The notes beneath the pieces are model-generated. The model had not been told where the DNA came from, did not search any database, and saw nothing but the letters and a program-made list of their open reading frames with translations. A stretch of DNA of 64,000 bases, taken from Actinomycetales bacterium. Its GTDB lineage: Bacteria > Actinomycetota > Actinomycetes > Actinomycetales > CAWJMD01. The first letter of the stretch is position 1. Every line of letters begins with the position of its first letter. Below are positions 1 to 64,000 of this stretch, one piece after another. The stretch covers positions 128,760 to 192,759 of the forward strand of contig JBKECN010000034.1 of NCBI GenBank assembly GCA_047974565.1. Reading direction: 5' to 3'. A program made the translations under genes and the position numbers.

Positions 1-1
1 C

Positions 2-1759
2 GTGCTGATCAACCCCGACGCTGAAAGCGATCGATGGGGTAATGACCTGTTCCCAAAGGACTTCATTATCAGCCTTCCGAGACCAGCCACATATGTCGGA
101 GCGGAGCGAGTTTTCGGCCGCCCCGCCTTGGAGCACGAAGACCAGGGAGTCACAGGCCTGGACGTGGTTCGTATCGTACCGGACAGCGAGATCTCTGACT
201 TGGTCCCTAGGGGTAAGGCCGCCTTGGCTTCGTGGGAGCCCACCGTCACTGAAACCCTTCGAGCGGCTATGCTCGACTGGGTACTCGCGACCGCAGGCAA
301 GATCCACCGACTTGGTGATGGCATCTCCACCATGTTGGTTCACACGACTCAGCGAATCGCGCAGCAAAATGAACTGGCCGCGGCGATCAGTGGCGAAATG
401 AAGTTGATCCGACAGAGGTGGCGATTCGATCGAGAGTCACTTAGGCCCGAGCTGCTTGAGCGTTGGAACCGCGACTTCCGACCAGTCACAGTAAGCATGG
501 ACGCCTCACTCGACGCTCGCTTCGGCGAGATTGAACCCCACATCGACGACCTGCTCGAACGGGCAGACGGACTCCGCATGCTCGTTCTCAACAGCGAGAG
601 TCCCGATCTCCTCGACTACGAAGCAGATCCACGACTCAAGGTGCTTCTCATTGGCGGCAACCGGCTCAGCCGAGGGCTCACACTCGAAGACTTGACCGTG
701 TCGTTCTACGTCCGTGAGGCGGCGACCTACGACACCCTGCTCCAGATGGGCCGTTGGTTCGGCTACCGAGGCAAATTTATTGACCTTACTCGATTGTGGA
801 CAACTGGAGAGCTAGTCGCGCGTTTTCGCCACCTCTCACTGGTGGAGGAGGATTTGCGAGACCAGATTAAGATCTATGAGCGTGAGAACCTCACACCCGT
901 CCAAATAGCCCCCAAGATCAGGGCCCACCCGGATATGCTGGTCGTGGCTAAGAACCGGATGGGGAGCGCCGAGTCTGTGCGGCAGTCCTATTCCGGCGAG
1001 CTCATCCAGATGACCCGGTTCAAGCTCGACGACGATGAGTGGCTGGAGCACAACCTGACCATCACTCGTGAACTGGTGAGCGCACTGGGACGACCCAACG
1101 GCGTACCGAACGGTCGTGTGGAGCGACCGGCTTGGTCTGATGTACCGTGGGGATACATCGAAGGGTTTCTGCAACGGTTTCGGACCGCGCAGGACGCCAT
1201 GTCCTTCGACGCCGACACAGCAGCACGCTATATCCGTCGTCAGGCGGAACGCCACGGTGAACTGACTAGCTGGTCTGTGGCGGTACAATGCGGCATTCAA
1301 TTGGATTCGACACTTGGCCGATGCAATTTGGGGTTGTCACGCGGCCCGGTCCCGGCGATCGGCCGCAGTCGCCTGAAAGCGGACCCACGATCAATCGGTG
1401 CATTAGTGAGTCCCGCACGCGAGAACAACCTCGCTGCGGCGGATGAGTCGGCGGATCTCACGTCAATTGAGATCGCACGAGCTGCGAAGCTAAGTGACAC
1501 CTTTCCCACCCGTGGTCACGCGCTGCGCTGGCAACGACCGAGCACGCGCGGGCTGCTCCTGATCTACCCCATTAGCCCCTCCTCAAGACCGGGTCCCAAT
1601 GCTAAGAACCGCGAGCCACTATTCGATGACAGTGTAGGCCGACCCCACGTGATCGGAATCGCACTTTCCTTCCCCCCTTCCTACACAGGCGCAACGGTTG
1701 AGTACGTTGCTGGTATGCCGAGCAGCCACGCCGTCAAGCTCGCCGAGGACATCGGTTGA
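2..1759 (+). CDS. Z1 domain protein, C-terminal 585 aa (5' end lies left of the window)
   Basis: The frame is open from the window edge. It contains GGNRLSRGLTLEDLTVSFYVREAATYDTLLQMGRWFGYRGKFIDLTRLW, the helicase-C-like signature block of Z1 domain proteins found in DNA-modification/restriction cassettes. The stop TGA 1757-1759 overlaps the next start (TGATG). Confidence 0.8.
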   Translation: MLINPDAESDRWGNDLFPKDFIISLPRPATYVGAERVFGRPALEHEDQGVTGLDVVRIVPDSEISDLVPRGKAALASWEPTVTETLRAAMLDWVLATAGKIHRLGDGISTMLVHTTQRIAQQNELAAAISGEMKLIRQRWRFDRESLRPELLERWNRDFRPVTVSMDASLDARFGEIEPHIDDLLERADGLRMLVLNSESPDLLDYEADPRLKVLLIGGNRLSRGLTLEDLTVSFYVREAATYDTLLQMGRWFGYRGKFIDLTRLWTTGELVARFRHLSLVEEDLRDQIKIYERENLTPVQIAPKIRAHPDMLVVAKNRMGSAESVRQSYSGELIQMTRFKLDDDEWLEHNLTITRELVSALGRPNGVPNGRVERPAWSDVPWGYIEGFLQRFRTAQDAMSFDADTAARYIRRQAERHGELTSWSVAVQCGIQLDSTLGRCNLGLSRGPVPAIGRSRLKADPRSIGALVSPARENNLAAADESADLTSIEIARAAKLSDTFPTRGHALRWQRPSTRGLLLIYPISPSSRPGPNAKNREPLFDDSVGRPHVIGIALSFPPSYTGATVEYVAGMPSSHAVKLAEDIG

Positions 1760-2745
1760 TGAGCGCTGACACTGAGGCTGCCTGGGCAGCACTCTCTATC
1801 CCGACTCGTGGACTGTCAGCGCTGTTACATCCCGATAGCAGGGAGGTGTGGCTTGCCATCGACGACCGTGGCAGGCGACATTTGCTGGTCGACGCATCTG
1901 GCGCTAACCCTGGCCATGTCTTGGTCAGCACCCACGGACTCAGAGCCGAGACCACGGAAATCTCCGTTGAGAGTGGGCCGCTGAGGGTCTGGGCCGACAT
2001 CGCATGCGTCGACAGCAGCCTTAATCAGACGTTCGTTGCAGTTGCCGAGGATCTTGTTGCCAACGTCACTGTCGCTCAAACACCTCTGGAAGCCGTCAAA
2101 CGGACCCTGCGCACCTGGCGCTGGTTCTGGGGGATCGATCCCAGTCAGATGTCTGACGCTGCCATGCTTGGCCTGTTCGGCGAGATGTGGTTTTTGGACC
2201 GTTGGGCACCGCTCCCAGCCGCCGTCAACGCTTGGCACGGGCCTGCTGGCCTTCGTCACGACTTCTCAAGCGCCGCCGTCTCTGTCGAGGTCAAGGCCAC
2301 GAGTGCTGGCGCCGCCGGCGCGCCGCGACACAGAATCGCGACGCTCGACCAACTGGACGATCCAGAGAGCGGCGAGTTGTACCTGTTCAGCGTGCACGCA
2401 ATTCCCGAGCCCAGTGCCGGTAACACACTGGCCGCCGTTGTTCAGCGGGTACGCTCCCGCGTTGCCAGCGATCCAGGCCTGCTCGATCTACTCGACCGAA
2501 GGCTTGCCCTCGCGGGCTGGTCTCCAGCCATCAACACCCATCAGCAGGTGGGGTACCGCGTCGCAGCGGAACGCCTCTATGTGATCAGCGACGAGTTCCC
2601 GCGCCTCACCCGAAACAGCTTTGTCCCGGGTCCCCCACCTGGTATCGACGACGTCAGTTACACGGTTGACCTCGCAGTCTGTGCCGAGTGGCTCATAGCA
2701 ACCGCGCCGGAGGACGCCTCCGAGAGGCTGCGAGGGTTGACTTGA
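1759..2745 (+). CDS. PD-(D/E)XK motif nuclease-like protein
   Basis: ATG 1759 overlaps the upstream stop. The core RHDF...VSVEVKAT fits the D...(D/E)xK nuclease motif. A position directly after a Z1 gene is the usual arrangement. The family call is from memory and was not searched. Confidence 0.6.
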   Translation: MSADTEAAWAALSIPTRGLSALLHPDSREVWLAIDDRGRRHLLVDASGANPGHVLVSTHGLRAETTEISVESGPLRVWADIACVDSSLNQTFVAVAEDLVANVTVAQTPLEAVKRTLRTWRWFWGIDPSQMSDAAMLGLFGEMWFLDRWAPLPAAVNAWHGPAGLRHDFSSAAVSVEVKATSAGAAGAPRHRIATLDQLDDPESGELYLFSVHAIPEPSAGNTLAAVVQRVRSRVASDPGLLDLLDRRLALAGWSPAINTHQQVGYRVAAERLYVISDEFPRLTRNSFVPGPPPGIDDVSYTVDLAVCAEWLIATAPEDASERLRGLT

Positions 2746-3449
2746 GTATTCGACCACAATCAATTGAGTCACTCACTCTGGCTCGGCATGACCAAAGCGA
2801 CTATCGGGTCACCATCTGGGCCGAAGGCATCGCTCGCCTCGATGGACACACCGGCATCCGACAGGGGGCCTGGGAAAGTCACTTTGACCCAGATTGGTTC
2901 TCGTGGATCGCCAACCACGCAAGGAATATTGAGCCTCGCAAGGTAAAGGCAAATGACTCGGTCGTGACGCTCGTGGTGGAAACCGCACGGGGCCGCTTCA
3001 TATATGAGTCTGGTGCGGCTAGTCAGTCCGAGTCCTTTTGGCTGCTAGCCACATTACTCGAGGGCGTGACGCATCGAGTAGGTTGGATACCCCTCGATGT
3101 CACGGGGGCCAGCGACTTCGCCCGCTGGGCCACCGGCGTTTCGGTGTGGCTGAATCAAGGACGGGCAATCGCGTCCGGCTTCGCCGCTAACGGATCGGTC
3201 GTTGTCCTCGCGGGCGGCCAGGCAAGCACGACAACGTCACAATCACTGGGGGAGCACTACAAAAAGATGCGAACAGAACTAATCGATGACGGTACATTCT
3301 CCATCCATGGCGACCACTTTAGGATTACTCGCCATCTGCATTTCGCGTCACCGTCCGCGGCCGCGAGCGTGCTCGTGGGCTCGAACACCAGCGGGCCCAG
3401 CGTATGGCGAGACTCGAGTGGGCACACGTGGTCTGAACTCGATCTTTGA
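2688..3449 (+). CDS. DUF4357-containing protein (third gene of the Z1 cassette)
   Basis: The C-terminal block GSVVVLAGGQAS...LIDDGTF...HFRITRHLHFASPSAAASVLVGSNTSGPSVWRDSSGHTWSEL fits the DUF4357 pattern. The N-terminal ~150 aa are unassigned. The start is ambiguous: ATG 2688 (58-nt overlap) or TTG 2742 overlapping the upstream stop (TTGA). Confidence 0.6.
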   Translation: MAHSNRAGGRLREAARVDLSIRPQSIESLTLARHDQSDYRVTIWAEGIARLDGHTGIRQGAWESHFDPDWFSWIANHARNIEPRKVKANDSVVTLVVETARGRFIYESGAASQSESFWLLATLLEGVTHRVGWIPLDVTGASDFARWATGVSVWLNQGRAIASGFAANGSVVVLAGGQASTTTSQSLGEHYKKMRTELIDDGTFSIHGDHFRITRHLHFASPSAAASVLVGSNTSGPSVWRDSSGHTWSELDL

Positions 3450-3552
3450 ATCCTTATTGGTGCCGCCCATGATATGCTCGCTGAGAAACGATTATTTCAT
3501 GGTTAAGGTAATTTTCGACATGGAGTTTCTCGCTGGTAGGGCTTTTAAGCGG

Positions 3553-3560
3553 TCAAAGTC
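3553..3560. repeat. Target-site duplication (left copy)
   Basis: TCAAAGTC lies immediately outside the left inverted repeat and is identical to 4971-4978. ISL3 elements make 8-bp duplications. Confidence 0.9.
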
Positions 3561-3587
3561 GGCCCTACTGACGGTTGTGTGGGTGGT
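3561..3587. repeat. ISL3 left terminal inverted repeat
   Basis: GGCCCTACTGACGGTTGTGTGGGTGGT is the exact reverse complement of 4944-4970. Confidence 0.95.
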
Positions 3588-3588
3588 T

Positions 3589-4956
3589 TTATTTGGTGTT
3601 GGTGACTGTTATTTGGGTGGGTAGGGGTGGGCATAGGCCGCTGCGGGTGAGCATGGCCATGGAGATGAGGGCGTGTGGGGTGTGGTAGCCGTTGGCTCGT
3701 TTGGTCAGGGCCCGTAGGTGGGTGTTGGTGGCTTCGCAGCGGGCGTTGGACAGGCCGTGGTCGAGGGTGTTGGTGATCAGTGGCAGGTGGCGGCGGAGTG
3801 TGGCGGCGAGGCGGACCAGGGCGGGCTGGTGGGAGTGGGCGGCCCAGGAGATGGCGCCGATGAGGTAGCGGCGCCCGTCGCGGCCTTTGAGTCGGAACAC
3901 GTTGCGGAGTTGTTCCTTGATCAGGTAGGCGGTGTAGAGGGGGGAGTTGATGGCGCGCAGGTCGGCCAGGGTCTGTTTCTGGGTGAGGGTGAGGTCGACG
4001 GGGTTCTTCACCAATGCCCACCGGGTGCCTTTGAGGTTGGCTGCCCGGGCGTGATGGCCTGCCCGGCGCAGGCGGTTCCACAGGTCGCGGCGGACCTGGT
4101 CCAGGGCGTCGTTGACCCACATGATCACGTGGAACGGGTCCAGGCAGAGCACTGCCTGCGGGGCGTGGGCGGCGACGGGTGCGTGTATCCAGTCGGCGCC
4201 ATCGGCCGAAACGTGGGTGAGTCGTTTCGCGCGGTCGGGGCCCAGCTCGGTGAAGAACGCCTCGACCGTGGCGGCGTTGCGTCCCGGCCGGGCCCAGATC
4301 AGGCGGCCGGTGTCGTGATCGATGACGCACACCAGGTACCGGTGGCCCTTGCGGTAGGCGATCTCATCGATCCCGATCCGGGTCACCCCCTCCAGCAGAT
4401 CCACCCGCCCCGACGCCTCGCGGACCACCCGGTCCACCACCGCGGTCACCGTCCGCCACGCCACCCGCAGCACCGCCGCCACCGTCGAGGCCGGTGCATG
4501 GGCAACCAGCCACGCCACCATGTCCTCAAACCCGCGGGTGTGTTTAGCACCCGGACGGGCCCACGGCACCTGCGCGACCACCACCCCATGCTCACCGCAC
4601 CGCACCCGCGGGGCGTCGGCCTCCAGGAACACCTTCATCACCCCGTGATCCAGGCTCCGCCACCGACGCCGGCCCCGGCCCTGGTCATAGCCCGCACACC
4701 GGACCCCACACCGTGCACACTGGCCCCGAGCCCCGAACCTGACCCGGACCGAGACCACCACCACCCGGCCCCCGACCACCCGCTCGTCATCCTCCAGATC
4801 CACACTCTCGACCACCAACCCGGGCACCCCGAGCATCGCCTGCCATACCCTGGACTCGCGCACGCCGTCGCCTTCCCACGATCCCGACCTTGACACTCGG
4901 AACCGTAACCAGGCCACGGCGTGTCGCACACCCCCCACCAACCACCACCCACACAA
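3589..4956 (-). CDS. ISL3 family transposase
   Basis: The 455-aa ORF has typical ISL3 blocks: CARCG zinc-finger-like N-terminus, IGIDEIAYRKGHRYLVCVIDHDTGRLIW, LCLDPFHVIMW, LSNARCEATNTHLRALTKRANGY. ATG 4956 lies inside the right inverted repeat, so a downstream start (MLGVPGL, 4836) is possible. Confidence 0.92.
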   Translation of the reverse strand: MCGWWLVGGVRHAVAWLRFRVSRSGSWEGDGVRESRVWQAMLGVPGLVVESVDLEDDERVVGGRVVVVSVRVRFGARGQCARCGVRCAGYDQGRGRRRWRSLDHGVMKVFLEADAPRVRCGEHGVVVAQVPWARPGAKHTRGFEDMVAWLVAHAPASTVAAVLRVAWRTVTAVVDRVVREASGRVDLLEGVTRIGIDEIAYRKGHRYLVCVIDHDTGRLIWARPGRNAATVEAFFTELGPDRAKRLTHVSADGADWIHAPVAAHAPQAVLCLDPFHVIMWVNDALDQVRRDLWNRLRRAGHHARAANLKGTRWALVKNPVDLTLTQKQTLADLRAINSPLYTAYLIKEQLRNVFRLKGRDGRRYLIGAISWAAHSHQPALVRLAATLRRHLPLITNTLDHGLSNARCEATNTHLRALTKRANGYHTPHALISMAMLTRSGLCPPLPTQITVTNTK

Positions 4957-4970
4957 CCGTCAGTAGGGCC
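4944..4970. repeat. ISL3 right terminal inverted repeat
   Basis: ACCACCCACACAACCGTCAGTAGGGCC is the exact reverse complement of 3561-3587. Confidence 0.95.
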
Positions 4971-4978
4971 TCAAAGTC
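4971..4978. repeat. Target-site duplication (right copy)
   Basis: TCAAAGTC lies immediately outside the right inverted repeat. Confidence 0.9.
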
Positions 4979-5276
4979 CGGGTCAGATTCCTTTAGCAGC
5001 GCCTCTGCGATGGTGGGTGGGGTTCTCGGAAGCTGGGGCCGCTGAGGGTTCAAGCAACCCGACCATCACATTTTCGGCGCCTTCAGGCGTTCCAGATCGG
5101 TCCAGGCAGGGCGCAAGAAGCGAAGGCCGCTGACACCCGATCCCGGGCGAGCTACGAAGCCACCCCTGTGGCAGGCCCCCGGCTGACGCCAGCAGGCCTG
5201 CCCAAGGCCGCCCCGTCCGGAGGCCCACAGCGGGCCCCGGCACCGCTGACGGGGCCGCAATGCGCTCCCGAAGGCT

Positions 5277-7151
<1,875 letters not shown>

Positions 7152-7368
7152 CTAGAGCAGACCCTCGTCGCGGCAGCCAAGGAGCAGCGCCTGGGACACG
7201 CTGCCCACAGTACCGCACGTGGCCCGCGCACAGGTGGAGGTCCAGCAGGCTGGTGGCAAAGACCCGTCGATGGCGATGCCCGGACGTGCTCGCCACGCTG
7301 TCGGCGCGGTTCAGACGCACCCGAATCCCTCGCCGGGGTGCGGCCAGGTGGGTGGGTGGTCACACCCG

Positions 7369-8841
7369 CTACCCGCGCGACAGCCCAGACGCCTCCTCTG
7401 ACACCGTCGCGAGTGCGGGTAGCCGGACGACGACCTGCGTCCCGGGATCGTCATCGTCGGCGACCCGCACCTGACCGCCGTGGTCGTGGACAACCTTGGC
7501 GACGATGGCCAGGCCCAGACCCGAACCCGGCATGCCCCTGGCCGCCGGTGCCCGGTAGAAGCGTTCGAAAAGGTGGTCCCGATCGCTGGGCGCGATGCCA
7601 GGCCCCTCATCCCGAACTCGCAGTTCCCCCTGCGGTGACAAGCTCACCTCGACCCGACCCCGAGGTGGACTCCATTTGATGGCGTTGTCCAGCAGGTTCG
7701 TGACCATGCGTTCCAGGTCGGTGCGCACGCCCGCGACGAGACAGGAGTCCAGGGCGGGGATCAACTGGACCCCTCGCACGCGGGCCCGTGGCGTGGCCCG
7801 GCGCAGGGCGCTCTCGACCACCTCGGCCAGGTCCACGGTCTGCACGAGGCCGGCGGGCGGCTCACCTCTAGCGAGCACGACGAGATCGTCGACCAGTGCA
7901 GTGAGCTCGCCCGTCTGGCATCGGACGTCGCTGAGCAGGTCGACCCGGTCCTGATCGGACATGTCCGGGTGCGCTGAGAGCACGTCGAGGTTCATCCGCA
8001 AACTGGCCAGGGGTGAGCGGAGTTCGTGCGAGGCGTCGTCGATCAGCCGCTGCCGGGCAGTTGCCGACTCGGCGAGCGAGCGCAGCAGCCCGTTGACGCT
8101 GTGCCCGACACGACCAAGCTCATCGTGCCGGTCGACCGTGATGGACGCGTGCAACGGATCTGATCCGGCGGCCTCGATCTCACGGGTCAACCTCGCCACC
8201 GGCGCCAAGACCACCCGACTGACCGCGAGCGCCAGCAACAGCGCCAGCACGGTCCCGGCGGCGCCGATGATCAGCGACATCGTGCGGAGTCGGTCCAACG
8301 CCGTGTCCAGGGGAGTCAGGTCCACGCCCACGACGACGGCACCAACGCCGCGAACGTGTTCGGCGAGCATCCGGTACCGGGCTCCACCCAAAGACACGTC
8401 GAAGAAGACCTCAGGCGTGGTTCCCGCCGCGACTGCACCGACCGACGCCGGTAGGGGATCTTCGATCGGGTCGCCATCGCCGACTACCAGCGAGAACGGC
8501 AGATCCTGCGCAACTGTGCCCTGCCCGGGGGCCGGTAGCCGCAACGGGCCACCGGCAGTAGGAAGTTCGCCATCCAGGTTCCCGGTCGCCGTTGTGGGTT
8601 CGTCAACCGGTGCCGTGGACTGCGACGACGGCGCCTCGTTCGAGCCGACGCCGTCGCTGCCGGTCAGGGTGTCCCGGCCGACGACGGAGTCCACCTGTGC
8701 GCGCAATCGGGTATCGAGTGCCGCGCGCTGACTCGACTCGAAGGCAGCCGCAACCGAGGCGAGAGTCAGCGCCACCGCAAGGATCACGCACCCCGTGACG
8801 GCGAGCGTGACCATGGTCCTCAGGCTCGCCCGGCCGACCAT
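7369..8841 (-). CDS. Sensor histidine kinase (TM-HAMP-HisKA-HATPase)
   Basis: H-box SHELRSPLASL, N-box LLDNAIKWSP and G-box GSGLGLAIV are present. ATG 8841 is preceded by GGTGAGG and follows the response regulator stop. The ORF track extends to 8904. Confidence 0.9.
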   Translation of the reverse strand: MVGRASLRTMVTLAVTGCVILAVALTLASVAAAFESSQRAALDTRLRAQVDSVVGRDTLTGSDGVGSNEAPSSQSTAPVDEPTTATGNLDGELPTAGGPLRLPAPGQGTVAQDLPFSLVVGDGDPIEDPLPASVGAVAAGTTPEVFFDVSLGGARYRMLAEHVRGVGAVVVGVDLTPLDTALDRLRTMSLIIGAAGTVLALLLALAVSRVVLAPVARLTREIEAAGSDPLHASITVDRHDELGRVGHSVNGLLRSLAESATARQRLIDDASHELRSPLASLRMNLDVLSAHPDMSDQDRVDLLSDVRCQTGELTALVDDLVVLARGEPPAGLVQTVDLAEVVESALRRATPRARVRGVQLIPALDSCLVAGVRTDLERMVTNLLDNAIKWSPPRGRVEVSLSPQGELRVRDEGPGIAPSDRDHLFERFYRAPAARGMPGSGLGLAIVAKVVHDHGGQVRVADDDDPGTQVVVRLPALATVSEEASGLSRG

Positions 8842-8863
8842 GGGGCGCCTCACCGGATTTCCA

Positions 8864-9526
8864 TCAGCGCAACACGAAGCCGACGCCGCGCACCGTGTGC
8901 ACAAGCCGGGAGCCGCCCTCGGCCTCCAACTTGCGGCGCAGTCCGCTGACGAAGACGTCCAGGGTGTTGGAACCGAACTCCCCCGGATGGCCCCAGACTC
9001 CCTCGTAGATCACCCCACGGGTCAGCACGATCCTCGGATTCTCCAAGAACATCCGCAGTAACTCGTACTCGCGAACCGTCAAGCTCAGTTGCCGCGCGCC
9101 GCGCCACACGGTGCGAGTCTGGGAGTCAAGCCTGAGATCGCCGAAGGTCAAGGCTGAACCCGCTCGGGAATCACGCCGGGTCAGAGCCTTCAGCCGAGCC
9201 AAGAGCTCCTCGAAGGCGAAGGGCTTGACGAGGTAGTCGTCGGCACCGGCGTCCAGACCCTCGACGCGGTCAGCGATGGCGTCGGCTGCGGTGAGCATGA
9301 GGATGGGCGTGCGGTCTGCCTGCCTGCGAACCGTCCGACACACAGTCAGGCCGTCGGGGTGGGGCATCCGCACGTCGAGCAGGACCGCATCCACTGAATC
9401 CTTGGCCAGAATCTGCAGCGCCTCGCTTCCGCCGGGCGCGGCAACCACCTCATGCCCGGCCAGGCGAAGACCCCGTTGCAAGGCGGCTCGGACGGCATCG
9501 TCATCGTCAACCACGAGCAAGCGCAT
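8864..9526 (-). CDS. OmpR/PhoB-family response regulator
   Basis: MRLLVVDDDD..., LDVRMPHPDG, ADDYLVKPF, with a winged-helix C-terminus LTVREYELLRMFLENPRIVLTR. The start is taken at MRLLVV (9526). Confidence 0.92.
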   Translation of the reverse strand: MRLLVVDDDDAVRAALQRGLRLAGHEVVAAPGGSEALQILAKDSVDAVLLDVRMPHPDGLTVCRTVRRQADRTPILMLTAADAIADRVEGLDAGADDYLVKPFAFEELLARLKALTRRDSRAGSALTFGDLRLDSQTRTVWRGARQLSLTVREYELLRMFLENPRIVLTRGVIYEGVWGHPGEFGSNTLDVFVSGLRRKLEAEGGSRLVHTVRGVGFVLR

Positions 9527-9642
9527 GGAGTCTCCCCACTGGATCCATACCAACACGGTTAATTGGGATAAAATGCACTGTACTGGGACGTCGCCTCCCT
9601 GCGCGGCGGCTACCCGAGCATTGCCGCAGGGCGGGCCAGCCC

Positions 9643-10797
9643 TCAGGAGCGAAGAGCCAATGCCGGCTCCAGGCGCGCCGCACGAATCGCGGGGTAGCTG
9701 CCTGCCAGCAGGCAGACCATCAGCGAGATCGCCAGTGTCACAGTCGCTGTGGCCGGGTCGATGCTCAACGACCAGCCGTTTCGGGCTGCCGCCACGGCGA
9801 CTGCGGCAACTCCGATGCCGACCCCTGCCAGTGATCCGCCGGTGCCTACCAAGAACGCCTGCAACAGGAACTGTCCGGCAATAGTGGTACGACGATGCCC
9901 TAATGCCCTGCGCAGCCCGATCTCTGCCGTGCGTTGGATCACCGAGATCGTCATGACATTGGCGATTCCCACGCCACCGATGATCATGGCCAGAGCCCCC
10001 ATGCTGATGATCACCAACTGCATTGTCGTGTCCACCTCCGCGCGCGCGGCCAGAAGGCCGGTCGGGATGCTGACGGAAACCGGAGATCCGTACCCATAGG
10101 TGATGGCCAGGTCGAGAGATGCCGACAGCGACTGCGCTGCGCCGGGTTCGGTCCGCACAATGAGGAAAGTGGGTGCCGGATCGGGATCGAAGACGGCTCC
10201 GGCGTCTCGGGTGACCAGCACCGCAGTGTCAAGGACCGGCAGCTGCCCCACCGGCCGGAGCACTCCGACCACGGCAAAGGGCTTGCCTCCCACCAGGACG
10301 GATCGGACCTCCCAGTCGAGGATTCCCAGCCGACGAGCCGATTCGGCTCCGAGTACGACCGATCTCAAGGACGCGTCGTCCTCGGTGAGAAAGCGTCCCC
10401 AGGCCAGCGAGGCGGCACCCACCTTCATCATCTCCTGGTCGGTGCTCACCACCTGAAGAGATCTGACATCCAGATTCTGGTCAACTTCGCCAGATCTGGC
10501 GACGCTGACCTTCGACAGCACTGTGAGCGGAGCGGCACTGACCACTCCTGGCTGAGCCCGGGCGCGGGCGGCAGCCTCCACGGGGAGCCTTTGCGTGCTG
10601 TCGTTACCACCCGAGCTGACCCACATCAGGTCCGCTCCGAGATCGTTCAAGGCTGTCTGCAGCTGTGCGGTGGCAGACGTGGACAGGCCCAGGGCAGCGA
10701 TGACAGCCGCAACTCCAAGCGCTGGACCCAGACTCAACAGGAGGGCTCGAACCGGCCGGGCTCGCATATCCGCAAGCGCGGTTCTGATCAGGTCCAT
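9643..10797 (-). CDS. ABC transporter permease, FtsX/MacB type
   Basis: N-terminal TM segment, large extracytoplasmic domain and C-terminal FtsX-like 3-TM bundle (RTAEIGLRRALGHRR). Its start overlaps the ATPase stop. Confidence 0.85.
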   Translation of the reverse strand: MDLIRTALADMRARPVRALLLSLGPALGVAAVIAALGLSTSATAQLQTALNDLGADLMWVSSGGNDSTQRLPVEAAARARAQPGVVSAAPLTVLSKVSVARSGEVDQNLDVRSLQVVSTDQEMMKVGAASLAWGRFLTEDDASLRSVVLGAESARRLGILDWEVRSVLVGGKPFAVVGVLRPVGQLPVLDTAVLVTRDAGAVFDPDPAPTFLIVRTEPGAAQSLSASLDLAITYGYGSPVSVSIPTGLLAARAEVDTTMQLVIISMGALAMIIGGVGIANVMTISVIQRTAEIGLRRALGHRRTTIAGQFLLQAFLVGTGGSLAGVGIGVAAVAVAAARNGWSLSIDPATATVTLAISLMVCLLAGSYPAIRAARLEPALALRS

Positions 10798-11519
10798 GGG
10801 CGAGGGCTCCCGTCCTGGCGGCTCGGCGTCATCGGCTGCGAAGACGCGCGAGAGTCGTTGATCACGAGCCCGTCCCGGATCTCGATCCGCCTATCTGCTC
10901 TGGCGGCCAACACCGGGTCGTGGGTGACCAGGATGAGTGTGCGGCGTGGGTCGAGAAAGCGCTCCAATAGATCGATGACGACCGTGGCGCTTGCCGTGTC
11001 GAGGTTCCCGGTGGGTTCGTCGGCCAGCAACAGGGGTGGGTCGGTGACCAACGCCCGCGCGATGGCCACTCGTTGCTGCTCTCCACCCGACAGTTGGGCG
11101 GGCCGATGCTTCATCCGGTGCCCCAGGCCCACTCGCTCCAGCACCTGTGCGGCCAGTTCTCGGCGTCCGCGTGAGGTGATGCCGCGATAGAGCAGGGCGA
11201 GTTCGACGTTGCCGAGCGCGGTCAGTTGATCCAGAAGATGGAACTGCTGAAAGACGAAGCCGATGCAGCGCCCGCGCAGCCGAGTTCGGACAGCGTCACC
11301 CTCGGCCCGCTGACCAGCTATCAGGACGGTCCCGGAGGTGGCCTGATCCAGACAGCCCAGCAAGCCGAGCAGAGTTGACTTGCCCGAACCCGAAGGTCCG
11401 GTGATGGCTACGTACTCCCCCGCCCCGATGGTGAGACTGACGTGCTGGATGGCGGTCACCAATGTCCCGTAACTGCGACTGACGTCGTGCAACTCGACGA
11501 CATTCGTGGCGCCCGTCAT
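10788..11519 (-). CDS. ABC transporter ATP-binding protein (MacB/LolD-like)
   Basis: Walker [12 protein letters not shown], signature [15 protein letters not shown], Walker [17 protein letters not shown] overlap with the upstream gene. Confidence 0.93.
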
Positions 11520-12610
11520 CCCTTGTCTCCCAGCACAACCGTCTGCCCCTCGGCGACCCCTTCTGTCACCTGGACAAGAGCCCCTGACGCTATCCCCAGG
11601 GTCACCGGGACCACCTGGATCTGCTCCTGGTGCAGGAGCCGCACCGCAGGCGCGCCGTCGTTGTCGACGATCGCCACCGCGGGCACCGCCAGGGCATCGG
11701 GAGCCTCGTGCAGGATGATGGTCACCCGGACGTCGCTGCCCTCCAGACCCTCGCCAGGATCCCCGTCAACCGCGATTCTGACCGGGTACTTGCCCGGCGA
11801 GGAATCCTGGGTGGCCGTGCTTGCACCGGAGTCGCCGCCGCCCCCGCCGGACGCCTGCGCCGCCGTGGCCTGCGGAGTGCTGGACACTTCTGCCACCGTG
11901 CCCTGCCGTTCCTGCCCGGTGGACGAGAACTGGAGTTCAGCGGGCTGGCCCACCTGAACCTGCTGTCGGTCGCTGACCTCCAGGGTCAGGCTCACGCTCT
12001 GCAGTTGCGCGCTGGTATCGAATGCCTTCGTACCCTGGCCGACGAAGTCTCCGACCGAGATCGAGACCTCAGCGATGCGCGAAGGCAGGTCCAAGACGAT
12101 CGCATAGGCGGAACGAAAGCTGCCGTCTTCGTTGAGGTTCCTGCGCTTCTGCCACTTCTTGACCACGGCTTCGACCCGCGCGGTGTAGGTATCCCCGTCT
12201 TGGACGCGGTAGCCCACGTCTCGCAGGAACTGGATCACCTGCGCGACGTCCGGGCCCTTGTCATCTCTTACCAGATCACGCCACAGTGGCGTGTCGCCTG
12301 CCATCGCGTAGACCGGTTGGTTGTCGATGCGGAAGAGCTCGTCCGCCTGACCGATGGTGTCCCCCGGGGCTATCGACACCTGGGTGATGCGCCCACCGCC
12401 GCTGAGGGAGTACCCACTCCGTTGCCCGTATTCGAGGGTTCCCCGGGTCACCAGCGTCTGCCGAAGGGTCTGCTTCGTCACGGCAGCCGTCACATAACTC
12501 GGGGTGGTGGGTTCGGCAGCACTCAGGCTGCCCCCTCGTACTGCGTAGCCGCCCGCGGCCAGTCCCGCGCCAAGCACCAGGGCGATCACGATGAGCCCGG
12601 CGCGTCGCAC
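11516..12610 (-). CDS. Periplasmic adaptor (HlyD/MacA-like) with peptidoglycan-binding insert
   Basis: N-terminal TM segment. PG_binding-like block DVAQVIQFLRDVGYRV...VKKWQKRRNL. Beta-barrel-like C-terminus. Translationally coupled to the ATPase. Confidence 0.75.
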   Translation of the reverse strand: MRRAGLIVIALVLGAGLAAGGYAVRGGSLSAAEPTTPSYVTAAVTKQTLRQTLVTRGTLEYGQRSGYSLSGGGRITQVSIAPGDTIGQADELFRIDNQPVYAMAGDTPLWRDLVRDDKGPDVAQVIQFLRDVGYRVQDGDTYTARVEAVVKKWQKRRNLNEDGSFRSAYAIVLDLPSRIAEVSISVGDFVGQGTKAFDTSAQLQSVSLTLEVSDRQQVQVGQPAELQFSSTGQERQGTVAEVSSTPQATAAQASGGGGGDSGASTATQDSSPGKYPVRIAVDGDPGEGLEGSDVRVTIILHEAPDALAVPAVAIVDNDGAPAVRLLHQEQIQVVPVTLGIASGALVQVTEGVAEGQTVVLGDKG

Positions 12611-12616
12611 GGGGCT

Positions 12617-13213
12617 TCACTGACCAATCGTCGATGGCTCCGGCAGGTTCTCGTGGTCGCCCACGTCCATGCCGGAGGTCGCCGAGCATGATCGAAAGTC
12701 GCGGTTGAAGGCGGCGGTGCGGGCGTCGTCGTCGAACGTCGGCATATCCGGTGGGACGATCTGATCGCCCTCACGATGAGCGTCCCCGACCTGCCATCCC
12801 CGATCCCTCAAACACGTGATCAGCGAGTTCATCGCCACCTCGACCGAGTCCGACGACACGGTCGTGGGTTGGTCCCACCCTTGGTCGAGTCCACTGGAGG
12901 AGGCGCACCGCTGAGCGGCCGCCAAGAAGTCCGGGTCCTTGAAGACGGGGTCCTGTTCTGGGTCACCCGCCGTCCCGTCAGCCACCTCCGCAAATCCGGC
13001 AGCGCGCAAGCAGTCGTCATACTTCGTCTGGGCCTGGCGAGTAACGGCAGTCGCCTCACTCGAGGACGCCGCCCCGGCATTCGCGCTCGTCGCGCACCCA
13101 GACAGCGCCACCAGCCCGCCCAGCGAGAGGGCCATCGCAGACGCCCGCAGTCCCCGGGCTGTGGCGTTCGCAGGTGACCTGGGGCCGTGGCGGTGGGTTC
13201 CTGGTGCTCTCAT
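12617..13213 (-). CDS. Putative lipoprotein, unknown function
   Basis: Lipobox LVALSGC follows a hydrophobic segment. It is first in the minus-strand string with the ABC genes. The start may be the internal MALSLGG (13135). Confidence 0.55.
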   Translation of the reverse strand: MRAPGTHRHGPRSPANATARGLRASAMALSLGGLVALSGCATSANAGAASSSEATAVTRQAQTKYDDCLRAAGFAEVADGTAGDPEQDPVFKDPDFLAAAQRCASSSGLDQGWDQPTTVSSDSVEVAMNSLITCLRDRGWQVGDAHREGDQIVPPDMPTFDDDARTAAFNRDFRSCSATSGMDVGDHENLPEPSTIGQ

Positions 13214-13268
13214 GTGTCCAGCACAGCCGACCTTCGTGAAGGCAGCATGAAGCGGGCTTCAGGCGTTC

Positions 13269-15017
13269 GTGAGAATGCCGGAGACCCAAGGAGATGGTGA
13301 GGTAAGGCGAGGGGATCTGCCGGGTTGCCGAGCCTCTTGGCCCTGGACGCCTCCCGAGGCTGCCGATGTCAGTGGGTTGGTGTCTCATGGGGTCATGCTC
13401 ATCAATGTTCAGACCGCGTTGTCATTTGCAGCGACAGGTCCACGCTCGCGCAGGTCAGCCGGGTCAGCCAGGTCAGCCGGGTCAGCCAGGTCAGCCAGGA
13501 CGCCTGCGGCGGGGGCCTGCATCGTCCCGCCCTATCTCCTCGAGCGGCTGGCTGCCACCGGGGGGCCCACCGGTGACGCCGCCCAACGCACCCTCACCAG
13601 TGACGTGCAACGTCGCCAGGAGTGGGCCCGGCACACCACCCGGGCGCTGCGACCCGCTCCGGATGGTGGGCCGGCAAGGTCGTCGGCGCGTGATGCGGCT
13701 GCCACGGCGTCGGTGCACCGGACGGTGTGTGACGCCCGCGGCACCCAGCGCCTGCCGGGAGACCGGGTCCGCACGGAGGGCGATCCACCCGGGCAGGACG
13801 TGGCGGTCAATGAGGCGTATGACGGGCTCGGCGCCACCTTCGATCTGTTCTGGCAGGCCTTCGGACGCAACTCCCTCGATGGCAAGGGTCTGGGCTTGCT
13901 GGCAACCGTCCATTACGGTCGTCAATACCAGAATGCGTTCTGGGACGGCGAGCAGATGGTCTTCGGCGATGGTGACGGAGAGATCTTCGGGCGCTTCACC
14001 GCCAGCCTCGACGTGATCGGTCACGAACTCACCCACGGCGTCACCGAGCACACCGCCGGGCTGATGTATCGGGGCCAGTCAGGTGCCCTCAACGAATCGA
14101 TGTCCGACGTCTTCGGGGTGCTGGTCACCCAGCACCTGCTGGGCCAGGACGCAGACGAGGCCGCCTGGCTGATCGGTGCCGATCTGCTCACCTCGCGGGT
14201 ACGTGGCCGCGCCCTGCGCGACATGATGCACCCGGGCACCGCCTACGACGACCCAGTCCTGGGCAAGGATCCGCAGCCCGGGCACATGCGCGACTTCGTC
14301 GAGACCACCGACGACAACGGCGGCGTGCACATCAACTCGGGTATCCCCAACCGCGCCTTCGCGCTGGCCGCCGTGGCGATCGGCGGCCGGGCCTGGGAGA
14401 AGGCCGGGCAGGTCTGGTACGACGCATTGACCGGTGACGGCATCCGAGCGGACTGCGATTTCGCCACGTTCGCCGGCCTCACCGTGGTGCGGGCTGAAGC
14501 GAGGTTCGGCGCGGACGACTCCACGACGCGGGCCATCCGCCAGGCCTGGCAGGACGTGGGGGTGCTTGTCGAGGCGGCCAGCACAGCTGACCCGGCAGGG
14601 ATAGACATCCGGACGTCGGCCGTCGACCAGCCGCCGGATTCGTCCAGCGCAGCGCCGGCCACCCCGCCGGCCACCGAGGTGCCGCCGTCCTTCGTCACCG
14701 CCTCCGGTGTCGCCGTGCCCGCCGACGCCGAGGTCGACGTGCGCAGGACGGGTGGATTCGCCGGTCTGACCCGGCACGGCCGGGTTCGCCTCGACGACGT
14801 CCCGACACCGGAAGCTCATCGGTGGGCATCCCTGCTCACCGACCCCACCGTGCTGAGCCCCGGCCCGGTGGGCACGAGGGTCGCCGACGGGTACACCTAC
14901 CACCTGACCTGTGCCGCCCTCGCTGTGGACACCTCACTGGTACAGGAGCATGCCAGCCAGGAGCAACAGCGCCTGTTGGACGATTGTGTCGAACGGCATC
15001 CGCACACGCCCGGATGA
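13269..15017 (+). CDS. M4 (thermolysin-family, protealysin-like) metalloprotease with emfourin-like C-terminal extension
   Basis: HEXXH in VIGHELTHGV. Third zinc ligand block GALNESMSDVFG. Propeptide PPL motif CIVPPYLLERL. No signal peptide is seen. The C-terminal ~95 aa (VDVRRTGGFAGLTRHG...) lie beyond a Pro/Ala/Ser linker. Alternative start ATG 13395. Confidence 0.85.
   Translation: MRMPETQGDGEVRRGDLPGCRASWPWTPPEAADVSGLVSHGVMLINVQTALSFAATGPRSRRSAGSARSAGSARSARTPAAGACIVPPYLLERLAATGGPTGDAAQRTLTSDVQRRQEWARHTTRALRPAPDGGPARSSARDAAATASVHRTVCDARGTQRLPGDRVRTEGDPPGQDVAVNEAYDGLGATFDLFWQAFGRNSLDGKGLGLLATVHYGRQYQNAFWDGEQMVFGDGDGEIFGRFTASLDVIGHELTHGVTEHTAGLMYRGQSGALNESMSDVFGVLVTQHLLGQDADEAAWLIGADLLTSRVRGRALRDMMHPGTAYDDPVLGKDPQPGHMRDFVETTDDNGGVHINSGIPNRAFALAAVAIGGRAWEKAGQVWYDALTGDGIRADCDFATFAGLTVVRAEARFGADDSTTRAIRQAWQDVGVLVEAASTADPAGIDIRTSAVDQPPDSSSAAPATPPATEVPPSFVTASGVAVPADAEVDVRRTGGFAGLTRHGRVRLDDVPTPEAHRWASLLTDPTVLSPGPVGTRVADGYTYHLTCAALAVDTSLVQEHASQEQQRLLDDCVERHPHTPG
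13453..13497 (+). repeat. 9-bp tandem repeat x5 (GGTCAGCCR) inside the protease N-terminal region
   Basis: Read directly from the sequence. It encodes SAGSARSAGSARSAR and is in frame (unit is a multiple of 3). Confidence 0.9.
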
Positions 15018-15136
15018 GCCTGGCCCGGTCCCAGCAGGGTGCCGGCCCAGCGGGCGGCATGGACGTCAGGCGTCGACATCGCGCCCGGGTCAAGTCCCGT
15101 CACTGCCCGGGGGACCTCCCGCCACCGGCCGAAGGC

Positions 15137-17102
<1,966 letters not shown>

Positions 17103-17176
17103 ACGAGTGACCAGTCACCCTTCTCAGTGGCCCCCCGCCACGCGCCATGAGTGCCGCAACTCCACGCAGTTTCACA

Positions 17177-18022
17177 TCAGTGCTCGGGGAAGTCGCAACT
17201 CTGGTCCATCGTGACACCGGGGATCCCGGTCTGGCGTTCGCGCACGACGCGTGCCGGCACGCCCACCACCGTCGTGTGCGGTGGCACCTCGTGCAGCACC
17301 ACGCTGCCCGCGCCGACCTTGGAGTAGTCGCCGATCACGACATTGCCGAGCACATTGGCTCCCGCGGACAGCAGCACCCCCTTGCCGACCTTCGGGTGTC
17401 GATCGCCGCTGTCCTTGCCGGTGCCGCCGAGGGTGACGCCCTGCAGGATCGAGGTGTCGTCACCCACCACCGCGGTCTCGCCGATCACCACGCCGGTGGC
17501 GTGGTCGATGAACACTCCGCGACCGATCCGGGCGGCCGGGTGGATGTCGATGCCGAGACGCTCGGACACCTGCGACTGCAGGTAGAAGGCCAGGGTCTGG
17601 CGCCCCTCACGCCACAGCGAGTGGGCCGCCCGATGCAGTTGGAGCCCGACGAAACCCTTGGCGAACAGGAAGGGCACCAACGGATCGGGGTAGGCGGGAT
17701 TGCGGTCGACGCTGGAGAGCAGGTCGATGGCGGCACCCTCGGCCACCTCCGGGTCGGCCCGCACGACGTGGGTCAAAAGCTCCGCCAACTCCGCACGCGG
17801 CACCTCGGCGCTGTCCGCCTTGGTCGCCATCAACGCGGCCAGGGATGAAGCGAAGTCTTCGCGCTCGAGCACCGTGTGAGCCACCAGGGGCGCCAGGCAC
17901 GGCTCGTCGACGGTCACCACCTGAGCGGCCTGACGCAACTGCGTCCAGACGGTCATCACCGACGGGAACTCGCTCGCCGGCCACTCGGCCAGCGCGGTGT
18001 TCGAACCGCCCGGGTTGCTCAT
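17177..18022 (-). CDS. cysE: Serine O-acetyltransferase
   Basis: Hexapeptide-repeat block IDHATGVVIGETAVVGDDTSILQGVTLGG...GKGVLLSAGANVLGNVVIGDYSKVGAGSVV. ATG 18022 is preceded by the strong SD ACAGGAGGAGAC. Confidence 0.9.
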   Translation of the reverse strand: MSNPGGSNTALAEWPASEFPSVMTVWTQLRQAAQVVTVDEPCLAPLVAHTVLEREDFASSLAALMATKADSAEVPRAELAELLTHVVRADPEVAEGAAIDLLSSVDRNPAYPDPLVPFLFAKGFVGLQLHRAAHSLWREGRQTLAFYLQSQVSERLGIDIHPAARIGRGVFIDHATGVVIGETAVVGDDTSILQGVTLGGTGKDSGDRHPKVGKGVLLSAGANVLGNVVIGDYSKVGAGSVVLHEVPPHTTVVGVPARVVRERQTGIPGVTMDQSCDFPEH

Positions 18023-18215
18023 GTCTCCTCCTGTGTCGATCCGTCGATCGGGCCGTTGCAACGGCGTGTCGGCCACGAACACCGTGAGCACCGCCCTCGG
18101 GTCCGGACCTCCCCCGTCAACCCCGTGACCCGCCCAACCATTCCGCGGGGACCGACCTATCGTGCGCCAAGTGAGCACGCGTGTCGACTCCGCCGGAGGT
18201 GGACGTTCGGCTGGA

Positions 18216-19196
18216 TCAAAAACCCAGCCGGCGCAACTGCTTGGGGTCACGCTGCCAGTCCTTGGCCACCTTGACCCGCAGGTCGAGGAAGACCGGGACG
18301 CCGAGCAGGGCCGTAATGCCGGCGCGGGCCTGGGTGCCGACCTGTTTGAGCCGGGACCCGTGCTTGCCGATGACGATGCCCTTCTGGGAGTCGCGCTCGA
18401 CGTAGAGCACGGCCCGCACGTCGACCATGCCGTCCTCGCGGCCTTCTCGGGGGACGATCTCGTCGACCACCACCGCGAGCGAGTGCGGCAGCTCTTCGCG
18501 TACCCCCTCCAGGGCGGCCTCCCGCACGAGTTCGGCGATCATCACGCTCTCGGGCTCGTCGGTGAGCTCGCCGTCCGGGTACATGGCCGGCCCGGGCGGC
18601 AGGTGTGACAACAGCACGTCCTTGAGCCTGTCCACCTGGAAGCCGTCCACGGCGCTGACGGGGACGATGTCGTCCCAGTCGCCCAGTTCGGAAACCGCGA
18701 CGAGCCGCTCTGCGAGCAGGCCCTTGTCGACGAGATCCGTCTTGGTGACGATGGCCACCACCGTCGGGGAGTTCCGGCGATTGCCGAGCCCGGCCAGTTT
18801 CTCGGCGATGAACCGGTCCCCCGGGCCGACCTTCTCGTCCGCCGGCAGGCAGAACCCGATGACGTCCACCTCGGCCAGGGTGCCGGTGACCAGGTCGTTG
18901 AGCCGACGTCCCAGCAGAGTGCGGGGTCGGTGCAGGCCGGGGGTGTCCACGAGCACCAGCTGGGCCTGCGGGGTGTGCACGATGCCCCGGATGGTGTGCC
19001 GGGTGGTCTGCGGACGGTCGCTGGTGATGGCGACCTTCTGCCCCACCAGGGCATTGGTGAGCGTGGACTTGCCCGCATTCGGCCGCCCGACGAGGGCCGC
19101 GAAGCCACTGCGGAAGCCGGCCTGGTCTGCGGACCCGGGGCCCCCTGCCGGGTCGGCGCCCGGTTCCGTCGCGGTGGGGCTTGTGGGCTCAGTCAT
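18216..19196 (-). CDS. era: GTPase Era
   Basis: G1 GRPNAGKST, DTPG, TKTD and a C-terminal KH domain. ATG 19196 overlaps the upstream stop by 8 nt. The ORF track extends to 19292. Confidence 0.93.
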   Translation of the reverse strand: MTEPTSPTATEPGADPAGGPGSADQAGFRSGFAALVGRPNAGKSTLTNALVGQKVAITSDRPQTTRHTIRGIVHTPQAQLVLVDTPGLHRPRTLLGRRLNDLVTGTLAEVDVIGFCLPADEKVGPGDRFIAEKLAGLGNRRNSPTVVAIVTKTDLVDKGLLAERLVAVSELGDWDDIVPVSAVDGFQVDRLKDVLLSHLPPGPAMYPDGELTDEPESVMIAELVREAALEGVREELPHSLAVVVDEIVPREGREDGMVDVRAVLYVERDSQKGIVIGKHGSRLKQVGTQARAGITALLGVPVFLDLRVKVAKDWQRDPKQLRRLGF

Positions 19197-20673
19197 CGTG
19201 CGCAGCCTCCCTGTGGCGTGGTTCGTCCCAGTGATCTTCTCGATGCCGGTTCTCGTCCCCGCGTCGGCGCTCGTCCCGGTGTCGGCGCTCATCGCGGCGC
19301 TGGTCGTCCCGGTGTTTGGCCTCGTCCCGGTGCTTGGCCTCGTCCCGGTGTTTGGCCTGGTCCCAGGGGCGGGGTGCCCGGTGCACCAGCACGCTGGCCA
19401 CCTGGTTGCGGCGGCCCACCAGGCCCTCGGCGGTCAGGACCAGCCCGTGGCAGGTGACCGATGAGCCAGGGATCGGCACGCTGCCGAGTTCCTTGCCGAG
19501 CAGACCTGCGACCGAATCCACCTCGTCCTCCTCGATCTCGAGGTCAAAGAGCTCGGCCAGGTCGTCGATCGGCAGCCGGGCGCTGACCCGATAGCTGTCG
19601 TCGGCGAGCTGCTCGATCTGGGGTGGCTCGCGGTCGTACTCGTCGGCGATCTCGCCGATGACCTCCTCGACCAGATCCTCGATCGTCACCATCCCCGAGG
19701 TGCCGCCGAACTCGTCCACGACGAGCGCCACATGCCCGGAGTGGTGCGTGGCCTGCGGATCGTCGCCGACCTGCAGGTAGCCCTGCATGACCCGCAGCAG
19801 GGAATCCACCCGCTGGGACTCGGGAACGAAGAAGGGCGGGCGCATCGCCCGCTCCACCGGCATCGTCTCGTTTCCCTCATGCCCCGAATGCAGCCGCCGG
19901 GCAACGTCTTTGAGGTACAGCACACCCAGCGGGTCGTCGATGCCGCCCTCGCCGATCACCGGGATCCGGCTGAATCCCGACCGCAGGAACAACCCCAGCG
20001 CGGACTCCAGGTCGGTGCCGGCCTGCAGGGTGACCATGTCGGTGCGGGGCACCATCACCTCGCGCACCCGGGTCTCGCCGATCTCGAAGACCGACTGGAT
20101 CATCCGCCGTTCCTCGGCCTCGATGACATCGGTCTCGGAGGCGATGTCGACCAGTTCTCGCAGCTCGTCCTCCGACGCGAACGGACCGAACCGGAAGCCA
20201 CGCCCCGGGGTGACCGCATTACCGAGCAGCACGAGCAGCTGGGTGATCGGCCCGAGAATGGCCGTGCCGGCCCGCAGCACCGGGGCCAGAGCCAAAGACA
20301 CCCCCAAAGGATGCTGGCGCGCAACGGTTCTCGGGCTGACGCCGGCCAGCACGAAGGACATCAACGAAGTGGCGATGACCGCGAGCAGCAGGGCCGCCCA
20401 CCACTGGTCGACCCAGGTGTCGATGGCCAGGGTGGCGCACACCGCGGCGGCGGTCTCCAGGGCGATCCGCAGGAAGATGGCCGCGTTTACCGCCGAGGGG
20501 CCCAGGTTGAGCACGGCGTGCAGGGTGCCCGCCCCGCGCCGTCCCTCGGCCTCGAGCCGGCTCACCTCCACGCGCGAGACCCGCACCAGAGCGGTCTCCA
20601 CGGCGGCGAAAGCGCCGGCCGCGCCGACGCACACCAACGACAGGAACAGCAGCAATCCCGCGGGGGCGCTCAT
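19189..20673 (-). CDS. CNNM/DUF21-CBS-CorC_HlyC family (hemolysin-like) membrane protein with repeat tail
   Basis: N-terminal 4-TM DUF21 domain, CBS pair (VMVPRTDM...), CorC_HlyC domain, then a charged tail (HRDEAK)x3-HRDERR. Confidence 0.88.
   Translation of the reverse strand: MSAPAGLLLFLSLVCVGAAGAFAAVETALVRVSRVEVSRLEAEGRRGAGTLHAVLNLGPSAVNAAIFLRIALETAAAVCATLAIDTWVDQWWAALLLAVIATSLMSFVLAGVSPRTVARQHPLGVSLALAPVLRAGTAILGPITQLLVLLGNAVTPGRGFRFGPFASEDELRELVDIASETDVIEAEERRMIQSVFEIGETRVREVMVPRTDMVTLQAGTDLESALGLFLRSGFSRIPVIGEGGIDDPLGVLYLKDVARRLHSGHEGNETMPVERAMRPPFFVPESQRVDSLLRVMQGYLQVGDDPQATHHSGHVALVVDEFGGTSGMVTIEDLVEEVIGEIADEYDREPPQIEQLADDSYRVSARLPIDDLAELFDLEIEEDEVDSVAGLLGKELGSVPIPGSSVTCHGLVLTAEGLVGRRNQVASVLVHRAPRPWDQAKHRDEAKHRDEAKHRDDQRRDERRHRDERRRGDENRHREDHWDEPRHREAAHDD
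19311..19364 (-). repeat. 18-bp tandem repeat x3 (degenerate copies back to ~19261)
   Basis: GGTGYTTGGCCTSGTCCC x3 on the plus strand. It encodes the hexapeptide repeat of the CNNM tail. Confidence 0.9.
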
Positions 20674-20757
20674 CGAGGCACCGCCGAGCGGTATGCCGGG
20701 TCGTCACGGCGGCGGACCCGGCCCAGCCCACTACCGGGCCCGAGTCTCGACCCTGGC

Positions 20758-21216
20758 TCAGGCACGGTTCTCGGACAGGAAGGTGAGCAGCAGGCGACGC
20801 TGCAGCTCGAACATCTCCCGCTCCTCCACGGGTTCGGCGTGGTCGAAGCCGAGCAGGTGCAGGATGCCGTGCGTGGTCAGCAGCAGGATCTCCTCAGCGG
20901 TGGAGTGCCCGGCTGCGGCGGCCTGCTCGGCCGCCACCTGGGGGCAGACGACGACGTCGCCGAGCAGCCCTGGGCCGCTAAGCGCTCCTTCGCGCCCGGG
21001 TCGCAACTCGTCCATCGGGAAGGAGAGCACGTCGGTGGGGCCCGGTTCGTCCATCCACTTCTCGTGCAGCACCGTCATCGCGTCGGTGCCCACGAGCAGG
21101 ATCGACAGTTCGGCCATCGGATGGACGTGCAGGGCGTCCAGCACGAAACGGGCAAGCGCGGAGAGTTCGCGTTCGTCGGTCGGCTCGGCGGACTCGTTGA
21201 CGACCTCGACGCTCAC
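20758..21216 (-). CDS. ybeY: rRNA maturation RNase YbeY
   Basis: [11 protein letters not shown] zinc motif, 152 aa. The start overlaps the phoH stop. Confidence 0.93.
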
Positions 21217-22403
21217 CGCCGCGGCTCCCGTAGGGGTCGGCGCGGACCCACCTGGGGGCGGGAAGCGCCCTCGCGGTGTTGCTCGGCGTCCCAGCGGCCG
21301 TAGGCCTCGACGATGTCCCCGACGAGCCGGTGTCGTACCACGTCGTTGCTGGTGAGCGTGCTGAAGTGGATGTCCTCGATGCCCTCGAGGATCTCCCGGA
21401 CGATGCGCAAGCCCGACTGGGTGCCCCCGGGCAGATCCACCTGGGTGACATCGCCGGTGACGACCATCTTGGAACCGAATCCGAGCCGGGTGAGGAACAT
21501 CTTCATCTGCTCGGGTGAGGTGTTCTGCGCCTCGTCGAGAATGATGAAGGCGTCGTTGAGGGAGCGTCCCCGCATGTAGGCGAGGGGGGCCACCTCGATG
21601 GTGCCCGAGGCCATCAGCCGGGGGATCGAGTCCGGGTCGATCATGTCGTGCAGCGCGTCGTACAGGGGCCGCAGGTAGGGGTCGATCTTCTCGGTGAGAG
21701 TGCCGGGCAGAAAGCCCAGCCGCTCCCCCGCCTCGACCGCCGGCCTGGTCAGGATGATCCGGTTCACCTGCTTGGCCTGCAGCGCCTGGACGGCCTTGGC
21801 CATCGCCAGGTAGGTCTTGCCGGTACCCGCCGGGCCGATCCCGAAGACCACCGTGTTGGCGTCGATCGCGTCGACGTACCGCTTTTGATTGAGGGTCTTG
21901 GGGCGAATGGTGCGTCCGCGGTGCGAAAGCACGTTCATCGTCAGCACGTCGGCCGGACGTTCGGTGGATGCCTGACGCAGCATCGCGATGGTGCGTTGCA
22001 CCGCGTCCGGGGTGAGGTGTTGACCACTGCCCAGCACCTCGGTCATCTCGTCGATCGTGCGTTCGACGAGAGCGACGTCCCCGACCGGCCCGGTCAGGTG
22101 GACCTCGTTGCCGCGCACGTGGATATCGACGCCGGTGAAGGCCCGTTCCACCACGCGCAGCAACTCATCGCGGGTGCCCAGGAGCCCGACCATGGAGACG
22201 TGCTCGGGTATCTCGACGGTGTGGTTCGCCACGTGCCGGGGCCCGCGATCGGGGGTGGGCGACGGGTCCGGTAGCGAGGAGTCGGCCACGGCCTGCGCCA
22301 CGGACGGGCGCTGCTTACCGGATCGGCGGTTCTGCTGGCGGGGGGACGAGCCGCCGCCCGCGCGGGTGGCGTCATGGCGGGGGGTGTCGTTGCGCTCGGT
22401 CAT
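21213..22403 (-). CDS. phoH: PhoH-family ATPase (KH-like N-domain + PhoH)
   Basis: Walker [34 protein letters not shown]. Confidence 0.92.
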
Positions 22404-22705
22404 CGGCGGGCCACGCTGGCCCTTCGCTCCTCGGTGAGAGTCTCGGTCAGGGATCGCCGGTCGGCGCCGGTCGACCCTGGAAGTCTAGCCGGGCCGGCGG
22501 CTGCGGTCGCGGGAGAACTTGGCCGCCACGGATTGGGCCGACCGCGACCCCGTCGGGCCGGCCAGGTCGGGGCCGACCAGGTTGGGCCGGCCAGGTCGGG
22601 CCCAGCGTTGGCTGTGCGGTCGGGCGCCACGGCCTGGGCGGGGCCACTCTGGACGAAACCAGCGTCGAGGCCGCTGCCCTCGGGGTCACAGGTGGGCTGA
22701 CCCGC

Positions 22706-23050
22706 TCATCCGGGGGGCCAGGTCAGGTCGCGCCCGGCGAGTACGTGCCCGTGCACGTGGAAGACGACCTGTCCGGCCCGGCGCCCGGTGTTGAAGACCC
22801 ATCGCCAGCCGTCCGGGTCGGCCGCCAGGCCCACCCGGTCGGCGACCACGGCCATCTCGCCAACCACGTCCCCACCCTCGCGTCCGGCCTCGCCGATGTT
22901 GGCGTAATGCTCGACCGGGACGACCAGGACGTGGGTGGGCGCCTGGGGGTTCAGGTCACGGAAGGCGATCACCCGTTCGGTTCGATCGACGATGTCGGCC
23001 GGGATCTCCCCGGCGACGATCTTGCAGAACAGGCAGTCCGGATCAGCCAT
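22706..23050 (-). CDS. HIT family protein
   Basis: MADPDCLFCKIVAGEIPA... and the histidine triad HVHGHVL. The long ORF was trimmed to ATG 23050. Confidence 0.9.
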   Translation of the reverse strand: MADPDCLFCKIVAGEIPADIVDRTERVIAFRDLNPQAPTHVLVVPVEHYANIGEAGREGGDVVGEMAVVADRVGLAADPDGWRWVFNTGRRAGQVVFHVHGHVLAGRDLTWPPG

Positions 23051-23171
23051 GGCTTTCCTCCTGGTAATTCCCTGTGCTCGAGATGGCGGATGGCGCCGGG
23101 TCACCGCTGTGGGCGACACCACCGGCAAATCCTGCCACCTCGGGACCCGGATCGCGCGGGGCCGAGAGGGA

Positions 23172-24281
23172 TCAACGCCCGGAGAACCGGTCCTTCCACT
23201 TGCCGAACATCCCCGAACTCGTCGCGGCCAGCCGTCCGCCGGACCGGGTCTCCCCGCGCAGTTCGGCGAGTTGGCGCAGCAGATCCTCCTGCTGGCCGGT
23301 GAGCCGGGTGGGGGTGACCACGTCGATGTGCACCATGAGGTCACCACGGGACTGCCGGCCCAGGCGGGCCACACCGTACCCACTCAGGGTATGCACGGCT
23401 CCTGCCTGGGTGCCCGGCGACAGGTCGATGGCCTCCGGGCCGTCCAGGGTGTCCACGGTGAGGGTGGTGCCCAGGGCTGCGGCGGTCATCGGCACCTGGA
23501 AGGTGCAGTGCAGGTCGTCTCCGCGGCGGGTGAAGATCTCGTGCTGGCGCACGTTCACTTCGACGAACAGGTCTCCGGGTGGGCCGCCGCCCACGCCCAC
23601 CTCGCCCTGACTCTCCAGTTGCATCCGGGTCCCGGTATCCACACCCGGGACGATCTTGATGTTCAGGGTGCGCCGCGACCGGGTGCGGCCCTCGCCGGAA
23701 CACTCCCGGCAGGGTTCGGGGATCACCGTCCCGTACCCCTGGCACACCGGGCACGGGGTGTTGGTCATCACCTGCCCGAGGAAGGAACGGGCCACCCGCT
23801 GGACCTGCCCGCGCCCACCGCACTGGCGGCAGGTCTGGGGCGAGGTGCCGGGTGCGCAGCACGACCCCTCGCACACCGCGCACACCACGGCGGTGTCGAT
23901 GGTGATCTCGCGTTGGCCGCCGAAGACCGCGTCCTGCAGGTCGATCTCGATCCGGACGAGGGCGTCCTGCCCTCGGCGCTGACGGGTCATCGGCCCGCGG
24001 GGTGAACCGCCCTGGCCGAAGAAGGTCTCGAAGATGTCGCTGAAGCCGAAGTTGCCTCCGAAGCCACCGCCGGGCCCCATCGGGTTACCGCCGAGGTCGT
24101 ACATCTGCCGCTTCTCGGGGTTCGAGAGGACCTCGTACGCCGAGGAGACCTCCTTGAAGCGCTCCCCCGCGTCCGGGTTGACATCCGGGTGCAACTGACG
24201 CGCGAGCCGACGGTAGGCCCGCTTGATCTCTTCCGGGGTGGCTTCGCGTGAGACCCCGAGCACCTCGTAGTAGTCGCTCAC
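23172..24281 (-). CDS. dnaJ: Molecular chaperone DnaJ
   Basis: J-domain DYYEVLGV...HPD, G/F region and four CxxCxG motifs ([32 protein letters not shown]). GTG start at 24281. Confidence 0.93.
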
Positions 24282-24348
24282 CGAGCCACCACTTCGAGGC
24301 ACCCTGCTGTGCCGCGTGCCCGCACGCCGGCGACGTTCTCCCTCATCC

Positions 24349-25377
24349 TCACCCTTCCATTGCCTTCGAGACATATCGGGCGACGGCCCGCACTGCGGCG
24401 ATCGTCGTCGGATAGTCCATCCTCGTGGGGCCGAGCACCCCGAGCCGGGCCGCCTCGCCCGGCCCGTACCCGCTGCTCACGATGGACGCCTCAACGAGCC
24501 CCTCATGGGAAAGTTCCCGGCCGATCCGCACGCTCACCCCGGAACTGGGGTCGTCGATCATCTCCGACAACAGCCGCAGCAGCACCACATGTTCCTCGAT
24601 CGCCTCGAGCACATGGTCGAGGGACTGCCTGAAGTCCATGCCCGCCCGGGCCAGGTGCGCGGTGCCTGCCAGCACCACGCGATCCTCCCGCTGCACGGCC
24701 AGGGACTCCTGCAGGGCCTCGACGATCGATTCCACCATGGCCTGGTCGGCGGGTGCGAACGCCTCGACCACCGAGGTGAGCGAGAGCATCGCCCCGGCCA
24801 CCGTCTTGCCCGCGGACTCGTCGTTGAGCCGGGCCCGCAACTCCGCGACGACCTGATCGGACAGATCCGAGGCCACCTCGGAACCGACCTCGATGGTGCG
24901 TTGCTCGACCCGGCCGGTGCTGGTGATGAGCACCAGGAGAAGCCGCCCCGGGCCGAGCGAGACCAGTTCGACATGGCGCACCGTGGCTCCGGACAGCGAG
25001 GGATACTGCACCACCGCGACCTGGCGGGTCAGGGTGGCCAGGGTGCGGACCGTGCGATCCATCACGTCGTCCAGGTCGACGGCCCCCGCCAGCACCGTCT
25101 CGATAGCCCGTCGCTCCCCGGTGGACAGCGGCTTGATGGTGGAGAGCCGGTCGACGAAGAGCCGGTACCCCGCATCGGTGGGGACGCGTCCGGCGCTGGT
25201 GTGCGGCTGGGCGATGAGCCCTTCCTCTTCCAGCAGCGCCATGTCGTTGCGGATGGTCGCCGGGGACACTCCGAGCCCGTGCCGCTCGACCAGGGCCTTG
25301 GAGCCGACCGGCTCGCGAGTGGTCACGTAGTCTTCGATGATGGCGCGCAGGACCGCGAGTTTGCGGTCATCGCTCAC
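24349..25377 (-). CDS. hrcA: Heat-inducible transcription repressor HrcA
   Basis: [26 protein letters not shown]...[29 protein letters not shown] start at 25377. A CIRCE element lies 56 nt upstream. Confidence 0.93.
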
Positions 25378-25432
25378 GTCTCGACCCTCCTCGCCTCTGC
25401 CTCGGCCGACCAGACTGTGCATGGACCGACCC

Positions 25433-25465
25433 AGACTGGCACTCCCATCGGCCGAGTGCCAGTCT
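25433..25465. promoter_or_regulatory. CIRCE-type HrcA operator
   Basis: AGACTGGCACTC-N9-GAGTGCCAGTCT is a perfect 12-bp inverted repeat. Its core TGGCACTC-N9-GAGTGCCA matches the CIRCE consensus TTAGCACTC-N9-GAGTGCTAA in the high-GC variant. Confidence 0.85.
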
Positions 25466-25579
25466 ACGGGCTGAGGGCGGGCTCCGCGAAAGCGACGAGT
25501 TCAGCGTCCGACCTGGCCGAAAGTTCTCTTGGGCGGGTCGCGGTGGCGGGCGCCGGGGTAGATCGCCGGACAACGCGCG

Positions 25580-25776
25580 TCAGGGCAGGGCGCGGGATCA
25601 GGGCGGAGCCAGCGTGGCCCTCCAGGACGCAACGCCGGGAGGGCCTCAGGGCAGGGCGCGGGAGGCGCCCTCAGGAGAGCGCCGGCACGGCACCTCAGGG
25701 CGGAGCCAGCGTGGCCTTTCAGGGCAGAACGCCGGCACGGCGCCTCAGGGCGCGACTCCGGCACGCGCCTCAGGGC
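25580..25776. repeat. Degenerate ~24-25-bp tandem repeats, about 8 units each starting TCAGGGC (GCCCTGA on minus)
   Basis: TCAGG(G/A) starts at 25580, 25598, 25646, 25671, 25695, 25719, 25745 and 25770. The last one is the DUF3097 stop codon context. Confidence 0.8.
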
Positions 25777-26657
25777 ACCGTGACGAAGTCGATGAGTTCC
25801 TCGACCTTGGCCAGCAGCGCCGGGTCCAGGTCGGCGTAGCTGCGCACCCGGGCCAGGATGCGTTTCCAGCCGGTGGCCACGTCCGCCTGGTCCGCGTGGG
25901 GCCAGCCGAGGGCGGCCAGCGTCCCCTTCTTGATGTCTGTGCCGCGCGGCACGTCCGGCCAGCGGGTCAGCCCGACCCGTTCGGGGCGGATCGCCTGCCA
26001 GACGTCGATGAACGGGTGCCCCAGCACGAGGACGTGCTCGGCACCGCGCAGCCCGCCTACGGCCTCGCGCGCGAGCCGGGTCTCCTTGGACCCGGACACC
26101 AGATGGTCCACCAGAACTCCCAGCCGCCGGGTGGGACCGGGCTCGAACTCGCGGACCCGTCCGGCCAGGTTGTCCACCCCGTCGATGGGTTCGACGACGA
26201 TGCCCTCCACCCGCAGATCGTGGCCCCAGATCTTCTCCACCAGTTCGGCGTCGTGGGTGCCTTCCACCCAGATCCGGGAGGCCTTGGCCACCTGGGCCCG
26301 CAGACCGACGACAGCCCGTGAACCGGAGGCGGTGCGTCCAGGTGCGGCAGGGCCCGCTGGGGTGCTGGTGCGTGGCCGGGTCAGCTCGATCGGCTCGCCC
26401 TCGAGCAGGAATCCCGGCCCGAGCGGGAACGCCCGCTCCCGTCCACGTCGGTCCTCCAGCCGGACGACGGACATGCCCGCGGTCTTGGATACCCCGACGA
26501 CCGCGCCGCACCAGCCGGTCTCGGCGTCCTCCACCACCAGACCAGCGGTGGCCGGAACCTCCCGAAGACGACGCGGGGCCACCCGATTCGCCAGCACGTC
26601 GGAGCCGTAGCGGTCGCGCCCGGCAGAGCCGCCGGGTCGCGTCGAGGAGTGAGGCAT
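25770..26657 (-). CDS. DUF3097 domain protein
   Basis: Conserved actinobacterial protein found next to hrcA and hemW. Blocks IWVEGTHDAELVEKIWGHDLRVEGIVVEP and LGHPFIDVWQAIRPERVGL. The call is from memory. Confidence 0.7.
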   Translation of the reverse strand: MPHSSTRPGGSAGRDRYGSDVLANRVAPRRLREVPATAGLVVEDAETGWCGAVVGVSKTAGMSVVRLEDRRGRERAFPLGPGFLLEGEPIELTRPRTSTPAGPAAPGRTASGSRAVVGLRAQVAKASRIWVEGTHDAELVEKIWGHDLRVEGIVVEPIDGVDNLAGRVREFEPGPTRRLGVLVDHLVSGSKETRLAREAVGGLRGAEHVLVLGHPFIDVWQAIRPERVGLTRWPDVPRGTDIKKGTLAALGWPHADQADVATGWKRILARVRSYADLDPALLAKVEELIDFVTVP

Positions 26658-26667
26658 TCCGGCAGGG

Positions 26668-26833
26668 TAAGGGCCCGCCAGTAAATTGGTGCGTCGAGTG
26701 TCGGTTTCTGGGCGGGATGTCTGGCAAGGCAGAGGTTTGCCCTCGTAGTAGCGCTACGGGGGCGGGCCGACGACGCAGCCAGACGCCCGAGCCAGGAAGC
26801 GACACGCAGCAGCAATCTATTGGCGGGCCCTTA
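26668..26833. other. 166-nt extended imperfect hairpin; candidate structured RNA or palindromic element
   Basis: Outer 21-nt arms TAAGGGCCCGCCAGTAAATTG / CAATCTATTGGCGGGCCCTTA (19 Watson-Crick pairs, 1 G-T, 1 mismatch). Inner helices are GTGTCG/CGACAC, TTTCTGG/CCAGGAA, CGGG/CCCG and GTCTGG/CCAGAC, with two apical mini-hairpins. Confidence 0.5.
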
Positions 26834-27132
26834 GCTAAGGAGCGCCCCGAGGCCTGGCCGCCGACGCGCCGGTGCCGGGCGTGCCTGCGGACGGTTGGTT
26901 CCTCAGGGCCCGGTTGGGCAGACGACGTTCGTCGTGGCCGGGACTGGCCGTGTGCGTGGCGCCGACCGGTGCTGCGCAGCGTTGCCGGGCCGAGGGCGAA
27001 TGGGTGAACACCTGCCCAAGCCGTCGCCGCCCGGCGCACGGGCCAGGGACGCTTCAGGGTGGCACCTGACGGCAATTCCGTCGGGGTCGCCTACTCTGGA
27101 AATGTCTACCACTCAACGAAGGAGCAGTACCC

Positions 27133-27822
27133 GTGAGCCAGAATCCGCACGAGGCCGGCCAGAGCCCGCAGACCTCAGGGCCGGATCTCAGCAAGCCGGA
27201 CCAGCCCGGCTCCGCAGCCCCCGAGCACGGCAACCCGACGGGTACCGGTTTCCCCAACCCCGGCCCGGCACAGCCGGGTGTGCCGAACCAGCCGGGCTAC
27301 GGCAGCGTTCCTCCGCAGCAGCCCGGATACGGCGGCGTTCCGCAGCAGCCCGGCTACGGCGCCCCACAACAGCCTGGCTACGGCGCTGCCCCCGGTGGCG
27401 GCCCTGGACAAGGTTTCGGTGGGCCCGGCTACGCGCCTGCGCCCGGCTACGCGCCCGGCGGTCCTGCCCTGTCGGGCAGTGACGAACGGACGTGGGCGAC
27501 AATCGGTCACGCAGCTGGCCCGGTCGCCGCGCTGATCAGCGCCGGAACGCTGGGATGGCTGGTTCCGCTGGTGATCTTCCTCATGTACAAGGACCGGTCG
27601 CAGTACGTGCGGGTTCAGGCGAGTGAGGCCTTGAACTTCCAGATCACCCTGCTGATCGCCTACCTGGTGTGCTGGGTCGTGACGTTCCTGACCTTCGGGC
27701 TGGGCTTCCTGCTGTTCTTCGTACCGTGGGTGCTGTCCATCATCTTCGGCGTGATGGCCTCGATCGCCGTCAGCCGCGGGGAGAACTACCGGTACCCGAT
27801 GACCATCCGCCTCGTGCACTGA
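27133..27822 (+). CDS. DUF4870 membrane protein with Pro/Gln/Gly-rich N-terminal repeats
   Basis: GTG 27133 follows GAAGGAG. Contains (QQPGYG)n repeats, then DERTWATIGHAAG...LVPLVIFLMYKDRSQYVRVQASEALNFQI, typical of DUF4870. Confidence 0.65.
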   Translation: MSQNPHEAGQSPQTSGPDLSKPDQPGSAAPEHGNPTGTGFPNPGPAQPGVPNQPGYGSVPPQQPGYGGVPQQPGYGAPQQPGYGAAPGGGPGQGFGGPGYAPAPGYAPGGPALSGSDERTWATIGHAAGPVAALISAGTLGWLVPLVIFLMYKDRSQYVRVQASEALNFQITLLIAYLVCWVVTFLTFGLGFLLFFVPWVLSIIFGVMASIAVSRGENYRYPMTIRLVH

Positions 27823-27840
27823 CGCGGCAATCGCGCCCGC

Positions 27841-29091
27841 TCAGAAGGCCAGTTCGCGCACGACGTGGTCGGCCAGCAACCGGCCACGTCGACTGAGCAC
27901 CAGCGGATCACGTTGCACCACAAGACCGTCCGAGACCAGTGCATCCACTGTCCGGGCGGTCTTGGCATCTGAAGGCCCACGGCTGGGGTCATGCCAGGAG
28001 TAGCCGTCCCGCAGCCGGACCGCGAGCATGATGCGCTCCAGCCGGCGCGCCTGCTCATCCAGCACCTCGCGCGCCTGAGCCGGTGACCCGCCATTATCGA
28101 GAAGGTGGGCATAGCGCCTGGGGTGCTTGACATTCCACCAACGCACTCCACCGACGTGGCTGTGCGCGCCGGGACCGAAACCCCACCAGTCGTCCCCCTG
28201 CCAGTACCCGAGGTTGTGTCGGCACCGGTTGGCCCGCGACTCCTCGTGCGTGCCCCCGAGCGCCCAGTTGCTGATCTCGTACCAGTGGTACCCGGCCGCC
28301 CCCAGCAGGTCGTCCGCCAGTTCGTATTTGGCGGCCAGGTCGTCCTGGTCGGTGCCGGCGAGCTGACCGCGTCGCACCCGCGCGGCCATCGCCGTTCCGG
28401 GCTCGATGGTCAGCGAGTAGGCCGAGACGTGGTCCGGGCGAAGGGCGATCACCGCGTCCAGGCTCTGGCGCCACTGCTCGAGCGACTCCCCGGGAGTGCC
28501 GTAGATGAGGTCCAGGCTCACCGACAGCCCGGCCGAGCGGGCCCACCCGACCGCTGCCGCCACCCGGGCCGGATCGTGCGTGCGGTCCAGCGTTGCCAGC
28601 ACCGCCGTGACCGCGGACTGCATCCCGAAGGACACCCGGGTGATCCCCCCGGCGGCCAGGGCCTGCAGCGAGGCCGGGGTCACCGAGTCCGGGTTGGCTT
28701 CGGTGGTGACCTCCACGTCGTCGGTGAGGCCGAAGGACGCACCGAGCCGGGCGAGCACGCCGATCAGTGCTTCGGGGGGCAGCATCGTCGGGGTGCCACC
28801 ACCGAAGAAGACCGTCGAGAGCGGCCGCCGGGGTAGCTCGGCCTCGTCCAGAACCGTTGCCGCGAGATCGATCTCGCGGTGCACCGCGGACAGGTACGCC
28901 GCACTCAGGTCGTTCTGGGCCGCCCCCAGCTCACCGGGGGTGTAGGTGTTGAAGTCGCAGTACCCGCAGCGCCGCACACAGAAGGGCACGTGCACATACG
29001 CGCCCAGCGCGCGGTCGGCGGCACCGTCCGCGACCGACGCAGGCAGGCCGCCGTCGGCGGGGGCCGGGTCTGCGTCCGGCAGGCTGGCCAC
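27841..29091 (-). CDS. hemW: Radical SAM heme chaperone HemW (HemN-like)
   Basis: YVHVPFCVRRCGYCDF (CxxxCxxC), 416 aa, in the conserved position beside lepA. Confidence 0.9.
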   Translation of the reverse strand: MASLPDADPAPADGGLPASVADGAADRALGAYVHVPFCVRRCGYCDFNTYTPGELGAAQNDLSAAYLSAVHREIDLAATVLDEAELPRRPLSTVFFGGGTPTMLPPEALIGVLARLGASFGLTDDVEVTTEANPDSVTPASLQALAAGGITRVSFGMQSAVTAVLATLDRTHDPARVAAAVGWARSAGLSVSLDLIYGTPGESLEQWRQSLDAVIALRPDHVSAYSLTIEPGTAMAARVRRGQLAGTDQDDLAAKYELADDLLGAAGYHWYEISNWALGGTHEESRANRCRHNLGYWQGDDWWGFGPGAHSHVGGVRWWNVKHPRRYAHLLDNGGSPAQAREVLDEQARRLERIMLAVRLRDGYSWHDPSRGPSDAKTARTVDALVSDGLVVQRDPLVLSRRGRLLADHVVRELAF

Positions 29092-29094
29092 CGG

Positions 29095-29736
29095 TCAGTG
29101 CGCCCGGGCGAGCGCGCGATCGACGTACGCAGCCAGGGACGGACCGATCGTCAGGCCGCCCTCGCGCTCGCTGTCGCGCAGGGCTTGGGCGTCCTCGGGC
29201 CGCTGATGCATGAACCATTGACTGACGCTCACCCCGTGCCCCGGGCGGGACAGCACCTCGACGGCGTCGCCGGCACGTAGTTCTCCGGTGCTGCGCACCC
29301 GCAGGTAGGCGCCGACCTTGCCCCGGTCGGTGAAGCGACGCACCCAGGACGGCTCGCCCATCCGGCGCGCGAACGTGGCGCACGGGACGCGGGGGCCGGA
29401 GACCTCGAATTCGACGGTTCCGATCCGCCACCGCTCCCCCAGTTCGGCGCCGTCCACATCCAGTCCCTCGGTGCGCAGGTTCTCCCCGAAAATGCCCGGC
29501 GGCAGCACCCGGCCGAGTTCTCGGGCCCACTCGGCAACCGATTCCTCGGCGTAGGCGTAGACAGCCTGCTCCAGCCCACCGTGATGCTCGCGATCGGCCT
29601 GCACGTCACCGTAGAGCCCGAGCCTGCGCACCTTCACCGGGCCTTCGACCGGCCGCTTGTCGATGGCTGTGACCCCGACTTGGCCTGCGTCCGCGCGCAG
29701 TTCGTGCACCCGGCAGACGGCGATGACCCGACTCAC
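29095..29736 (-). CDS. MOSC domain protein
   Basis: GDVQADREHHGG...GENL...G...RVPCATF is the MOSC pattern. GTG 29736 follows GAAGGAGG. Confidence 0.8.
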   Translation of the reverse strand: MSRVIAVCRVHELRADAGQVGVTAIDKRPVEGPVKVRRLGLYGDVQADREHHGGLEQAVYAYAEESVAEWARELGRVLPPGIFGENLRTEGLDVDGAELGERWRIGTVEFEVSGPRVPCATFARRMGEPSWVRRFTDRGKVGAYLRVRSTGELRAGDAVEVLSRPGHGVSVSQWFMHQRPEDAQALRDSEREGGLTIGPSLAAYVDRALARAH

Positions 29737-29794
29737 GTTCAGCCTCCTTCAAGACACCTTATTTTATGGTTTATTCGACCGGATTACCTGTAGC

Positions 29795-31648
29795 TTATTT
29801 CTTGACCTTCTCACCAGAATCATCGGTTGACAGGGCGGCGATGAAGGCCTCCTGGGGCACCTCGACCCGACCCACCATCTTCATCCGCTTCTTGCCCTCC
29901 TTCTGCTTCTCCAGCAGTTTGCGTTTGCGGGAGATGTCACCGCCGTAGCACTTGGCCAGCACATCCTTGCGGATGGCCCGGATCGTCTCGCGGGCAATGA
30001 CTCTCGCCCCGATCGCGGCCTGCACCGGGACCTCGAACTGTTGCCGCGGGATGAGCTCTCGCAGCTTGGTGGCCATCATCGTCCCGTAGGCGTACGCCTT
30101 GTCCTTGTGCACGATGGCGGAGAAGGCGTCCACCTGTTCGCCCTGCAGCAGGATGTCGACCTTGACCAGGTCCGCGCTCTGCTCCCCGGCGGGTTCGTAG
30201 TCCAGGGAGGCGTAGCCCTTGGTACGCGACTTCAACTGGTCGAAGAAATCGAAGACGATCTCGGCCAGCGGCAGCGTGTAGCGCATCTCGACCCGTTCCG
30301 GCGACAGGTAGTCCATGCCGCCCATGACCCCTCGCCGTTGCTGGCACAGCTCCATGATCGAGCCGATGTACTCCGAGGGCGCGATGATGGTGGCCTTGAC
30401 GACGGGCTCGTGCACGTCGGCCACCTTGCCGGCCGGGAACTCGCTGGGGTTGTTGACGTCGATCACCGCGCCGTCCTCCAGGTCGACCCGGTAGATCACC
30501 GAGGGTGCGGTGGAGATGAGGTCGAGGCCGAACTCGCGTTCCAGCCGTTCCCGCACGATCTCCAGGTGCAGCAGACCGAGGAAGCCGACCCGGAAGCCGA
30601 ACCCGAGCGCCGCGGAAGTCTCCGGCTCGTAGACCAGCGCCGCGTCGTTGAGCTTGAGCTTGTCCAGCGCCTCGCGCAGATTGGGATAGTCCGACCCGTC
30701 GATCGGATACAGGCCGGAGAAGACCATCGGCTTGGGATCGGCGTAGCCGGCCAGCGGGGTGGACGCCGGGTGGACCGACGTGGTGACGGTGTCGCCGACC
30801 CGGGACTGGCGAACGTCCTTGACCCCGGTGATCAGGTAGCCGACCTCCCCGGCCCCCAACCCCCTGGTGGGTTCGGGCTCGGGAGAGGACACCCCGATCT
30901 CGAGGAGTTCGTGGTGCGCCTTGGTGGACATCATGACGATCCGCTCGCGGGGCTTGAGCTGGCCGTCCACCACCCGCACGTAGGTGACCACGCCGCGGTA
31001 GGTGTCGTAGACGGAGTCGAAGATCATCGCCCGGGCCGGGGCGGTGGGATCGCCCACCGGGGCCGGGACCTCACCGACGATGCGGTCGAGCAGTTCCGGG
31101 ACGCCGACGCCGGTCTTGCCGGAGGTGTGCAGCACCTCCTCGGGCTCACAGCCGATCAGGTGGGCGAGTTCTTCGGCGTACTTCTCGGGCTGGGCGGCCG
31201 GCAGATCGATCTTGTTGAGCACCGGGACGATGGCCAGGTCGCCTTCCATGGCCAGGTACAGGTTGGCCAGCGTCTGCGCCTCGATGCCCTGGGCGGCGTC
31301 GACGAGGAGCACCGCGCCCTCACACGCGGCCAGCGAGCGGGAGACCTCGTAGGTGAAGTCGACGTGCCCGGGCGTGTCGATCATGTTGAGCGCGTAAGTC
31401 TGGCCGGCCACGTCCCAGGGCATTCGCACGGCCTGGGACTTGATGGTGATGCCGCGCTCGCGCTCAATGTCCATCCGGTCCAGGTACTGGGCTCGCATCG
31501 CACGGTCCTGGACCACCCCGGTGATCTGCAACATGCGGTCAGCCAGCGTCGACTTGCCATGGTCGATGTGGGCGATGATGCAGAAGTTGCGGATCTGCGC
31601 CGGAGGGGTGGCGGCTGGCACCAGTGGAGTGCGGGCCCTGGGTGACAC
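29795..31648 (-). CDS. lepA: Elongation factor 4
   Basis: [26 protein letters not shown] and the LepA-specific C-terminus ...[25 protein letters not shown]. Confidence 0.96.
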
Positions 31649-31898
31649 GGATGGCTACCTCTGAATCTGCTGCGGGGCGTGCCCGGGGTGGGTGCGGCCC
31701 GGGTGGGCCCGGACGGTGGCGTCGGACCACCGTCCATGATCCCATGACGCGCCCGAGGGCAGGCACGATGCAGCAGATAGGCGCGCCTCGGGGCCGCGGC
31801 CACCCGGCCGCTCGCCCGGGGCTGCCGGTGCGCGCGGGCGGGTGGCCGGTCGCCAACCCCGATCTGCGGTGCCTGCTCGTCCTGATCAAGTGAGGTCG

Positions 31899-31944
31899 GC
31901 TGAGGTGGTGATCAGCTGGGTGGTGATCAGCTGAGGTGGTGCAC
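31899..31944. repeat. 15/16-bp tandem repeat x3 spanning the monooxygenase stop codon
   Basis: GCTGAGGTGGTGATCA / GCTGGGTGGTGATCA / GCTGAGGTGGTGCAC. On the minus strand the real TGA (31927-31929) is followed 15 nt later by a second in-frame TGA. Confidence 0.9.
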
Positions 31945-33825
31945 CTCCTGGAGCCGGTAGACCGAGGTGTCCAGGCCCTCGAAACGGGCCTTGAGTTGCA
32001 GGGCCAGGTACAGCGAGTAGTGCCGGGACTGGTGCAGGTTCCCGCCGTGGAACCACAGATGCTCCTGTTGGGTGGGCTTCCACATGTTGCGCTGTTCACC
32101 CTCCCAGGGGCCTGGGTCTTTCGTGGTGTCCGAGCCGAGCCCCCAGACCTTCCCGACGGTGTCGGCGACCTCCTGGCTGATCAGGTCGGCGGCCCATCCG
32201 TTCATCGAGCCGTACCCGGTGGCGTAGACCACGAGATCTGCGGGAAGCTCGGTGCCGTCGGCCAGCACCACCGCGTCCTCGGTGAGGTGGTCCACCTGGC
32301 CCTTGGCGAGCTTGACCTCCCCGTCGGCGACCAGTTCGGCGGCGCCGACGTCGATGTAGTAGCCGGACCCGCGGCGCAGGTACTTCATGAACAGGCCGGA
32401 CCCGTCGTCACCGAAATCGAGTTCGAAGCCGGCGGCGGCCATCCGGTCGTAGAACCCCTTGTCCCGCTCGCGCATCTTGTCGTACAGCGGGATCTGGAAC
32501 TCATGCATGATCCGGTACGGCAGCGAGGCGAAGATGAGATCGGCCTTGTCCGTGGTGATTCCCGCGGCCAGCGCGCGCTCGGAGTATAGATCGCCGAGGC
32601 CGATGTCCATGAGGGTGTCGCTCTTGACGATGTGAGTGGACGAGCGCTGCACCATGGTCACGTCGGCGCCGTGCTCCCACAGGGCGCCACAGATATCGAA
32701 AGCGGAGTTGTTGCTGCCGACGACGACCACCCGCTTGCCCGCGTAGGCGTCCGGGCCCGGGTGCTGGGACGAGTGCTGCTGCTCGCCTGCGAAGAGATCC
32801 GCACCCGGGTAGCGGGGCAGGTTCGGTTTTCCACTCATCCCGGTGGCCATCACCAGGTGAGTGGGGCTCAGGGTGACCGGCGTGCCGTCCCGGTCCACCT
32901 GCACCTGCCAGTTGCCCGACTCGGCGTCGTAGCTGGCTCGGGTGGCGGTGGTGCTCGACCAGTACGGGACCTCCATCACCCTGGTGTAGAACTCCAGCCA
33001 GTCACCGATCTTGTCCTTGGGTGCGAACACCGGCCAGTTGTCGGGGAACTTCAGGTACGGCAGGTGGTCGTACCAGACCGGGTCGTGCAGGCACAGCGAC
33101 TTATACCGGTTGCGCCATTGGTCCCCCGGCCGTGGGTGCTTGTCGATGACCAGGGCAGGGACGCCGAGCTGGCGCAGCCGCGCTCCCAGGGCGATGCCAC
33201 CCTGGCCGCCGCCGACGATCAGCACGTACGGCTCGACGGTGTCTCCGAAAGCGGCCTGTTCGGCTTCGATGCGTTCCTTCCAGGTCTGCCGGTTCTTCGT
33301 CGCGCCGTGCTCGGCGCCCATCGGACGACGCACCCCGTGCGGCTCCTCGTACCCGGTCAGTTCGCGCAGGGTGGTCAGGAAGGTCCAGGCCTTGTCGCTC
33401 GAGCCGGTGCCCGCCTCATCCTCGCTGATCAGACGTAGGACGCCGCGACCGCGCCCGACGGCGGTGGTGAAGGTGAAGAAGGCTGTGATGACGCCGTCGG
33501 CCTCGGTGGCCTCTCCTTCGACCTCGAACTCGCCGGGATCGGTTCGATCCAGGGTGGCGGTGAGCAGGTCGCTGACTCCATCGCGGTTCTCCACGGTGGT
33601 GAGGTTCCAGCTGAAGGACACGAGGTCCCGCCAGAAGCTCGTGGTGGCGAAGAGTCCGGCGGCCCCGGCGATGTCCCGGGCCTGGAGGGCCGCTTGGAGT
33701 CGGGTCAGCCAGGCCTGGGCCCGAGAGCCCGGGGATTCGGACTGACCCGGGGATTCGGACTGAGCTGAGTCGTTGGCCACCTCCAAGGTGTCCGCGCCTT
33801 TGGCCGCATCGACTGTCTGGGTCAT
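31927..33825 (-). CDS. Flavin-containing (FMO/BVMO-like) NAD(P)/FAD-dependent monooxygenase
   Basis: FAD fold VLIVGGGQGGIA, FAGEQQHSSQH (FxGxxxHxxx-type) and a second Rossmann motif VVVVGSNNSAFD. The 896-aa ORF was trimmed to ATG 33825 (MTQTVDAAK). Confidence 0.85.
   Translation of the reverse strand: MTQTVDAAKGADTLEVANDSAQSESPGQSESPGSRAQAWLTRLQAALQARDIAGAAGLFATTSFWRDLVSFSWNLTTVENRDGVSDLLTATLDRTDPGEFEVEGEATEADGVITAFFTFTTAVGRGRGVLRLISEDEAGTGSSDKAWTFLTTLRELTGYEEPHGVRRPMGAEHGATKNRQTWKERIEAEQAAFGDTVEPYVLIVGGGQGGIALGARLRQLGVPALVIDKHPRPGDQWRNRYKSLCLHDPVWYDHLPYLKFPDNWPVFAPKDKIGDWLEFYTRVMEVPYWSSTTATRASYDAESGNWQVQVDRDGTPVTLSPTHLVMATGMSGKPNLPRYPGADLFAGEQQHSSQHPGPDAYAGKRVVVVGSNNSAFDICGALWEHGADVTMVQRSSTHIVKSDTLMDIGLGDLYSERALAAGITTDKADLIFASLPYRIMHEFQIPLYDKMRERDKGFYDRMAAAGFELDFGDDGSGLFMKYLRRGSGYYIDVGAAELVADGEVKLAKGQVDHLTEDAVVLADGTELPADLVVYATGYGSMNGWAADLISQEVADTVGKVWGLGSDTTKDPGPWEGEQRNMWKPTQQEHLWFHGGNLHQSRHYSLYLALQLKARFEGLDTSVYRLQEVHHLS
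33728..33763. repeat. Perfect 18-bp tandem duplication in the monooxygenase N-terminus
   Basis: CCCGGGGATTCGGACTGA x2. It encodes SESPGQSESPGQ on the minus strand. Confidence 0.9.
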
Positions 33826-33964
33826 GGGTGTGCTCCTTTCCGCACCATTGCGTGTGAAGTAGTTCACCAAGCACCCTGGAGGGCGTGGCAGAGTTGCAGA
33901 AGGTTGCACGGCGCCGGCCGAGCGCCCGCCCGGCCCGCCGCGGCGCCTCCCCGGCTGGTTCGCC

Positions 33965-35341
33965 GTGGTGGACGCCGAGCGAGACAACCGGGTCCGGGCG
34001 CTGCCGCGCGAACAGCACGTCACGGGCGGGTGCCACAGGCTGTCGGGAGATGAGATGCCGAGCTCCGAGTCAGGCACGGGCGATCCCCGCGTCCGCGAAC
34101 GGTCGGTGAACCGGGTGCACCAGCCGGGAGGCGAGCGACCTCGACCGCAGGTGGCCGAGTCGTGGCGGCGCGCCCAGGCCAGCGGCCTCGATCCGTCCGC
34201 CGACCCGAGCAACCAGCCGCTGCCGGAGTCCGAACGCGAGCATCGCCGGGCCACGTCCGGCTTGGAACCGCTGATCCCGGGACTGCGGGCGAACCTCGAT
34301 CCGGTGCTGCGGATGGGGTACCTGCTGGTCATCACCGATCCGCAGGCCCGGGTGCTGTGGCGGTTCGGCGATCCGGGCTCGCGGCGGCGGGCCGACCAGT
34401 TGGGCTTCGTGTCGGGGGCGGACTGGTCCGAATCGAATGTGGGCACCAACGCCATCGGCACCACGGTGGTGCTCGGTGATCCCGTCCACATTCGCGGCCC
34501 GGAGCATTTCGCCGACTCGCACGCGGCCTGGGGATGTGCGGCGGCTCCCCTGGTGGACCCGTGGACCGGGAAGGTGCTCGGCGTCATCGACGTCAGCGGC
34601 GCCAGCCGGCAACTCAACCCTGCGGCGATGGCCCTGGTGACGATGGCGGCGCAACTGGCCGGTCACGAACTCCTTGAGCGGCATCGTGGCCGGTTGGACC
34701 GGTTGCGCCAGCGTGCCGCGCCGCTGGTGGCCGCGCTTGGCGGGCAGGCCGTGGCGGTCGACCTGGCCGGTCACGTGGCAGCGGCCATCGGCCTGTCGGC
34801 TCCGGATCGGGTACACCTGCCGACCGGCCTGGCCGCGGGCCCGGTGCGGCTGGCGGAACTGGGCGCCGGCCACGCCGAGCCCTTGCCCGGCGGCTGGCTG
34901 ATCAGGATCGATCCGGACGAGGCGTGCGAGGCCACCTCCGCCCTGGTGATCCTGGACGGCGTGCCGAGGCTTCTGGTGAACACCCCGGGCGGCCAGTGGA
35001 CGCATGACCTGACCCGTCGGCATGCGGAGATCCTGCTGGCGCTGGTGGCTGCCGGGCCCATCGGGCTGACCGGGCCCCAGCTGGGTGCGGCGGTGTTCGG
35101 TGAGGCGGCCCCGTTGGTGACGGTGCGGGCAGAGATCTCCCGGCTGCGTAAGGCCCTCGGCGCGGTCTTGCAGGCGCGTCCGTATCGGATCGCCGCCGGC
35201 GTCAGCGTGCAGGTGCGTCTGCCCGCCGACGGCTGGACGCTGCTCCCGGGCTCGACGGCGCCCGTGGTGAGCCGGATCCGCGAACTGCATCGTCCGGGCA
35301 CGCAGGACTGGACCAGGTGCCTGGAGGCGCTGGAGGAGTGA
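33965..35341 (+). CDS. GAF-domain transcriptional regulator (AcoR-N-terminal-like), divergent from the monooxygenase
   Basis: SNVGTNAIGTTVVLGDPVHIRGPEHF...WGCAAAPLVDPWTGKVLGVIDVSG is the GAF block of this regulator class. The C-terminus is helix-rich and DNA-binding-like. The start is uncertain (ATG 34055 is possible). Confidence 0.65.
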   Translation: MVDAERDNRVRALPREQHVTGGCHRLSGDEMPSSESGTGDPRVRERSVNRVHQPGGERPRPQVAESWRRAQASGLDPSADPSNQPLPESEREHRRATSGLEPLIPGLRANLDPVLRMGYLLVITDPQARVLWRFGDPGSRRRADQLGFVSGADWSESNVGTNAIGTTVVLGDPVHIRGPEHFADSHAAWGCAAAPLVDPWTGKVLGVIDVSGASRQLNPAAMALVTMAAQLAGHELLERHRGRLDRLRQRAAPLVAALGGQAVAVDLAGHVAAAIGLSAPDRVHLPTGLAAGPVRLAELGAGHAEPLPGGWLIRIDPDEACEATSALVILDGVPRLLVNTPGGQWTHDLTRRHAEILLALVAAGPIGLTGPQLGAAVFGEAAPLVTVRAEISRLRKALGAVLQARPYRIAAGVSVQVRLPADGWTLLPGSTAPVVSRIRELHRPGTQDWTRCLEALEE

Positions 35342-35355
35342 CGGGCCCATGCGGG

Positions 35356-35545
35356 GAACGAGCTGGGCAAGTGACGCGGGCAAGCGAACCGGGGAACGAG
35401 CTGGGCAAGTGACGCAGGCGAGCAACCCGGCGAACGAGCTGGGCAAAGTGACGCGGGAGCAACCCGGCGAACGAGCTGGGCAAGTGACACGGGCGAGCAA
35501 CCCGGCGAACCAGCTGGGCAAGTGACACGGGCGAGCAACCCGGCG
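35356..35545. repeat. 37-39-bp tandem repeat x5 (GAACGAGCTGGGCAAGTGACRCGGGCGAGCAACCCGGC)
   Basis: Copies at 35356, 35395, 35433, 35470 and 35508, with a degenerate tail to ~35610. It starts 15 nt after the regulator stop, and the gene's own 3' end (GCGCTGGAGGAGTGACGGGCCCATGC) resembles a unit. Confidence 0.9.
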
Positions 35546-35646
35546 AACACGCAACGCGGACGAGCGGTGCAGGCGAGGGTGCAGACGAGCGGGGCAGACG
35601 AGCGCGGGCGGACCAGCATTACCCAGCGCTCTGGGAGGATGCCTGC

Positions 35647-36372
35647 ATGCGGTGGGGCGAGTTCGTGCGACAAGTCAGGGATGCCGGCGTCGCGACGGCG
35701 CGGCAGGTCCAATCGGCCCGGGCGGTCCGGGCGCGCGGCATCGTCGATTCCGCGTCCACCGGCTCACCCGGTTCCGGGAGCCGGCCCTCGCCGGACGGGG
35801 CGCCACCCCGCCGGGAGCCTGCCGCCGTGCGGGGCCGGGTCGGCGCGGTGGCCAGGCGAACCCGCCGCTCGGTTGCCGGCGGCGCTCGCACCGCGGTTGC
35901 CCGAGTCACCACTCGCCGTTCCCGTTCGCGGCCGATCACCCCACCCAATGACGGGCGGCCGCTGGCCTACCCGGGCGACTTCACCGGTGCAGTGGAGTTG
36001 CGGTATGCGCCGCGGCCGGATTCCCACGCCGACCCGGGGGAGGTCGTCTGGGCGTGGGTGCCCTTCGAGGAGGACCATCAGCGGGGCAAGGATCGGCCGG
36101 CGCTGGTCATCGCCAAGGAGAGCCAGTGGCTGCTGGCGCTGATGCTCACCAGCCGCGACCACGACCTGGACTCCCCCGCACAGACTCGCTCCGGACGCTC
36201 GTGGTTCGACATCGGTACCGGTGACTGGGACCCCCAACGTCGACCCAGCGAGGTGCGCACCGACCGGATCATCCGGCTCGACCCGGTGCGGGTGCGCCGG
36301 CAGGGAGGACGGGTGAGCCTGCGGGTCTTCGACGCCGTCGCCGCGGAGGTGCGCCGGGTCAACGGCTGGTAG
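35647..36372 (+). CDS. PemK/MazF-like domain protein with long Arg-rich N-terminal extension
   Basis: The C-terminal half DPGEVVWAWVPFEEDHQRGKDRPALVIAK...RTDRIIRLDP fits the PemK-like fold signature. The first ~110 aa are low-complexity. Confidence 0.65.
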   Translation: MRWGEFVRQVRDAGVATARQVQSARAVRARGIVDSASTGSPGSGSRPSPDGAPPRREPAAVRGRVGAVARRTRRSVAGGARTAVARVTTRRSRSRPITPPNDGRPLAYPGDFTGAVELRYAPRPDSHADPGEVVWAWVPFEEDHQRGKDRPALVIAKESQWLLALMLTSRDHDLDSPAQTRSGRSWFDIGTGDWDPQRRPSEVRTDRIIRLDPVRVRRQGGRVSLRVFDAVAAEVRRVNGW

Positions 36373-36494
36373 CCGACGATCGACTGGTTGCAGACGAGCG
36401 AAGGTTCGGCTCCTGGCGACACCATGTTCGGGGTCGACGCCCCACGCGCCCGGCAGGCCCCCGCTGCGCGGCTTGGCAAGTCGGAGGCAGAGCG

Positions 36495-37145
36495 TCGACG
36501 CCCCACGCGCCCCGCGGGCCCGCGGGCCGCGCCCACCCCCCAAGCGCCCCACCAGCCACGCGTACCACCCACGGACGCAGACACCCGGCATCCCACCGGC
36601 CGCCACCCCCGCGACCACGAACCCAGTGACCACTCTCGCGTCCCTGAGACACATTTACGTACACCGAACCGGAGCGGCGGGCACCACCCGCTCGCGGTGT
36701 AGACAAACACGTCCCAGCCACACATTTGCGTACACCAGAACGAGGCGGGATCGACGCCCCACGCGCCCGGCAGGCCCGCGGGCCGCGCCAACCCCCCAAG
36801 CGCCCCACCAGCCACGCGCACCACCCACGAACCCAGACCACCGGCATCCCACCGGACGCCACCCCCGCGACCACGAACCCAGTGAACACTTTCGCGTCCC
36901 TCAGACACATTTACGTACACCGAACCGGAGCGGCGGGCACCACCCGCTCCCGGTGTACACAAACACGTCCCAGCCACACATTTGCGTACACCAGAACGCG
37001 GCGGGGTCGACGCCCCACGCGCCCGGCAGGCCCGCGGACCGCGCCAACCCCCCAAGCGCCCCACCAGCCACACGTACCACCCACGAACGCAGACCACCGG
37101 CATCCCACCGGACGCCACCCCGCGACCACGAACCCGGTGAACACG
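36495..37145. repeat. 256-bp tandem repeat, about 2.5 copies (plus a ~30-nt partial copy at 36433)
   Basis: TCGACGCCCCACGCGCC starts at 36495, 36751 and 37007 (period 256). Copies are more than 90 percent alike by eye. The plus strand is strongly C/A-rich. Each unit carries ACACATTTRCGTACACC twice, flanking a 14-bp interrupted hairpin. Confidence 0.92.
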
Positions 37146-37170
37146 GCGGTGTGCGGCTATGGGCGTCCGG

Positions 37171-37611
37171 TCAGCGGGGCTCGCAGATGACCACCGGGAT
37201 GTCGCGGGAGGTACGCCGTTGGTACCCGGCGTAGCCACGGTAGGCGGCCACGATCCGAGGCCACAGTTCGCCCTTCTGCTCGGCGCTGGCGGGGCGCGCC
37301 AGCATCGGCCGGGTCACCCCGTCCAGGGTCAACTCCACGTCGGGATTGGCGAGCAGGTTGCGGTACCAGTCCGGGTCCCGGTCGTCCCCTCCTTTGGAGG
37401 CCACGAGCACCACGGTGTTGCCGTCGATGACCGGCGCGGTGAGCATGGTCGAACGGCGCTTGCCCGACGTGCGGCCGATCGTGTGCAACTCGACGACGGG
37501 CATCGGCCCGAGTCGACCACCGAGCCGGCCCCCGGAAAGAGCCAGCACGCTCTTGTGGAGGACATTGACGACCCGGTGCATTCGGTCTATGACGAAGTCG
37601 CGCACCTGCAT
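37171..37611 (-). CDS. Nitroreductase-family deazaflavin (F420)-dependent oxidoreductase (DUF385)
   Basis: [17 protein letters not shown]...[22 protein letters not shown]...[12 protein letters not shown]. The ORF was trimmed to ATG 37611. Confidence 0.8.
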
Positions 37612-37834
37612 CCGCACACCGTATCCGGGCGGATCGCCCGTCGAGGACGACGCCCCTGCGCGCCGGCGGTGGACACGCATCCGGCTGCCTGCTGGTAGCC
37701 TTGTGTGTTGCGTGTCCGCGTGGTCGTGCGGGCGCCATCTTTTGTGTGACCCACGATGCAGTGTCCCCACCCTGCGCGCGGGCCGCCAGCCCTCACCGAC
37801 CAGTGACCCGAAAGACCGACGAGAAAGCAGACCT

Positions 37835-38098
37835 GTGGCGAACATCAAGTCCCAGATCAAGCGCAACAAGACCAACGAGAAGGCTCGGCTGCGCAACAAG
37901 GCCGTCAAGTCCGAACTCAAGACGGCCGTCCGCTCGTTCCGAGACGCCGTCAAGGGCGGCGATGCCGACGCCACCAGCAAGGCGCTGGCGAACGCCTCTC
38001 GCAAGCTGGACAAGGCCGTGAGCAAGGGCGTCATCCACAAGAACCAGGCGGCCAACCGCAAGTCGGCGATGGCCAAGGCGGCTGCCAACGCCTCCTGA
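37835..38098 (+). CDS. rpsT: 30S ribosomal protein S20
   Basis: [30 protein letters not shown]..., 87 aa, GTG start. Confidence 0.95.
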
Positions 38099-38128
38099 GT
38101 CTCGTATCGAGCTGAGTGTCGTATCGAG
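38095..38128 (+). repeat. 17-bp tandem duplication containing the rpsT stop codon
   Basis: CTGAGTCTCGTATCGAG / CTGAGTGTCGTATCGAG. The first unit contains TGA 38096-38098. Confidence 0.9.
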
Positions 38129-38156
38129 CCCGCCCGGTGTCGAACCGGGCGGGCTC
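38126..38156 (+). terminator. rpsT terminator hairpin (no U-tract)
   Basis: Perfect 12-bp stem GAGCCCGCCCGG-TGTCGAA-CCGGGCGGGCTC, 28 nt after the stop. This is the I-shaped type common in high-GC actinobacteria. Confidence 0.55.
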
Positions 38157-38521
38157 GTGCGTATCCGGGCGCACGACCTCAGGCGGTTGGGGAGTGACCC
38201 TGGCGTGGTGACCGGCGATCTCCCGGTGGGAGACCACACCGCCATGGTGCGTTGGTCGGCCTGCAAGCTCGGCACGGCCCTGGGCGGGCTCGGTCAGCGG
38301 GCACGGTCGGCGGGCTCGGCACGGCCGGGCGGGTTCATCCGGCGGGCGATGAAGCCAAGGCAGGTGCAGATGACGGGTTGCCACTTCGGTGACCAGTGAC
38401 TCACTTCTGACCCCAGTGAGCAGCATCCGGCGGCGAATCGGAACCCGGCGGGCAATCGCATCGCGATGTACGGTTGAACACCCCGTTCACGCGTCCTGGC
38501 TCACTGACGAGGCGGTTGAAG

Positions 38522-39685
38522 ATGAGTTCGCTCCCACGGCGGGTCCTGGCGTGCGGTGGCCTGCTGGCGCTGCTGCTCGGGCTCGGCGCAACCTCAACCC
38601 AGGCTGCCCAGAGCAGGCCTGCACCCGCCCGAACCGGGACCATCCTCGTCGAGCCGTGGAGCGAAGGCACGCTCCCCGGCCAGCCACCTGTCATCACCGT
38701 CTTCGCCAGCTGCGTCCGCTGGGCCGCCCCCGGTGTCACCGAGGCAGTCTTCGGCTACGAGAGCAGCGCGGATCGATCGATCCTGGTGGACCTCGGGCCG
38801 CTCAACGACGTCCACGTCACGCCACGACGCACTCTCGGCTCCCACCCGCCGTCCGCCCAAGGCCCGTCCACTGACAGCCAGGCCACTACCATCGAACCCC
38901 CCGGTGGTGAGGCGGTCGCGACCCCGCTGAGCGATCCAGCCACTCAGGCCCGACACAAGCGATCCAGGCCGCCCACGTCTCAGCCGGTCCAGTCGCAGCC
39001 CACCCTGATCCTGCCCGACCGGCGTGAACCGTATGTCTTCGCCATCCGATATCCGACTGGGCTCGGCGCGGCCTGGCAGATCGCCAGCCCTTCGCCGGCA
39101 GGCCTCGACGCGAGTCCCGACTGGCGAGTGACCGCCACCACCAGACGAGCCCCCCGATGCGGCTCAGATGTCCCTGATCACTTCTCGGTCGTGCAGTCTG
39201 CCGGCGTCTTCGGCTTGGAGAAACGCAACGAGGTATGGCAAACCGACACCGCCATCCCCCACCTGACGGGATACGACATCGGCATCGCCGGCGCCGACGA
39301 TGACGCGATCGCTTGCAGCCCGGGCGGTGTGCCCATGCCGAGCACCCGGTGGTTCGCCTGGCCGGCCTCTGACGTCAATCTGCTGCCGCTGAACGATCCG
39401 GACGCCCGTGACGTCGTGATCGAAGGGCGGGCCTTCCAGATGAGTACCGTGGACGCTCGCCCGGTCGCCGACGTGACCCAGCCCACCGGCTGGACGGGGC
39501 CGTACGTCGATGTGATCGGCCGGTGCGCCTTCGCGGACGGAGCCACGGCCACCAGCCTCCCCTTCTGGGTCGACTCCACCACCAACTGGGATTTCCAGCC
39601 CATGTTCGACGATCCGAGCGATCCCACCGCCGTCACCTGGATCAGGGTGCTGGCGGTCTCCCCCGGAGGGGTCAGAATTCGGTGA
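38522..39685 (+). CDS. Secreted Cys-containing protein, unknown family (paralog A)
   Basis: Signal peptide MSSLPRRVLACGGLLALLLGLGATSTQA. Long identical blocks with 48420-49607. The start was chosen by alignment of the RBS regions (GAGGCGGTTGAAGATG vs GAGGCGGTTGTAGATG). Confidence 0.75.
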   Translation: MSSLPRRVLACGGLLALLLGLGATSTQAAQSRPAPARTGTILVEPWSEGTLPGQPPVITVFASCVRWAAPGVTEAVFGYESSADRSILVDLGPLNDVHVTPRRTLGSHPPSAQGPSTDSQATTIEPPGGEAVATPLSDPATQARHKRSRPPTSQPVQSQPTLILPDRREPYVFAIRYPTGLGAAWQIASPSPAGLDASPDWRVTATTRRAPRCGSDVPDHFSVVQSAGVFGLEKRNEVWQTDTAIPHLTGYDIGIAGADDDAIACSPGGVPMPSTRWFAWPASDVNLLPLNDPDARDVVIEGRAFQMSTVDARPVADVTQPTGWTGPYVDVIGRCAFADGATATSLPFWVDSTTNWDFQPMFDDPSDPTAVTWIRVLAVSPGGVRIR

Positions 39686-39842
39686 CCGCGGGGTGCGCCC
39701 GCTGCGGTCCGACGCGGCCATCACAGTGCCGCGCGGGTGGGGTCCAGGGCAGTGTCGCGAAGTCGATGCCGGCGCAGCGGCTCGGTTTCTCCCCGCCACC
39801 CGAAGCATGTCTGCCGCGAGCGGCTTACTCAGACCTGTCGGG

Positions 39843-40865
39843 CTATCCACCGCAAGCGGTGACCACGAGCCGCTCCATCGTGTAGACGGGGTCTGCGGTC
39901 CGGCCGTAAATGGTGTCGGCGATCTCCACCCCTCCTTTGAGTGCTACGTCGGCAGCGGCCACGTCGATGATCGCTGCGGCCAGATCGTCGGGCGGCCAGT
40001 TCCGTAGGTGCCGCCGGGCCTGGTCGACCATCCATGGGGCCATCCCGAGTTCCTTGGCGACTTGCCCACCGGCGCCAGTGGCGACCGAGACCTTCGCGAG
40101 TTGGCGTAGTTTCACCGCGATGGCGGCCAGCATCGGGATGGGATCGACCCCGGAGTCGAGGGCACGACGCACGGTGAGCAGGGCCCGCCCGGCGTCCCGG
40201 GCGACGACTGCGTCGGCCACCTCGAACCCGGACGCCTCGGCGCGGCCACCGTAGTACCGCTGCACGTCGGCGATGTCGATGTCGGTGTCGATGTCGCTCA
40301 TCAGCTGGGCGCAGGAGGCGGCGAGTTCGCGAAGGTCGGAGCCGAAGGCGTCGACGAGCAGTTGGGCCGCCGGGGAGGAGATGGTGCGCCGGGCGTCGGC
40401 GAACTCCTGCCCGACGAAGGAGAGCAGTTCGTTATCGCGTTTGATCGCGGGGCAGTCCACCCACACCACGTCCGGGACGGTCTTGGCCCGGTCTACCAGC
40501 TTCTTGGCCCGCACTCCCCCGCCGTGGCACAGCACGAGGACGACGTCGGGCTGGGGGTCGTCCAGGTAGGCCAGTACTTCGGTGACCGCAAGGTCGTTGG
40601 CCTCGGCGAGCCCGACGACGGTCACCATCCGGTGCTCCTCGAAGAGGGAGGGACTGGCCAGGCGAGCCAGAGTGCCGGGCTGGTAGCTGGCGGCCTCGAC
40701 GCGGGTGGCCTCGACCTGCTCGTGTGCCTGACGCGCCTGGGTCTGCACGCGTGCCGCGGCCCGGTCGACGAGCAGGCTCTCGGGGCCCGTGACGAGCACC
40801 ACCGGGGCTGGGCGTGCCTGCTTCCAGGTGAGGGCCTTGCCGGTGGAGCGTTTGGCTGGAGGCAT
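39843..40865 (-). CDS. holA: DNA polymerase III subunit delta
   Basis: PVVLVTGPESLLVDRA...SLFEEHRMVTV... is the delta N-domain pattern, and the gene sits in the conserved position between rpsT and comEC. Trimmed to ATG 40865. Confidence 0.85.
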   Translation of the reverse strand: MPPAKRSTGKALTWKQARPAPVVLVTGPESLLVDRAAARVQTQARQAHEQVEATRVEAASYQPGTLARLASPSLFEEHRMVTVVGLAEANDLAVTEVLAYLDDPQPDVVLVLCHGGGVRAKKLVDRAKTVPDVVWVDCPAIKRDNELLSFVGQEFADARRTISSPAAQLLVDAFGSDLRELAASCAQLMSDIDTDIDIADVQRYYGGRAEASGFEVADAVVARDAGRALLTVRRALDSGVDPIPMLAAIAVKLRQLAKVSVATGAGGQVAKELGMAPWMVDQARRHLRNWPPDDLAAAIIDVAAADVALKGGVEIADTIYGRTADPVYTMERLVVTACGG

Positions 40866-41095
40866 GGTCGAAACCCTAACCGGACCTGCCGACACCTGCG
40901 CCGTGCGCAGGGGCGTGCGGTGTTGCGGACCTCGGCCGCTTGAACCTGGCCCCGGGGCACGTCCGGCACGCCCGTGAGCGGATAGGGGGGTACAGATGTG
41001 GACTCCCTGCAAGGTGCAATCCCGGCTAGCGTCGATCACGTCGACACGCGCGACCCAGGCCAGACCCTTAGCACCGATCCGCCGCAGGAGATGCA

Positions 41096-41533
41096 TTGAC
41101 CAACACCGACTTCGACCAGATCTTCCCCCTCGGGGTGAAGAACGACGCGTTCGCCCAGTACTTCATCGGACAGAGCTATCTGGCGCCGCTTAGCACCGAG
41201 GGAAATGTCGCGGTGAGCAATGTGAGCTTCGAGCCCGGCTGCCGCAACAACTGGCATATCCACCACGGCACCGCGGGCGGCGGCGACCAGATCCTGCTGT
41301 GCACGGCCGGCAGCGGCTGGTACCAGGCCGCCGGCACCGACCCGGTCAGCCTGGTGCCGGGATCGGTGATCCGGGTACCGGCAGGCACCAAGCATTGGCA
41401 CGGCGCGAAAGCGGACTCGTGGTTCTCCCACATCGCCTTCATCACGCCGGGCGAAGGCGTCAGCAACGAATGGCTCGAACCCGTCACCGACGAGGTGTAC
41501 CAGCAGTTGCCCACGGACGATGCGAACGGATGA
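41096..41533 (+). CDS. Cupin domain protein
   Basis: NNWHIHHG...G...IRVPAGTKHWHGA is the two-motif cupin signature. TTG start. Confidence 0.75.
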   Translation: MTNTDFDQIFPLGVKNDAFAQYFIGQSYLAPLSTEGNVAVSNVSFEPGCRNNWHIHHGTAGGGDQILLCTAGSGWYQAAGTDPVSLVPGSVIRVPAGTKHWHGAKADSWFSHIAFITPGEGVSNEWLEPVTDEVYQQLPTDDANG

Positions 41534-41634
41534 CCGTGCCGCACGTCCCCTCATCTGGAACGCACTGCCCCAGGTCGGGGTGCCCAGACGCGCTGTTCCG
41601 CGCGAGCAACCACATCTTGTGAGGAGAAGTAGTA

Positions 41635-41958
41635 GTGGCTGAGAAAGTGACCGCCGGCCGGGACGCCCTGGGCGAGTTCGCGCCGACATTTGCCGGGTTC
41701 AACGACGACGTGCTCTTCGGACAGGTCTGGTCCCGCGAGGAGGAGTTGTCCCCGCGCATCCGCAGCATCGTCACGGTGACCGCGCTGATGTCCAGCGGGG
41801 TCCTCGACGGCTCGCTGCAGCATCACATCGGGTTCGCCAAGGCCAACGGAGTGACAGCGCAGGAGATGGCTGAAGTGCTCACGCACGCAGCCTTCTACGC
41901 CGGCTGGCCCAAGGCCTGGGCGGCGTTCCGGCTGGCCAAGGAGATCTATCAGGACTGA
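41635..41958 (+). CDS. Carboxymuconolactone decarboxylase (CMD/AhpD-like) family protein
   Basis: FGQVWSREEELSPRIRSIVTVTALMS...EMAEVLTHAAFYAGWPKAW. GTG follows GAGGAGA. Confidence 0.8.
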   Translation: MAEKVTAGRDALGEFAPTFAGFNDDVLFGQVWSREEELSPRIRSIVTVTALMSSGVLDGSLQHHIGFAKANGVTAQEMAEVLTHAAFYAGWPKAWAAFRLAKEIYQD

Positions 41959-41974
41959 GGGGTGGGTGCCGGCC

Positions 41975-42050
41975 GCCGGCCGCAACAACGGCATGCCAAC
42001 CTCGTCGCATGTGCCGACTTCGGCATGCCGGAACCCGCGGGTCCCCGGGA
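41975..42050 (+). repeat. Dispersed ~65-nt palindromic element, copy 1
   Basis: CAACGGCATGCCAACCTCGTCGCATGTGCCGACTTCGGCATGCCGGAACCCG. CGGCATGCCAA and its complement form the stem. Confidence 0.85.
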
Positions 42051-42128
42051 TAGCGGCAGTGCACCATCAGCGTCGTTTGCTCGTTCGCCAGACAAGGTGG
42101 GGCAGGACGCCTGCTCGGGGAAGCGAAC

Positions 42129-42575
42129 TCAGGCATTCAGGCAAAGCGATGCTGCGTTGTCCCAGAACACTGCGCGGACCTGCGCTGGGTCCAACACCTG
42201 CCGGACGAGATCGAAGTCCTCGTCACGGAAGGGACGGCGGGCCCGGGTCGAGGGCAGATCGCTGCCGACCATCAGTGCGCTTGGGTTCACCGCCATGATC
42301 GCGGGATCACGTTGGCCGGATTGAGGGTCACCCGCCCGAATCCGGTGGCCTTGATCTTGACGCCACGCTCGGCCAGGCGCAGCAGTGTGCTCACGCCCTC
42401 TGGTCGGGGGCCTGAGTTGGGTGACGCCGACCAAGGTGGGATCCAGCGCGGCCAACGCACCAACCAGATAGCTCTGGTCGAACCCTTGGAATGACCCCGA
42501 CACCACCGCCCCGCCGGCCACACCCAGCCCAGCGACGCGGTCTCGGTAGTCCACGGCGGTGAAGGGTCCCGGCGC
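42129..42575 (-). pseudogene. Amidohydrolase-2 family gene remnant (N-terminally truncated, frameshifted)
   Basis: Family-like blocks are split over two minus frames: LLRLAERGVKIKATGFGRV in one, and ALMVGSDLPSTR...VFWDNAASLCLNA in the other. It is far shorter than a full-length enzyme. Confidence 0.6.
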
Positions 42576-42636
42576 CGCAACAACGGCGTGCCAACCTCGT
42601 CGCATGTGCCGACCTTGGCATACCGAGACCCGAGTC
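42573..42636 (+). repeat. Dispersed ~65-nt palindromic element, copy 2
   Basis: CAACGGCGTGCCAACCTCGTCGCATGTGCCGACCTTGGCATACCGAGACCCG, in the same orientation as copy 1. Confidence 0.85.
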
Positions 42637-42688
42637 AGGCGACGGTTTGTATAGTGGCTCATATAACATCGACCCGGAGGGATTTGCT

Positions 42689-42901
42689 GTGGCAGTAACC
42701 AGTGTCGACCTCGATCCCCGCCTCATTGAGCGTGCCCGTGAGCTCACCGGGGAGCCATCGAACCGCGCGGTGATTGACCTCGCCCTGCGTCGACTCATCG
42801 CGTCGAAGCAGAAGGGTTCGATGATTGATGGCATCGCCGGGCTCGCCGACCTGCCTGCTGAGGTGGATGCGCCCGTGGTCTCACCCAGACCTGCCTTGTG
42901 A
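42689..42901 (+). CDS. vapB: Type II antitoxin, VapB (DUF2191-like)
   Basis: VAVTSVDLDPRLIERARELTGEPSNRAVIDLALRRLI. GTG 42689 follows GGAGGG. The ORF track starts at 42647. GTGA overlap with vapC. Confidence 0.75.
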   Translation: MAVTSVDLDPRLIERARELTGEPSNRAVIDLALRRLIASKQKGSMIDGIAGLADLPAEVDAPVVSPRPAL

Positions 42902-43323
42902 CCGACTACCTCGTCGACAACTCGGTCTGGGCGAGGTTGGCCGCCGGCGATGAGCGCATATCCGCACGGCTGCGGCGGATCGAACGCGCCCCAGCGGACC
43001 TCTTCGTGACATGCCCTCCGCAGGTGCTCGAGTTCTGTCACAGTGCCCGGACGCCCCAGGAGCACGCGGATTACCGCGAGCTGATCTCGCTGGGCTTCCC
43101 GCTCGAGCGCGCACCTGAGGAAATGCTCGTCCTCGATATCCAGGCCGCGCTGTGGAACTCGGGGCTCATGCGATCGGCGGGGACGGTCGACATCCTGATT
43201 GCGGCGTACGCGATAGTCAACGACGCGACGGTGCTCACCGCCGATCACGACTTCGACCACATCGCCCGGGTGAGCGACCTGAGCCACGAGTACGTCGCGC
43301 CAGCGCAGACACGGGGACGGTGA
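42898..43323 (+). CDS. vapC: Type II toxin VapC (PIN domain)
   Basis: YLVDNSVW, DILIAAYA, VLTADHDFDHI are the acidic PIN residues in their usual spacing. Confidence 0.85.
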   Translation: MTDYLVDNSVWARLAAGDERISARLRRIERAPADLFVTCPPQVLEFCHSARTPQEHADYRELISLGFPLERAPEEMLVLDIQAALWNSGLMRSAGTVDILIAAYAIVNDATVLTADHDFDHIARVSDLSHEYVAPAQTRGR

Positions 43324-43693
43324 GCCAGCTGGAGCCGAGGCTCCACGACCGGCGGCCAAGGTCAGACTGACTCCCGCCACAACGGCCTACATGGCTGCGA
43401 GCCCCAGCACCCGACCGAAATAGGGTTCAGGGGCAGAGTCCAGAACGCCTCCACCTGGCCGTCGCTCGTGTCGACCACGTAGTCAGTAATCCGCTTGGCC
43501 ATCGGCCGGTCCTTGCGGGGCGGGGGCGCGCAGCGACTTGGCGGCTTCTGGATGCAGCCCAATGGTCCAAGCCAAGTTCGGCCACCACCTCGGCCAGGGG
43601 TCTGGGTGGGCACCGCTCCGGAGCCGATCTCACCGACTCGCACAAATAGAACGAGCGCGAACGGTGTGTCCGCCTGGCCAGAGCATCGAGCCT

Positions 43694-43765
43694 CCCGCAG
43701 CAACGGCATGCCAACCTCGTCACATGTGCCGACTTTGGCATGCCGAAACCCGAGGGTTCCCGACG
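43694..43765 (+). repeat. Dispersed ~65-nt palindromic element, copy 3
   Basis: CAACGGCATGCCAACCTCGTCACATGTGCCGACTTTGGCATGCCGAAACCCG, with a perfect 11-bp stem CGGCATGCCAA/TTGGCATGCCG. Confidence 0.85.
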
Positions 43766-43776
43766 AACCAGGGTGG

Positions 43777-46215
43777 TCAGTGTCGGCACCGGGTGGCCAA
43801 CTGGACTGCTGGGCCTGGGTCCTGGTCCAGGACCATCGCATCCCCGCACTCGTCGGTGCGTAGCACCCGGGTGCTCGTGCGACCGACCAGACGCAACGCG
43901 GACGGGGCCGGGTGACCGTAACTGTTCCCGGCCCCCACCCCGATGAGAGCGACCGGCGCCGCCAACCGTTCATACAATGCCGGGAACTGCACCGCAGAGC
44001 CGTGGTGCGCGACCAGCACCACGTCCACCGGAGCCAGCTGCGGGTGCGCAGCCAGCGTTCGCTCCAGCGACTGCTGAGCCTGATCTTCGATATCTCCCAG
44101 TGCGGCCACGGTGACCCCGTCCACCCACAGCCAGGTCACCACACTCGCGTTGTTCGGGCCGCTGCCGGAATCCGACCCATGCGTCAGCGACTCCAGCGGC
44201 GCCAGCACCTGGTATCGGACCTGCCCCACCTGCCCGGTCTCGAAGGGCACCGCCTGGTGCGCCGGAACTCCCACGCCCGCAAGCTCGGTCAACGCCTGGT
44301 CGGCCTGCTCGGGCGGCTCCCGCAGCCCGGTGACCAGTACCTCGCGGACGGTTCGCCCGGACACCACCCCGGGCAGCCCATCGACATGATCGGCATGGAA
44401 ATGCGTCAGCACCAGCACCCCGATCTCGACCACGCCCAACCGGGACAGGCACTGGTCGATCGCCACCGGATCCGGGCCGGTGTCGATCACCACCGCCGAA
44501 CCCTGCCCGGCCCACACCACCACCGCACTGCCCTGGCCCACATCACAGGCCACCACCCGCCACCCCGTCGTCGGCCAGCCACTCCACCCACCCGGAAGCC
44601 ACACCTGCACAACGACAATCACCAGCACCGCGGCCACACCGGCGACCAGGCGACGCACCCGCCCACCCCGCACACCGGAGCGCGGCGTCCTGACCGCTCG
44701 TGCGCCCGGCCCGACCTCACCCCGGTCTTCGCGGCTGTTATCCCACCGACGCACTGCTGCCCACGCCCCCAACCCAGCACCCAGCGAGATGACCGCCAGC
44801 AAACCCGCACCCGCCACCCCGGACGGCCACGGCACGCTCGCCCCGGGGAGCCCGGCCAGGAATCCGGCGACCCCGCCGACCCACCGCAACGGCCACCCGG
44901 CCACCCACACCAGCACCTGCGCGACCGGAACCGAGACCACCGAGACGGCCGCAGCCGCCACCCCCAGCACCGTCACCGGCGCCACCGCGGGCTCCACCAG
45001 CAGATTCGCCACCACCGAATACACCGGGATCCGCGGGTCCAGCACCACCAGCAACGGACCCACCGCCAGCTGAGCCGCCACCGGCACCGCCAGCGCCAAC
45101 GCCACCCACCGCGGCAGCACCCGGGCGAGCACGTCGGCCAACGGCGGACCCAGGATCAACAGCCCCGCCGTCGCCGCCACCGACAACCCGAATCCGGCAG
45201 CCCTGGACAACCACGGATCCGCCACCACCAAGAGCCCCACCGCCACGCACAAGGGCGGCAGCCCCGCGCCCGGACGCGCCACCAGCAACGCCACCAGACC
45301 CACCACACCCATCACTCCCGCCCGCAACACACTCGGTTCCGGACCGACCAACACCACGAACCCCACCAACGCCACCGCCGCCCCGACGAACCGCACCCAC
45401 CGGCGTACCCCCAGCACGCTCAACACTCCCAGCACAGCCCCCACCACGATCGTGATGTTCGTGCCGCTGACGGCCGTCAGGTGAGTGAGCCCGGTGGTGC
45501 GCATGTCGGCCTCCAGGTCCGCGGGCAGTGCGGAGGTGTCGCCCACGACGAGACCGGGTAGCAGACCTGCGGGTCCCTCGGGCAGCACCGAGCACGCCAG
45601 TCGAAGCCGTTCGCGGACCAGCTGAGCGGCCGAGGCCACCGGACCAGCCGCAGCGATCACCACCGGGTCCCCGAGCGGCCGGACGATCGCGGCCACGTCG
45701 TCACCCGGGTCGGCCGCGCTCAACCGGGCGCGGACCTGGATGCGCTCCCCGACCACCAGCCCAGCCCACTGTGGGCCACCTACGACGAGCGCCGGCGTAT
45801 GCGCAGTGCCGGCCACCCCGCGAGAGGCCATCTTCTCGATGCGCACCTTGACCACCCAGCGCTCCTGCCCGAACGCCCGCTGCGTGCGCACCGGACGCGG
45901 CGGGGCCCGCACCGTCGCCTCCACCACTCCGGTGGCTCCGTCGTCGATCAGCGCCCCGATCGGGCCCGCCTGACGAGAGCTCACGGCCGCACCGGCCGCC
46001 ACCCCAGCGGCTCCCAGCCCGGCCAGCAACAACGCCACGGCGACCGAAACCACCGCCCCTTGCCGAACCCGACTCGCCACCCACAGCACCACAACAGCTC
46101 CCGCCAGAGCGGCCAGACCGACCCCCACAGCCAAGGCCGGGCGCACCCCGACTCCCACGCCGGCACCGGCCCACAGCCCACCGGCCAACGGGACGAGCCG
46201 CAGGTCGGCCTTCAC
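43777..46215 (-). CDS. comEC: ComEC/Rec2 DNA internalisation protein (with MBL domain)
   Basis: Polytopic N-terminal region, competence block GLTHLTAVSGTNITIV and metallo-beta-lactamase motif VLTHFHADHVDGL. Confidence 0.92.
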   Translation of the reverse strand: MKADLRLVPLAGGLWAGAGVGVGVRPALAVGVGLAALAGAVVVLWVASRVRQGAVVSVAVALLLAGLGAAGVAAGAAVSSRQAGPIGALIDDGATGVVEATVRAPPRPVRTQRAFGQERWVVKVRIEKMASRGVAGTAHTPALVVGGPQWAGLVVGERIQVRARLSAADPGDDVAAIVRPLGDPVVIAAAGPVASAAQLVRERLRLACSVLPEGPAGLLPGLVVGDTSALPADLEADMRTTGLTHLTAVSGTNITIVVGAVLGVLSVLGVRRWVRFVGAAVALVGFVVLVGPEPSVLRAGVMGVVGLVALLVARPGAGLPPLCVAVGLLVVADPWLSRAAGFGLSVAATAGLLILGPPLADVLARVLPRWVALALAVPVAAQLAVGPLLVVLDPRIPVYSVVANLLVEPAVAPVTVLGVAAAAVSVVSVPVAQVLVWVAGWPLRWVGGVAGFLAGLPGASVPWPSGVAGAGLLAVISLGAGLGAWAAVRRWDNSREDRGEVGPGARAVRTPRSGVRGGRVRRLVAGVAAVLVIVVVQVWLPGGWSGWPTTGWRVVACDVGQGSAVVVWAGQGSAVVIDTGPDPVAIDQCLSRLGVVEIGVLVLTHFHADHVDGLPGVVSGRTVREVLVTGLREPPEQADQALTELAGVGVPAHQAVPFETGQVGQVRYQVLAPLESLTHGSDSGSGPNNASVVTWLWVDGVTVAALGDIEDQAQQSLERTLAAHPQLAPVDVVLVAHHGSAVQFPALYERLAAPVALIGVGAGNSYGHPAPSALRLVGRTSTRVLRTDECGDAMVLDQDPGPAVQLATRCRH

Positions 46216-47240
46216 ACGCTCACCCGGTCCCGCAGCTGCTCCAACAGCCGGTCACCGATCCCGGAGACGTCCCGAAGCTCATCCACACTCGCGAAAGGAC
46301 CGTTCTGAGTGCGCCACTCGACGATCCGCCCCGCAAGCACCGGCCCGATCCCAGGGAGTTCGTCGAGTTCTGCGGCCGAGGCGGTATTGACGTTCACCAC
46401 GCCCGACTCCGCTGGTGCGCCGGCCCCGGACGAGCCGGCACCCGAACCCGGCCCAACCGCCCCGACCCCAGCTCCCGCGGCGGGAGCAACCGGCACGACC
46501 TGCCCGGGCGTGGGCACCATCACCTGCTCGCCGTCGACCACCTGGCGCGCCAGGTTGATGGCAGCCAGGTCTGCCTCCGGCAGCGCACCACCGGCCGCCG
46601 CGACCGCGTCGGTGACCCGGGCACCCGCACTCACCTGCACCACCCCGGGGTTCTGAACCGCCCCCACCACGTGCACGGTCACCACCACCGGGCTGGGCGG
46701 GGCAGCCGCGGAGGACGGGGACGGCGCATCCTGCGTCGCCTCCGGGGGAACGGTCGGCGAGGCGGGAGACCCCGCCGGGGCACTGGGACTGCCCCGAACC
46801 GTCGTAGCCGTACCCTCGACCGGCTCACCACGAGCGAACTGCGAGCGCAGCACCCAACCACCGGCCACCAGCACCACGAGCAACATGGCCAGCACACCGA
46901 CACGCCAACTACGGGCCGGGCGACCCGGCTCCGACACCCCGCCCAGATGCTCGACCGGCGGCTGCGGAATCCACCCCGCCTCGTCGTCGTCCTCGTCCAG
47001 GTCCGCACACAGCCCACCCGAGACATCGGCCCGCACAGCCCCCGACGCGCTCACCGGCCGAGACACATGCCGACCATCGGAGGGTCCACCGGCCAGGCCG
47101 AGGGCACGCAACCGGTCCAGGAGTTGGGCTCTGCTCACCGCGGCAGCCTCACCGGAAGCGGCAACCGACCGCCAGAACCCGTGAGGCCTGTGGACATCCG
47201 ACCGACCTCGCGGAGCCTGTGGACAAGCAAACAGAGTCAA
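46212..47240 (-). CDS. comEA: ComEA family DNA-binding protein
   Basis: C-terminal helix-hairpin-helix VNVNTASAAELDELPGIGPVLAGRIVEWRTQNGPFASVDELRDVSGIG, one TM segment and an SLBB-like block. The start is uncertain. Confidence 0.85.
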   Translation of the reverse strand: MTLFACPQAPRGRSDVHRPHGFWRSVAASGEAAAVSRAQLLDRLRALGLAGGPSDGRHVSRPVSASGAVRADVSGGLCADLDEDDDEAGWIPQPPVEHLGGVSEPGRPARSWRVGVLAMLLVVLVAGGWVLRSQFARGEPVEGTATTVRGSPSAPAGSPASPTVPPEATQDAPSPSSAAAPPSPVVVTVHVVGAVQNPGVVQVSAGARVTDAVAAAGGALPEADLAAINLARQVVDGEQVMVPTPGQVVPVAPAAGAGVGAVGPGSGAGSSGAGAPAESGVVNVNTASAAELDELPGIGPVLAGRIVEWRTQNGPFASVDELRDVSGIGDRLLEQLRDRVSV

Positions 47241-47291
47241 GCAACAGAGCAGGCCCCCGCAGGTCTGTATCGCCGGTCGAGGTCACACCCG

Positions 47292-48188
47292 ATGCCACCG
47301 TGCTTGACTCAGGGCATGCCGTCCGACCCGATCGGCCCGCGCCGAGCGGCCGACCGCACCCACGCCTCACCCACCCACACCTCACCCACACGCGCCTCCG
47401 GCACACCAGGGCCCGCGCCCCGGCCAGGCCCGCCGGCGCACCCCGCCTCGACGAGACACCACGCAACGACCACCCAACCTGGGCAAGACAGCCCAAACAG
47501 ACCAGCGGATCAGGACTTCGCACTGCTGCAGTCACTGTCGCCGCAGGCCCGCGCCAGCCTGCTGCAGCGAGCCCGGCGCCGAACCTTCGCCCGCCGTGAC
47601 GTGGTGGTGCAGGAGGGCGACCCGGCGGACAGCCTGCACTTGGTCAGTTCGGGCCGGCTGGCGGTGCGGGCTTCCACCGCGGACGGCGAGTCCGCGCTGC
47701 TGACGATCCTGGTACCGGGCGACTACTTCGGCGAACTGGCCCTGATGCCCGGACGCTCCGGACGCCGTACCGCCACCGTGCTGGCGCTCGAACCAGCCGA
47801 GACGCTGAGTATCGACTCGGGCACCTTCCGGGACCTGCGGGCCAGCCACCCCGACGTGCAGGAAGTGGTCGCCGAAGCGCTCGCCCGGCGGGTGGAGGAC
47901 CTGTCCGCCCGGCTGCTGGAGGCCCTCTACATGAGCCTGGACGTGCGCGTGTGCCGGCGCCTGGACCACCTGGCCACCATCTACGCCGACCGTGATGCCG
48001 GGCACCGGCAGGGTCCGGCGGGGGTGGTCATCCCCCTCACCCAGGAGGCACTCGCCGAGTTCGTCGGAGGCACCCGCCCCTCGGTCAACATCGTGCTGCG
48101 CCGCTTGCAGCATGAGGGAGTGATCGAGGTGTCCCGGGGCCGGGTGACGATCCGCGACCGTCGGGCCCTGTCTGCGCTGCTGGGCTGA
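47292..48188 (+). CDS. Crp/Fnr family transcriptional regulator (cNMP-binding + HTH)
   Basis: cNMP-binding block VVQEGDPADSLHLVSSGRLAV...GDYFGELALM...RTATVLA. HTH block TQEALAEFVGGTRPSVNIVLRRLQHEG. No start codon lies close to the domain, so ATG 47292 or 47316 gives a Pro-rich leader. The start is low confidence. Confidence 0.8.
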   Translation: MPPCLTQGMPSDPIGPRRAADRTHASPTHTSPTRASGTPGPAPRPGPPAHPASTRHHATTTQPGQDSPNRPADQDFALLQSLSPQARASLLQRARRRTFARRDVVVQEGDPADSLHLVSSGRLAVRASTADGESALLTILVPGDYFGELALMPGRSGRRTATVLALEPAETLSIDSGTFRDLRASHPDVQEVVAEALARRVEDLSARLLEALYMSLDVRVCRRLDHLATIYADRDAGHRQGPAGVVIPLTQEALAEFVGGTRPSVNIVLRRLQHEGVIEVSRGRVTIRDRRALSALLG

Positions 48189-48226
48189 TCCACGCTGCTG
48201 GGCTGATCCACGCTGCTGGCCTGACC
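48175..48226 (+). repeat. 18-bp tandem repeat x2.9 containing the crp-like stop codon
   Basis: CGCTGCTGGGCTGATCCA x2 plus CGCTGCTGGCCTGACC. TGA at 48186, 48204 and 48222, all in the same frame. Confidence 0.92.
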
Positions 48227-48419
48227 GAGTCGTCGGCGCCGACGACATACATCAACCGGCCAGCGTCACTCCAGGCCACTCGACGACCCCGCAACCCCCT
48301 ACCGCACCGGCGCGGCGACCCCGTCGGGCGGATCACGCAATCCTGGCGATCAGCCCGGCCCGATGCTAGGTTTAACAGTCCCGCTCACGTGTGGTGGCTC
48401 CTCCAGGAGGCGGTTGTAG

Positions 48420-49607
48420 ATGCGTCCGTTCCCCCGCCGAATCCTCTGGCACAGTAGCCTTCTCGCCGCCCTGCTGCTCGTCGTCGGCGCAACCTCCGCG
48501 CAGGCGCACCGCCCCGACGACGACCCGTCCCGGACCGGGTACACCCACGTCGAGCCGTGGACCCCGGGTGTGGTTCCCGACCTGCCGCCCGCGATCACGG
48601 TCTTCGCCAGTTGCGTCCGCCAGGTCGATCGCGGAACAACCGAAGCGGTCTTCGGGTATGAGAGCACCGCTGCCAAGTCGATCCTGCTGGAACTGGGTGA
48701 GCTGAATGCCGTGCAGGTCCTCGGCCCCCGCCGCCATCACTCCGCTACCGACGCCACCCTGGGCGAGGCTGACGACTCCCAGGCCACCACCAGCGATCCC
48801 GCGAGTGGGGACACCTCCGCGACCGGCGCGGCGGCGACCGTCCAGGGCGAGTCGACCGACCGGGCCAGGCATTGGCGGGGCCGGTGGACCCCGGTGGAGG
48901 CGGTCCAATCGCAGCCCACCCTGATCCTGCCGCAGCGGCGCGAAGCGTACGTCTTCGCGGTGCGGTATCCGACCGGGATGGGCGCGTCGTGGGAGATCGC
49001 CAGCCGGCCGCAGCAGGCACTCGACTCCAGCCCCGATTGGCGAGTGACTGCCACCACCAGCCGAGCCCCCCGGTGCGGCCCACAGGTGCCCGAGCACTTC
49101 TCGGTGGTGCAGGTGCCGGACCACTACAGCATCACCAAGGCAAACGAGGTCTGGAGCATCGGCACCCCTATCGCGCACCTGGCCGGCTACGACGTCCGCA
49201 TGGGACCTTTCGGGCCCGCCCTCGAGCAGATCGCCTGCAGCCCGGGAGGCGTGCCCACCCCCAGCACCGTGTGGTTCGCGTGGCCGACGTCTGGGGCCAA
49301 CCTGCAGCCCCTGGACGATCCGGACGCCCCCCACGTCGTGATCGGCGGTCTGCCCTATCTGATGAGCACTGGGGACACCGCCCGAGTCGCGGACGTGAGC
49401 CAGCCGCTGCGACTGTTCGGGCCGAACGTCGACGTCTTCGGTCACTGCGCCTTCGACGACGGCACCACCGCCACCAGCCTGCCCTTCTGGGCAGACCAGC
49501 CGACCCGGTGGGACTTCCAGCCGGTCTTCGAGGACCCCACCGATCCCACTGCCGTCACCGGAGTCGTGACGATGTCGGCCTCTCCCGGTGGGGTCAGAAT
49601 TCGCTGA
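48420..49607 (+). CDS. Secreted Cys-containing protein, unknown family (paralog B)
   Basis: Signal peptide MRPFPRRILWHSSLLAALLLVVGATSAQA. Shares TVFASCVR, EAVFGYES, VQSQPTLILP, DWRVTATT, APRCG, EHFSVVQ, IACSPGGVP, TATSLPFW and SPGGVRIR-stop with paralog A. Its stop abuts the next ORF. Confidence 0.8.
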   Translation: MRPFPRRILWHSSLLAALLLVVGATSAQAHRPDDDPSRTGYTHVEPWTPGVVPDLPPAITVFASCVRQVDRGTTEAVFGYESTAAKSILLELGELNAVQVLGPRRHHSATDATLGEADDSQATTSDPASGDTSATGAAATVQGESTDRARHWRGRWTPVEAVQSQPTLILPQRREAYVFAVRYPTGMGASWEIASRPQQALDSSPDWRVTATTSRAPRCGPQVPEHFSVVQVPDHYSITKANEVWSIGTPIAHLAGYDVRMGPFGPALEQIACSPGGVPTPSTVWFAWPTSGANLQPLDDPDAPHVVIGGLPYLMSTGDTARVADVSQPLRLFGPNVDVFGHCAFDDGTTATSLPFWADQPTRWDFQPVFEDPTDPTAVTGVVTMSASPGGVRIR

Positions 49608-52600
49608 GTGACGATGCCCGTGCGCGAGGCTGCCATGCAGCACGGCCGCGCTGAGCCAGACGTCGTGCGGGTCGAGGGTTCTTTCCTGGCCGCCGACGTC
49701 AATGGCTTCACGCCGCTCACCGAACGGCTGGCCCGCGCCGGCCGGATCGGGGCGGAGGCTGTTGCCGGGGTGATGGCCGAGTGCTTCACGGCGCTGCTCG
49801 AGCCGCTCGGCCCGCTCGACGGCTCGGTCATGTTCTTCGGCGGGGACGCGCTCTTCGTCGTCTTCGACGGACCGGACCACCAGATACGGGCCGTGCAGGC
49901 CGCGCTCGCCATGCGTCAGGTGCTTCATCGGCTCGGACGGATCGAGACTCCGCTGGGCTCGGTGCGCCTGAGCATGGCGATGGGGATCGCCACTGGCAGG
50001 GCGCAACAGGTGACGGTCGACCACGCCGACGCGGTGTACCTGCTCGGGCCCGTGATCAGCAGGACCCTTCAATTGCAGAAGGAGGCCGGGGCGGCGCAGA
50101 TCCGGATGGACGCCGGCACCCGCGCCGGTCAGCCGGACGGTCTCGTCCAGGCCGTGGACGCACGGACCTGGCGAGTGGCCCGGGACGCGCGTCCAGACCG
50201 CGGCGACGAACTGCCTGGCGCGCGCGAGGGCGCGAGCCGTCCGGACGAGCCAAAGTCGCTACCCGGCGTCGAGCGAGAACTGCCGAGCGGCCTGCAACTG
50301 ATGGCCGGGGCCGCCATCCCCGAACACCGCATCGTCTCAGTGGCTTTCGTCAACGTGCGGGGCCTGGACGAACTCACCGAGACGGCACGCCAGCGCCAGC
50401 TGGTCGAGATCACCCGGCTGGTGCGGGCCGCGGCCGAGGAGTTCGGGGTGCGCTGGGTGGAGACCGATGTCGCGGTAGATGGCGCGATCATCGTGCTGGC
50501 GGCAGGGGTGGGCACCCGGCATGACGACGACGAGCGGCGCCTGGCCGCCGCCGCCAGCCGGATCCTCACCGAGTGTGCACAATCCGGCTTCGGCGATGGG
50601 TCACAGGCCGGCGTCGCCATCGGCATGCACCGCGGAACGGCCTTCGTCGGCTCCGTCGGCCCCCAGTCACGGGGTTCGTGGGGTTCTCCCCCTCGATCGT
50701 CAACCACACCGGGCTCGGCAGCCGTCCCGAGCGGCGAAGCACGAGCCTCGGTCACCGGACTCACCACGGTGACCGCCGCCCGCCTCGCCGGCGCCGCCGC
50801 CACCGGAACCGCCCTGGCCAGTGACGAACTCACCTCCCGGCTGGCGGGACGGTACCTGCTCAAGGATCCCAGGCAGCTGGCCTTGAAGGGCCGCCGCGCC
50901 CCTGTCACCGCCGCCGTCCTGGGACCCCGCCGCGAGCAGGCCCGGTGGGCGGGCACGTCCGGACTGGTCGGCAGGTCCTCAGAGCTCGACCTGCTCACCC
51001 GAAGCTGGGACGAGCATCGAAGCGGTCGTGGCTCGGTCGTGGAGATCGTCGGACCGGCCGGGATGGGCAAGTCGGCACTGCTGGGTGCCTTCCTCGCCCG
51101 GTGCGGCGAACCGGAGATCGCCATCAGCGCCGACATCGCCGACTCGGTGGTGCCGTTCGGCGCCCTCTCCGCTCCGCTGCGAGCATGCCTGCCTGCCGAC
51201 CTGGCCGCCGTCGTCGCCGGTCTCGGCCCGCGAGGTGTCTTCCTGGCCCCGGTGCTGGGTCAGGACCTGCCACGCACCCCGGCGGTGGACGAGGTGGACA
51301 TCGACTCGGTCGCTCAGATACGCGCAACCCTGCTGGCGCTGCTACTGCAAGAGCGTCCCGGGCTGCTCGTCATCGACGACGCCCACTGGCTCGACCCCAG
51401 CAGCCTCGACCTGTTCGCCCGGGTGGGCCGACCCTTGGCCGACTCCGGATGGCTCATCGTGTTGACCCGTCGACCCGCCGCCGCACCCGTGGTGCCGGGT
51501 GCCCGGCTTCTCGACCTGGAACCCCTCGGCGACGCCGAGGTGGCCCGGCTGGTGGGCGCCGACCAGGGTCGTCCGCTCAGTGACGCCCGGCTCGACGCGG
51601 TGGTGGCCAAGGCGAGTGGAAACCCGCTCTATGCGCGCCAACTCGCCGCAGCGGTGGTCGACTCTTCCGGAGTGGGCCTGCCGGAATTGGCGGAGCAGGT
51701 GATCGGCGCGCGGATCGACCGCCTGGAGGCCGGAGTCCGACACCGGTTACGGGCGGCGAGCGTGCTGGGCGACCCGGTGGACCTCGAGCTGCTGGCCGAG
51801 CTCGTGCCCGATGCCGACCACGGCTGGGAGGCGGCCTCGGAGTTTGTCGTCGTGGACGAGGCTCGACTGCGGTTCAGGCACGACCAGATCAGGCTGGCGG
51901 CCTACGCCGGGCTGCGTTTCAGTGAGCGGGTGCGGCTGCACCGGGCCGTCGCCCTGGCCTTCGAGCGGCGCGCCGACGCCAACCCGGCCCGGCTCGCCGA
52001 CCACTGGCAGGCGGCCCGCGACCCGGCCCAGGTGCTGCGCTGGGCGGGCAAGGCGGCCCAGGACGCCCATACCCGGGCGGCGTACTTCGACGAAGCGCGG
52101 CTGCGGGCATTGATCGTGGAGAATGCCCGGGCTGCAGGGGTTTCCACCCGGGACCGGGCCGCGCTGTACGCGGAGCTGGCTCGATGTCACGAGACCAATG
52201 CGGAGTTCGAGCAGGCCGAGCGGGCGCTGGGGTCGGCGATGCGCTGGGCCGCCCAGGATCAGCGTCTGGACTTGCGGCACCGCCTGGCGCGGGTCGCCTT
52301 TCGTGGCGATCACCTCACCCTCGCGGTGCGACGAGCCTCGATGGCGCTGCGGTCGGCGCCGCCGGACACCCCGGTGCAGGCGGAACTGCTGGTGCTGCGG
52401 TCGGCGGTGCATGCGATGGCGGGCCGGCGCCGGCAGAGCGACCGGGACGCCCGGGCCGCCGATGAGGTGGCCACTCGGATCGGTCGCGATGACCTGCGGG
52501 GAACCGCGCTCAGCCAGCGGGCGCTGAACGCCGATGAGTACGCCGAGCCCGAGGCGGCCGAACTGGCCGCCGAGGCTGTTCCGCTGCTGAAGAAGGCCGG

Positions 52601-53411
52601 CTTGCACCGGGACCTGGCAGTGCTTCGGCTGAATCTGGGCATCAGCCTCATGGTGCGCGGCGACTGGGTGCGCGCGCTCGATGAGTTCGACCAGGCGACC
52701 GACGGTTTCACCCGGTCCGGTTTTGTCCTGGGGCTGGTGGCCACCGACATCAACCGGGCTGGGATCCTGCTCGAGCAAGGCCACGTGGACGAGGCATTCA
52801 CCCTGTTCGAATCCACCACCCGGCAGGCCAGCGCGGCGGGCAACCGCCGGCTCGCACGGTTCGCCTCCGGGTCCGCCCATCGCGCGCAGGCATGGCACGG
52901 GGACCATGACTCGGCGGTGCAGGGCCTGACCCGGGATATCACCGACCTGCGTGGTGACGGTCAGGACGGCGAGGCCGCCGACCTGGAGGCGTACTTGGCC
53001 GAGACTCTGCTGATGGCAGGACGTTTCGATGAGGTGCGCGAAGTGTGCAGCCGCTTGCTGGACGAACTCGCCGACCGTTCTCAGGAGGTGGTGGTGCTGA
53101 CGGTTGGGCGACTGGCCGCAGTCGCGTCCTATCGGGCGGGCGGCGGCCAGGCGTCCCTGCAGGCCCTACGTGACACCCTCGCCCAAGCCCGACAGCGCGA
53201 GTGCCGGATCGAGATAGCCAGGTGTCTGGCCGCCCTGCAGGAACTGGGTGAGCAGCTCGGCGCCGACGACCGGCGGGAACAAGCCGAGGCTCTGGCCAGC
53301 CTGGGGGTCGTGTGGATGCCACCGACCACCGACAGCGCCCACCTCACCAGGTCTCGCAGTCGCGACCTCTCAGGCCAGGCTGGGCTGCAACCAGGCACCG
53401 GGAGTCGTTGA
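49608..53411 (+). CDS. Tandem class III cyclase-homology domains + AAA_16 P-loop ATPase + TPR-like repeats (STAND-type signalling protein)
   Basis: CHD1: FLAADVNGFTPLTERL...FFGGDALFVVF. CHD2: VAFVNVRGLDELT...GVAIGMHRGTAFVGSVG...TVTAARLAG. Walker A GPAGMGKSALLGAF, Walker B LLVIDDAHWLD. About 650 aa of helical repeats follow. No C-terminal HTH was seen. GTG 49608 or ATG 49614. Confidence 0.85.
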   Translation: MTMPVREAAMQHGRAEPDVVRVEGSFLAADVNGFTPLTERLARAGRIGAEAVAGVMAECFTALLEPLGPLDGSVMFFGGDALFVVFDGPDHQIRAVQAALAMRQVLHRLGRIETPLGSVRLSMAMGIATGRAQQVTVDHADAVYLLGPVISRTLQLQKEAGAAQIRMDAGTRAGQPDGLVQAVDARTWRVARDARPDRGDELPGAREGASRPDEPKSLPGVERELPSGLQLMAGAAIPEHRIVSVAFVNVRGLDELTETARQRQLVEITRLVRAAAEEFGVRWVETDVAVDGAIIVLAAGVGTRHDDDERRLAAAASRILTECAQSGFGDGSQAGVAIGMHRGTAFVGSVGPQSRGSWGSPPRSSTTPGSAAVPSGEARASVTGLTTVTAARLAGAAATGTALASDELTSRLAGRYLLKDPRQLALKGRRAPVTAAVLGPRREQARWAGTSGLVGRSSELDLLTRSWDEHRSGRGSVVEIVGPAGMGKSALLGAFLARCGEPEIAISADIADSVVPFGALSAPLRACLPADLAAVVAGLGPRGVFLAPVLGQDLPRTPAVDEVDIDSVAQIRATLLALLLQERPGLLVIDDAHWLDPSSLDLFARVGRPLADSGWLIVLTRRPAAAPVVPGARLLDLEPLGDAEVARLVGADQGRPLSDARLDAVVAKASGNPLYARQLAAAVVDSSGVGLPELAEQVIGARIDRLEAGVRHRLRAASVLGDPVDLELLAELVPDADHGWEAASEFVVVDEARLRFRHDQIRLAAYAGLRFSERVRLHRAVALAFERRADANPARLADHWQAARDPAQVLRWAGKAAQDAHTRAAYFDEARLRALIVENARAAGVSTRDRAALYAELARCHETNAEFEQAERALGSAMRWAAQDQRLDLRHRLARVAFRGDHLTLAVRRASMALRSAPPDTPVQAELLVLRSAVHAMAGRRRQSDRDARAADEVATRIGRDDLRGTALSQRALNADEYAEPEAAELAAEAVPLLKKAGLHRDLAVLRLNLGISLMVRGDWVRALDEFDQATDGFTRSGFVLGLVATDINRAGILLEQGHVDEAFTLFESTTRQASAAGNRRLARFASGSAHRAQAWHGDHDSAVQGLTRDITDLRGDGQDGEAADLEAYLAETLLMAGRFDEVREVCSRLLDELADRSQEVVVLTVGRLAAVASYRAGGGQASLQALRDTLAQARQRECRIEIARCLAALQELGEQLGADDRREQAEALASLGVVWMPPTTDSAHLTRSRSRDLSGQAGLQPGTGSR

Positions 53412-54185
53412 GCGGCACACGAGCCGCCCGCACCGCTGGGGGGTCAGCAAGGCGGCCGGCCAATCGCCGGTGCTGTCGCGACCCCAGCGAGTCGAGGGTC
53501 GCGGGGCGCACCGCGGCTGCCCCTGTTCGGCGGTCGGATCGCTGCGCACGTCCTGGGGCGTGGACACCTGCGAAGGCGTGGACACCTGCGAAGGTGTTGA
53601 CACCTGCGAACCCGGCGCCTCCGAAGCCAGTCGAGCACTCACATGACCGATGGACAGTTCGCTGAGCATGGGTTCGCTCGCGTCCGCCGGTAGGTGCTCC
53701 GGAGCGGGAGTCGTCTCGTCGCCGGCCGGGTTGAAGGCACGCAGGTACCAGAGTTGCCGAACGGTGAGCTGGGTCAGGTCGCCTGGGCGGTGCCGACCGA
53801 TCTCGCTTCCCGGGCCGTGTGGGGTTGGTGGCACCGGAACCCGGGGCGGCGCCTGCCACGAACCAGGAACCGACGACCCGCGCAGCCGTGCTGTCCGACC
53901 CGCGGTGGGGGTGAGCAGGGCGACGATCCAGCCGGGCAATGCCCACCGCGAGCGTGCCAGCCGAGTCTGGACCCAGGACGTGGATGTCGCCGCGGAAGGT
54001 AATTCGGTAGGGGCGACACGAACGCGTTCGTGGAACAGGACATCGTCGGTGCGGCCGACCAGATCCGAGACGGTTCTGGTGGAAACCCTTTCAGGGAAGG
54101 CGTTCTCGGAGGTATTCCCCGCGAGACCACTGAGGTCGTCGAGGTCGGTCCGGCGGAGCGTGGCGGGGTCGAGAAGGGAAATCAT
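53370..54185 (-). CDS. Hypothetical protein (271 aa)
   Basis: The minus frame has a G/C-rich third position over the N-terminal ~100 codons, whereas the opposing plus ORF reads as Arg/Gly/Ser shadow. No family was recognised. The 3' end overlaps the cyclase 3' end by ~40 nt, so the C-terminal part is doubtful. Confidence 0.4.
   Translation of the reverse strand: MISLLDPATLRRTDLDDLSGLAGNTSENAFPERVSTRTVSDLVGRTDDVLFHERVRVAPTELPSAATSTSWVQTRLARSRWALPGWIVALLTPTAGRTARLRGSSVPGSWQAPPRVPVPPTPHGPGSEIGRHRPGDLTQLTVRQLWYLRAFNPAGDETTPAPEHLPADASEPMLSELSIGHVSARLASEAPGSQVSTPSQVSTPSQVSTPQDVRSDPTAEQGQPRCAPRPSTRWGRDSTGDWPAALLTPQRCGRLVCRSTTPGAWLQPSLA
53557..53610. repeat. 18-bp tandem repeat x3 (GGCGTGGACACCTGCGAA)
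   Basis: Read directly from the sequence. It encodes SQVSTP x3 in the minus ORF. Confidence 0.9.
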
Positions 54186-54348
54186 GGGGGTCTCCTAACC
54201 TGGGCCGGAGGCGGCTGCGTCCGGAAATCTGACCTGTCTTCGAGGTTAGGAAGCCGAACTCTGCCGGTCTGTTCGCCCGCTGACACTTCGAGCAAGATTC
54301 GACGTGGGCCCCGCACCGGTCAGTGGTGCGCCGCACACGCGCCAGAGG

Positions 54349-55437
54349 TCAGCGGGCAGCCGGACCTGCGGTCTCCGGACGGGAGCCGGGAGCATAGATC
54401 GCCACACCGACCACTCCGGGCCCGGCGTGGGCTCCGACGACGGCCCCCACCGAACGCACCTGGGGCCGCGTTCCCACAGACTCGGCGATCCGGTCGGCGA
54501 GCTGGTCGGCCCGCTCGGGCGCACCCAGGTGCTGCACGGTGACGAGCAACTCACCACCGCGGGCGGCCCGGGCCGAGATCACCTCCACGAGCCGTTCAAT
54601 GGCCCGGGCCATGGTCCGGACCCGCTCCTTGAGCACTACCCCGCCGTCCTGCACGGCCAGCACGGGTTTGACCGCCAGCGCCTGCCCCAGCACCGCCCCG
54701 GCCATCGAGATCCGCCCGCCCCGGCGCAGATACTCCAGGGTCTCGACCACGAAGAGCACCTCGGTGGCCGAACTGGCCGCAAGCGCGGCCTGGGCCACGC
54801 CGCGCCCGTCACTGCTTGCCCGCGCGGAGGCGGCGGCAAGCACCCCGTAGCCCAAACCCATTGCGAGGGTGCGCGAATCCACCACGTGTACCGGGACGGA
54901 CACCGCACGGGATGCCAGCCGGGCCATCGCCACGGTGCCGGAGGCGTCGGCCGAGAGGTGGATGCTGACGATCTCCCGGGCCCCCTGGGCAACCAAGTGG
55001 CTGTATGCCTCGACGAAGGCCTGCGAGCTGGGCCGTGAGGTGGTCACCCGCTTGTGCGCGCGCAACGCGGCGACGAGTTCACCGTCCGCCAGGTCGGTCT
55101 CCGGTCGGCTCAGGCCATCCCAGATGACGTCCAGCGGCACGACCTCGATGCCGTGGGCGGCAATCTCGTCCGGCGACAGCGAGGAGGTCGAGTCGGTCAC
55201 CACCCCGACCCGGCCCGCCCCCGGCTGTTCGTCGGCGGCTGACTGTTCGTCGTCGGCCCGCTGTTCGTCGTCGGCTGCCTGTTCGTGGTCGACCCGCTGT
55301 TCGACCCCCGCCCGGGCTCGGGCCGGAGCCGGAGGGTGGGCGCGGCCGTGCCTGCGCCGATCGCGGGGGTCCGCACCCCCACCGCCCGGTCTGGGACGGG
55401 CCTCGTCCGCGAGACTGCCTACCGTGGGGATGAGCAC
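54349..55437 (-). CDS. degV: DegV family fatty-acid-binding protein
   Basis: VGVVTDSTSSL...IEVVPL...TTSRPS...SIHLSADASGT is the DegV pattern. The conserved core begins near GTG 55203. The upstream 78 codons are repeat-encoded and may be untranslated. Confidence 0.85.
   Translation of the reverse strand: MLIPTVGSLADEARPRPGGGGADPRDRRRHGRAHPPAPARARAGVEQRVDHEQAADDEQRADDEQSAADEQPGAGRVGVVTDSTSSLSPDEIAAHGIEVVPLDVIWDGLSRPETDLADGELVAALRAHKRVTTSRPSSQAFVEAYSHLVAQGAREIVSIHLSADASGTVAMARLASRAVSVPVHVVDSRTLAMGLGYGVLAAASARASSDGRGVAQAALAASSATEVLFVVETLEYLRRGGRISMAGAVLGQALAVKPVLAVQDGGVVLKERVRTMARAIERLVEVISARAARGGELLVTVQHLGAPERADQLADRIAESVGTRPQVRSVGAVVGAHAGPGVVGVAIYAPGSRPETAGPAAR
55225..55314. repeat. 18-bp tandem repeat x5 (CTGTTCGTCGTCGGCNNN)
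   Basis: Copies at 55225, 55243, 55261, 55279 and 55297. It would encode (xDDEQx)n upstream of the DegV core. Confidence 0.9.
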
Positions 55438-55447
55438 GCGCTGACGC

Positions 55448-57958
<2,511 letters not shown>

Positions 57959-58023
57959 TGTCGTCCTCACCTGAAGTTCTCCAAGCGCCCGGCCCGCCCG
58001 GTGCGTCGGCCAGTTCACCTGGC

Positions 58024-58052
58024 ACAAGAAAACCCCTCACGCAGGAGGGGCT
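58024..58052 (-). terminator. Canonical intrinsic terminator on the minus strand, ~70 nt upstream of the leuS start
   Basis: The minus strand reads GCCCCTC-CTGCGT-GAGGGG-TTTTCTTGT: a GC stem followed by a U-tract. The plus-strand reading has no U-tract. Confidence 0.6.
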
Positions 58053-58441
58053 TGCCGCGCTGGACCGCCGGGTCGCTCGATCCCACCTCGGCGGCCCGAT
58101 CACGTCGCGCCCGCACAGAGCCGGGAGCGGCCGCATCGGCCTACGCACGCCTGGAGGCGAACTACCCGACGCGCCTAGCGCGGCCACCGAAGCAGCACGC
58201 CGGATCGCATCCGGTCAAGACTAGCGCACCCTCTCGGGCACCCCCGATCACCTTCCGGCGAACGACCCGCACCGAGCAAGGCCAGCGCCGGAGAGTATCC
58301 GGTGGACGCGCTGAGCAACCCAGCGCTGCTCGATTGAGCCGACCGGGCGAACACCGGTGCAGCGGACGGGGGTGCCTGCCGATTGAGGGTGAGCACGCGC
58401 ACCCGGACCTTCACCCGGGTCACCTGAGCGAAAGGACGGCG

Positions 58442-60400
58442 ATGCCTGCCCGCTTCACGCGGCGAGCCGCGGCTCCCCTCAGCCGCGCCCGCACGCGCGT
58501 TCTGGTGCTGCGCTTCAACCTCGTCGTGGCGATGACCAGCCTGGCGGCGGTCGCGTGGGTGCGCATGCCGGGCTTCGAGGGCACCGTGACCGGCTGGCTC
58601 GTGCTCTGCCTGAGCGGACTCGGACTCGTGCTGGGCAGCGGCTACCTGCTGCGTGACCTGCCCGACGCCCGCACCGAGGCCGAGCAGGTGGTGGTGCAGG
58701 CCGTCTCGCAGACCAGGACTCTGGGCGAGCGGCGGCTGGCCGCGCTGTTGGCCGGCACCACCGATCTGGTGCTGGTGCTCAACGCCGAGGGGCGGGTGAC
58801 CTTCTCCTCGGCCCCGTCGATGCGGGTCCTGGGGTACACCCAGTCCGGCATCCGGGGGCGGCTGATCGATGAGCTCCTCACCGAGGATTCCGGCACCCGG
58901 CTGGCCACCGCGATCACCGGCATCAGTGACGGCGCCCAGGTGCGGATGGACCTGATGGCGGTGCGCGGCGACGGCAGACACGCCCCCGTGGAGGTGACGA
59001 TCACCTCCCACCTCGGCGAACAGATCATCTCCGGCTACGTGGTCGCCTTCCGGGACATCTCCCACCTCTCACAAGTCACCGCCGAACTTGCCAGGCAGTC
59101 CCACCACGACCCGCTCACCACGCTGCCGAACCGCAGGCTGTTCCATGCCCAGCTGACCACCGCCTTGCGGTCCGAACGGGGCGGCTCGGTCGGGGTGATC
59201 GTCGCCGACGTCGACAAGTTCAAGGCGGTCAACACCTCCTACGGCGCCGAACTGGGCGACAAGGTGCTCATCGAGCTCGCCTCCCTGTTTCACGAGGTGA
59301 CCGGCCCGAACGACACGCTGGCCCGCCTCGACGGCGACTCCTTCGCCCTGGTGCTGCCCGGACGCACGACCCTGGGGATGACCACCCTGGCGAAGCGGCT
59401 GATGGCCCTCTTGGCGAATCCGCTCTTTGTGGAGGGACACGAGGTCCCCGTGCGGGTGAGCCTGGGCCTGGCACAGGCGGAGCCGGACGACGGCCCGGAC
59501 GAGGTGTACCGCAACGCCGAGGTGGCGCTGGCGTGGGCCAAGCAGTCCGGAGGGTCACAACTGGCCCGATACGAACGTGAGGTGCATCACCGCGCGATCG
59601 ACCAGCTGATGCTGCGCCAGGACCTGGATACCGCGATCCGCCACGGCCAGCTGAAGCTCGTCTACCAGAGCATCGTGGATCTGTCGGATTCCAGCCTGCA
59701 CGGCGTGGAGGCGCTGGTCCGCTGGGATCACCCGATCCGGGGATCGATCCCGCCCAACGACTTCGTGCCGATGGCCGAACAGTCCGGGATGATGATCGAG
59801 TTGGGCAACTTCGTCCTGCGGCGGGCGTGTCTGGCGGCCGCCCGGATGCAGCGCCCCGGAGCCCCGCTGATGATGTCGGTCAACATCTCCGCCCTCCAGC
59901 TGGCCCAGCCGGACTTCGTCATGGACCTGCTGCGGGCCCTGGACGAGGCAAGCCTGGACCCGGGTCTGCTGATGCTGGAGATCACCGAGACGGCCGTGCT
60001 GGTCAGCCAGGACCGGGTGATCCCGCGGTTGGCCGCCCTGCGCAGCCTGGGCGTGCACATCTCGGTCGACGACTTCGGCACCGGCTACTCGTCGCTGAAC
60101 TACCTCACCCGGCTCCCCCTGGACGAACTGAAGGTGGACAAGTCCTTCGTCGACCGGGTGCCGGGCGATCCGGCCACCGAGTCGGTGGTGCGGGGGATGC
60201 TGGAGATGAGCAACAGCCTGGGACTGATCACCGTCGGCGAGGGGATCGAGACACACGAGCAGGCGCGGTGGCTGCACCGTGCCGGGTGCACCCTCGGGCA
60301 GGGGTATCTGTGGTCCCGCCCGATCGACGAGGACGAGGTGCTGGCCGTGCTGGACCACGTCGCCTCCGCTGCGGGCAATCACCTCGATCCGGCTGGGTAG
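58442..60400 (+). CDS. Membrane-anchored PAS-GGDEF(degenerate)-EAL protein
   Basis: Two N-terminal TM segments and a PAS block. The GGDEF site reads LDGDSF. EAL motifs are intact (GVEALVRW, NISALQL, EITE, DDFGTGYSSL, VGEGIET). The first 631 codons of the 1283-aa ORF are antisense to leuS and were trimmed. Confidence 0.88.
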   Translation: MPARFTRRAAAPLSRARTRVLVLRFNLVVAMTSLAAVAWVRMPGFEGTVTGWLVLCLSGLGLVLGSGYLLRDLPDARTEAEQVVVQAVSQTRTLGERRLAALLAGTTDLVLVLNAEGRVTFSSAPSMRVLGYTQSGIRGRLIDELLTEDSGTRLATAITGISDGAQVRMDLMAVRGDGRHAPVEVTITSHLGEQIISGYVVAFRDISHLSQVTAELARQSHHDPLTTLPNRRLFHAQLTTALRSERGGSVGVIVADVDKFKAVNTSYGAELGDKVLIELASLFHEVTGPNDTLARLDGDSFALVLPGRTTLGMTTLAKRLMALLANPLFVEGHEVPVRVSLGLAQAEPDDGPDEVYRNAEVALAWAKQSGGSQLARYEREVHHRAIDQLMLRQDLDTAIRHGQLKLVYQSIVDLSDSSLHGVEALVRWDHPIRGSIPPNDFVPMAEQSGMMIELGNFVLRRACLAAARMQRPGAPLMMSVNISALQLAQPDFVMDLLRALDEASLDPGLLMLEITETAVLVSQDRVIPRLAALRSLGVHISVDDFGTGYSSLNYLTRLPLDELKVDKSFVDRVPGDPATESVVRGMLEMSNSLGLITVGEGIETHEQARWLHRAGCTLGQGYLWSRPIDEDEVLAVLDHVASAAGNHLDPAG

Positions 60401-60435
60401 CGGTACTCAGGCATTCGCGGCGGCGGTGCCGCACG

Positions 60436-61158
60436 GTGAACGGGTTGCTCCTCAACGTCGACCTCGGAGGACCCGTGCCGCAGCCCAGCCCGCCACCCCC
60501 AGTCCGTTCAGCCGACGCGCCCGCCACCCAGGCGGATGCACCCGCTTCGCTCGGCCTCTACGCACTCAAACCCTGGTACACCCGTCGGCTGACACCGATC
60601 CTGCGGGCAGCCGAACGCGCCGGCCTGTCCCCCGATGCCCTCACCGCCGCCGCGGTACTGGCGGCCATCGGCGCCGGGGCCGCGATCGCCGCCGGATGCT
60701 GGATGGGTGCCGCCGTCCTGCTGGCGGTCCGCCTGGCCGGCGCCAATCTGGACGGTGCCCTGGCCCGTCGCCGGGGTCTGGCCTCGTCCTGGGGTTTCGT
60801 CCTCAACGAGGTGGGTGATCGGGCAGCCGACCTGGCGATGTTCGCCGGCCTGGCCGGGCTCGCCTGGCGCACCGGGACGGACGGTTCGCTGGTGCTGGTC
60901 CTGGTGCTGGTCGCGGCGCTGGCCGCGACCCTGCCCACCTTCGCCTCGCTGGCTCTGGCGGGGGCCGGTGCCCCGCGAGCCAATGGCGGACCACTGGGTA
61001 AGACCGAGCGGTGCCTGCTCGCGGTGATCGCCACCGCCATACCGCACCTGCTCGGCGTCCTGGCGGTCCTGCTCATCGCCGGGTCGGTGCTCACCGCAGG
61101 GATGCGTCTGTACCGGGGACACCGCCAGCTCACGCGCGATCGAAGCGCGACACGATGA
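60436..61158 (+). CDS. CDP-alcohol phosphatidyltransferase family protein
   Basis: NLDGALARRRGLASSWGFVLNEVGDRAADL matches D-G-x2-A-R-x8-G-x3-D-x3-D. Polytopic. GTG 60436 (or 60475). Confidence 0.8.
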   Translation: MNGLLLNVDLGGPVPQPSPPPPVRSADAPATQADAPASLGLYALKPWYTRRLTPILRAAERAGLSPDALTAAAVLAAIGAGAAIAAGCWMGAAVLLAVRLAGANLDGALARRRGLASSWGFVLNEVGDRAADLAMFAGLAGLAWRTGTDGSLVLVLVLVAALAATLPTFASLALAGAGAPRANGGPLGKTERCLLAVIATAIPHLLGVLAVLLIAGSVLTAGMRLYRGHRQLTRDRSATR

Positions 61159-62102
61159 GCGGCCTGGCGCTCGGCGCGGCCGTCTCGGCTGCCGGATGGT
61201 GGACGTTCCCCACGCCCGCACTCTCCCCACCCGCACAGGTCCTGGGAGTGTTCGGGCCATTGGCCACGGCGGTTCCGGTGGGCTTCGCCGGGCCCGCGGT
61301 GATGTCCGCCACCGCGCTGGGGGTTTCCGGAGTGGCGGTGTGGGCCGCCGGCAGTCCGGTGCTGCGTCAGCGGTGGTGGTCCTGGGCGGTGATCCTGCCG
61401 GTGACCTGGCTGGTGCTGGTGTGCGGTCCAGCCACCACCGCCGCCTTCGCCGCGGCGGTCGGTCTGGTCGCCGCGCGAGAGTTCGCCCGCCTCGTCGGCT
61501 CCTCGCCCGCGGAGCGGTTCATCGTCGCCGGAGGCGCGATCGGTGCGCCGCTGCTGGCGTGGCTGTCCCCCGACCTGCTGCGCTGGGCGCCACTGGTCCT
61601 CGTCGTGTCCGCCGTCCCCGCCGTGCTGGCCGGGGACACCCGCGACGGCTTGCAGCGGGCTGCCCTGACGGCCTTCGGGACCCTGTGGATCGGCTGGGCG
61701 CTGGCACATCTGGTGCTCGGTTGGCAGCAGGCCTACCTCATCGTGCTGGCGGTGGCCGCCGCGGACGTGGGCGCCTGGTGCGCCGGCACCGGCCTGCGGC
61801 GATTCGCCTGGGCGGGTGCACCTTTGACGCCGGTGTCACCGGGCAAGACCAGGGGTGGGCTGCTGGGGTCGGTGTTGGGCGCGGCAACCGTCCTCATCCT
61901 GGCCGGCCGACCCGAGATCGGGCTCATCCTCGTCGTCGGCCTCGGCGCGGTTGTCGGTGACCTGATCGAGTCGTTGGCCAAGCGATCCGCCGGGGTCAAG
62001 GACGCCGGCTCCTGGCTGCCTGGTTTCGGCGGCATGCTCGACCGGATCGACTCGCTGCTCGTCGTGCTGCCGGTGGCGGCAGCCGTCACGACGGGACTGT
62101 GA
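61155..62102 (+). CDS. Phosphatidate cytidylyltransferase (CdsA family)
   Basis: SPGKTRGGLLGS...GDLIESLAKRSAGVKDAGSWLPGFGGMLDRIDSLL is the CTP-transferase signature. ATGA overlap with the upstream gene. Confidence 0.85.
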   Translation: MSGLALGAAVSAAGWWTFPTPALSPPAQVLGVFGPLATAVPVGFAGPAVMSATALGVSGVAVWAAGSPVLRQRWWSWAVILPVTWLVLVCGPATTAAFAAAVGLVAAREFARLVGSSPAERFIVAGGAIGAPLLAWLSPDLLRWAPLVLVVSAVPAVLAGDTRDGLQRAALTAFGTLWIGWALAHLVLGWQQAYLIVLAVAAADVGAWCAGTGLRRFAWAGAPLTPVSPGKTRGGLLGSVLGAATVLILAGRPEIGLILVVGLGAVVGDLIESLAKRSAGVKDAGSWLPGFGGMLDRIDSLLVVLPVAAAVTTGL

Positions 62103-62103
62103 G

Positions 62104-63417
62104 ATGAGTGCACCGGCCCGCGACCACGAGGACACCACCCGCGCCGCCGCCGACCATCCGCTCCCCCGCCCTGGGACGGACCTCGGACGCACGAGGGGTC
62201 TCGGACGCACGAGGGGTCTCGGGTGGACCGGGCGGACCCGTAGGCGGCGACGGCTCACCTGGTTCCTGCGAGCGCTGCGGGTGGCCGGTTGGCGTCTGGT
62301 CTGGTGGTTGTGTGGCGGACTGCGAGTCCGCGGCGAGCGGCCCACCGGGCCCGCGGTGGTGATCGCCAACCACCGCTCCCACGCTGATTCGGCGGCCCTG
62401 CTGGCTGCCCTGCCGGCGGGCTCGCAGGTGGTCTTCGCCGCGGCGGCGGACTATTGGGCCACTCGCACGTCCCGGCGGCTGGCGGCCTCCTGGCTGGTGC
62501 CGGCGATTGCGGTCGAGCGGTGCGGCCAGGGTGCCTACGCCCAGCTTCGGGCCACCGCCCGTCCGGTACTGGCGGACGGCGGCATCGTGGTGATCTACCC
62601 CGAAGGCACCCGCGGGAGTGACCCCGAGCCGGGACCTTTCCGAGCCGGGGCCGCGCACCTGGCCCGCGACCTCGGTGTGCCTCTCGTCCCGGCGGCCATC
62701 GTCGGTACCGACCGGGTGCTGGGCCGATCCGGCCGTCTGCACCGACGCCCGGTGGCGGTGGCCTTCGGCGCCCCGATGGACGGCGAGGCCATCCCCACCG
62801 ACGGACGGCGGCTGCGAGAGACGGTCGTGCGCGTGATCCCTCAGGCGGAGCCGCCCGGCCCGCACCCCTGGTTCACCGCAGTCTCCCGCCGCCTGGCCGG
62901 GCGTGGCGCCGGCCGAGCCGCCTTCGCCTGGGGTTTCGCCGAGGCGTTGGTGTGGCCACTGCTGCCGGAATTGACGCTCATCCTGTGGGGGGTGAGCCTG
63001 CCCCGCAGGATCCTGCGACAGGCCGCGCTGCTCACCCTGGGCTCGGTGGCGGGGATCGTCCTGCACGCGTGGTTGGCCTCCCACGGGGTGAGCCTGCCCC
63101 TGCCGCTGACCACCGAGCGGATGATCGACCGGGCTGCCGGCGACCTGAGCACGGGAGCCTGGGGGCTGCTCCCCCAAGTGACCAGCGGAATACCGGTCAA
63201 GGTCTACGCGGCCCAGGCCGGCGCCATCCCGCTCACCGACCTGGCCCTGGCCGCCCTGGTGGCACGCGGCGCACGGATCATGCTGGTGGGCCTGGGGTTG
63301 AGCGTCGCGGCGCGGCTGGCCCGCCCGCTGCTGCAGCGGTACTACCCGGGGTACCTGCTGGTGGCCGGGTCTGTCTTCATCCTGGCGCTGGCACGGATCG
63401 TGTGGAGGTGGTCGTAG
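62104..63417 (+). CDS. Lysophospholipid (PlsC-type) acyltransferase fused to a polytopic membrane domain (DedA/YqaA-like?)
   Basis: NHRSHADS (HX4D) and YPEGTRG acyltransferase motifs are in the N-half. The C-half (~190 aa) has 4-5 hydrophobic segments (FAWGFAEALVWPLLPE...). ATG lies 2 nt after the upstream stop. Confidence 0.75.
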   Translation: MSAPARDHEDTTRAAADHPLPRPGTDLGRTRGLGRTRGLGWTGRTRRRRRLTWFLRALRVAGWRLVWWLCGGLRVRGERPTGPAVVIANHRSHADSAALLAALPAGSQVVFAAAADYWATRTSRRLAASWLVPAIAVERCGQGAYAQLRATARPVLADGGIVVIYPEGTRGSDPEPGPFRAGAAHLARDLGVPLVPAAIVGTDRVLGRSGRLHRRPVAVAFGAPMDGEAIPTDGRRLRETVVRVIPQAEPPGPHPWFTAVSRRLAGRGAGRAAFAWGFAEALVWPLLPELTLILWGVSLPRRILRQAALLTLGSVAGIVLHAWLASHGVSLPLPLTTERMIDRAAGDLSTGAWGLLPQVTSGIPVKVYAAQAGAIPLTDLALAALVARGARIMLVGLGLSVAARLARPLLQRYYPGYLLVAGSVFILALARIVWRWS

Positions 63418-63516
63418 CCGGGCTGGCCCATCCCTTGTCTGGTCATCCCGGGCTGGTCATCCCCGGGCTCGTCCTGGCCACGCGGGGTACCGGTGATCGG
63501 GTCAGCGGAGAACGAC

Positions 63517-64000
63517 TCAGTCCCGGTAGGACGTGCGGATCGCCGCACGTTCCAGATCCACCTGGCGGCGCGGCTTGTTGACGGGCAGGGTCACCGGCCC
63601 GGCCTGTGCCTTGGCCAGGAAGCGCGACATCCGCCCGAACGACTGCGGGCGACAGTAGTGGTATCCCTGGGCGGCGTCGGCGCCGGCCGCCGAGGCGCAG
63701 GCGAGCTGCTCTGCAGTCTCGACGCCCTCCACCACGACGCTGACTCCCAGGTAGTGGCCGAGTTCGGTGATCGCCGAGACGAGCGAGCCCCCGCGAGAGG
63801 TGTCCGAGTGCAGAACGGTCCGGTCGATCTTCAGCACGTCCGGTTCGACCCCGAGCACCAGCCCCAACGAGAAATACCCGGCGCCGAAGTCGTCGATGGC
63901 GACCTTCACCCCGTACTCGCGCAAGCTGGTGATCTCCGGTGAGATGCCGCCGGCATGCTCCATCGCCGAGGTCTCGGTGACCTCGAGAGTGAGGGCGTCC
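63517..64000 (-). CDS. EAL domain protein, C-terminal part (5' end beyond the right window edge)
   Basis: LTLEVTE (at the edge), DDFGAGYFSL, KIDRTV, VVEGVETAEQ, QGYHYCRP. The frame stays open to position 64000. Confidence 0.85.
   Translation of the reverse strand, partial: DALTLEVTETSAMEHAGGISPEITSLREYGVKVAIDDFGAGYFSLGLVLGVEPDVLKIDRTVLHSDTSRGGSLVSAITELGHYLGVSVVVEGVETAEQLACASAAGADAAQGYHYCRPQSFGRMSRFLAKAQAGPVTLPVNKPRRQVDLERAAIRTSYRD

Follow-up and report, generated by a model that had tools for sequence, protein, structure and literature searches.

We read the open reading frame (ORF) at 13269..15017 (+) of the window, the 64,000-nucleotide stretch of DNA analysed here, as one real gene encoding a protealysin-like (PLP) M4 zinc protease precursor joined by a disordered linker to a complete emfourin domain, the product of which would be restrained by inhibition in cis; we give this reading a probability of about 0.62. 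The analysis establishes which domains are present, that the frame is continuous, that the architecture and the catalytic and inhibitor residues are conserved, and that the ORF is the sole M4 and emfourin locus of the genome ( Table 1 ). The fusion architecture is not new, and the window gene is a divergent further case of it rather than a new kind of system.

Reading frame and start codon

The ORF is present as described in the first-pass annotation, and hmmscan of the whole product placed Peptidase_M4, Peptidase_M4_C and Emfourin in this one product and single frame, each above its Pfam cut-off. The real start, however, is probably the ATG at 13395, giving a 540-aa product, rather than the GTG at 13269, since third-position G+C (GC3) over 13269-13394 (the first 126 nt) is 0.60, a non-coding-like value, and the homologues begin 1-11 residues ahead of the PPL propeptide motif. 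Between 13419 and this motif there is no further in-frame ATG, GTG or TTG. Homologous fusions are without the ~41-aa N-terminal extension of the window protein, which contains a 9-bp repeat; residues 1-32 of the 540-aa form are modelled by AlphaFold with pLDDT below 50. A consensus scan for promoters and terminators found none.

Table 1. Features of the protease-emfourin gene (residue numbers refer to the 582-aa ORF)
Feature	Position (nt)	Strand	Details	Basis
Protease + linker + inhibitor ORF	13269..15017	+	582 aa from GTG 13269; stop codon 15015-15017	ORF list, Pfam, GC3
Candidate true start, ATG	13395..13397	+	Met43 of the long ORF; product 540 aa	GC3 of 5' part, homologue starts
In-frame 9-bp repeat	13453..13497	+	GGTCAGCCR x5, encodes SAG/SAR repeats; within N-terminal extension	Sequence, alignment
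PPL propeptide motif	13518..13541	+	CIVPPYLL, residues 84-91	Motif position, homologue alignment
M4 catalytic domains	13797..14564	+		Pfam; 2vqx_A match; Foldseek
HELTH	14022-14036	+	Residues 252-256	Motif position
NESMSD	14091-14108	+	Residues 275-280	Motif position
GGVHINSG	14319-14342	+		Within M4 catalytic domains
Low-complexity linker	14565..14732	+	56 aa, LVEAASTADPAG...SFVTASGVAVPADAE, residues 433-488	Domain boundaries, pLDDT profile, DSSP
Emfourin (M4in-type) inhibitor domain	14733..15014	+	Residues 489-582	Pfam PF20242, invariant columns, pLDDT
Asp540 of PDxFxY loop	14886-14888	+		Invariant column

GC3 in the ORF frame is 0.83-0.90 and continuous across linker and inhibitor, and both other reading frames of the linker contain stops. 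An independent Logan contig (SRR30067260), a second assembly of a public run, is base-for-base identical over the region (100% identity, gapless, 13817-16638) and carries the same 399-aa C-terminal frame. Given this continuity, the identical contig and the finding that the best 120 homologues are all three-domain single proteins (see below), an assembly frameshift behind the fusion is unlikely. More generally, if an error of sequencing or assembly within the G+C-rich linker had merged adjacent protease and emfourin genes, either a stop must have been lost or two indels must have compensated each other; the error would also have had to yield a linker with the composition and VPxxDAx end that typify over 100 fused homologues, next to a protease that falls in the fused clade. 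We consider such an artefact extremely improbable, even though the closest relative, a genome of the same genus (G002), has two genes with an ATGA overlap at the syntenic locus and the window product is missing from the protein collection. Exact look-ups of the full-length product with six possible starts did not find it among 15 billion proteins, where the neighbouring asd product is present; the gene may be handled otherwise in public annotation. A DNA alignment of the window and G002 linkers, which are too diverged, located no frameshift separating the two forms.

Protease, linker and inhibitor domain

The N-terminal half is a protealysin-like M4 protease, as had been proposed from its HELTH and NESMSD motifs. 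Peptidase_M4 matches residues 177-260 (E 3.4e-29) and Peptidase_M4_C residues 263-432 (E 2.8e-49; Pfam hmmscan), the latter being the only M4_C match in a search of the genome. The zinc and catalytic residues (HExxH, NExxSD, GGVH) are invariant in 116 aligned homologues. Among solved structures the protealysin precursor 2vqx_A comes closest (E 8.3e-119), other M4 enzymes following at E 5e-53 or weaker, and Foldseek of the AlphaFold model against 2vqx gave E 3.6e-39, a TM score of 0.86 and 53% identity.

The PPL motif, taken earlier as the mark of a PLP, is indeed present, and its residues I85, P87, P88, Y89 and L91 are near-invariant among homologues. Pfam PLN_propep matches weakly over residues 85-109 (13.5 bits, below the cut-off of 28.1), and a hmmscan of the whole product found no long FTP/PepSY propeptide. 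As judged from the gap-free alignment to 2vqx_A, the propeptide probably extends to about residue 140 (nt ~13688). Simple hydropathy inspection, with the start uncertain, gave a maximum 12-residue Kyte-Doolittle mean of 1.6-1.75 and revealed no charged n-region and no signal-peptide-like hydrophobic core.

The in-frame linker reported in the first pass is rich in A, P, S, V and T. According to the pLDDT profile and DSSP, its initial ~40 residues are predicted to be disordered and its final ~18 to be structured, with two short strands (SFV and AVP). In 118 fused homologues the linkers measure 18-68 aa (median 38), are rich in G/A/P/S/D/T/E and are strongly depleted in F/I/L/V; by comparison, the window linker is near the top of this length range and has more V/I/F. 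Directly ahead of the inhibitor domain these homologues share a semi-conserved VPxxDAx, which the C-terminal end of the window linker, VAVPADAE, fits.

The C-terminal region, described beforehand as emfourin-like, matches PF20242 over residues 491-571 and model positions 1-88 of 91 with 43.8 bits (hmmscan, E 3.5e-11), against a gathering score of 27 bits. The lack of a significant Emfourin match, named in the first pass as grounds for refutation, therefore does not apply. In a six-frame genome search the same domain scored 49 bits, and the only emfourin match in the genome lies in this ORF, the one that carries the protease. The domain opens with VDVRRTGGFAG (residues 489-499); R493, G495, G496 and G499 of the RxGGFAG loop, Asp540 and Tyr544 vary little or not at all among fused and free homologues, and L569 is an invariant column. 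In all, no column that is invariant in both free and fused emfourins (R, GG, G, W, D, Y, L) has been lost from the window domain. The Asp of the emfourin PDxFxY loop reportedly coordinates the catalytic zinc. Since the catalytic residues of the protease and the R/GG/G, Asp540 and Tyr544 positions of the inhibitor are invariant, the latter in 116 fused proteins and also in free emfourins, both halves look functional.

A profile of 18 domains run against the PDB gave the emfourin NMR entry 6zyg_A as a weak match (E 0.076), with the invariant Asp aligned with Asp64; a single-sequence search of the PDB with the C-terminal 100 aa returned nothing meaningful, and 6zyg is not among the matches listed by Foldseek for the whole model. 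The closest relatives of the domain, at 36-46% identity, mark it as divergent. It could be argued that this is an emfourin relic that has lost its inhibitory role and now aids folding, tags the protein for localisation or secretion, or recognises substrates, as most relatives within the order score higher against PF20242 (up to 85 bits) than its 44-49 bits, its C-terminal helix deviates from the clade consensus and its Asp540 loop is of low confidence (pLDDT ~66 in the models with and without propeptide). Such a loss of function is nevertheless very unlikely for a domain that keeps all the invariant columns, folds confidently in the models (AlphaFold pLDDT 91-96 outside two loops) and matches no alternative Pfam family by hmmscan.

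The AlphaFold pTM rises from 0.69 for the 540 aa with propeptide to 0.85 for the 442 aa without it. As the latter exceeds what is expected for a freely placed 90-aa domain on a 45-aa disordered linker, the models suggest that, with the propeptide gone, the inhibitor is packed against the protease; a pTM value does not place this packing at the active site.

Fused and split relatives

The first-pass annotation named no earlier description of such a fusion; comparison with public sequences shows that it is not an unrecorded oddity. The best 120 homologues in the protein collection all (120/120) have PF01447, PF02868 and PF20242 in one protein, many of them under the NCBI name "protealysin inhibitor emfourin", and fused loci occur in Knoellia, Janibacter, Phycicoccus, Propionicimonas, Luteococcus and metagenome-assembled genomes, across several actinobacterial families. 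The same fusion is present in public databases in hundreds of related soil actinobacteria, where the architecture is widespread and already annotated. Fusions of Dermatophilaceae/Intrasporangiaceae and Propionibacteriales (the five genera above, Humibacillus and Terrabacter) have in common with the window protein the three Pfam domains, the low-complexity linker, VPxxDAx and the invariant residues, and belong to the same supported protease clade, with an overall identity to the window protein of 50-59%. Their NCBI/UniRef names are "protealysin inhibitor emfourin" or "neutral metalloproteinase"; annotation under the name of the inhibitor alone is misleading.

Other searches were less informative. 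A region-restricted search with residues 485-582 of a set of 5.8 billion proteins gave no match at E <= 0.001, and a representative-library search returned 31 matches of mixed lengths, which say nothing on the abundance of fusions. Full-text literature searches found no paper on a protease-emfourin fusion; a 2021 survey in Int J Biol Macromol may mention fused forms. Within the family of the window genome emfourin is nearly absent, being found in 1 of 10 other genomes searched.

In a protease tree (IQ-TREE, LG+C20 PMSF, quick search), 37 rows, of which 34 are fused (the window protein included) and 3 split, form a clade with SH-aLRT 95. The window protein is a member of an old Actinomycetota clade of fusions, its place within the 37 rows not being fixed by the tree. 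The split forms nested in this clade have 4-nt stop/start overlaps, and split and fused forms occur within a genus, as in the sister loci L002 and L005 (SH-aLRT 96). The two-gene form in G002 is probably a secondary split. Gene replacement at the G002 locus was considered, as a first FastTree put its protease outside the fused clade, and was rejected when the site-heterogeneous IQ-TREE analysis put it inside with support.

A different arrangement is found in Streptomyces and Nocardia, where a homologous protease (46-60% identity) is directly followed on the same strand by emfourin as a separate gene. In these pairs the protease ends 3-10 aa past the VGV motif, emfourin starts 2 aa before its own domain and the intergenic spacer is short, commonly 21 nt; they form a clade apart from the fused group (SH-aLRT 99).

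Proposed mode of action and known systems

In Serratia proteamaculans, protealysin and emfourin are encoded in the bicistronic pln-m4in operon, and free emfourin binds 1:1 to the active-site region of protealysin (PMC9505478). The comparison with two-gene operons drawn in the first-pass annotation is thus well founded, and extends to the split forms of Streptomyces and of the same-genus relative. The Serratia operon and the window gene are alike in combining a PLP-type M4 protease that has a short PPL propeptide with an emfourin-type inhibitor, in the protease-then-inhibitor order, and in the presumed logic by which a co-produced 1:1 inhibitor restrains the protease. They differ in that the stop, spacer and start of the operon are replaced in the window by the 56-aa linker, which tethers the inhibitor covalently. 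The emfourins themselves are distant, the profile reaching 6zyg_A only at the E value given above, and the host of pln-m4in is an enterobacterium, whereas that of the window is an uncultured actinomycete lineage.

Covalent segments that block the active site of their own chain until removed are familiar from the propeptide of PLPs and from the FTP/PepSY propeptides of thermolysin-like proteases. For PLPs, the propeptide has been described as an intramolecular inhibitor (PMC6778150). In contrast to such propeptides, the window emfourin is C-terminal, corresponds to an autonomous tight-binding inhibitor that also exists free, and is additional to the N-terminal propeptide.

The best reading of the window protein is a predicted autoinhibition in cis, for which we infer the inhibition itself, the sequence of steps and the trigger of activation. 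The pTM of 0.85 without the propeptide and the conserved invariant residues of the inhibitor lend indirect support to autoinhibition relieved by linker cleavage, the idea raised in the first pass. The precursor would be synthesised as a cytoplasmic protein lacking a signal peptide, and its N-terminal PPL propeptide would block the active site as happens in protealysin. After loss of the propeptide, the tethered emfourin would bind the active-site region of its own molecule; the example of free emfourin suggests that the invariant Asp would be directed toward the zinc and that the hydrophobic GGFAG loop would lie in the substrate pockets. Prematurely matured enzyme would in this way be kept inactive at a fixed 1:1 ratio, and activation would require cutting of the tether and loss or degradation of the inhibitor, for instance after release from the cell.

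The fusion could instead be a polyprotein that just ensures strict 1:1 synthesis, with the linker soon cut, either autocatalytically or by housekeeping proteases, and inhibition taking place in trans as in a two-gene operon, with no special autoinhibited state. The interchange of fused and split forms within single genera, with little else altered (G002 and the window at the same locus; L002 and L005), suggests near-equivalent function, and the 4-nt overlaps of the nested split forms likewise enforce coupled synthesis. PLPs prefer a small residue at P1 and hydrophobic residues at P1'/P2' (PMC6778150), a preference fitted by S↓FV and G↓VA type sites in the window linker; yet hydrophobic residues of the kind favoured at P1'/P2' are scarce in the linkers of the clade, so the tether is not evidently equipped for self-cleavage, and the F/I/L/V depletion of the 118 fused linkers argues against selection for it. 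The high pTM of the propeptide-less model also suggests an intramolecular complex, and we hold the polyprotein explanation to be rather unlikely.

Autoinhibition in cis may go further and amount to a doubly locked zymogen, in which the N-terminal propeptide and then the C-terminal tethered inhibitor would block the same active site and activity would need two proteolytic events plus loss of the inhibitor; we put the odds of this at a little short of even. To our knowledge, such a mechanism has been demonstrated for no M4 protease. If it is true, the repeated switches within genera between a fused form and an ATGA-coupled split one would represent evolutionary tuning of a protease leash.

Work on protealysin-like proteases treats them as factors in invasion and possibly in competition between bacteria, and emfourin is the prototype of an inhibitor family that was recognised only recently (PMC9505478). 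In a natural chain that covalently joins protease and inhibitor, the engagement of emfourin with the active site could be studied simply, and a single-chain complex suits crystallography. Such a chain also bears on how a protease is released from a picomolar-class inhibitor and on why lineages differ in using a tether or a coupled two-gene operon. The window copy adds a divergent example from an actinomycete lineage that is poorly sampled, and a split form in the same genus allows direct comparison.

Upstream of the gene lies a MacB-type exporter with a two-component module. A functional link to the protease was considered and rejected because this 5.8-kb block is missing at the syntenic site in G002, where the protease locus is retained.

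Protease and inhibitor in a single open frame

A single open frame of 582 aa in the ORF listing of the window encodes both an M4 protease and an emfourin domain, all three Pfam domains scoring above their cut-offs in the same product (see table). The first-pass annotation had proposed this architecture from motifs; the C-terminal region gave the significant Emfourin match it anticipated, and the HELTH, NESMSD and PPL (short propeptide) motifs were all located in the product. No FTP/PepSY propeptide domain was detected by hmmscan against Pfam. Among solved structures the protealysin precursor comes first (2vqx_A, E 8.3e-119, residues 116-432), with thermolysin-type enzymes far behind, and the AlphaFold model matches 2VQX (Foldseek E 3.6e-39, TM 0.86). 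The protease is of the protealysin-like (PLP) type of the M4 family and the inhibitor belongs to Pfam Emfourin, both known families.

Features of the fusion gene and its upstream region (nucleotides of the window; residues of the 582-aa product)
Feature	Nucleotides	Residues	Remarks
Upstream 5.8-kb block	7369-13213		two-component system, MacB-type ABC exporter, adaptor, lipoprotein
Fusion ORF	13269..15017 (+)
Likeliest start, ATG	13395		predicted product 540 aa
9-bp repeat, GGTCAGCCR x5	13453-13497		in frame; SAG/SAR units; within N-terminal extension
PPL motif, CIVPPYLL		84-91
PLN_propep		over PPL motif	sub-threshold, 13.5 bits against 28.1; hmmscan against Pfam
Peptidase_M4		177-260	E 3.4e-29; hmmscan against Pfam
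HELTH		252-256
Peptidase_M4_C		263-432	E 2.8e-49; hmmscan against Pfam
NESMSD		275-280
Linker		433-488
VPxxDAx segment	14709-14732	481-488
VDVRRTGGFAG		489-499
Emfourin (PF20242)		491-571	43.8 bits (gathering score 27); model 1-88 of 91

That the single frame is an artefact merging two genes is highly improbable. Third-position G+C is of the coding type in one frame throughout (protease 0.84, linker 0.86, inhibitor domain 0.78), and both alternative frames of the linker are interrupted by stops. Also, an independent Logan assembly of the public run SRR30067260 contains a contig 100% identical, with no gaps, to window 13817-16638, encoding the same unbroken 399-residue C-terminal part; since this contig and the genome may share their reads, it rules out assembler error but not sequencing error. 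The composition of the linker and its conserved VPxxDAx ending match the linkers of 118 fused homologues, and the best 120 matches in a set of 5.8 billion protein clusters all combine PF01447, PF02868 and PF20242 within a single chain of 428-556 aa. The ORF product is absent from a 15-billion-protein collection under all six candidate starts, and the product of the adjoining asd gene is present there, from NCBI and from Logan; the public record may annotate the fusion gene otherwise, as a pseudogene or with another start.

The fusion is thus real and was correctly identified, and it is of moderate interest as a candidate regulatory design. The earlier suggestion that it is undescribed stands only in part: no paper mentioning or testing it was found in a literature search whose reach excluded two primary emfourin papers, but public databases already contain this architecture in abundance, and it is not a new system. 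Many of the fused proteins go under the NCBI name 'protealysin inhibitor emfourin', so that the protease is hidden.

Judging from codon composition and homologue length, ATG 13395 is most likely the start: its opening 126 nt upstream in the long frame have a third-position G+C of 0.60, unlike coding sequence, and homologues begin a median of 11 residues ahead of the PPL motif. Even from this ATG, an extension of ~41 residues, which the homologues do not have, precedes the motif and is disordered in the AlphaFold prediction. The repeat within it sits upstream of protealysin's first autoprocessing position and so may be clipped off and neutral; by analogy, the whole extension would be removed early.

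A tethered inhibitor as a candidate second lock

Both halves look functional from their conservation, the zinc ligands and catalytic residues being invariant in 116 fused proteins and the residues invariant across free (separately encoded) and fused emfourins (R493, G495-G496, G499, W519, D540, Y544 and L569) all being present. A profile search of the genome recovered no second M4 protease and no second emfourin, leaving the attached protease as the only plausible target of the inhibitor domain. Free emfourin reportedly binds through an Asp that coordinates the zinc, together with a hydrophobic loop. Asp540, paired in a weak profile match with Asp64 of 6zyg_A, the emfourin NMR entry, and the GGFAG loop would be their obvious counterparts. 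Free emfourin binds the active-site region of protealysin 1:1 (PMC9505478).

In the AlphaFold model the inhibitor domain has a pLDDT of 91-96, except in the GGFAG (~80) and Asp540 (~66) loops. The linker is predicted disordered over its first ~40 residues and ordered over its last ~18, where SFV and AVP each form a short strand; the VPxxDAx segment forms an ordered strand (pLDDT about 90). The pTM is 0.69 for the 540-aa form and 0.85 for a 442-aa form without the propeptide, the latter being higher than expected for a 90-residue domain placed at random relative to a ~300-residue core. This gives indirect support to an intramolecular complex, in which the inhibitor domain would pack somewhere on its own protease.

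We favor, with a probability of about 0.6, a precursor in which two successive locks would act on the protease, the N-terminal propeptide first and, after it, the tethered emfourin domain. The main alternative, which we consider less likely, is that the product is a polyprotein that would be cut promptly, its pieces then acting like operon products. PLPs prefer F/I/L/V residues at P1'/P2' (PMC6778150) and these are depleted in linkers across the fused clade, arguing against built-in self-cleavage. The V/I/F content of the linker in the window is unusually high, and it has sites of the types S|FV and G|VA, which fit that preference.

Fused and split forms

One genome per species was searched and the 80 loci with the greatest similarity to the window's protein were kept, all fetched loci being typed as fused or split with HMMs for each half. 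Among them, the two halves are fused in Knoellia, Janibacter, Phycicoccus, Propionicimonas, Luteococcus and several MAGs, and encoded by two separate genes in Streptomyces, Nocardia, Wenjunlia and Rathayibacter. In Streptomyces pairs the protease stops 3-10 residues past a VGV motif and the emfourin begins only two residues before its domain, without the VPxxDAx that is semi-conserved directly before it in fused proteins; the spacer is most often 21 nt. Most split pairs retrieved (L020, L022, L026-L029 and ~40 more Streptomyces/Nocardia loci) have this 21-nt stop-to-ATG gap in the same frame, in a sample biased by the better tblastn scores of same-frame pairs; loss of one stop codon would give a fusion with a ~10-aa linker.

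Emfourin matches occur in 93 of 401 sampled genomes of the window's order, about one third of them in open frames of at least 430 aa, an imprecise proxy for fusion, as one such frame (locus L006) turned out to be split. Within the window's own family, only its genome and one congener, among those sampled, carry emfourin.

In an unrooted protease-domain tree (IQ-TREE, LG+C20 PMSF, quick search), 34 fused proteins, including the window's, group with three split ones (SH-aLRT 95), and those of the Streptomyces pairs make up a clade of their own (support 99). Nested among the fusions are the split pairs of loci L002 and L006 and of G002, a genome of the window's own genus. Their genes overlap by 4 nt at stop/start, ATGA in G002 (L004 nt 1444-1447, G002:C1:1705485-1708733) and GTGA in the other two, and all three inhibitors keep a linker-like G/A/P/S-rich N-terminal extension of 10-16 residues. 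Both traits are absent from Streptomyces-type pairs, and the retained extension suggests that an ancestral fusion has come apart more than once. The simplest reading, its direction inferred on an unrooted tree, is that the genes fused once, long ago, and were later split again several times. A gammaproteobacterial PLP (L021, Stutzerimonas azotifigens NZ_JAAMRF010000002.1) adjoins the actinobacterial fused clade on a long branch (SH-aLRT 80), a position that may be due to horizontal transfer or to long-branch attraction; no emfourin was detected at this locus with an HMM built on the actinobacterial profile.

The G002 pair occupies the same chromosomal site as the window's gene (downstream asd 82% identity, conserved upstream gene 87%; protease ~65% by tblastx and 57% by protein alignment), so a single locus is fused in one member of the genus and split in another. 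The fusion gene appears solitary, divergent from the upstream 5.8-kb block and convergent with asd, and a consensus scan found no promoter or terminator for it. At the syntenic position in G002 (L091, G002:C1:1698000-1714000) the block is missing, and the protease gene comes almost immediately after a gene matching window 5310-7064 (87% identity). By this comparison the block is an insertion or deletion polymorphism, and a functional tie between it and the fusion gene was rejected. The nearest named relatives of the asd product are from Thalassiella and Angustibacter (77% identity).

Follow-up and report, generated by a model that had tools for sequence, protein, structure and literature searches.

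The closest described counterparts of the locus reported here are the REP sequences and REPINs of Escherichia coli and Pseudomonas fluorescens SBW25, the BIMEs of Enterobacteria and the TRIT motif of Mycobacterium. REP sequences and REPINs are short imperfect palindromes that occur in extragenic DNA only, reach a hundred or more copies per genome and are specific to a lineage. Their doublets fold into a long hairpin, they build tandem arrays in which two types alternate, and one strand folds better than the other. In BIMEs, short conserved linkers join palindromic units into clusters, which lie after genes or between convergent genes. The palindromic units of BIMEs alternate in orientation, and the BIMEs of E. 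coli bind IHF and gyrase. For SBW25, ordered tandem arrays of two alternating REP types, including arrays with a 72-bp spacing, have been described that closely resemble the one reported here (Bertels & Rainey 2011, PMC3116915). The TRIT (Tuberculosis Rho-independent terminator) motif, a conserved palindrome, has been described in Mycobacterium only, where it sits at about position -8 and overlaps the stop codon; M. tuberculosis has 147 copies close to the termini of genes (Gardner et al. 2011, PMC3152330).

We analysed a stretch of 64,000 nucleotides (the window, to which all coordinates without a contig name refer) from an Actinomycetales bacterium. The genome (G000) is represented by an assembly of 5.31 Mb in 107 contigs with 68.7% GC, and the locus lies on contig C105. 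Between two convergent genes Tandem Repeats Finder (TRF) identified one tandem array at 36495-37144, with a period of 256, 2.5 copies, 94% matches, no indels and a score of 1160; since the assembly is this fragmented, array copy numbers may be mis-assembled. The array probably arose when a lineage-private REP/BIME-like (REPIN-like) repeat was amplified in tandem at this locus; we saw no sign of a novel type of RNA gene or of regulatory array. As a search for the RAYT gene gave no match, we class the repeat as functioning in the manner of REP/REPIN and do not assign it to the REPIN-RAYT system. The array and its surroundings comprise the following features.

35647-36372, plus strand: open reading frame (ORF) of a PemK/MazF-like toxin (Pfam PF02452, E 2e-11), convergent with the array
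36429-36470: 42-nt partial copy of the beginning of the unit, 61 nt ahead of unit 1 (family D3)
36495-36750: unit 1 of the 256-bp array (TRF score 1160; family D1)
36751-37006: unit 2, sharing 94% identity with unit 1
37007-37144: unit 3, truncated; its last letters are CCCGGTGAACAC, the 12 nt with which an A-type left arm begins
37171-37617, minus strand: F420H2-dependent quinone reductase (Pfam PF04075, E 1e-33, on the ORF 37171-38088)
37835-38098: rpsT, beyond the quinone reductase gene
about 36378-37688: segment of 1.3 kb with the array and the quinone reductase gene, absent from this position in same-genus and same-family genomes

The sequence TCGACGCCCCACGCGCC starts at 36495, 36751 and 37007, as an earlier, preliminary description of the locus had stated, and over their first 116 nt all three units show 91-92% identity with the reference unit. 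The partial copy, found in a repeat search to be 79-90% identical to the three unit starts, had been placed one base off at 36433; its TCGAC starts at 36434. The third copy, said to be truncated near 37145, does indeed end at 37144, part-way through an element's left arm, and the stop codon of the quinone reductase gene lies 27 nt further on. With so short a gap, the transcript of that gene would extend along the array's G/U-rich strand. The start of that gene at 37617 was picked by the codon model. The true start of the PemK-like gene is probably later than the beginning of its ORF, because the domain covers only amino acids 130-237; homology to relatives starts at about 35968.

The non-coding nature of the 256-bp array was borne out. 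A codon-usage gene caller trained on the genome itself called nothing between 36372 and 37171, and Pfam (E<=0.1) yielded no match for the four long ORFs that span the array. A period of 256, which is not a multiple of 3, also counts against coding. A search of Rfam with 35000-38000, both strands, gave no match at E<=1, and the array corresponds to no known mobile element, Rfam family or conserved ORF. The gene-free stretch at the locus measures ~780 nt and is one of 51 loci of a repeat family. The oddity of this stretch is explained by its being a repeat-family locus, and for the same reason annotators should not call ORFs, small RNAs or operators there.

The strand asymmetry noticed earlier is equally real. 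The plus strand of 36429-37145 contains 335 C, 183 G, 150 A and 49 T, that is, a GC skew of -0.29 and an AT skew of +0.51, and is thus strongly C/A-rich. The G-quadruplex potential deduced from this asymmetry did not hold up: there are no canonical G3+N1-7 motifs on either strand of 36429-37145, and only two motifs when loops of up to 12 nt are admitted, both in unit 1. Such a strongly C/A-skewed strand in the arrays, and an actinobacterial host, distinguish the present case from the REP/REPIN systems of E. coli and SBW25.

The preliminary description treated the array as a one-off and proposed a BLASTN search of the 256-bp unit, which showed otherwise. When one unit was compared with its own assembly, positions 1-80 were found only at this locus and positions ~82-128 had a few relatives elsewhere in the genome, while positions 129-171 had ~80 and positions 200-243 had ~35. 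The part of the unit with the dispersed family is thus 129-243, and the palindrome that it contains is present in ~118 copies at 51 intergenic loci. In the window this part corresponds to pairs of elements of two types, A and B.

36618-36671, minus strand: A-type element, copy 1 (covariance model R1, C105:165377-165430, 63.1 bits; also an nhmmer match)
36689-36742, minus strand: B-type element, copy 1 (R1, C105:165448-165501, 44.5 bits)
36618-36742, minus strand: A-B doublet of unit 1, the equivalent of 36874-36998
36874-36927, minus strand: A-type element, copy 2 (R1, C105:165633-165686, 73.7 bits)
36945-36998, minus strand: B-type element, copy 2 (R1, C105:165704-165757, 56.5 bits)
36874-36998, minus strand: A-B doublet, REPIN-like, a 125-nt rod by RNA folding, with fixed spacing at other loci

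Element A reads CCAGTGAACACTTTCGCGTCCCTCAGACACATTTACGTACACC and element B CCGGTGTACACAAACACGTCCCAGCCACACATTTGCGTACACC. The plus strand of A copy 1 has the form CCCAGTGACCAC..GCGTC-CCTGA-GACAC..CGTACACC, B copy 1 the form GGTGTAGACAAAC..ATTTGCGTACACC, and B copy 2 makes a near-perfect 19-bp hairpin on the G/U-rich strand. The twin 17-mers of the preliminary description, ACACATTT[A/G]CGTACACC, are present at 36650-36666, 36722-36738, 36906-36922 and 36978-36994, and its conserved hairpin at 36915-36958, both as described at the time; their interpretation changes. The 17-mers are the right arms of the A and B elements, and the hairpin is the centre of the 125-nt A-B rod, in which the right arm of A pairs with the left arm of B. 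The A and B copies in the window are 72 nt apart. The same A to B doublet occurs at 72-73 nt on contigs C26 (three times), C75 (twice), C83 and C89 (twice), and doublets with this fixed spacing were counted at five or more loci. The 26-nt spacer within the doublet is constant in length and differs in sequence between loci, and the spacer hairpin CCGGAGCGG/CCGCTCC is therefore found at the window locus alone. As near-palindromes that point the same way, the two members do not form an inverted pair, and most copies of the family lie outside A-B doublets.

On the minus strand, the doublet 36874-36998 is predicted to fold as RNA into a single rod of -58.7 kcal/mol (z -5.4, 0/200 shuffles as good), and its plus strand into a structure of -33.0 kcal/mol (z -2.8). 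The same strand preference was observed for B alone (36945-36998: minus -27.6 kcal/mol, z -5.2; plus -12.7, z -2.7) and for the whole 256-bp unit (minus -135 kcal/mol, z -3.4; plus -80.5, z -2.1). Element A alone (36874-36927) yields -15.0 kcal/mol with z -1.4 on the minus strand and -4.6 with z +0.3 on the plus strand, and as single-stranded DNA it folds no better than shuffles (z about 0). This weak folding of the commonest element type, in RNA and single-stranded DNA alike, speaks against our main reading.

Iterated nhmmer searches of the genome recovered 118 non-overlapping copies in 51 clusters, and the covariance model R1 (54 positions, 17 pairs) recovers all of these copies. The element is an imperfect palindrome of ~46-54 nt, for which reason nearly all copies also match on the opposite strand. 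Its stems are CCAGTGAAC / GTACACCRG (outer) and GCGTC / GACRC (inner), with a T/A-rich internal loop that is conserved and a loop of 3-5 nt. Standard pairs account for 87.4% of 1,190 cells on the G/T-rich strand (minus in the window), compared with 27-53% in slid controls and with 68.9% on the C/A-rich strand; the gap between the strands is entirely due to G-U wobble (22.8% vs 4.3%). Across the family, 54-mers have a mean RNA minimum free energy of -19.7 kcal/mol on the G/U-rich strand (median z -1.6) and of -12.4 kcal/mol on the other (median z -0.9). Compensatory covariation did not exceed that in shuffles (6 cells vs 25 expected; 87.4% paired vs 87.8% in shuffles). We consequently attribute the pairing to the inherited consensus, as would be expected of a young repeat, and do not take it as a sign that structure is under selection; it may simply come from a master copy.

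The unpaired bases of the internal loop, GGAAAT / AAAAGT, are as conserved as the stems (at least 90%), which could point to recognition by a protein instead of a structural role. Together with an alternative reading of the element as two direct repeats ACGnAAAnGTGTnC ~20 bp apart, with the fixed doublet spacing of 72-73 bp (~7 helical turns) and with the precedent of IHF and gyrase binding to BIMEs, this conservation would suit an array of sites for a nucleoid-structuring or regulatory protein, or a set of small RNA genes, in which the AT-richer blocks are bound or act as promoters. The preliminary description had proposed sites or genes of this kind. We regard this explanation as quite improbable, since the array contains no sigma-70-like promoter, the clusters lie near stop codons, at gene ends and not at gene starts, with an enrichment between convergent genes, the neighbouring genes share no functional theme and Rfam offers no match. 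Close relatives are without such sites, so there is no conserved regulon. The third suggestion made at the time, a recombination substrate, came closest, in that neighbouring repeats would drive tandem amplification.

The central 5-mer of the element was found in both orientations: TGTGG in 22 copies and CCACA in 16, TCACA in 8 and TGTGA in 2, CCTGG in 4 and CCAGG in 4. Such a flip-flop of the loop is expected of DNA hairpin-mediated inversion or of exchange between copies in both orientations. Some copies carry terminal inverted repeats CCAGTGAACAC...GTGTTCACTGG, for example those at C34:62164, C76:11941 and C43:58665. Terminal inverted repeats, a high copy number, a recent spread and the absence of the family from relatives would be compatible with a MITE derived from an insertion sequence (IS), whose terminal inverted repeats would be the arms, the array being a product of nested or adjacent insertions. 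However, the elements, at 46-54 bp, are far below typical MITEs in size, neither a full-length element nor an isolated arm is present in the assembly, and the flanks show no consistent target-site duplication. The units moreover share their spacers, which fits tandem duplication better than repeated insertion, and a MITE is in our view very improbable.

The distribution of the family is narrow. A strict pattern gave 70 matches in G000 and none in 40 relatives, including two genomes of the same genus. Among ~185,000 species genomes it gave one match, attributable to chance; this collection and those of metagenome, plasmid and phage sequences may omit records of the genome itself or of very near relatives. 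Metagenome contigs contained 21 strict-pattern matches, none of which scored with the covariance model, and plasmid and phage records had no match to the 256-bp unit. With R1, nothing convincing was found in 10 genomes of the same family (two marginal matches, E 0.002 and 0.008), and no match was obtained in 120 genomes from 24 families of the same order. On these sequence comparisons the family appears limited to one species among those searched. The presence of ~118 copies in one species, with none in genomes of the same genus and no RAYT in the genome, is further evidence that Actinobacteria harbour fast-turnover REP-like repeats.

Candidates for a gene that drives the family were sought in several ways. 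No RAYT (Y1_Tnp, PF01797) was detected in the genome, which is 97.8% complete, and the control genomes gave matches. The absence of RAYT and of any gene flanked by elements sets the family apart from REPIN-RAYT systems. Two weak DUF559/MTES_1575 genes (C27:65567 and C57:100952) were the candidates for an HTH/Vsr-like nuclease; neither is near or flanked by elements, and both were rejected as partners. A single-arm profile found no arms outside complete elements in the genome, so that separated arms flank neither a gene nor an IS. An all-vs-all BLAST of 193 flanking proteins revealed no recurrent neighbour family except common SDR paralogues, and the genes next to clusters have no common functional theme. 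These negative results, like the lack of compensatory covariation and the conservation of the internal loop, count against our main reading.

No called gene contains any of the 51 clusters, and two of the clusters overlap a called ORF marginally. In all 19 multi-copy clusters the copies point one way, a clear difference from BIMEs, whose units alternate, and from REP/REPIN, in which cluster members are inverted. The arrays have periods of 70, 82, 92, ~183, 256, ~318 and 332 bp and comprise up to 13 copies in the largest; their linkers are conserved within arrays, as in BIMEs, and the list of the family includes the array C12:122221-122562. The spacers of arrays are skewed family-wide (GC skew -0.16, AT skew +0.30; GC skew negative in 17 of 19 clusters), and single-copy flanks are not (-0.01 and +0.12). 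CRISPR arrays were considered and rejected, as the spacers are repeated within arrays and the periods vary from 70 to 332 bp.

Called genes flank 46 clusters on both sides: 20 of these clusters lie between convergent, 18 between tandem and 8 between divergent genes. Convergent spacers make up 15-16% of intergenic space, against 20 of 46 clusters (binomial p about 4e-6 to 1e-5). Clusters between tandem genes are nearer to the upstream stop (median 53 nt) than to the downstream start (median 192 nt; Wilcoxon p 8e-4), and the distance after the stop ranges from 12 to 232. Orientation relative to the upstream gene shows no preference (11 vs 7).

This placement brings TRIT to mind, which is the nearest actinobacterial analogue. 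Both are sequence-conserved, palindromic and hence bidirectional, number ~100-150 copies and are located at gene termini; TRIT is set apart by its placement on the stop codon and its genus-wide conservation, whereas the present elements follow the stop at a distance of about 10-120 nt, are strung together in long tandem arrays and do not occur in relatives of the same genus. With the TRIT precedent, the enrichment of clusters between convergent genes at ~53 nt after stops, the near-palindrome that could work in both directions and the stable hairpins on the G/U-rich strand would allow the element to be a dedicated motif for termination or 3'-end protection, and the array a reinforced bidirectional stop for both convergent genes. 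Several observations make this rather unlikely. No hairpin is followed by a T-tract, and the terminator scan of 36372-37171 was empty on both strands; a U-tract is reported as needed by mycobacterial RNA polymerase (PMC3993855). Eight clusters lie between divergent genes, orientation is indifferent although the two strands fold very differently, and covariation is lacking. A core termination signal would also not be expected to be missing from species of the same genus, and arrays of up to 13 copies exceed the needs of termination. A canonical intrinsic terminator, with a GC-rich hairpin and a T-tract, was likewise rejected for both strands of 36372-37171.

A scenario based on the amplification of a REP/BIME-like repeat would account for the structure of the array as follows. 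The family would have been spread by a mobilising activity that may act in trans, be lost or be unassembled, and would persist where insertion is harmless, downstream of genes. At the window locus, a doublet and ~130 nt of adjacent C-rich sequence were probably duplicated head to tail, presumably by unequal recombination or replication slippage between neighbouring elements, with 2.5 units of 256 bp between two convergent genes as the outcome. As a side effect, the G/U-rich strand would become the 3' UTR of the quinone reductase mRNA and fold into stable rods, which may block exonucleases or assist termination. Transcription from the PemK-like gene would continue into RNA that is rich in C, poor in G and weakly folding, a type favoured by Rho.

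A more elaborate version, which we consider unlikely, makes the repeat a RAYT-independent REPIN-like mobile element of Actinobacteria that is moved by an enzyme hitherto not connected with such repeats and whose strongly polar arrays serve as two-faced transcription barriers insulating convergent genes. One strand would provide G/U-rich RNA rods as hairpin blocks or RNase substrates, and the other a C-rich, G-poor, unstructured RNA that loads Rho.

Comparison with relatives indicates how the locus differs from its counterparts. The surrounding 20 kb are largely collinear with the same-genus genome G002. A distance of 39-52 bp separates the PemK stop from the conserved rpsT promoter region in G001 and G007, and in G002 an unrelated spacer of 364 bp, which is not a dispersed repeat in that genome, lies between the two. 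G000 thus carries 1.3 kb of extra DNA at this position. The idea that elements mark synteny breakpoints or cassette junctions was dropped: the flanks were adjacent in G002 or G001 at 0 of 6 other element loci and at 3 of 10 random convergent spacers without elements (Fisher p about 0.25, calculated by hand).

The repeats are also practical markers. They break short-read assemblies, the length of arrays is likely to vary between strains, and copies of the element lie at the ends of contigs C4, C9, C14 and C49.

The dispersed imperfect palindrome of about 46–54 nt, a REP/BIME-like family with approximately 118 copies in the source genome, carries a central 5-mer that lies between the inner-stem GTC and GAC. 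In an alignment of 111 copies, this loop was present in both orientations at similar frequency, as exemplified by TGTGG (22 copies) versus CCACA (16 copies). Such a flip-flop of the loop points to hairpin-mediated inversion or to bidirectional exchange among the palindrome copies.

The largest arrays of the family in the source genome, and the elements located at or near contig ends, are as follows:

C53:39970-41391, array of 13 elements
C53:67798-68882, array of 8 elements
C4:24-67, element at or near a contig end
C9:55-465, element(s) at or near a contig end
C49:276-320, element at or near a contig end
C14:17413-17456, element at or near a contig end

Both arrays are situated between convergent genes on a single 79-kb contig and display a higher-order pattern of approximately 237 + 70-83 bp. 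The elements at or near contig ends probably mark points where the repeat interrupted the assembly, and the real number of palindromes is consequently likely to exceed 118.

At the equivalent of 36378-37688, the gene for the F420H2-dependent quinone reductase and the 256-bp tandem array are absent from four related genomes (G001, G002, G004 and G007), and beyond the far end of this segment lies the conserved rpsT promoter region (CTGGTAGYCTTG...). The PemK-like ORF on the other side (35647-36372, 241 aa) has a toxin domain limited to aa 130-237; DNA similarity to the relatives begins inside this ORF, at about 35968. The true gene is probably shorter than the ORF, with a product of some 110-135 aa. 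Upstream of the ORF, no gene for an antitoxin was identified. Two further tandem arrays are found 5' of the PemK-like domain:

35352-35548, 38-bp unit, 5.2 copies, 91% match
35559-35617, 13-bp unit, 3.6-4.5 copies

A genome-wide search revealed no second copy of the 38-bp array.

A rod-like hairpin of 166 nt at 26666-26834 belongs to a different dispersed repeat. Whereas the 46-nt palindrome family is not common to the genus, this repeat is: it matches at least 17 places in the same-genus genome G002 (74-86% identity), including tandem copies at C2:215288-215708.

Follow-up and report, generated by a model that had tools for sequence, protein, structure and literature searches.

The window, i.e. 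the whole stretch of 64,000 nucleotides that was analysed, carries two related open reading frames on the plus strand, 9.9 kb apart, at 38522-39685 and 48420-49607, where a reading of the sequence alone had placed them. The first, here called A, is a solo gene whose product is predicted from BLASTP, alignment and a structural model to be an exported all-beta protein of 387 aa. On its left border lies rpsT for ribosomal protein S20 (37830-38098, plus strand; identified by tblastn to relatives) and on its right border holA for DNA polymerase III delta (39843-40850, minus strand; Pfam DNA_pol3_delta_C), which is intact, with full-length matches of 74-78% to genomes of the same genus. A has no cyclase gene beside it; its stop codon is followed by a non-coding spacer of 157 nt (39686-39842) and then by the stop codon of the convergent holA. 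The second reading frame, B (395 aa), is the copy that belongs to a cassette: its stop codon abuts the start of a gene for a 1267-aa protein with tandem cyclase-homology domains, AAA_16 and TPR (49608-53411, plus strand), for which Pfam gave AAA_16 at 1.7e-19, TPR and a weak Guanylate_cyc hit, and PDB a weak match to the adenylate cyclase 2w01. This cyclase gene is single-copy, and no paralog was found in the genome at E<1e-10. Upstream of B a Crp-type regulator is encoded (47292-48188, plus strand; cNMP_binding and HTH_Crp_2 at 1.7e-21 and 2.3e-16 in Pfam), whose start codon is uncertain, with the domains beginning near 47490. The stretch holding A and B has a GC content of ~70%, and the closest relatives of the source genome are uncultured Actinomycetales/Actinomycetota MAGs.

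A is indeed a duplicate of B. Both proteins align over their full length with 57% identity (BLASTP, E 7e-140), a six-frame search of the whole assembly yields exactly these two copies, and in the family tree they are sisters with 100/100 support and terminal branches of equal length (0.32 and 0.35), while the next-closest relatives are only 32-38% identical. With a dN/dS of 0.46 at a dS of 0.68 between A and B, A is intact and under purifying selection. The features that the sequence-only reading had listed as common to both are all present, namely the signal peptide, the four cysteine contexts and the identical end SPGGVRIR, and the cysteine contexts and the C-terminal end turned out to be invariant across 26 aligned family members.

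The N-termini of A and B combine a basic n-region with a hydrophobic core. The maximum of the Kyte-Doolittle profile (15-residue window) falls on residues 8-22 in both and is followed by TQA/AQA, a signal peptide is predicted for residues 1-28 of A, and all 26 aligned members start with a comparable N-terminus, which suggests that A and B are exported via this peptide. A bacterial lipoprotein was considered and rejected, as neither A nor B has a lipobox cysteine ending the hydrophobic core; Cys11 of A precedes the core and is missing from B. The mature protein is acidic with a pI near 4.9. Ten positions are invariant in the 26 full-length members (P56, C64, F77, G78, W185, C213, C265, P289, D330 and C335), and conservation is 90% or more for Y79, P381, G383 and R387, so that an FGY motif and a nearly invariant C-terminal P-G-G-x-R-x-R (PGGVRIR in A) mark the family. 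Judged from the sequence, the four invariant cysteines (64, 213, 265 and 335 in A) probably form disulfides outside the cytoplasm.

An AlphaFold2 model calculated with the 26-member family alignment shows an all-beta protein of two domains (mean pLDDT 81, 224 residues at or above 90). The N-terminal domain of A is interrupted at residues ~101-160 (38822-39001, plus strand) by a Ser/Thr/Asp/Pro-rich insertion of ~55 residues, which according to alignment, model and dN is the divergent part of the protein: it occurs only in A and B and is missing from the 24 other aligned members, residues 107-149 are modelled as disordered (pLDDT <50), and its rate of evolution is roughly double that of the remaining protein (dN 0.59 vs 0.27). 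The divergence of a central linker between A and B, as reported before, is therefore confirmed, the linker being this A/B-only insertion. In Foldseek searches the model had no significant match in PDB (best E 0.026, probability 0.09, TM about 0.1) or in BFVD, sub-threshold probabilities reaching at most 0.2; the best of these sub-threshold matches were FN3-type chains. The C-terminal domain of ~190 residues matched nothing.

The protein had been called an orphan, and this label does not hold. A word-indexed search of 5.8 billion proteins recovered only two further relatives of A/B, and when 1.84 billion cluster representatives were searched exhaustively with a profile, 105 were recovered at E<=1e-3, 24 of them at E<=1e-30; the members considered include P0003, P0005-P0013, both genes of locus L013 (g1 and g2) and G269. 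Neither does the family coincide with an already characterised domain. A and B matched nothing in Pfam, NCBIfam or PADLOC, none of the other members carries a Pfam domain, the family profile found no PDB sequence, Foldseek stayed without a significant match as described above, and a literature search returned no studied member. The distribution is patchy: neither A nor B was found in 60 close relatives including two genomes of the same genus, a pattern-based search of GTDB genomes gave no members, and a six-frame HMM search of 400 genomes across the class located one other full-length member, i.e. two in 401 with the source genome.

The genomic neighbourhood of the family is well conserved. 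At all nine cassette loci examined, B and eight further ones (L003, L010, L011, L012, L013, L024, L025 and G269/L040), the family gene lies directly upstream of a cyclase orthologue (33-49% identity). Locus L013 carries two tandem family genes with Crp-type genes beside them, and the distant member P0041 is found downstream of a gene for a cNMP-binding protein. Solo members are A, P0004 on L004 and the distant P0035. A thus belongs to the exported four-cysteine family by sequence and not by context.

The homology between A and B begins near position -60 and ends at the stop codon. It was claimed earlier that the ~60 nt upstream of both genes can be aligned, and this was confirmed: 44 of 61 positions preceding the two ATGs are identical, corresponding to a z of 8.8 against shuffles (38462-38521, -60 to -1 of A; 48359-48419 for B; both plus strand). 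The null for this block was drawn from the genome itself, from ~6,000 actual upstream regions with a ribosome-binding site and in front of long ORFs; the A/B pair scored 25 and the next-best unrelated score was 11. With the block as nhmmer profile and all filters removed, two sites were found in the genome (E 4e-16 and 4e-15), the next match having an E of 3.7. A wider regulon carrying the 60-nt block was accordingly rejected, as BLAST and nhmmer both locate these two sites only. The block is considered non-coding, since the ATG of B is immediately preceded by a TAG in frame and the two copies differ by a 1-nt indel. Both copies have a TAnnnT hexamer at the 5' edge and a Shine-Dalgarno sequence near -14 to -11. 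For A these are a -10-like TACGGT (38469-38474) and, after an unstructured leader of ~45 nt, GAGG (38509-38512), and for B a -10-like TAGGTT (48367-48372), preceded by TGC as in an extended -10 element, and GGAGG.

The block is 72% identical compared with 58.8% at four-fold degenerate sites of the two genes (chance level 38.5%; binomial p 0.02), a modest excess of conservation over synonymous sites. Since it exceeds the synonymous-site identity (72% vs 59%) and is private to the two loci, the shared promoter proposed in the sequence-only reading, or a shared promoter/leader, is a reasonable interpretation. Searches for known elements returned nothing. A simple sigma-70 scan recognised no promoter in the 5' regions; a match to the sigma-70 consensus is often absent in high-GC actinobacteria. 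The best Crp box of the type TGTGA-N6-TCACA reached 6/10 within the block, a 7/10 site elsewhere upstream of A is not kept in B, and no such box precedes the crp gene. The upstream regions of nine independent lineages had no motif in common above shuffles.

The alternative that survives best, although we regard it as unlikely, is that the common 60 nt are a neutral residue of the duplicated segment, with a function limited to a generic ribosome-binding site. This would account for the failure to detect a known promoter, operator or RNA motif in the block, and also for the fact that without the part from Shine-Dalgarno to ATG the excess over four-fold sites shrinks to 31 of 45 identical positions (p 0.11). 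It fits poorly with the abrupt end of the similarity at -60, beyond which nothing can be aligned between A and B (score 17, with shuffles averaging 20.6): had the duplicated segment reached past this point, neutral sequence as old as the duplication should still be recognisable there at about 59% identity. The TAnnnT hexamer at the 5' edge of both copies also speaks against a residue. What speaks most for a function of the A/B block, as opposed to a leftover, is a parallel case in an independent lineage. Three paralogs (L013 g1, L013 g2 and the L004 member, which comes from the same sample as L013 but possibly not from one genome) have 51-57% amino-acid identity and a block of ~62 nt before the ATG that is 68-83% identical, compared with no more than 40-46% identity at their four-fold sites (p for the excess from 2e-11 to 3e-4). 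This block likewise has a TAnnnT-like start and indels that are not multiples of three, gives no fold signal and no covariation, and is unrelated in sequence to the A/B block. Within the family, paralogs therefore seem inclined to retain a private 5' control block that is specific to their lineage.

How the two copies came to their present positions can be read from related genomes. In seven of eight of these, rpsT and holA are convergent and 109-197 nt apart, compared with 1,745 nt here. In G002, a genome of the same genus, an unrelated lipoprotein-like ORF occupies the slot, and in G004 the gap measures 2.1 kb. In G002 comEA and degV are adjacent, whereas here ~7 kb with the Crp-type gene, B, the cyclase gene and a short tail lie between them. 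A has thus been inserted as a solo copy between rpsT and holA, and the block of Crp-type gene, B and cyclase gene is itself an insertion of ~7 kb. The remaining gap DNA on both sides of A (38099-38460 and 39686-39842) has no homology elsewhere in the genome or in the gaps of relatives. For holA, dS to two relatives of the same genus amounts to 0.86-1.05 (leuS, whose alignment was out of register, was left aside); the lower A/B value (0.68) implies, at face value, that the duplication is younger than the split within the genus, and a younger duplication fits the absence of A and B from the same-genus genomes.

In principle, A and B could have been acquired separately by horizontal transfer after a duplication in the donor, and both the location of the two copies at insertion sites left unoccupied in relatives and the patchiness of the family (a full-length member in two of 401 sampled genomes of the class) would agree with this. 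We nevertheless consider such a history improbable. A and B are by far each other's closest relatives, the next ones being 32-38% identical, they have in common the A/B-only linker insertion and the private 5' block, and their dS of 0.68 lies below the genus-level values. Besides, GC at both loci is the same as in the flanks (0.68-0.71), and a search for mobile-element signatures around A or B revealed neither an integrase nor flanking repeats nor a shift in GC.

A further proposal concerned the DNA downstream of A. According to the sequence-only reading, a frame at 39693-39842 could be a relic of the start of the cyclase gene, so that locus A would go back to a duplication of the complete B-cyclase operon, the copied cyclase gene having been lost afterwards by a deletion reaching as far as holA. 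The first part is not borne out, because all tests on the spacer fail. In local nucleotide alignments the spacer reached a z of 1.2 against the 5' end of the cyclase gene, with 40 of 300 shuffles scoring equally well or better, and a z of 1.2 to 0.2 against its first 300-1,200 nt. The translated frame quoted earlier gave a z of -0.28 against the cyclase N-terminus, and the other frames 1.4 and 0.5. A profile HMM of the cyclase N-terminus, built from eight orthologous cyclases and searched without filters in all six reading frames of 39686-39990, returned nothing better than -1.5 bits, the quoted frame not appearing among the matches at all. Global alignments of the DNA just past the stop codons of A and B had negative scores, the spacer has no second copy in the genome, and no intrinsic terminator pattern was found in it. 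The parallel that had been drawn between the flanks of both loci therefore stands for the 5' side (z 8.8) and not for the 3' side, which is no better than shuffles (z 1.2).

That the complete operon was copied is conceivable in principle, given that family gene and cyclase gene follow each other at 9/9 cassette loci and that A and B share a strand, 9.9 kb apart. We regard it as very improbable: residual similarity is absent at the nucleotide, protein and profile level, the homology reaches precisely to the stop codon and no further, the 157-nt spacer corresponds to the normal size of the rpsT/holA gap in relatives, holA is full length, and solo copies of the family exist elsewhere (L004, L026). 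A detectable relic is contradicted by these data; a complete deletion without any trace may have taken place.

Least credible of all is that the 5' block acts as a structured cis-regulatory RNA, i.e. a riboswitch-like leader, or as a conserved upstream ORF: the block lies between the -10-like element and the ATG and would hence be transcribed, and B does have an upstream ORF of 19 codons ending at the TAG beside its ATG, but Rfam gave no match for either leader, both fold less stably than shuffles (z +1.9 for A and +1.0 for B), compensatory pairs are zero, and the corresponding ORF of A has only three codons (ATG TAC GGT TGA), for which reasons both candidates were rejected.

The reading that we favour, and consider likely, sees in A a dispersed, functional duplicate of B that is specific to this lineage, consists of promoter/leader and coding region and stands under the same control as the B-cyclase operon. 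The lineage would at first have acquired the Crp-B-cyclase block of ~7 kb between comEA and degV, and B together with its own 5' region would then have been copied into the short convergent rpsT/holA gap. The duplicated unit would comprise ~1.22 kb, namely the core promoter/leader (-60 to -1) and the coding region, and nothing else. By keeping the private 5' region, A would still be transcribed and translated under the control that governs the B-cyclase operon, and would give the module a second output that has diverged from the first. Co-expression of A with the B-cyclase operon is likely on the basis of the common putative promoter/leader; promoter activity of the block and any link to cAMP are inferred. 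For the locus itself the analysis chiefly corrects the earlier reading: there is a genuine duplicate, which is probably functional, the story of a deleted cyclase is unsupported, and the gene is not an orphan.

In comparison with the exported family of cyclase partners, A and B agree in the signal peptide, the four cysteines, FGY, PGGxRxR and the two-domain all-beta model. B occupies the canonical position directly upstream of the cyclase, whereas A is without a cyclase neighbour, and both differ from the remaining members by the disordered insertion of ~55 residues. Like other promoter-carrying dispersed duplicates that arise by ordinary segmental duplication, A comprises a coding sequence with its proximal 5' region and is under purifying selection; here, in addition, the pattern of a private 5' block recurs in a second lineage with a different sequence. 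A resemblance to class III cyclases with STAND ATPase and TPR is restricted to the neighbour of B with its tandem cyclase-homology, AAA_16 and TPR regions, and these cyclase-ATPases are not relatives of A or B. Examples of these multidomain enzymes are soluble-adenylyl-cyclase-like proteins and the mycobacterial cyclase-ATPases of the Rv0386 type. To our knowledge, no exported partner has been described for such enzymes, and a literature search for one returned none.

Large cytoplasmic cyclase-STAND-TPR proteins are common in actinobacteria, and for few of them is it known what they control. The exported family offers a concrete candidate for an output or extracellular partner of this module, the extra copies of which keep a private 5' region in two separate lineages. 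A more far-reaching and rather doubtful idea is that the family serves specifically as the extracellular branch of a cAMP module complete in itself, with the cyclase-STAND protein as sensor, the Crp-type protein as receptor and a lineage-specific ~60-nt element defining a private regulon. If this were true, i) all paralogs of a lineage, whether solo or linked to a cassette, would be united in a single regulon of its own, ii) the ~60-nt promoter/leader element would co-evolve with the module's own regulator and iii) A would be a second surface output, antigenically or functionally diverged and switched by the same cAMP signal.

With regard to the general function, a role in binding or structure of the cell envelope appears to be the best guess, which we offer with low confidence. 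It is proposed because the N-terminal domain recurs as a repeat module in large surface-type proteins, where it is accompanied by DUF11, He_PIG, Big_9 or SpaA-like domains. The domain thus occurs in proteins carrying Ig-like or fibronectin-III-like surface modules; it may also resemble these in structure, the matches of the A/B model staying below the threshold of significance (best E 0.026). In 19 of the 400 sampled genomes of the class, this N-terminal domain of ~100 residues is also found alone in proteins of ~200 aa.

The convergent gap between rpsT and holA, which in the window holds the solo paralog A (38522-39685, forward strand), is a variable slot. It measures 2.1 kb in one relative (G004, locus L043) and is occupied in the same-genus genome G002 (locus L022) by an unrelated lipoprotein-like ORF (5816-6448 of that locus), while in seven further relatives it spans 109-197 nt. 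Upstream of the rpsT region, the window also carries a tandem array of about three copies of a 256-nt unit (36429-37144), which are 91-94% identical to one another.

Among the family loci of other genomes, the distant member P0035 (L026/L027) is flanked by genes of the RibD_C and DJ-1/PfpI types and has no cyclase gene beside it. L012 has a family member together with a cyclase gene between flanking genes of these two types, a hint that the cyclase gene was gained or lost at one type of locus. A cyclic-nucleotide neighbourhood denser than that of the window is seen in L013, where four cNMP-binding genes adjoin tandem family genes and a cyclase gene (625-4587); two of the four encode Crp-type regulators, another is a patatin fusion and the last is a small gene.

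In the homologous 5' block of about 60 nt that precedes both paralogs, the conserved ATG opens an upstream ORF of 19 codons in front of B (48362-48419), the TAG stop codon of which directly abuts the main ATG of B; as read from the sequence, its counterpart in A is just ATG TAC GGT TGA. The 11-mer GCATCGCGATG is identical in two unrelated genomes, namely at 38456-38466 in the window and at about 5955-5966 in L012, and lies in both just 5' of the family gene. The local alignment reached a z of 4.3 among 36 pairs, and the match is probably due to chance.

Protein-level comparison of A and B further revealed a basic motif, ARH(K/W)R(S/G)R, which is kept in both paralogs where the disordered insertion ends, immediately before the conserved VQSQPTLILP (window 38930-38990 in A and 48860-48900 in B), and which may represent a processing site.

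At the end of the Crp-type gene upstream of B, an 18-nt unit, CGCTGCTGGGCTGATCCA, which duplicates the final codons and stop of this gene, is present in three tandem copies, of which two are perfect and the third matches at 83%. Directly after these repeats stands the perfect palindrome GTCGTCGGCGCCGACGAC (48229-48246), which may serve as the terminator of the Crp-type gene; repeats and palindrome together span 48175-48246. Another 18-nt unit, GGCGTGGACACCTGCGAA, forms a run of three tandem copies in the tail that separates the cyclase gene from degV (53557-53610). Between holA and comEC, three copies of a palindrome-rich element of about 73 nt (CGGCATGCC...GGCATGCCG) are arranged around a vapBC-like pair (41975-42047, 42570-42642 and 43690-43762).

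Follow-up and report, generated by a model that had tools for sequence, protein, structure and literature searches.

A gene pair encoding an exported protein and a bacterial relative of soluble adenylyl cyclase, linked in some genomes to a Crp-type regulator

The genes between comEA and degV

Three genes separate comEA from degV in an Actinomycetales genome, which raises the question of whether their products form one signaling system or are neighbors only. In the window, the 64,000-nucleotide stretch of DNA that was analysed, comEC (43777-46215) and comEA (46212-47240) lie on the reverse strand to one side and degV (54349-55437) and leuS (55448-58027), also on the reverse strand, to the other. 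The roughly 7.1 kb between comEA and degV carry, on the forward strand, crp (47292-48188), the gene of an exported protein designated orphan B (48420-49607) and the gene of a cyclase-STAND-TPR protein (49608-53411). The initial annotation had read these genes as a self-contained module composed of a cyclic nucleotide receptor, a secreted protein and a cyclic nucleotide producer; the three genes lie where it had placed them and their domains are real.

Neither flanking repeats around the module nor signs of a recent insertion or a mobile element were found, and the GC content equals that of the flanks. Further, unrelated genes are inserted in the vicinity. Genes of the cupin, CMD and PIN types occupy the interval from holA to comEC, and paralogue A of the exported protein lies between lepA and holA together with the genes of an FMO, a GAF protein and an F420H2 reductase. 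A VapC-type PIN gene is located about 4 kb from the module. The surrounding genes, here as in related loci, have housekeeping or metabolic functions. Downstream, a doubtful open reading frame of 271 amino acids on the reverse strand (53370-54185) converges with the cyclase gene and overlaps its last 42 nucleotides. It is preceded by AGGAG before the ATG, is of low complexity and contains an 18-nucleotide repeat three times (53557-53610). Since searches of Pfam, NCBIfam and PADLOC gave no match and its codon-position GC signal is weak, its membership in the module is unsupported.

A relative of soluble adenylyl cyclase

The longest reading frame of the large gene begins with GTG at 49608, the base that follows the TGA of orphan B, and encodes 1267 amino acids. 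A start on this very nucleotide had been annotated and agrees with the longest frame, but the true start is likely ATG 49614, which fits the N-termini of the homologues better (MPVRE versus MPYLP). Gene callers placed the start on identical contigs at +7 or +28. Whichever start is used, the gap between the two genes is 0 to 27 nucleotides.

The protein begins with a C1-like cyclase domain (residues 18-190, 49659-50177), identified by HMM alignment with 4CLF and 4OYA, a motif table and the structural model, and continues with a C2-like cyclase domain (residues 239-441, 50322-50930), identified in the same way and by Foldseek. A STAND/AAA_16 P-loop NTPase module follows (50964-51527), recognized by PF13191 at residues 453-608, PF13401 and sequence motifs. 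The AAA_16 match (1.7e-19) includes the Walker A sequence GPAGMGKS and the Walker B sequence LLVIDDAHW, and G485, G487, K488 and D591 are invariant among the homologues. The helical, TPR-like C-terminal region extends approximately from residue 700 to 1240 (51705-53327, boundaries approximate); TPR_2, TPR_12, TPR_19 and ARM_TT21 match at residues 843-1157, and TPR proteins also appear in a profile search of the PDB. This region is presumed to serve as sensor and for oligomerization. No helix-turn-helix family matched the protein at E values up to 0.01, and no transmembrane segment was found. The P-loop, the TPR-like repeats and the missing helix-turn-helix are thus as initially described.

The claim of two cyclase-homology domains holds by profile, model, fold search and homologues, but not by the Pfam threshold: PF00211 scores 18.1 bits (E 0.002) against the window protein, below the cut-off of 21.9 bits. 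Among homologues, the recorded matches of PF00211 are strong (E ≤1e-5). When the family profile was compared with the PDB, human soluble adenylyl cyclase (sAC, ADCY10) was the best match (4CLF/4OYA, E 8e-36), with C1 (16-193) and C2 (343-419) collinear. The model of the tandem cyclase region (pLDDT 82, pTM 0.82) retrieved human sAC in all of the top 24 Foldseek hits (TM 0.70, E 2e-21). Cyclase domain 2 contains a low-complexity insert that corresponds to a 22-column gap in all homologues and is disordered in the model (residues 353-375). Full-length homologues share 36-47% identity with the window protein, and relatives are widespread, with 346 confirmed genome loci. Profile and model agree that the core fold is of the sAC type and that the protein is a bacterial relative of human sAC.

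Like sAC, the best match in both sequence and fold, the window protein carries two cyclase domains in one chain, arranged as a C1-C2 pseudo-heterodimer. Both metal-binding aspartates of C1 are kept (D30 and D80, sAC D47 and D99), as is the arginine of C2 (R392, sAC R416). The C-terminal region of human sAC contains a P-loop motif and potential TPRs (PMC3475452). The long C-terminal region of the window protein, with its P-loop and TPR-like repeats, resembles it in architecture, the PDB holding the catalytic core of sAC only. The window protein differs from sAC in the insert in cyclase domain 2, in the replacement of K95 by Phe76, of R176 by Leu154 and of Asn412 by Val388, and in that its clade has a conserved exported partner encoded upstream. 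A bacterial relative of sAC is the bicarbonate-activated enzyme of Chloroflexus (Kobayashi et al. 2004, as cited in PMC11006738).

Mycobacterial proteins of the Rv0386/Rv1358/Rv2488c type likewise combine, within the Actinobacteria, a class III cyclase with an AAA_16/STAND module and a TPR-like region. Proteins of this type possess a single cyclase domain and end in a LuxR helix-turn-helix, whereas the window protein contains a pair of cyclase domains and lacks a helix-turn-helix. The mycobacterial loci match it partially, in alignments that begin no earlier than about query residues 227-380, at cyclase domain 2 and the NTPase. The proposal that it is an Rv0386 derivative deprived of its DNA-binding domain was rejected, because a tandem cyclase followed by a P-loop and TPRs without a helix-turn-helix is the ADCY10 architecture, to which profile and model point; it is not a truncated Rv0386. 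Rv0386 itself has cyclase activity and binds its substrate through unusual residues (Castro et al. 2005, cited in PMC3466318). STAND regulators of the MalT/AfsR type (SARP-AAA-TPR and LuxR-AAA-TPR) share the AAA_16 and TPR chassis and account for many weaker matches; their effector is a DNA-binding domain, whereas that of the window protein is the cyclase pair.

The exported partner protein

Orphan B comprises 395 amino acids, and its ATG is preceded at a distance of 9 nucleotides by the Shine-Dalgarno-like sequence AGGAGG (48405-48410, forward strand). Its N-terminus has the hydrophobicity peak of a signal peptide (residues 1-29) that ends in AQA. In the AlphaFold model (pLDDT 78.9) an N-terminal beta-sandwich (residues 41-212), broken by a disordered insert (residues 107-161), is followed by a larger C-terminal beta domain (residues 228-387) and a flexible, conserved tail, PGGVRIR-COOH. 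Its description as a signal-peptide protein of no nameable family was borne out: Pfam, NCBIfam and PADLOC yielded no family match, and the model no significant match among PDB folds.

The family is rare, with 38 representatives in 1.84 billion proteins searched exhaustively with a profile. In an alignment of 18 members, four cysteines are invariant (C65, C219, C273, C343) and R393 and R395 of the R-x-R-COOH tail are nearly so. The N-termini carry throughout a hydrophobic segment with an AXA or lipobox-like end, and about half of the family has a twin-arginine in the signal peptide. From these sequence features and the model, the family is predicted to be exported and to consist of two beta domains; it belongs to no curated family and is undescribed.

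A second member, paralogue A (38522-39685, forward strand, 387 amino acids), was found by tblastn within the window and is 58% identical to orphan B in the alignment. It adjoins holA, and no cyclase gene follows it; it corresponds to database protein P0002, which comes from the same metagenome-assembled genome.

Gene pairing across genomes

In 12 of the 15 assessable loci a gene of the orphan family lies directly upstream of the cyclase clade and on the same strand. The seven spacings measured range from a 37-nucleotide overlap to a 161-nucleotide gap, most being shorter than 30 nucleotides. Four paired cyclases were measured and share 36-47% of their residues with the window protein; for the exported proteins, identity amounts to 24-34%. 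None of 80 sister-clade loci has an orphan homologue. Members of the orphan family without a cyclase gene are paralogue A of the window and those of loci L091 and L096.

The linkage of crp is looser. Among eight loci with enough flank, four contain it; in L004, L087, L088 and L090 it is absent within the available flank of about 5-10 kb upstream. Orthologues were found near the pair in L003 and L005 (42-45% identity) and in L094 (profile E 2.6e-118). In L003 and L094 the gene of a SARP regulator separates crp from the orphan gene, and in L092 one lies upstream of the orphan gene. Genes of cyclic nucleotide-binding proteins also adjoin some sister-clade cyclases, for example in L049 and L051. 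Because crp is linked in half of these loci only, the conserved core consists of two genes. The three-component module as originally conceived is therefore retained for the exported protein and the cyclase and weakened for Crp; the survey of neighborhoods that had been suggested shows the genes co-located in other genomes, so that the refuting condition of genes never found together does not apply.

The pairing is new, whereas the cyclase type is already known. To our knowledge, and within a limited literature search, an exported partner encoded upstream of sAC or its bacterial relatives has not been described. Cyclases of this type, Crp proteins and STAND regulators are each well known.

The Crp-type regulator

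The first ATG of crp yields a protein of 298 amino acids, supported by Pfam and codon-position GC. The N-terminus is extended by about 80 residues of low complexity, rich in Pro, Thr and His; the cyclic nucleotide-binding domain (residues 97-185) and the Crp-type helix-turn-helix (residues 219-296) follow. The Pfam matches are PF00027 (2.9e-21), PF13545 (4e-16) and PF00325 (3.6e-5). The extension belongs to the reading frame, since in-frame starts are limited to 47292, 47304 and 47316. An overlapping frame on the reverse strand (47532-48248) was dismissed as a shadow frame, judged by codon-position GC.

Among solved structures, GlxR of Corynebacterium and CRP of M. tuberculosis come closest (E about 5e-26). 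The cAMP-contact motif FGE...RT is kept; the sequence FGELALMPGRSGRRTATV aligns with FGELSIFDPGPRTSSAV of GlxR with a two-residue insert. The phosphate-binding cassette retains the glutamate and the Arg-Thr pair (E72, R82 and S/T83 in E. coli). The domain match and these contact residues agree with the annotated view that the nucleotide-binding fold is intact, as far as the sequence predicts it. The recognition helix, by contrast, reads RPSVNIVL against RETVNKAL in GlxR, and of the CRP-type set R180, E181 and R185 the equivalents of E181 and R185 are lost. In the intergenic regions no sequence agrees with TGTGA-N6-TCACA at 8 or more of the 10 positions. From its sequence, the DNA specificity of this Crp likely differs from the CRP type.

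The 3' end of crp carries three tandem copies of the 18-nucleotide unit CGCTGCTGGGCTGATCCA (48175-48228, forward strand; period 18, 2.8 copies and 96% matches in Tandem Repeats Finder, in agreement with a repeat search), which duplicate the last codons of crp and its stop codon. Directly 3' of it follows the perfect 18-bp palindrome GTCGTCGGCGCCGACGAC (48229-48246; 100% complementary in the repeat search), which may form the stem of a terminator or serve as an operator.

A model of signal transfer and its alternatives

The most plausible explanation, to which we give a probability of roughly 0.55, is an operon that couples an exported protein to an sAC-type protein, with Crp as the reader in this lineage. 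Its core would be the conserved, tightly coupled pair of genes, which would be co-transcribed. The first would deliver, through Sec or Tat, a disulfide-containing protein of two beta-sandwich domains; the second would encode a cytoplasmic relative of ADCY10 whose two cyclase domains together form a pseudo-heterodimer that has one nucleotide site. The STAND P-loop NTPase and the TPR-like array probably act as a switch controlled by a ligand or a partner, and the exported protein may contact this STAND part. If the cyclase is active, the divergent Crp, with its intact pocket, would be the receptor of its product and probably converts the cyclic nucleotide output into transcription. An exported and a cytoplasmic protein have no obvious route by which to meet, and no mechanism links the two.

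What this may contribute is best seen from sAC itself. Of the approximately 1100 C-terminal residues of sAC, with their P-loop and TPR-like motifs, an analysis of 2012 left most unexplained and identified within them no more than a haem-binding domain and one short autoinhibitory motif (PMC3475452). A bacterial clade of the same architecture tied to one partner protein, and in some genomes to Crp or SARP, offers a tractable system in which to ask what the C-terminal region senses. In addition, a rare, unannotated exported family of actinobacteria is defined and receives its first functional context.

The regulatory residues bear on how the cyclase is controlled. At the position of the bicarbonate-site Lys95, all 12 orphan-linked cyclases examined carry phenylalanine, threonine in one, within the signature FFGGDA (TFGGDA in the one). 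The non-linked loci in which the motif was read all have LK[FQ]GGDA, the sister clade thus keeping the lysine. The exchange tracks the partner gene exactly in the sampled loci and therefore suggests that regulation of the cyclase has changed; it may serve as a marker of switched control.

The catalytic residues give rise to the strongest alternative, in which the core of the window subclade binds ATP and metal without making a cyclic nucleotide and the protein serves, with its exported partner, as a nucleotide-sensing STAND scaffold or regulator. Crp would then read the product of other cyclases or be a mere neighbor. In the window protein and those of L003, L005, L086, L092 and L093, Val or Ile occupies the position of Asn412, and Leu replaces the preceding aspartate, that of the GD motif. 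The loss of Lys95 throughout the orphan-linked loci, the insert in cyclase domain 2 and the PF00211 score below the cut-off point in the same direction. Tandem-domain proteins annotated as binders exist: the whole model also aligns with P. aeruginosa 6YII (E 2.8e-12, TM 0.58), titled in the PDB a "class III adenylyl cyclase-like ATP-binding protein", a possible precedent for a protein that lacks the asparagine, although the match is weaker than that to human sAC. Arguing against this alternative, both metal-binding aspartates and the equivalent of Arg416 are conserved throughout, which would be unusual for a dead enzyme. Moreover, the orphan-linked sisters L004, L088, L089 and L090 retain the asparagine in GDT[VI]NTAARL and L087 in the variant CVNVAARL, and all three readable crp-linked cyclases lack it, which would be odd if no cyclic nucleotide were made. 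We consider a nucleotide-binding scaffold unlikely but a serious competitor. Because of the exchanges Asn412 to Val and Lys95 to Phe and the sub-threshold PF00211 score, cyclase activity is uncertain, and so is the role of producer assigned in the initial annotation, which the retained metal aspartates and arginine favor.

A more specific form of partner control is improbable. According to it, the exported protein is itself the input ligand of the STAND module, and its G-G-V/S-R-x-R-COOH tail would be bound by the TPR array in the cytoplasmic precursor, before export. The twin-arginine in about half of the family would fit export of a folded protein through Tat, and the Lys95-to-Phe exchange is consistent with a replacement of bicarbonate control by control through a protein ligand. 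The output of the cyclase would report the state of export or of the envelope and, if this were true, the enigmatic STAND/TPR region of sAC-type proteins would gain its first defined input.

Very little speaks for a defense function, in which the STAND-TPR part would detect an invader and the cyclase would raise a cyclic nucleotide alarm for a nucleotide-binding effector, in the manner of Pycsar or Avs. Such invader sensing, raised when the locus was first annotated, draws on the STAND architecture, on the nearby PIN gene and on weak PADLOC matches of PycC to cyclase domain 1 (2.2e-6) and of Pycsar effector and cyclase models to the nucleotide-binding domain of Crp (about 1e-12). These matches are, however, at the level of generic domains and yield no system call. 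Pycsar resembles the module in combining a class III-type cyclase with a cyclic nucleotide-binding protein, but its cyclases are small and single-domain and its effectors are TIR or membrane proteins, whereas the receptor in the window is a transcription factor; PADLOC and Pfam revealed no TIR or transmembrane effector in the module. The exported nature of the conserved partner, the lack of mobile-element or island signs, the GC content of the flanks and the housekeeping or metabolic neighbors also argue against defense. Equally improbable is that three functionally unrelated genes met by chance at an insertion hot spot of a conserved block, as the other insertions between lepA, holA and comEC and the patchy linkage of crp might suggest: for the exported protein and the cyclase this is largely refuted by their recurrence in 12 of 15 loci, tightly spaced or overlapping despite low sequence identity, and orthologous crp genes accompany the pair in three other loci.

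A sAC-type cyclase-STAND protein

What is conserved is a pair of genes, presumably transcribed together as an operon, in which the gene of an exported protein of 395 aa (the orphan, 48420-49607(+)) precedes that of a sAC-type cyclase-STAND-TPR protein of 1267 aa (49608-53411(+)). Pfam assigned AAA_16 (1.7e-19) and TPR-type repeats to the larger protein but no HTH, as the initial annotation had read it. Failure of the cyclase domains against PF00211 had been named there as a refuting result, and taken literally this came close, as the window protein scores 18.1 bits where the cut-off is 21.9. PF00211 is stronger in the full-length homologues, which are 36-47% identical, with unmarked records at E <=1e-5 for the database protein P0008 and for the protein of the related locus L088. 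The best solved match of a profile built from 12 members of the family was human soluble adenylyl cyclase (sAC, ADCY10; E 8e-36), with C1 and C2 collinear. Residues 1-451 were also modelled with AlphaFold (pLDDT 82, pTM 0.82), and the top 24 Foldseek matches of this model were human sAC, aligned along the entire two-domain core (TM 0.70, E 2e-21). Because of the homologue matches, the profile and the fold search, the homology of the cyclase domains is secure despite the low PF00211 score.

On profile and model the window protein is classed as a bacterial sAC-type enzyme, whose catalytic activity is at most predicted. A reading as an Rv0386-type protein (mycobacterial cyclase-ATPase-TPR) that had lost its LuxR domain was rejected, since sAC is the best match by both approaches. 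The cyclase architecture itself is thus of a known kind: a P-loop motif and potential TPRs are likewise reported for the long C-terminal part of human sAC (PMC3475452), and activation by bicarbonate is reported for a bacterial relative from Chloroflexus (PMC11006738). Relatives are common, with 346 confirmed genome loci, the best 80 of which were retrieved.

The active site was read from an HMM alignment to 4CLF together with a family motif table. The 4CLF numbering in this alignment reproduces D47, K95, D99, R176, N412 and R416, which we take to be the sAC residues concerned. The metal-binding D47 and D99 are kept as D30 and D80 and the catalytic R416 as R392; lost are the bicarbonate-site residues K95 and R176, replaced by F76 and L154, and the catalytic Asn, N412, replaced by V388. 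A low-complexity insert before the V388 motif corresponds to a 22-column gap in all homologues, and aa 353-375 are disordered in the model. The motif GLTT[VI]TAARL occurs in the window and in five related loci (L003, L005, L086, L092, L093), GDT[VI]NTAARL in four others (L004, L088, L089, L090), and the sister clade of 25-32% identical cyclases has mostly G-D-x-x-N-x-AARL, with a few exceptions. At the position equivalent to Lys95 the split between cyclases linked to an orphan-family gene and unlinked ones is clean: all 12 linked cyclases have FFGGDA (TFGGDA in one), and the unlinked loci, wherever the motif was read, all have LK[FQ]GGDA, in which the Lys is retained.

The most probable reading, and the one we work with, is a module for cNMP signalling with a putatively active enzyme. 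The NTPase and TPR part would gate the cyclase pair, and the neighbouring Crp would turn the cNMP signal into transcription. The main rival holds that the subclade without the Asn consists of nucleotide-binding pseudo-cyclases; 6YII, which is also matched by the cyclase model in Foldseek and is titled a cyclase-like ATP-binding protein, provides, by its title, a precedent for binding without catalysis. A defence role, which takes up the invader part of the ligand- or invader-sensing proposal in the initial annotation, finds no support beyond domain-level matches that are weak and generic.

The exported partner and its pairing with the cyclase

The orphan gene has a strong RBS and encodes a hydrophobic N-terminal segment ending in AQA. 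That the protein belongs to no nameable family was borne out, as neither Pfam, NCBIfam nor PADLOC returned a match. Word-index protein searches retrieved only the orphan itself, a 58%-identical paralogue and one fragment, and an exhaustive profile search found 38 proteins among 1.84 billion representatives, the majority of 320-360 aa. Four Cys are invariant across the alignment of 18 members, each of which starts with a hydrophobic segment that in some resembles a lipobox; about half of the family has a twin-arginine in the signal peptide, and nearly all of the 18 end in G-G-V/S-R-x-R-COOH. The model (pLDDT 78.9) consists of two beta-sandwich domains, with a disordered insert specific to the window protein (aa 107-161) and a tail of low confidence. 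A PDB fold search with it gave no significant match, the best (E 0.097) being generic FN3, Ig and RbmA-like folds. The N-terminal domain resembles a repeat of large actinobacterial surface proteins, and in these proteins the repeat is covered by no Pfam family.

Relatives were collected by a locus search anchored on the cyclase alignment and, for metagenomes, with a narrower orphan alignment. In 12 of 15 assessable loci an orphan-family gene is followed directly downstream, on the same strand, by a sAC-type gene (the window's orphan, L003, L004, L005, L086-L090, L092, L093 and L095); the exceptions are paralogue A of the window, L091 and L096. The count leaves out L094, whose contig ends ~100 nt past the orphan, and both contigs of the database protein P0124, one with a truncated gene of 1090 aa following, the other with only a 74-aa minus-strand call before its end. 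The spacing in the seven pairs measured ranges from a 37-nt overlap to a 161-nt gap and is mostly <30 nt. Chance co-location, which would make the orphan and the cyclase mere neighbours, is excluded because the pair recurs across loci. Among the sister-clade loci in the best 80 of the 346 genome loci, none (0/80) has an orphan homologue. The literature searched contained no description of the pairing, and the strict, clade-specific association with an undescribed exported family, with loss of the bicarbonate-site Lys alongside, appears to be new.

Tight gene coupling usually points to a physical partnership of the products. The final compartments of the two proteins should be separate. A speculative scheme of low probability is that the TPR array recognises the flexible conserved R-x-R-COOH tail of the orphan before this protein is exported.

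Paralogue A (387 aa, 58% identical to the orphan) is encoded at 38522-39685(+), adjoining holA 9 kb upstream, and no cyclase gene follows it; one cyclase-STAND gene may serve both paralogues, or paralogue A may act alone. In the long-contig loci L003 (8882-9995) and L005 (8801-9872) the orphan homologues are each split over two reading frames, which may reflect assembly indels or pseudogenisation.

Crp as a lineage-specific addition

The claim that all three genes are encoded together holds for the orphan-cyclase pair and only in part for crp: an orthologous crp lies near the pair in only four (window, L003, L005, L094) of the eight loci with enough flank and is absent from L004, L087, L088 and L090. 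Crp was added in particular lineages, and it is likely to be what reads the cyclase output. Its coding frame by codon-position GC is 47292-48188(+); a minus-strand ORF (47532-48248) without Pfam match and with the wrong codon-position GC was rejected as a shadow ORF. Since the only in-frame starts are 47292, 47304 and 47316, a low-complexity extension of ~80 aa belongs to the protein. Crp matches PF00027 (2.9e-21) and PF13545 (4e-16), is nearest among solved structures to Corynebacterium GlxR and M. tuberculosis CRP (E ~5e-26), and retains the FGE...RT cAMP-contact motif. Its recognition helix reads RPSVNIVL versus RETVNKAL in GlxR, and no TGTGA-N6-TCACA box was found upstream of crp, the orphan and their homologues, both of which suggest that its DNA target is probably unlike classical CRP sites.

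In L003 (5861-8788), L094 (1207-4257) and L092 (2-448) the gene directly upstream of the orphan encodes a SARP/BTAD-family regulator whose C-terminus is TPR-like, and the window has no such gene; a TPR-containing ORF at this position in L093 (2-1066) may be the same gene. The long-flank loci L003 and L094 have the order crp(-), SARP, orphan, cyclase. Just before the orphan RBS of the crp-linked loci L003 (8874-8889) and L005 (8816-8831) is an exact palindrome, GATCGT-N4-ACGATC, which like a CRP site spans 16 bp and could serve as an operator for the Crp or SARP regulator encoded nearby. The window module lacks this palindrome, and the five matches with two mismatches in the window are attributable to chance.

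Genes with a cNMP-binding domain also adjoin some cyclases of the sister clade. Examples are the alphaproteobacterial loci L049 (8461-9303(-)) and L051 (8620-9516(-)), in each of which the cyclase-AAA_16 gene of the sister group has a divergent Crp-like gene upstream; the pairing of cyclase-STAND protein and cNMP receptor thus recurs beyond the linked clade. Downstream of the pair in L005 (14773-18411) are an alpha/beta-hydrolase-cyclase fusion (450 aa) and another AAA_16 protein (702 aa), so that cyclase and STAND genes are locally clustered there.

Layout of the locus

The source is a metagenome-assembled 'Actinomycetales bacterium', the window has a GC content of ~0.71, and database copies of two window proteins carry the locus tags ACK5MT_07200 and ACK5MT_07250. 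The gene order was established from the listed ORFs, their codon-position GC and their Pfam matches, and it confirmed that the three plus-strand genes lie between comEA (46212-47240(-)) and degV (54349-55437(-)), which is followed by leuS (55448-58027(-)). This stretch of 7.1 kb has the GC content of its flanks, and no convincing direct or inverted repeats that would indicate a mobile insertion flank it. Unrelated genes also lie between holA (39843-41096(-)) and comEC (43777-46215(-)), namely a cupin gene (41096-41533), a carboxymuconolactone decarboxylase-family gene (41635-41958) and a PIN/VapC-like gene (42898-43323), and between lepA (29795-31648(-)) and holA, where genes of a flavin monooxygenase, a GAF protein and an F420H2-dependent reductase precede paralogue A; the whole block therefore took up insertions, not the comEA-degV interval alone. 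An ORF at 42391-43380(-) was rejected as holA and is a shadow ORF.

An Rfam scan of the window returned zero RNA families, and a 98-nt tRNA-Arg(tcg) called by ARAGORN within the comEA coding region (46777-46874(-)), where Rfam has nothing, is a probable false positive. The promoter and terminator scan of 47000-54500 gave no result better than chance. At the 3' end of crp three tandem 18-nt copies are followed by a perfect 18-bp palindrome. The copies (48175-48228) are in frame, span the final crp codons and the TGA, and each is stop-terminated; the array looks like replication slippage, and loss of the first stop would lengthen Crp by six residues per copy. A second three-copy array of the same 18-nt period (GGCGTGGACACCTGCGAA, 53557-53610) lies in a doubtful minus-strand ORF (53370-54185) and would encode SQVSTP three times.
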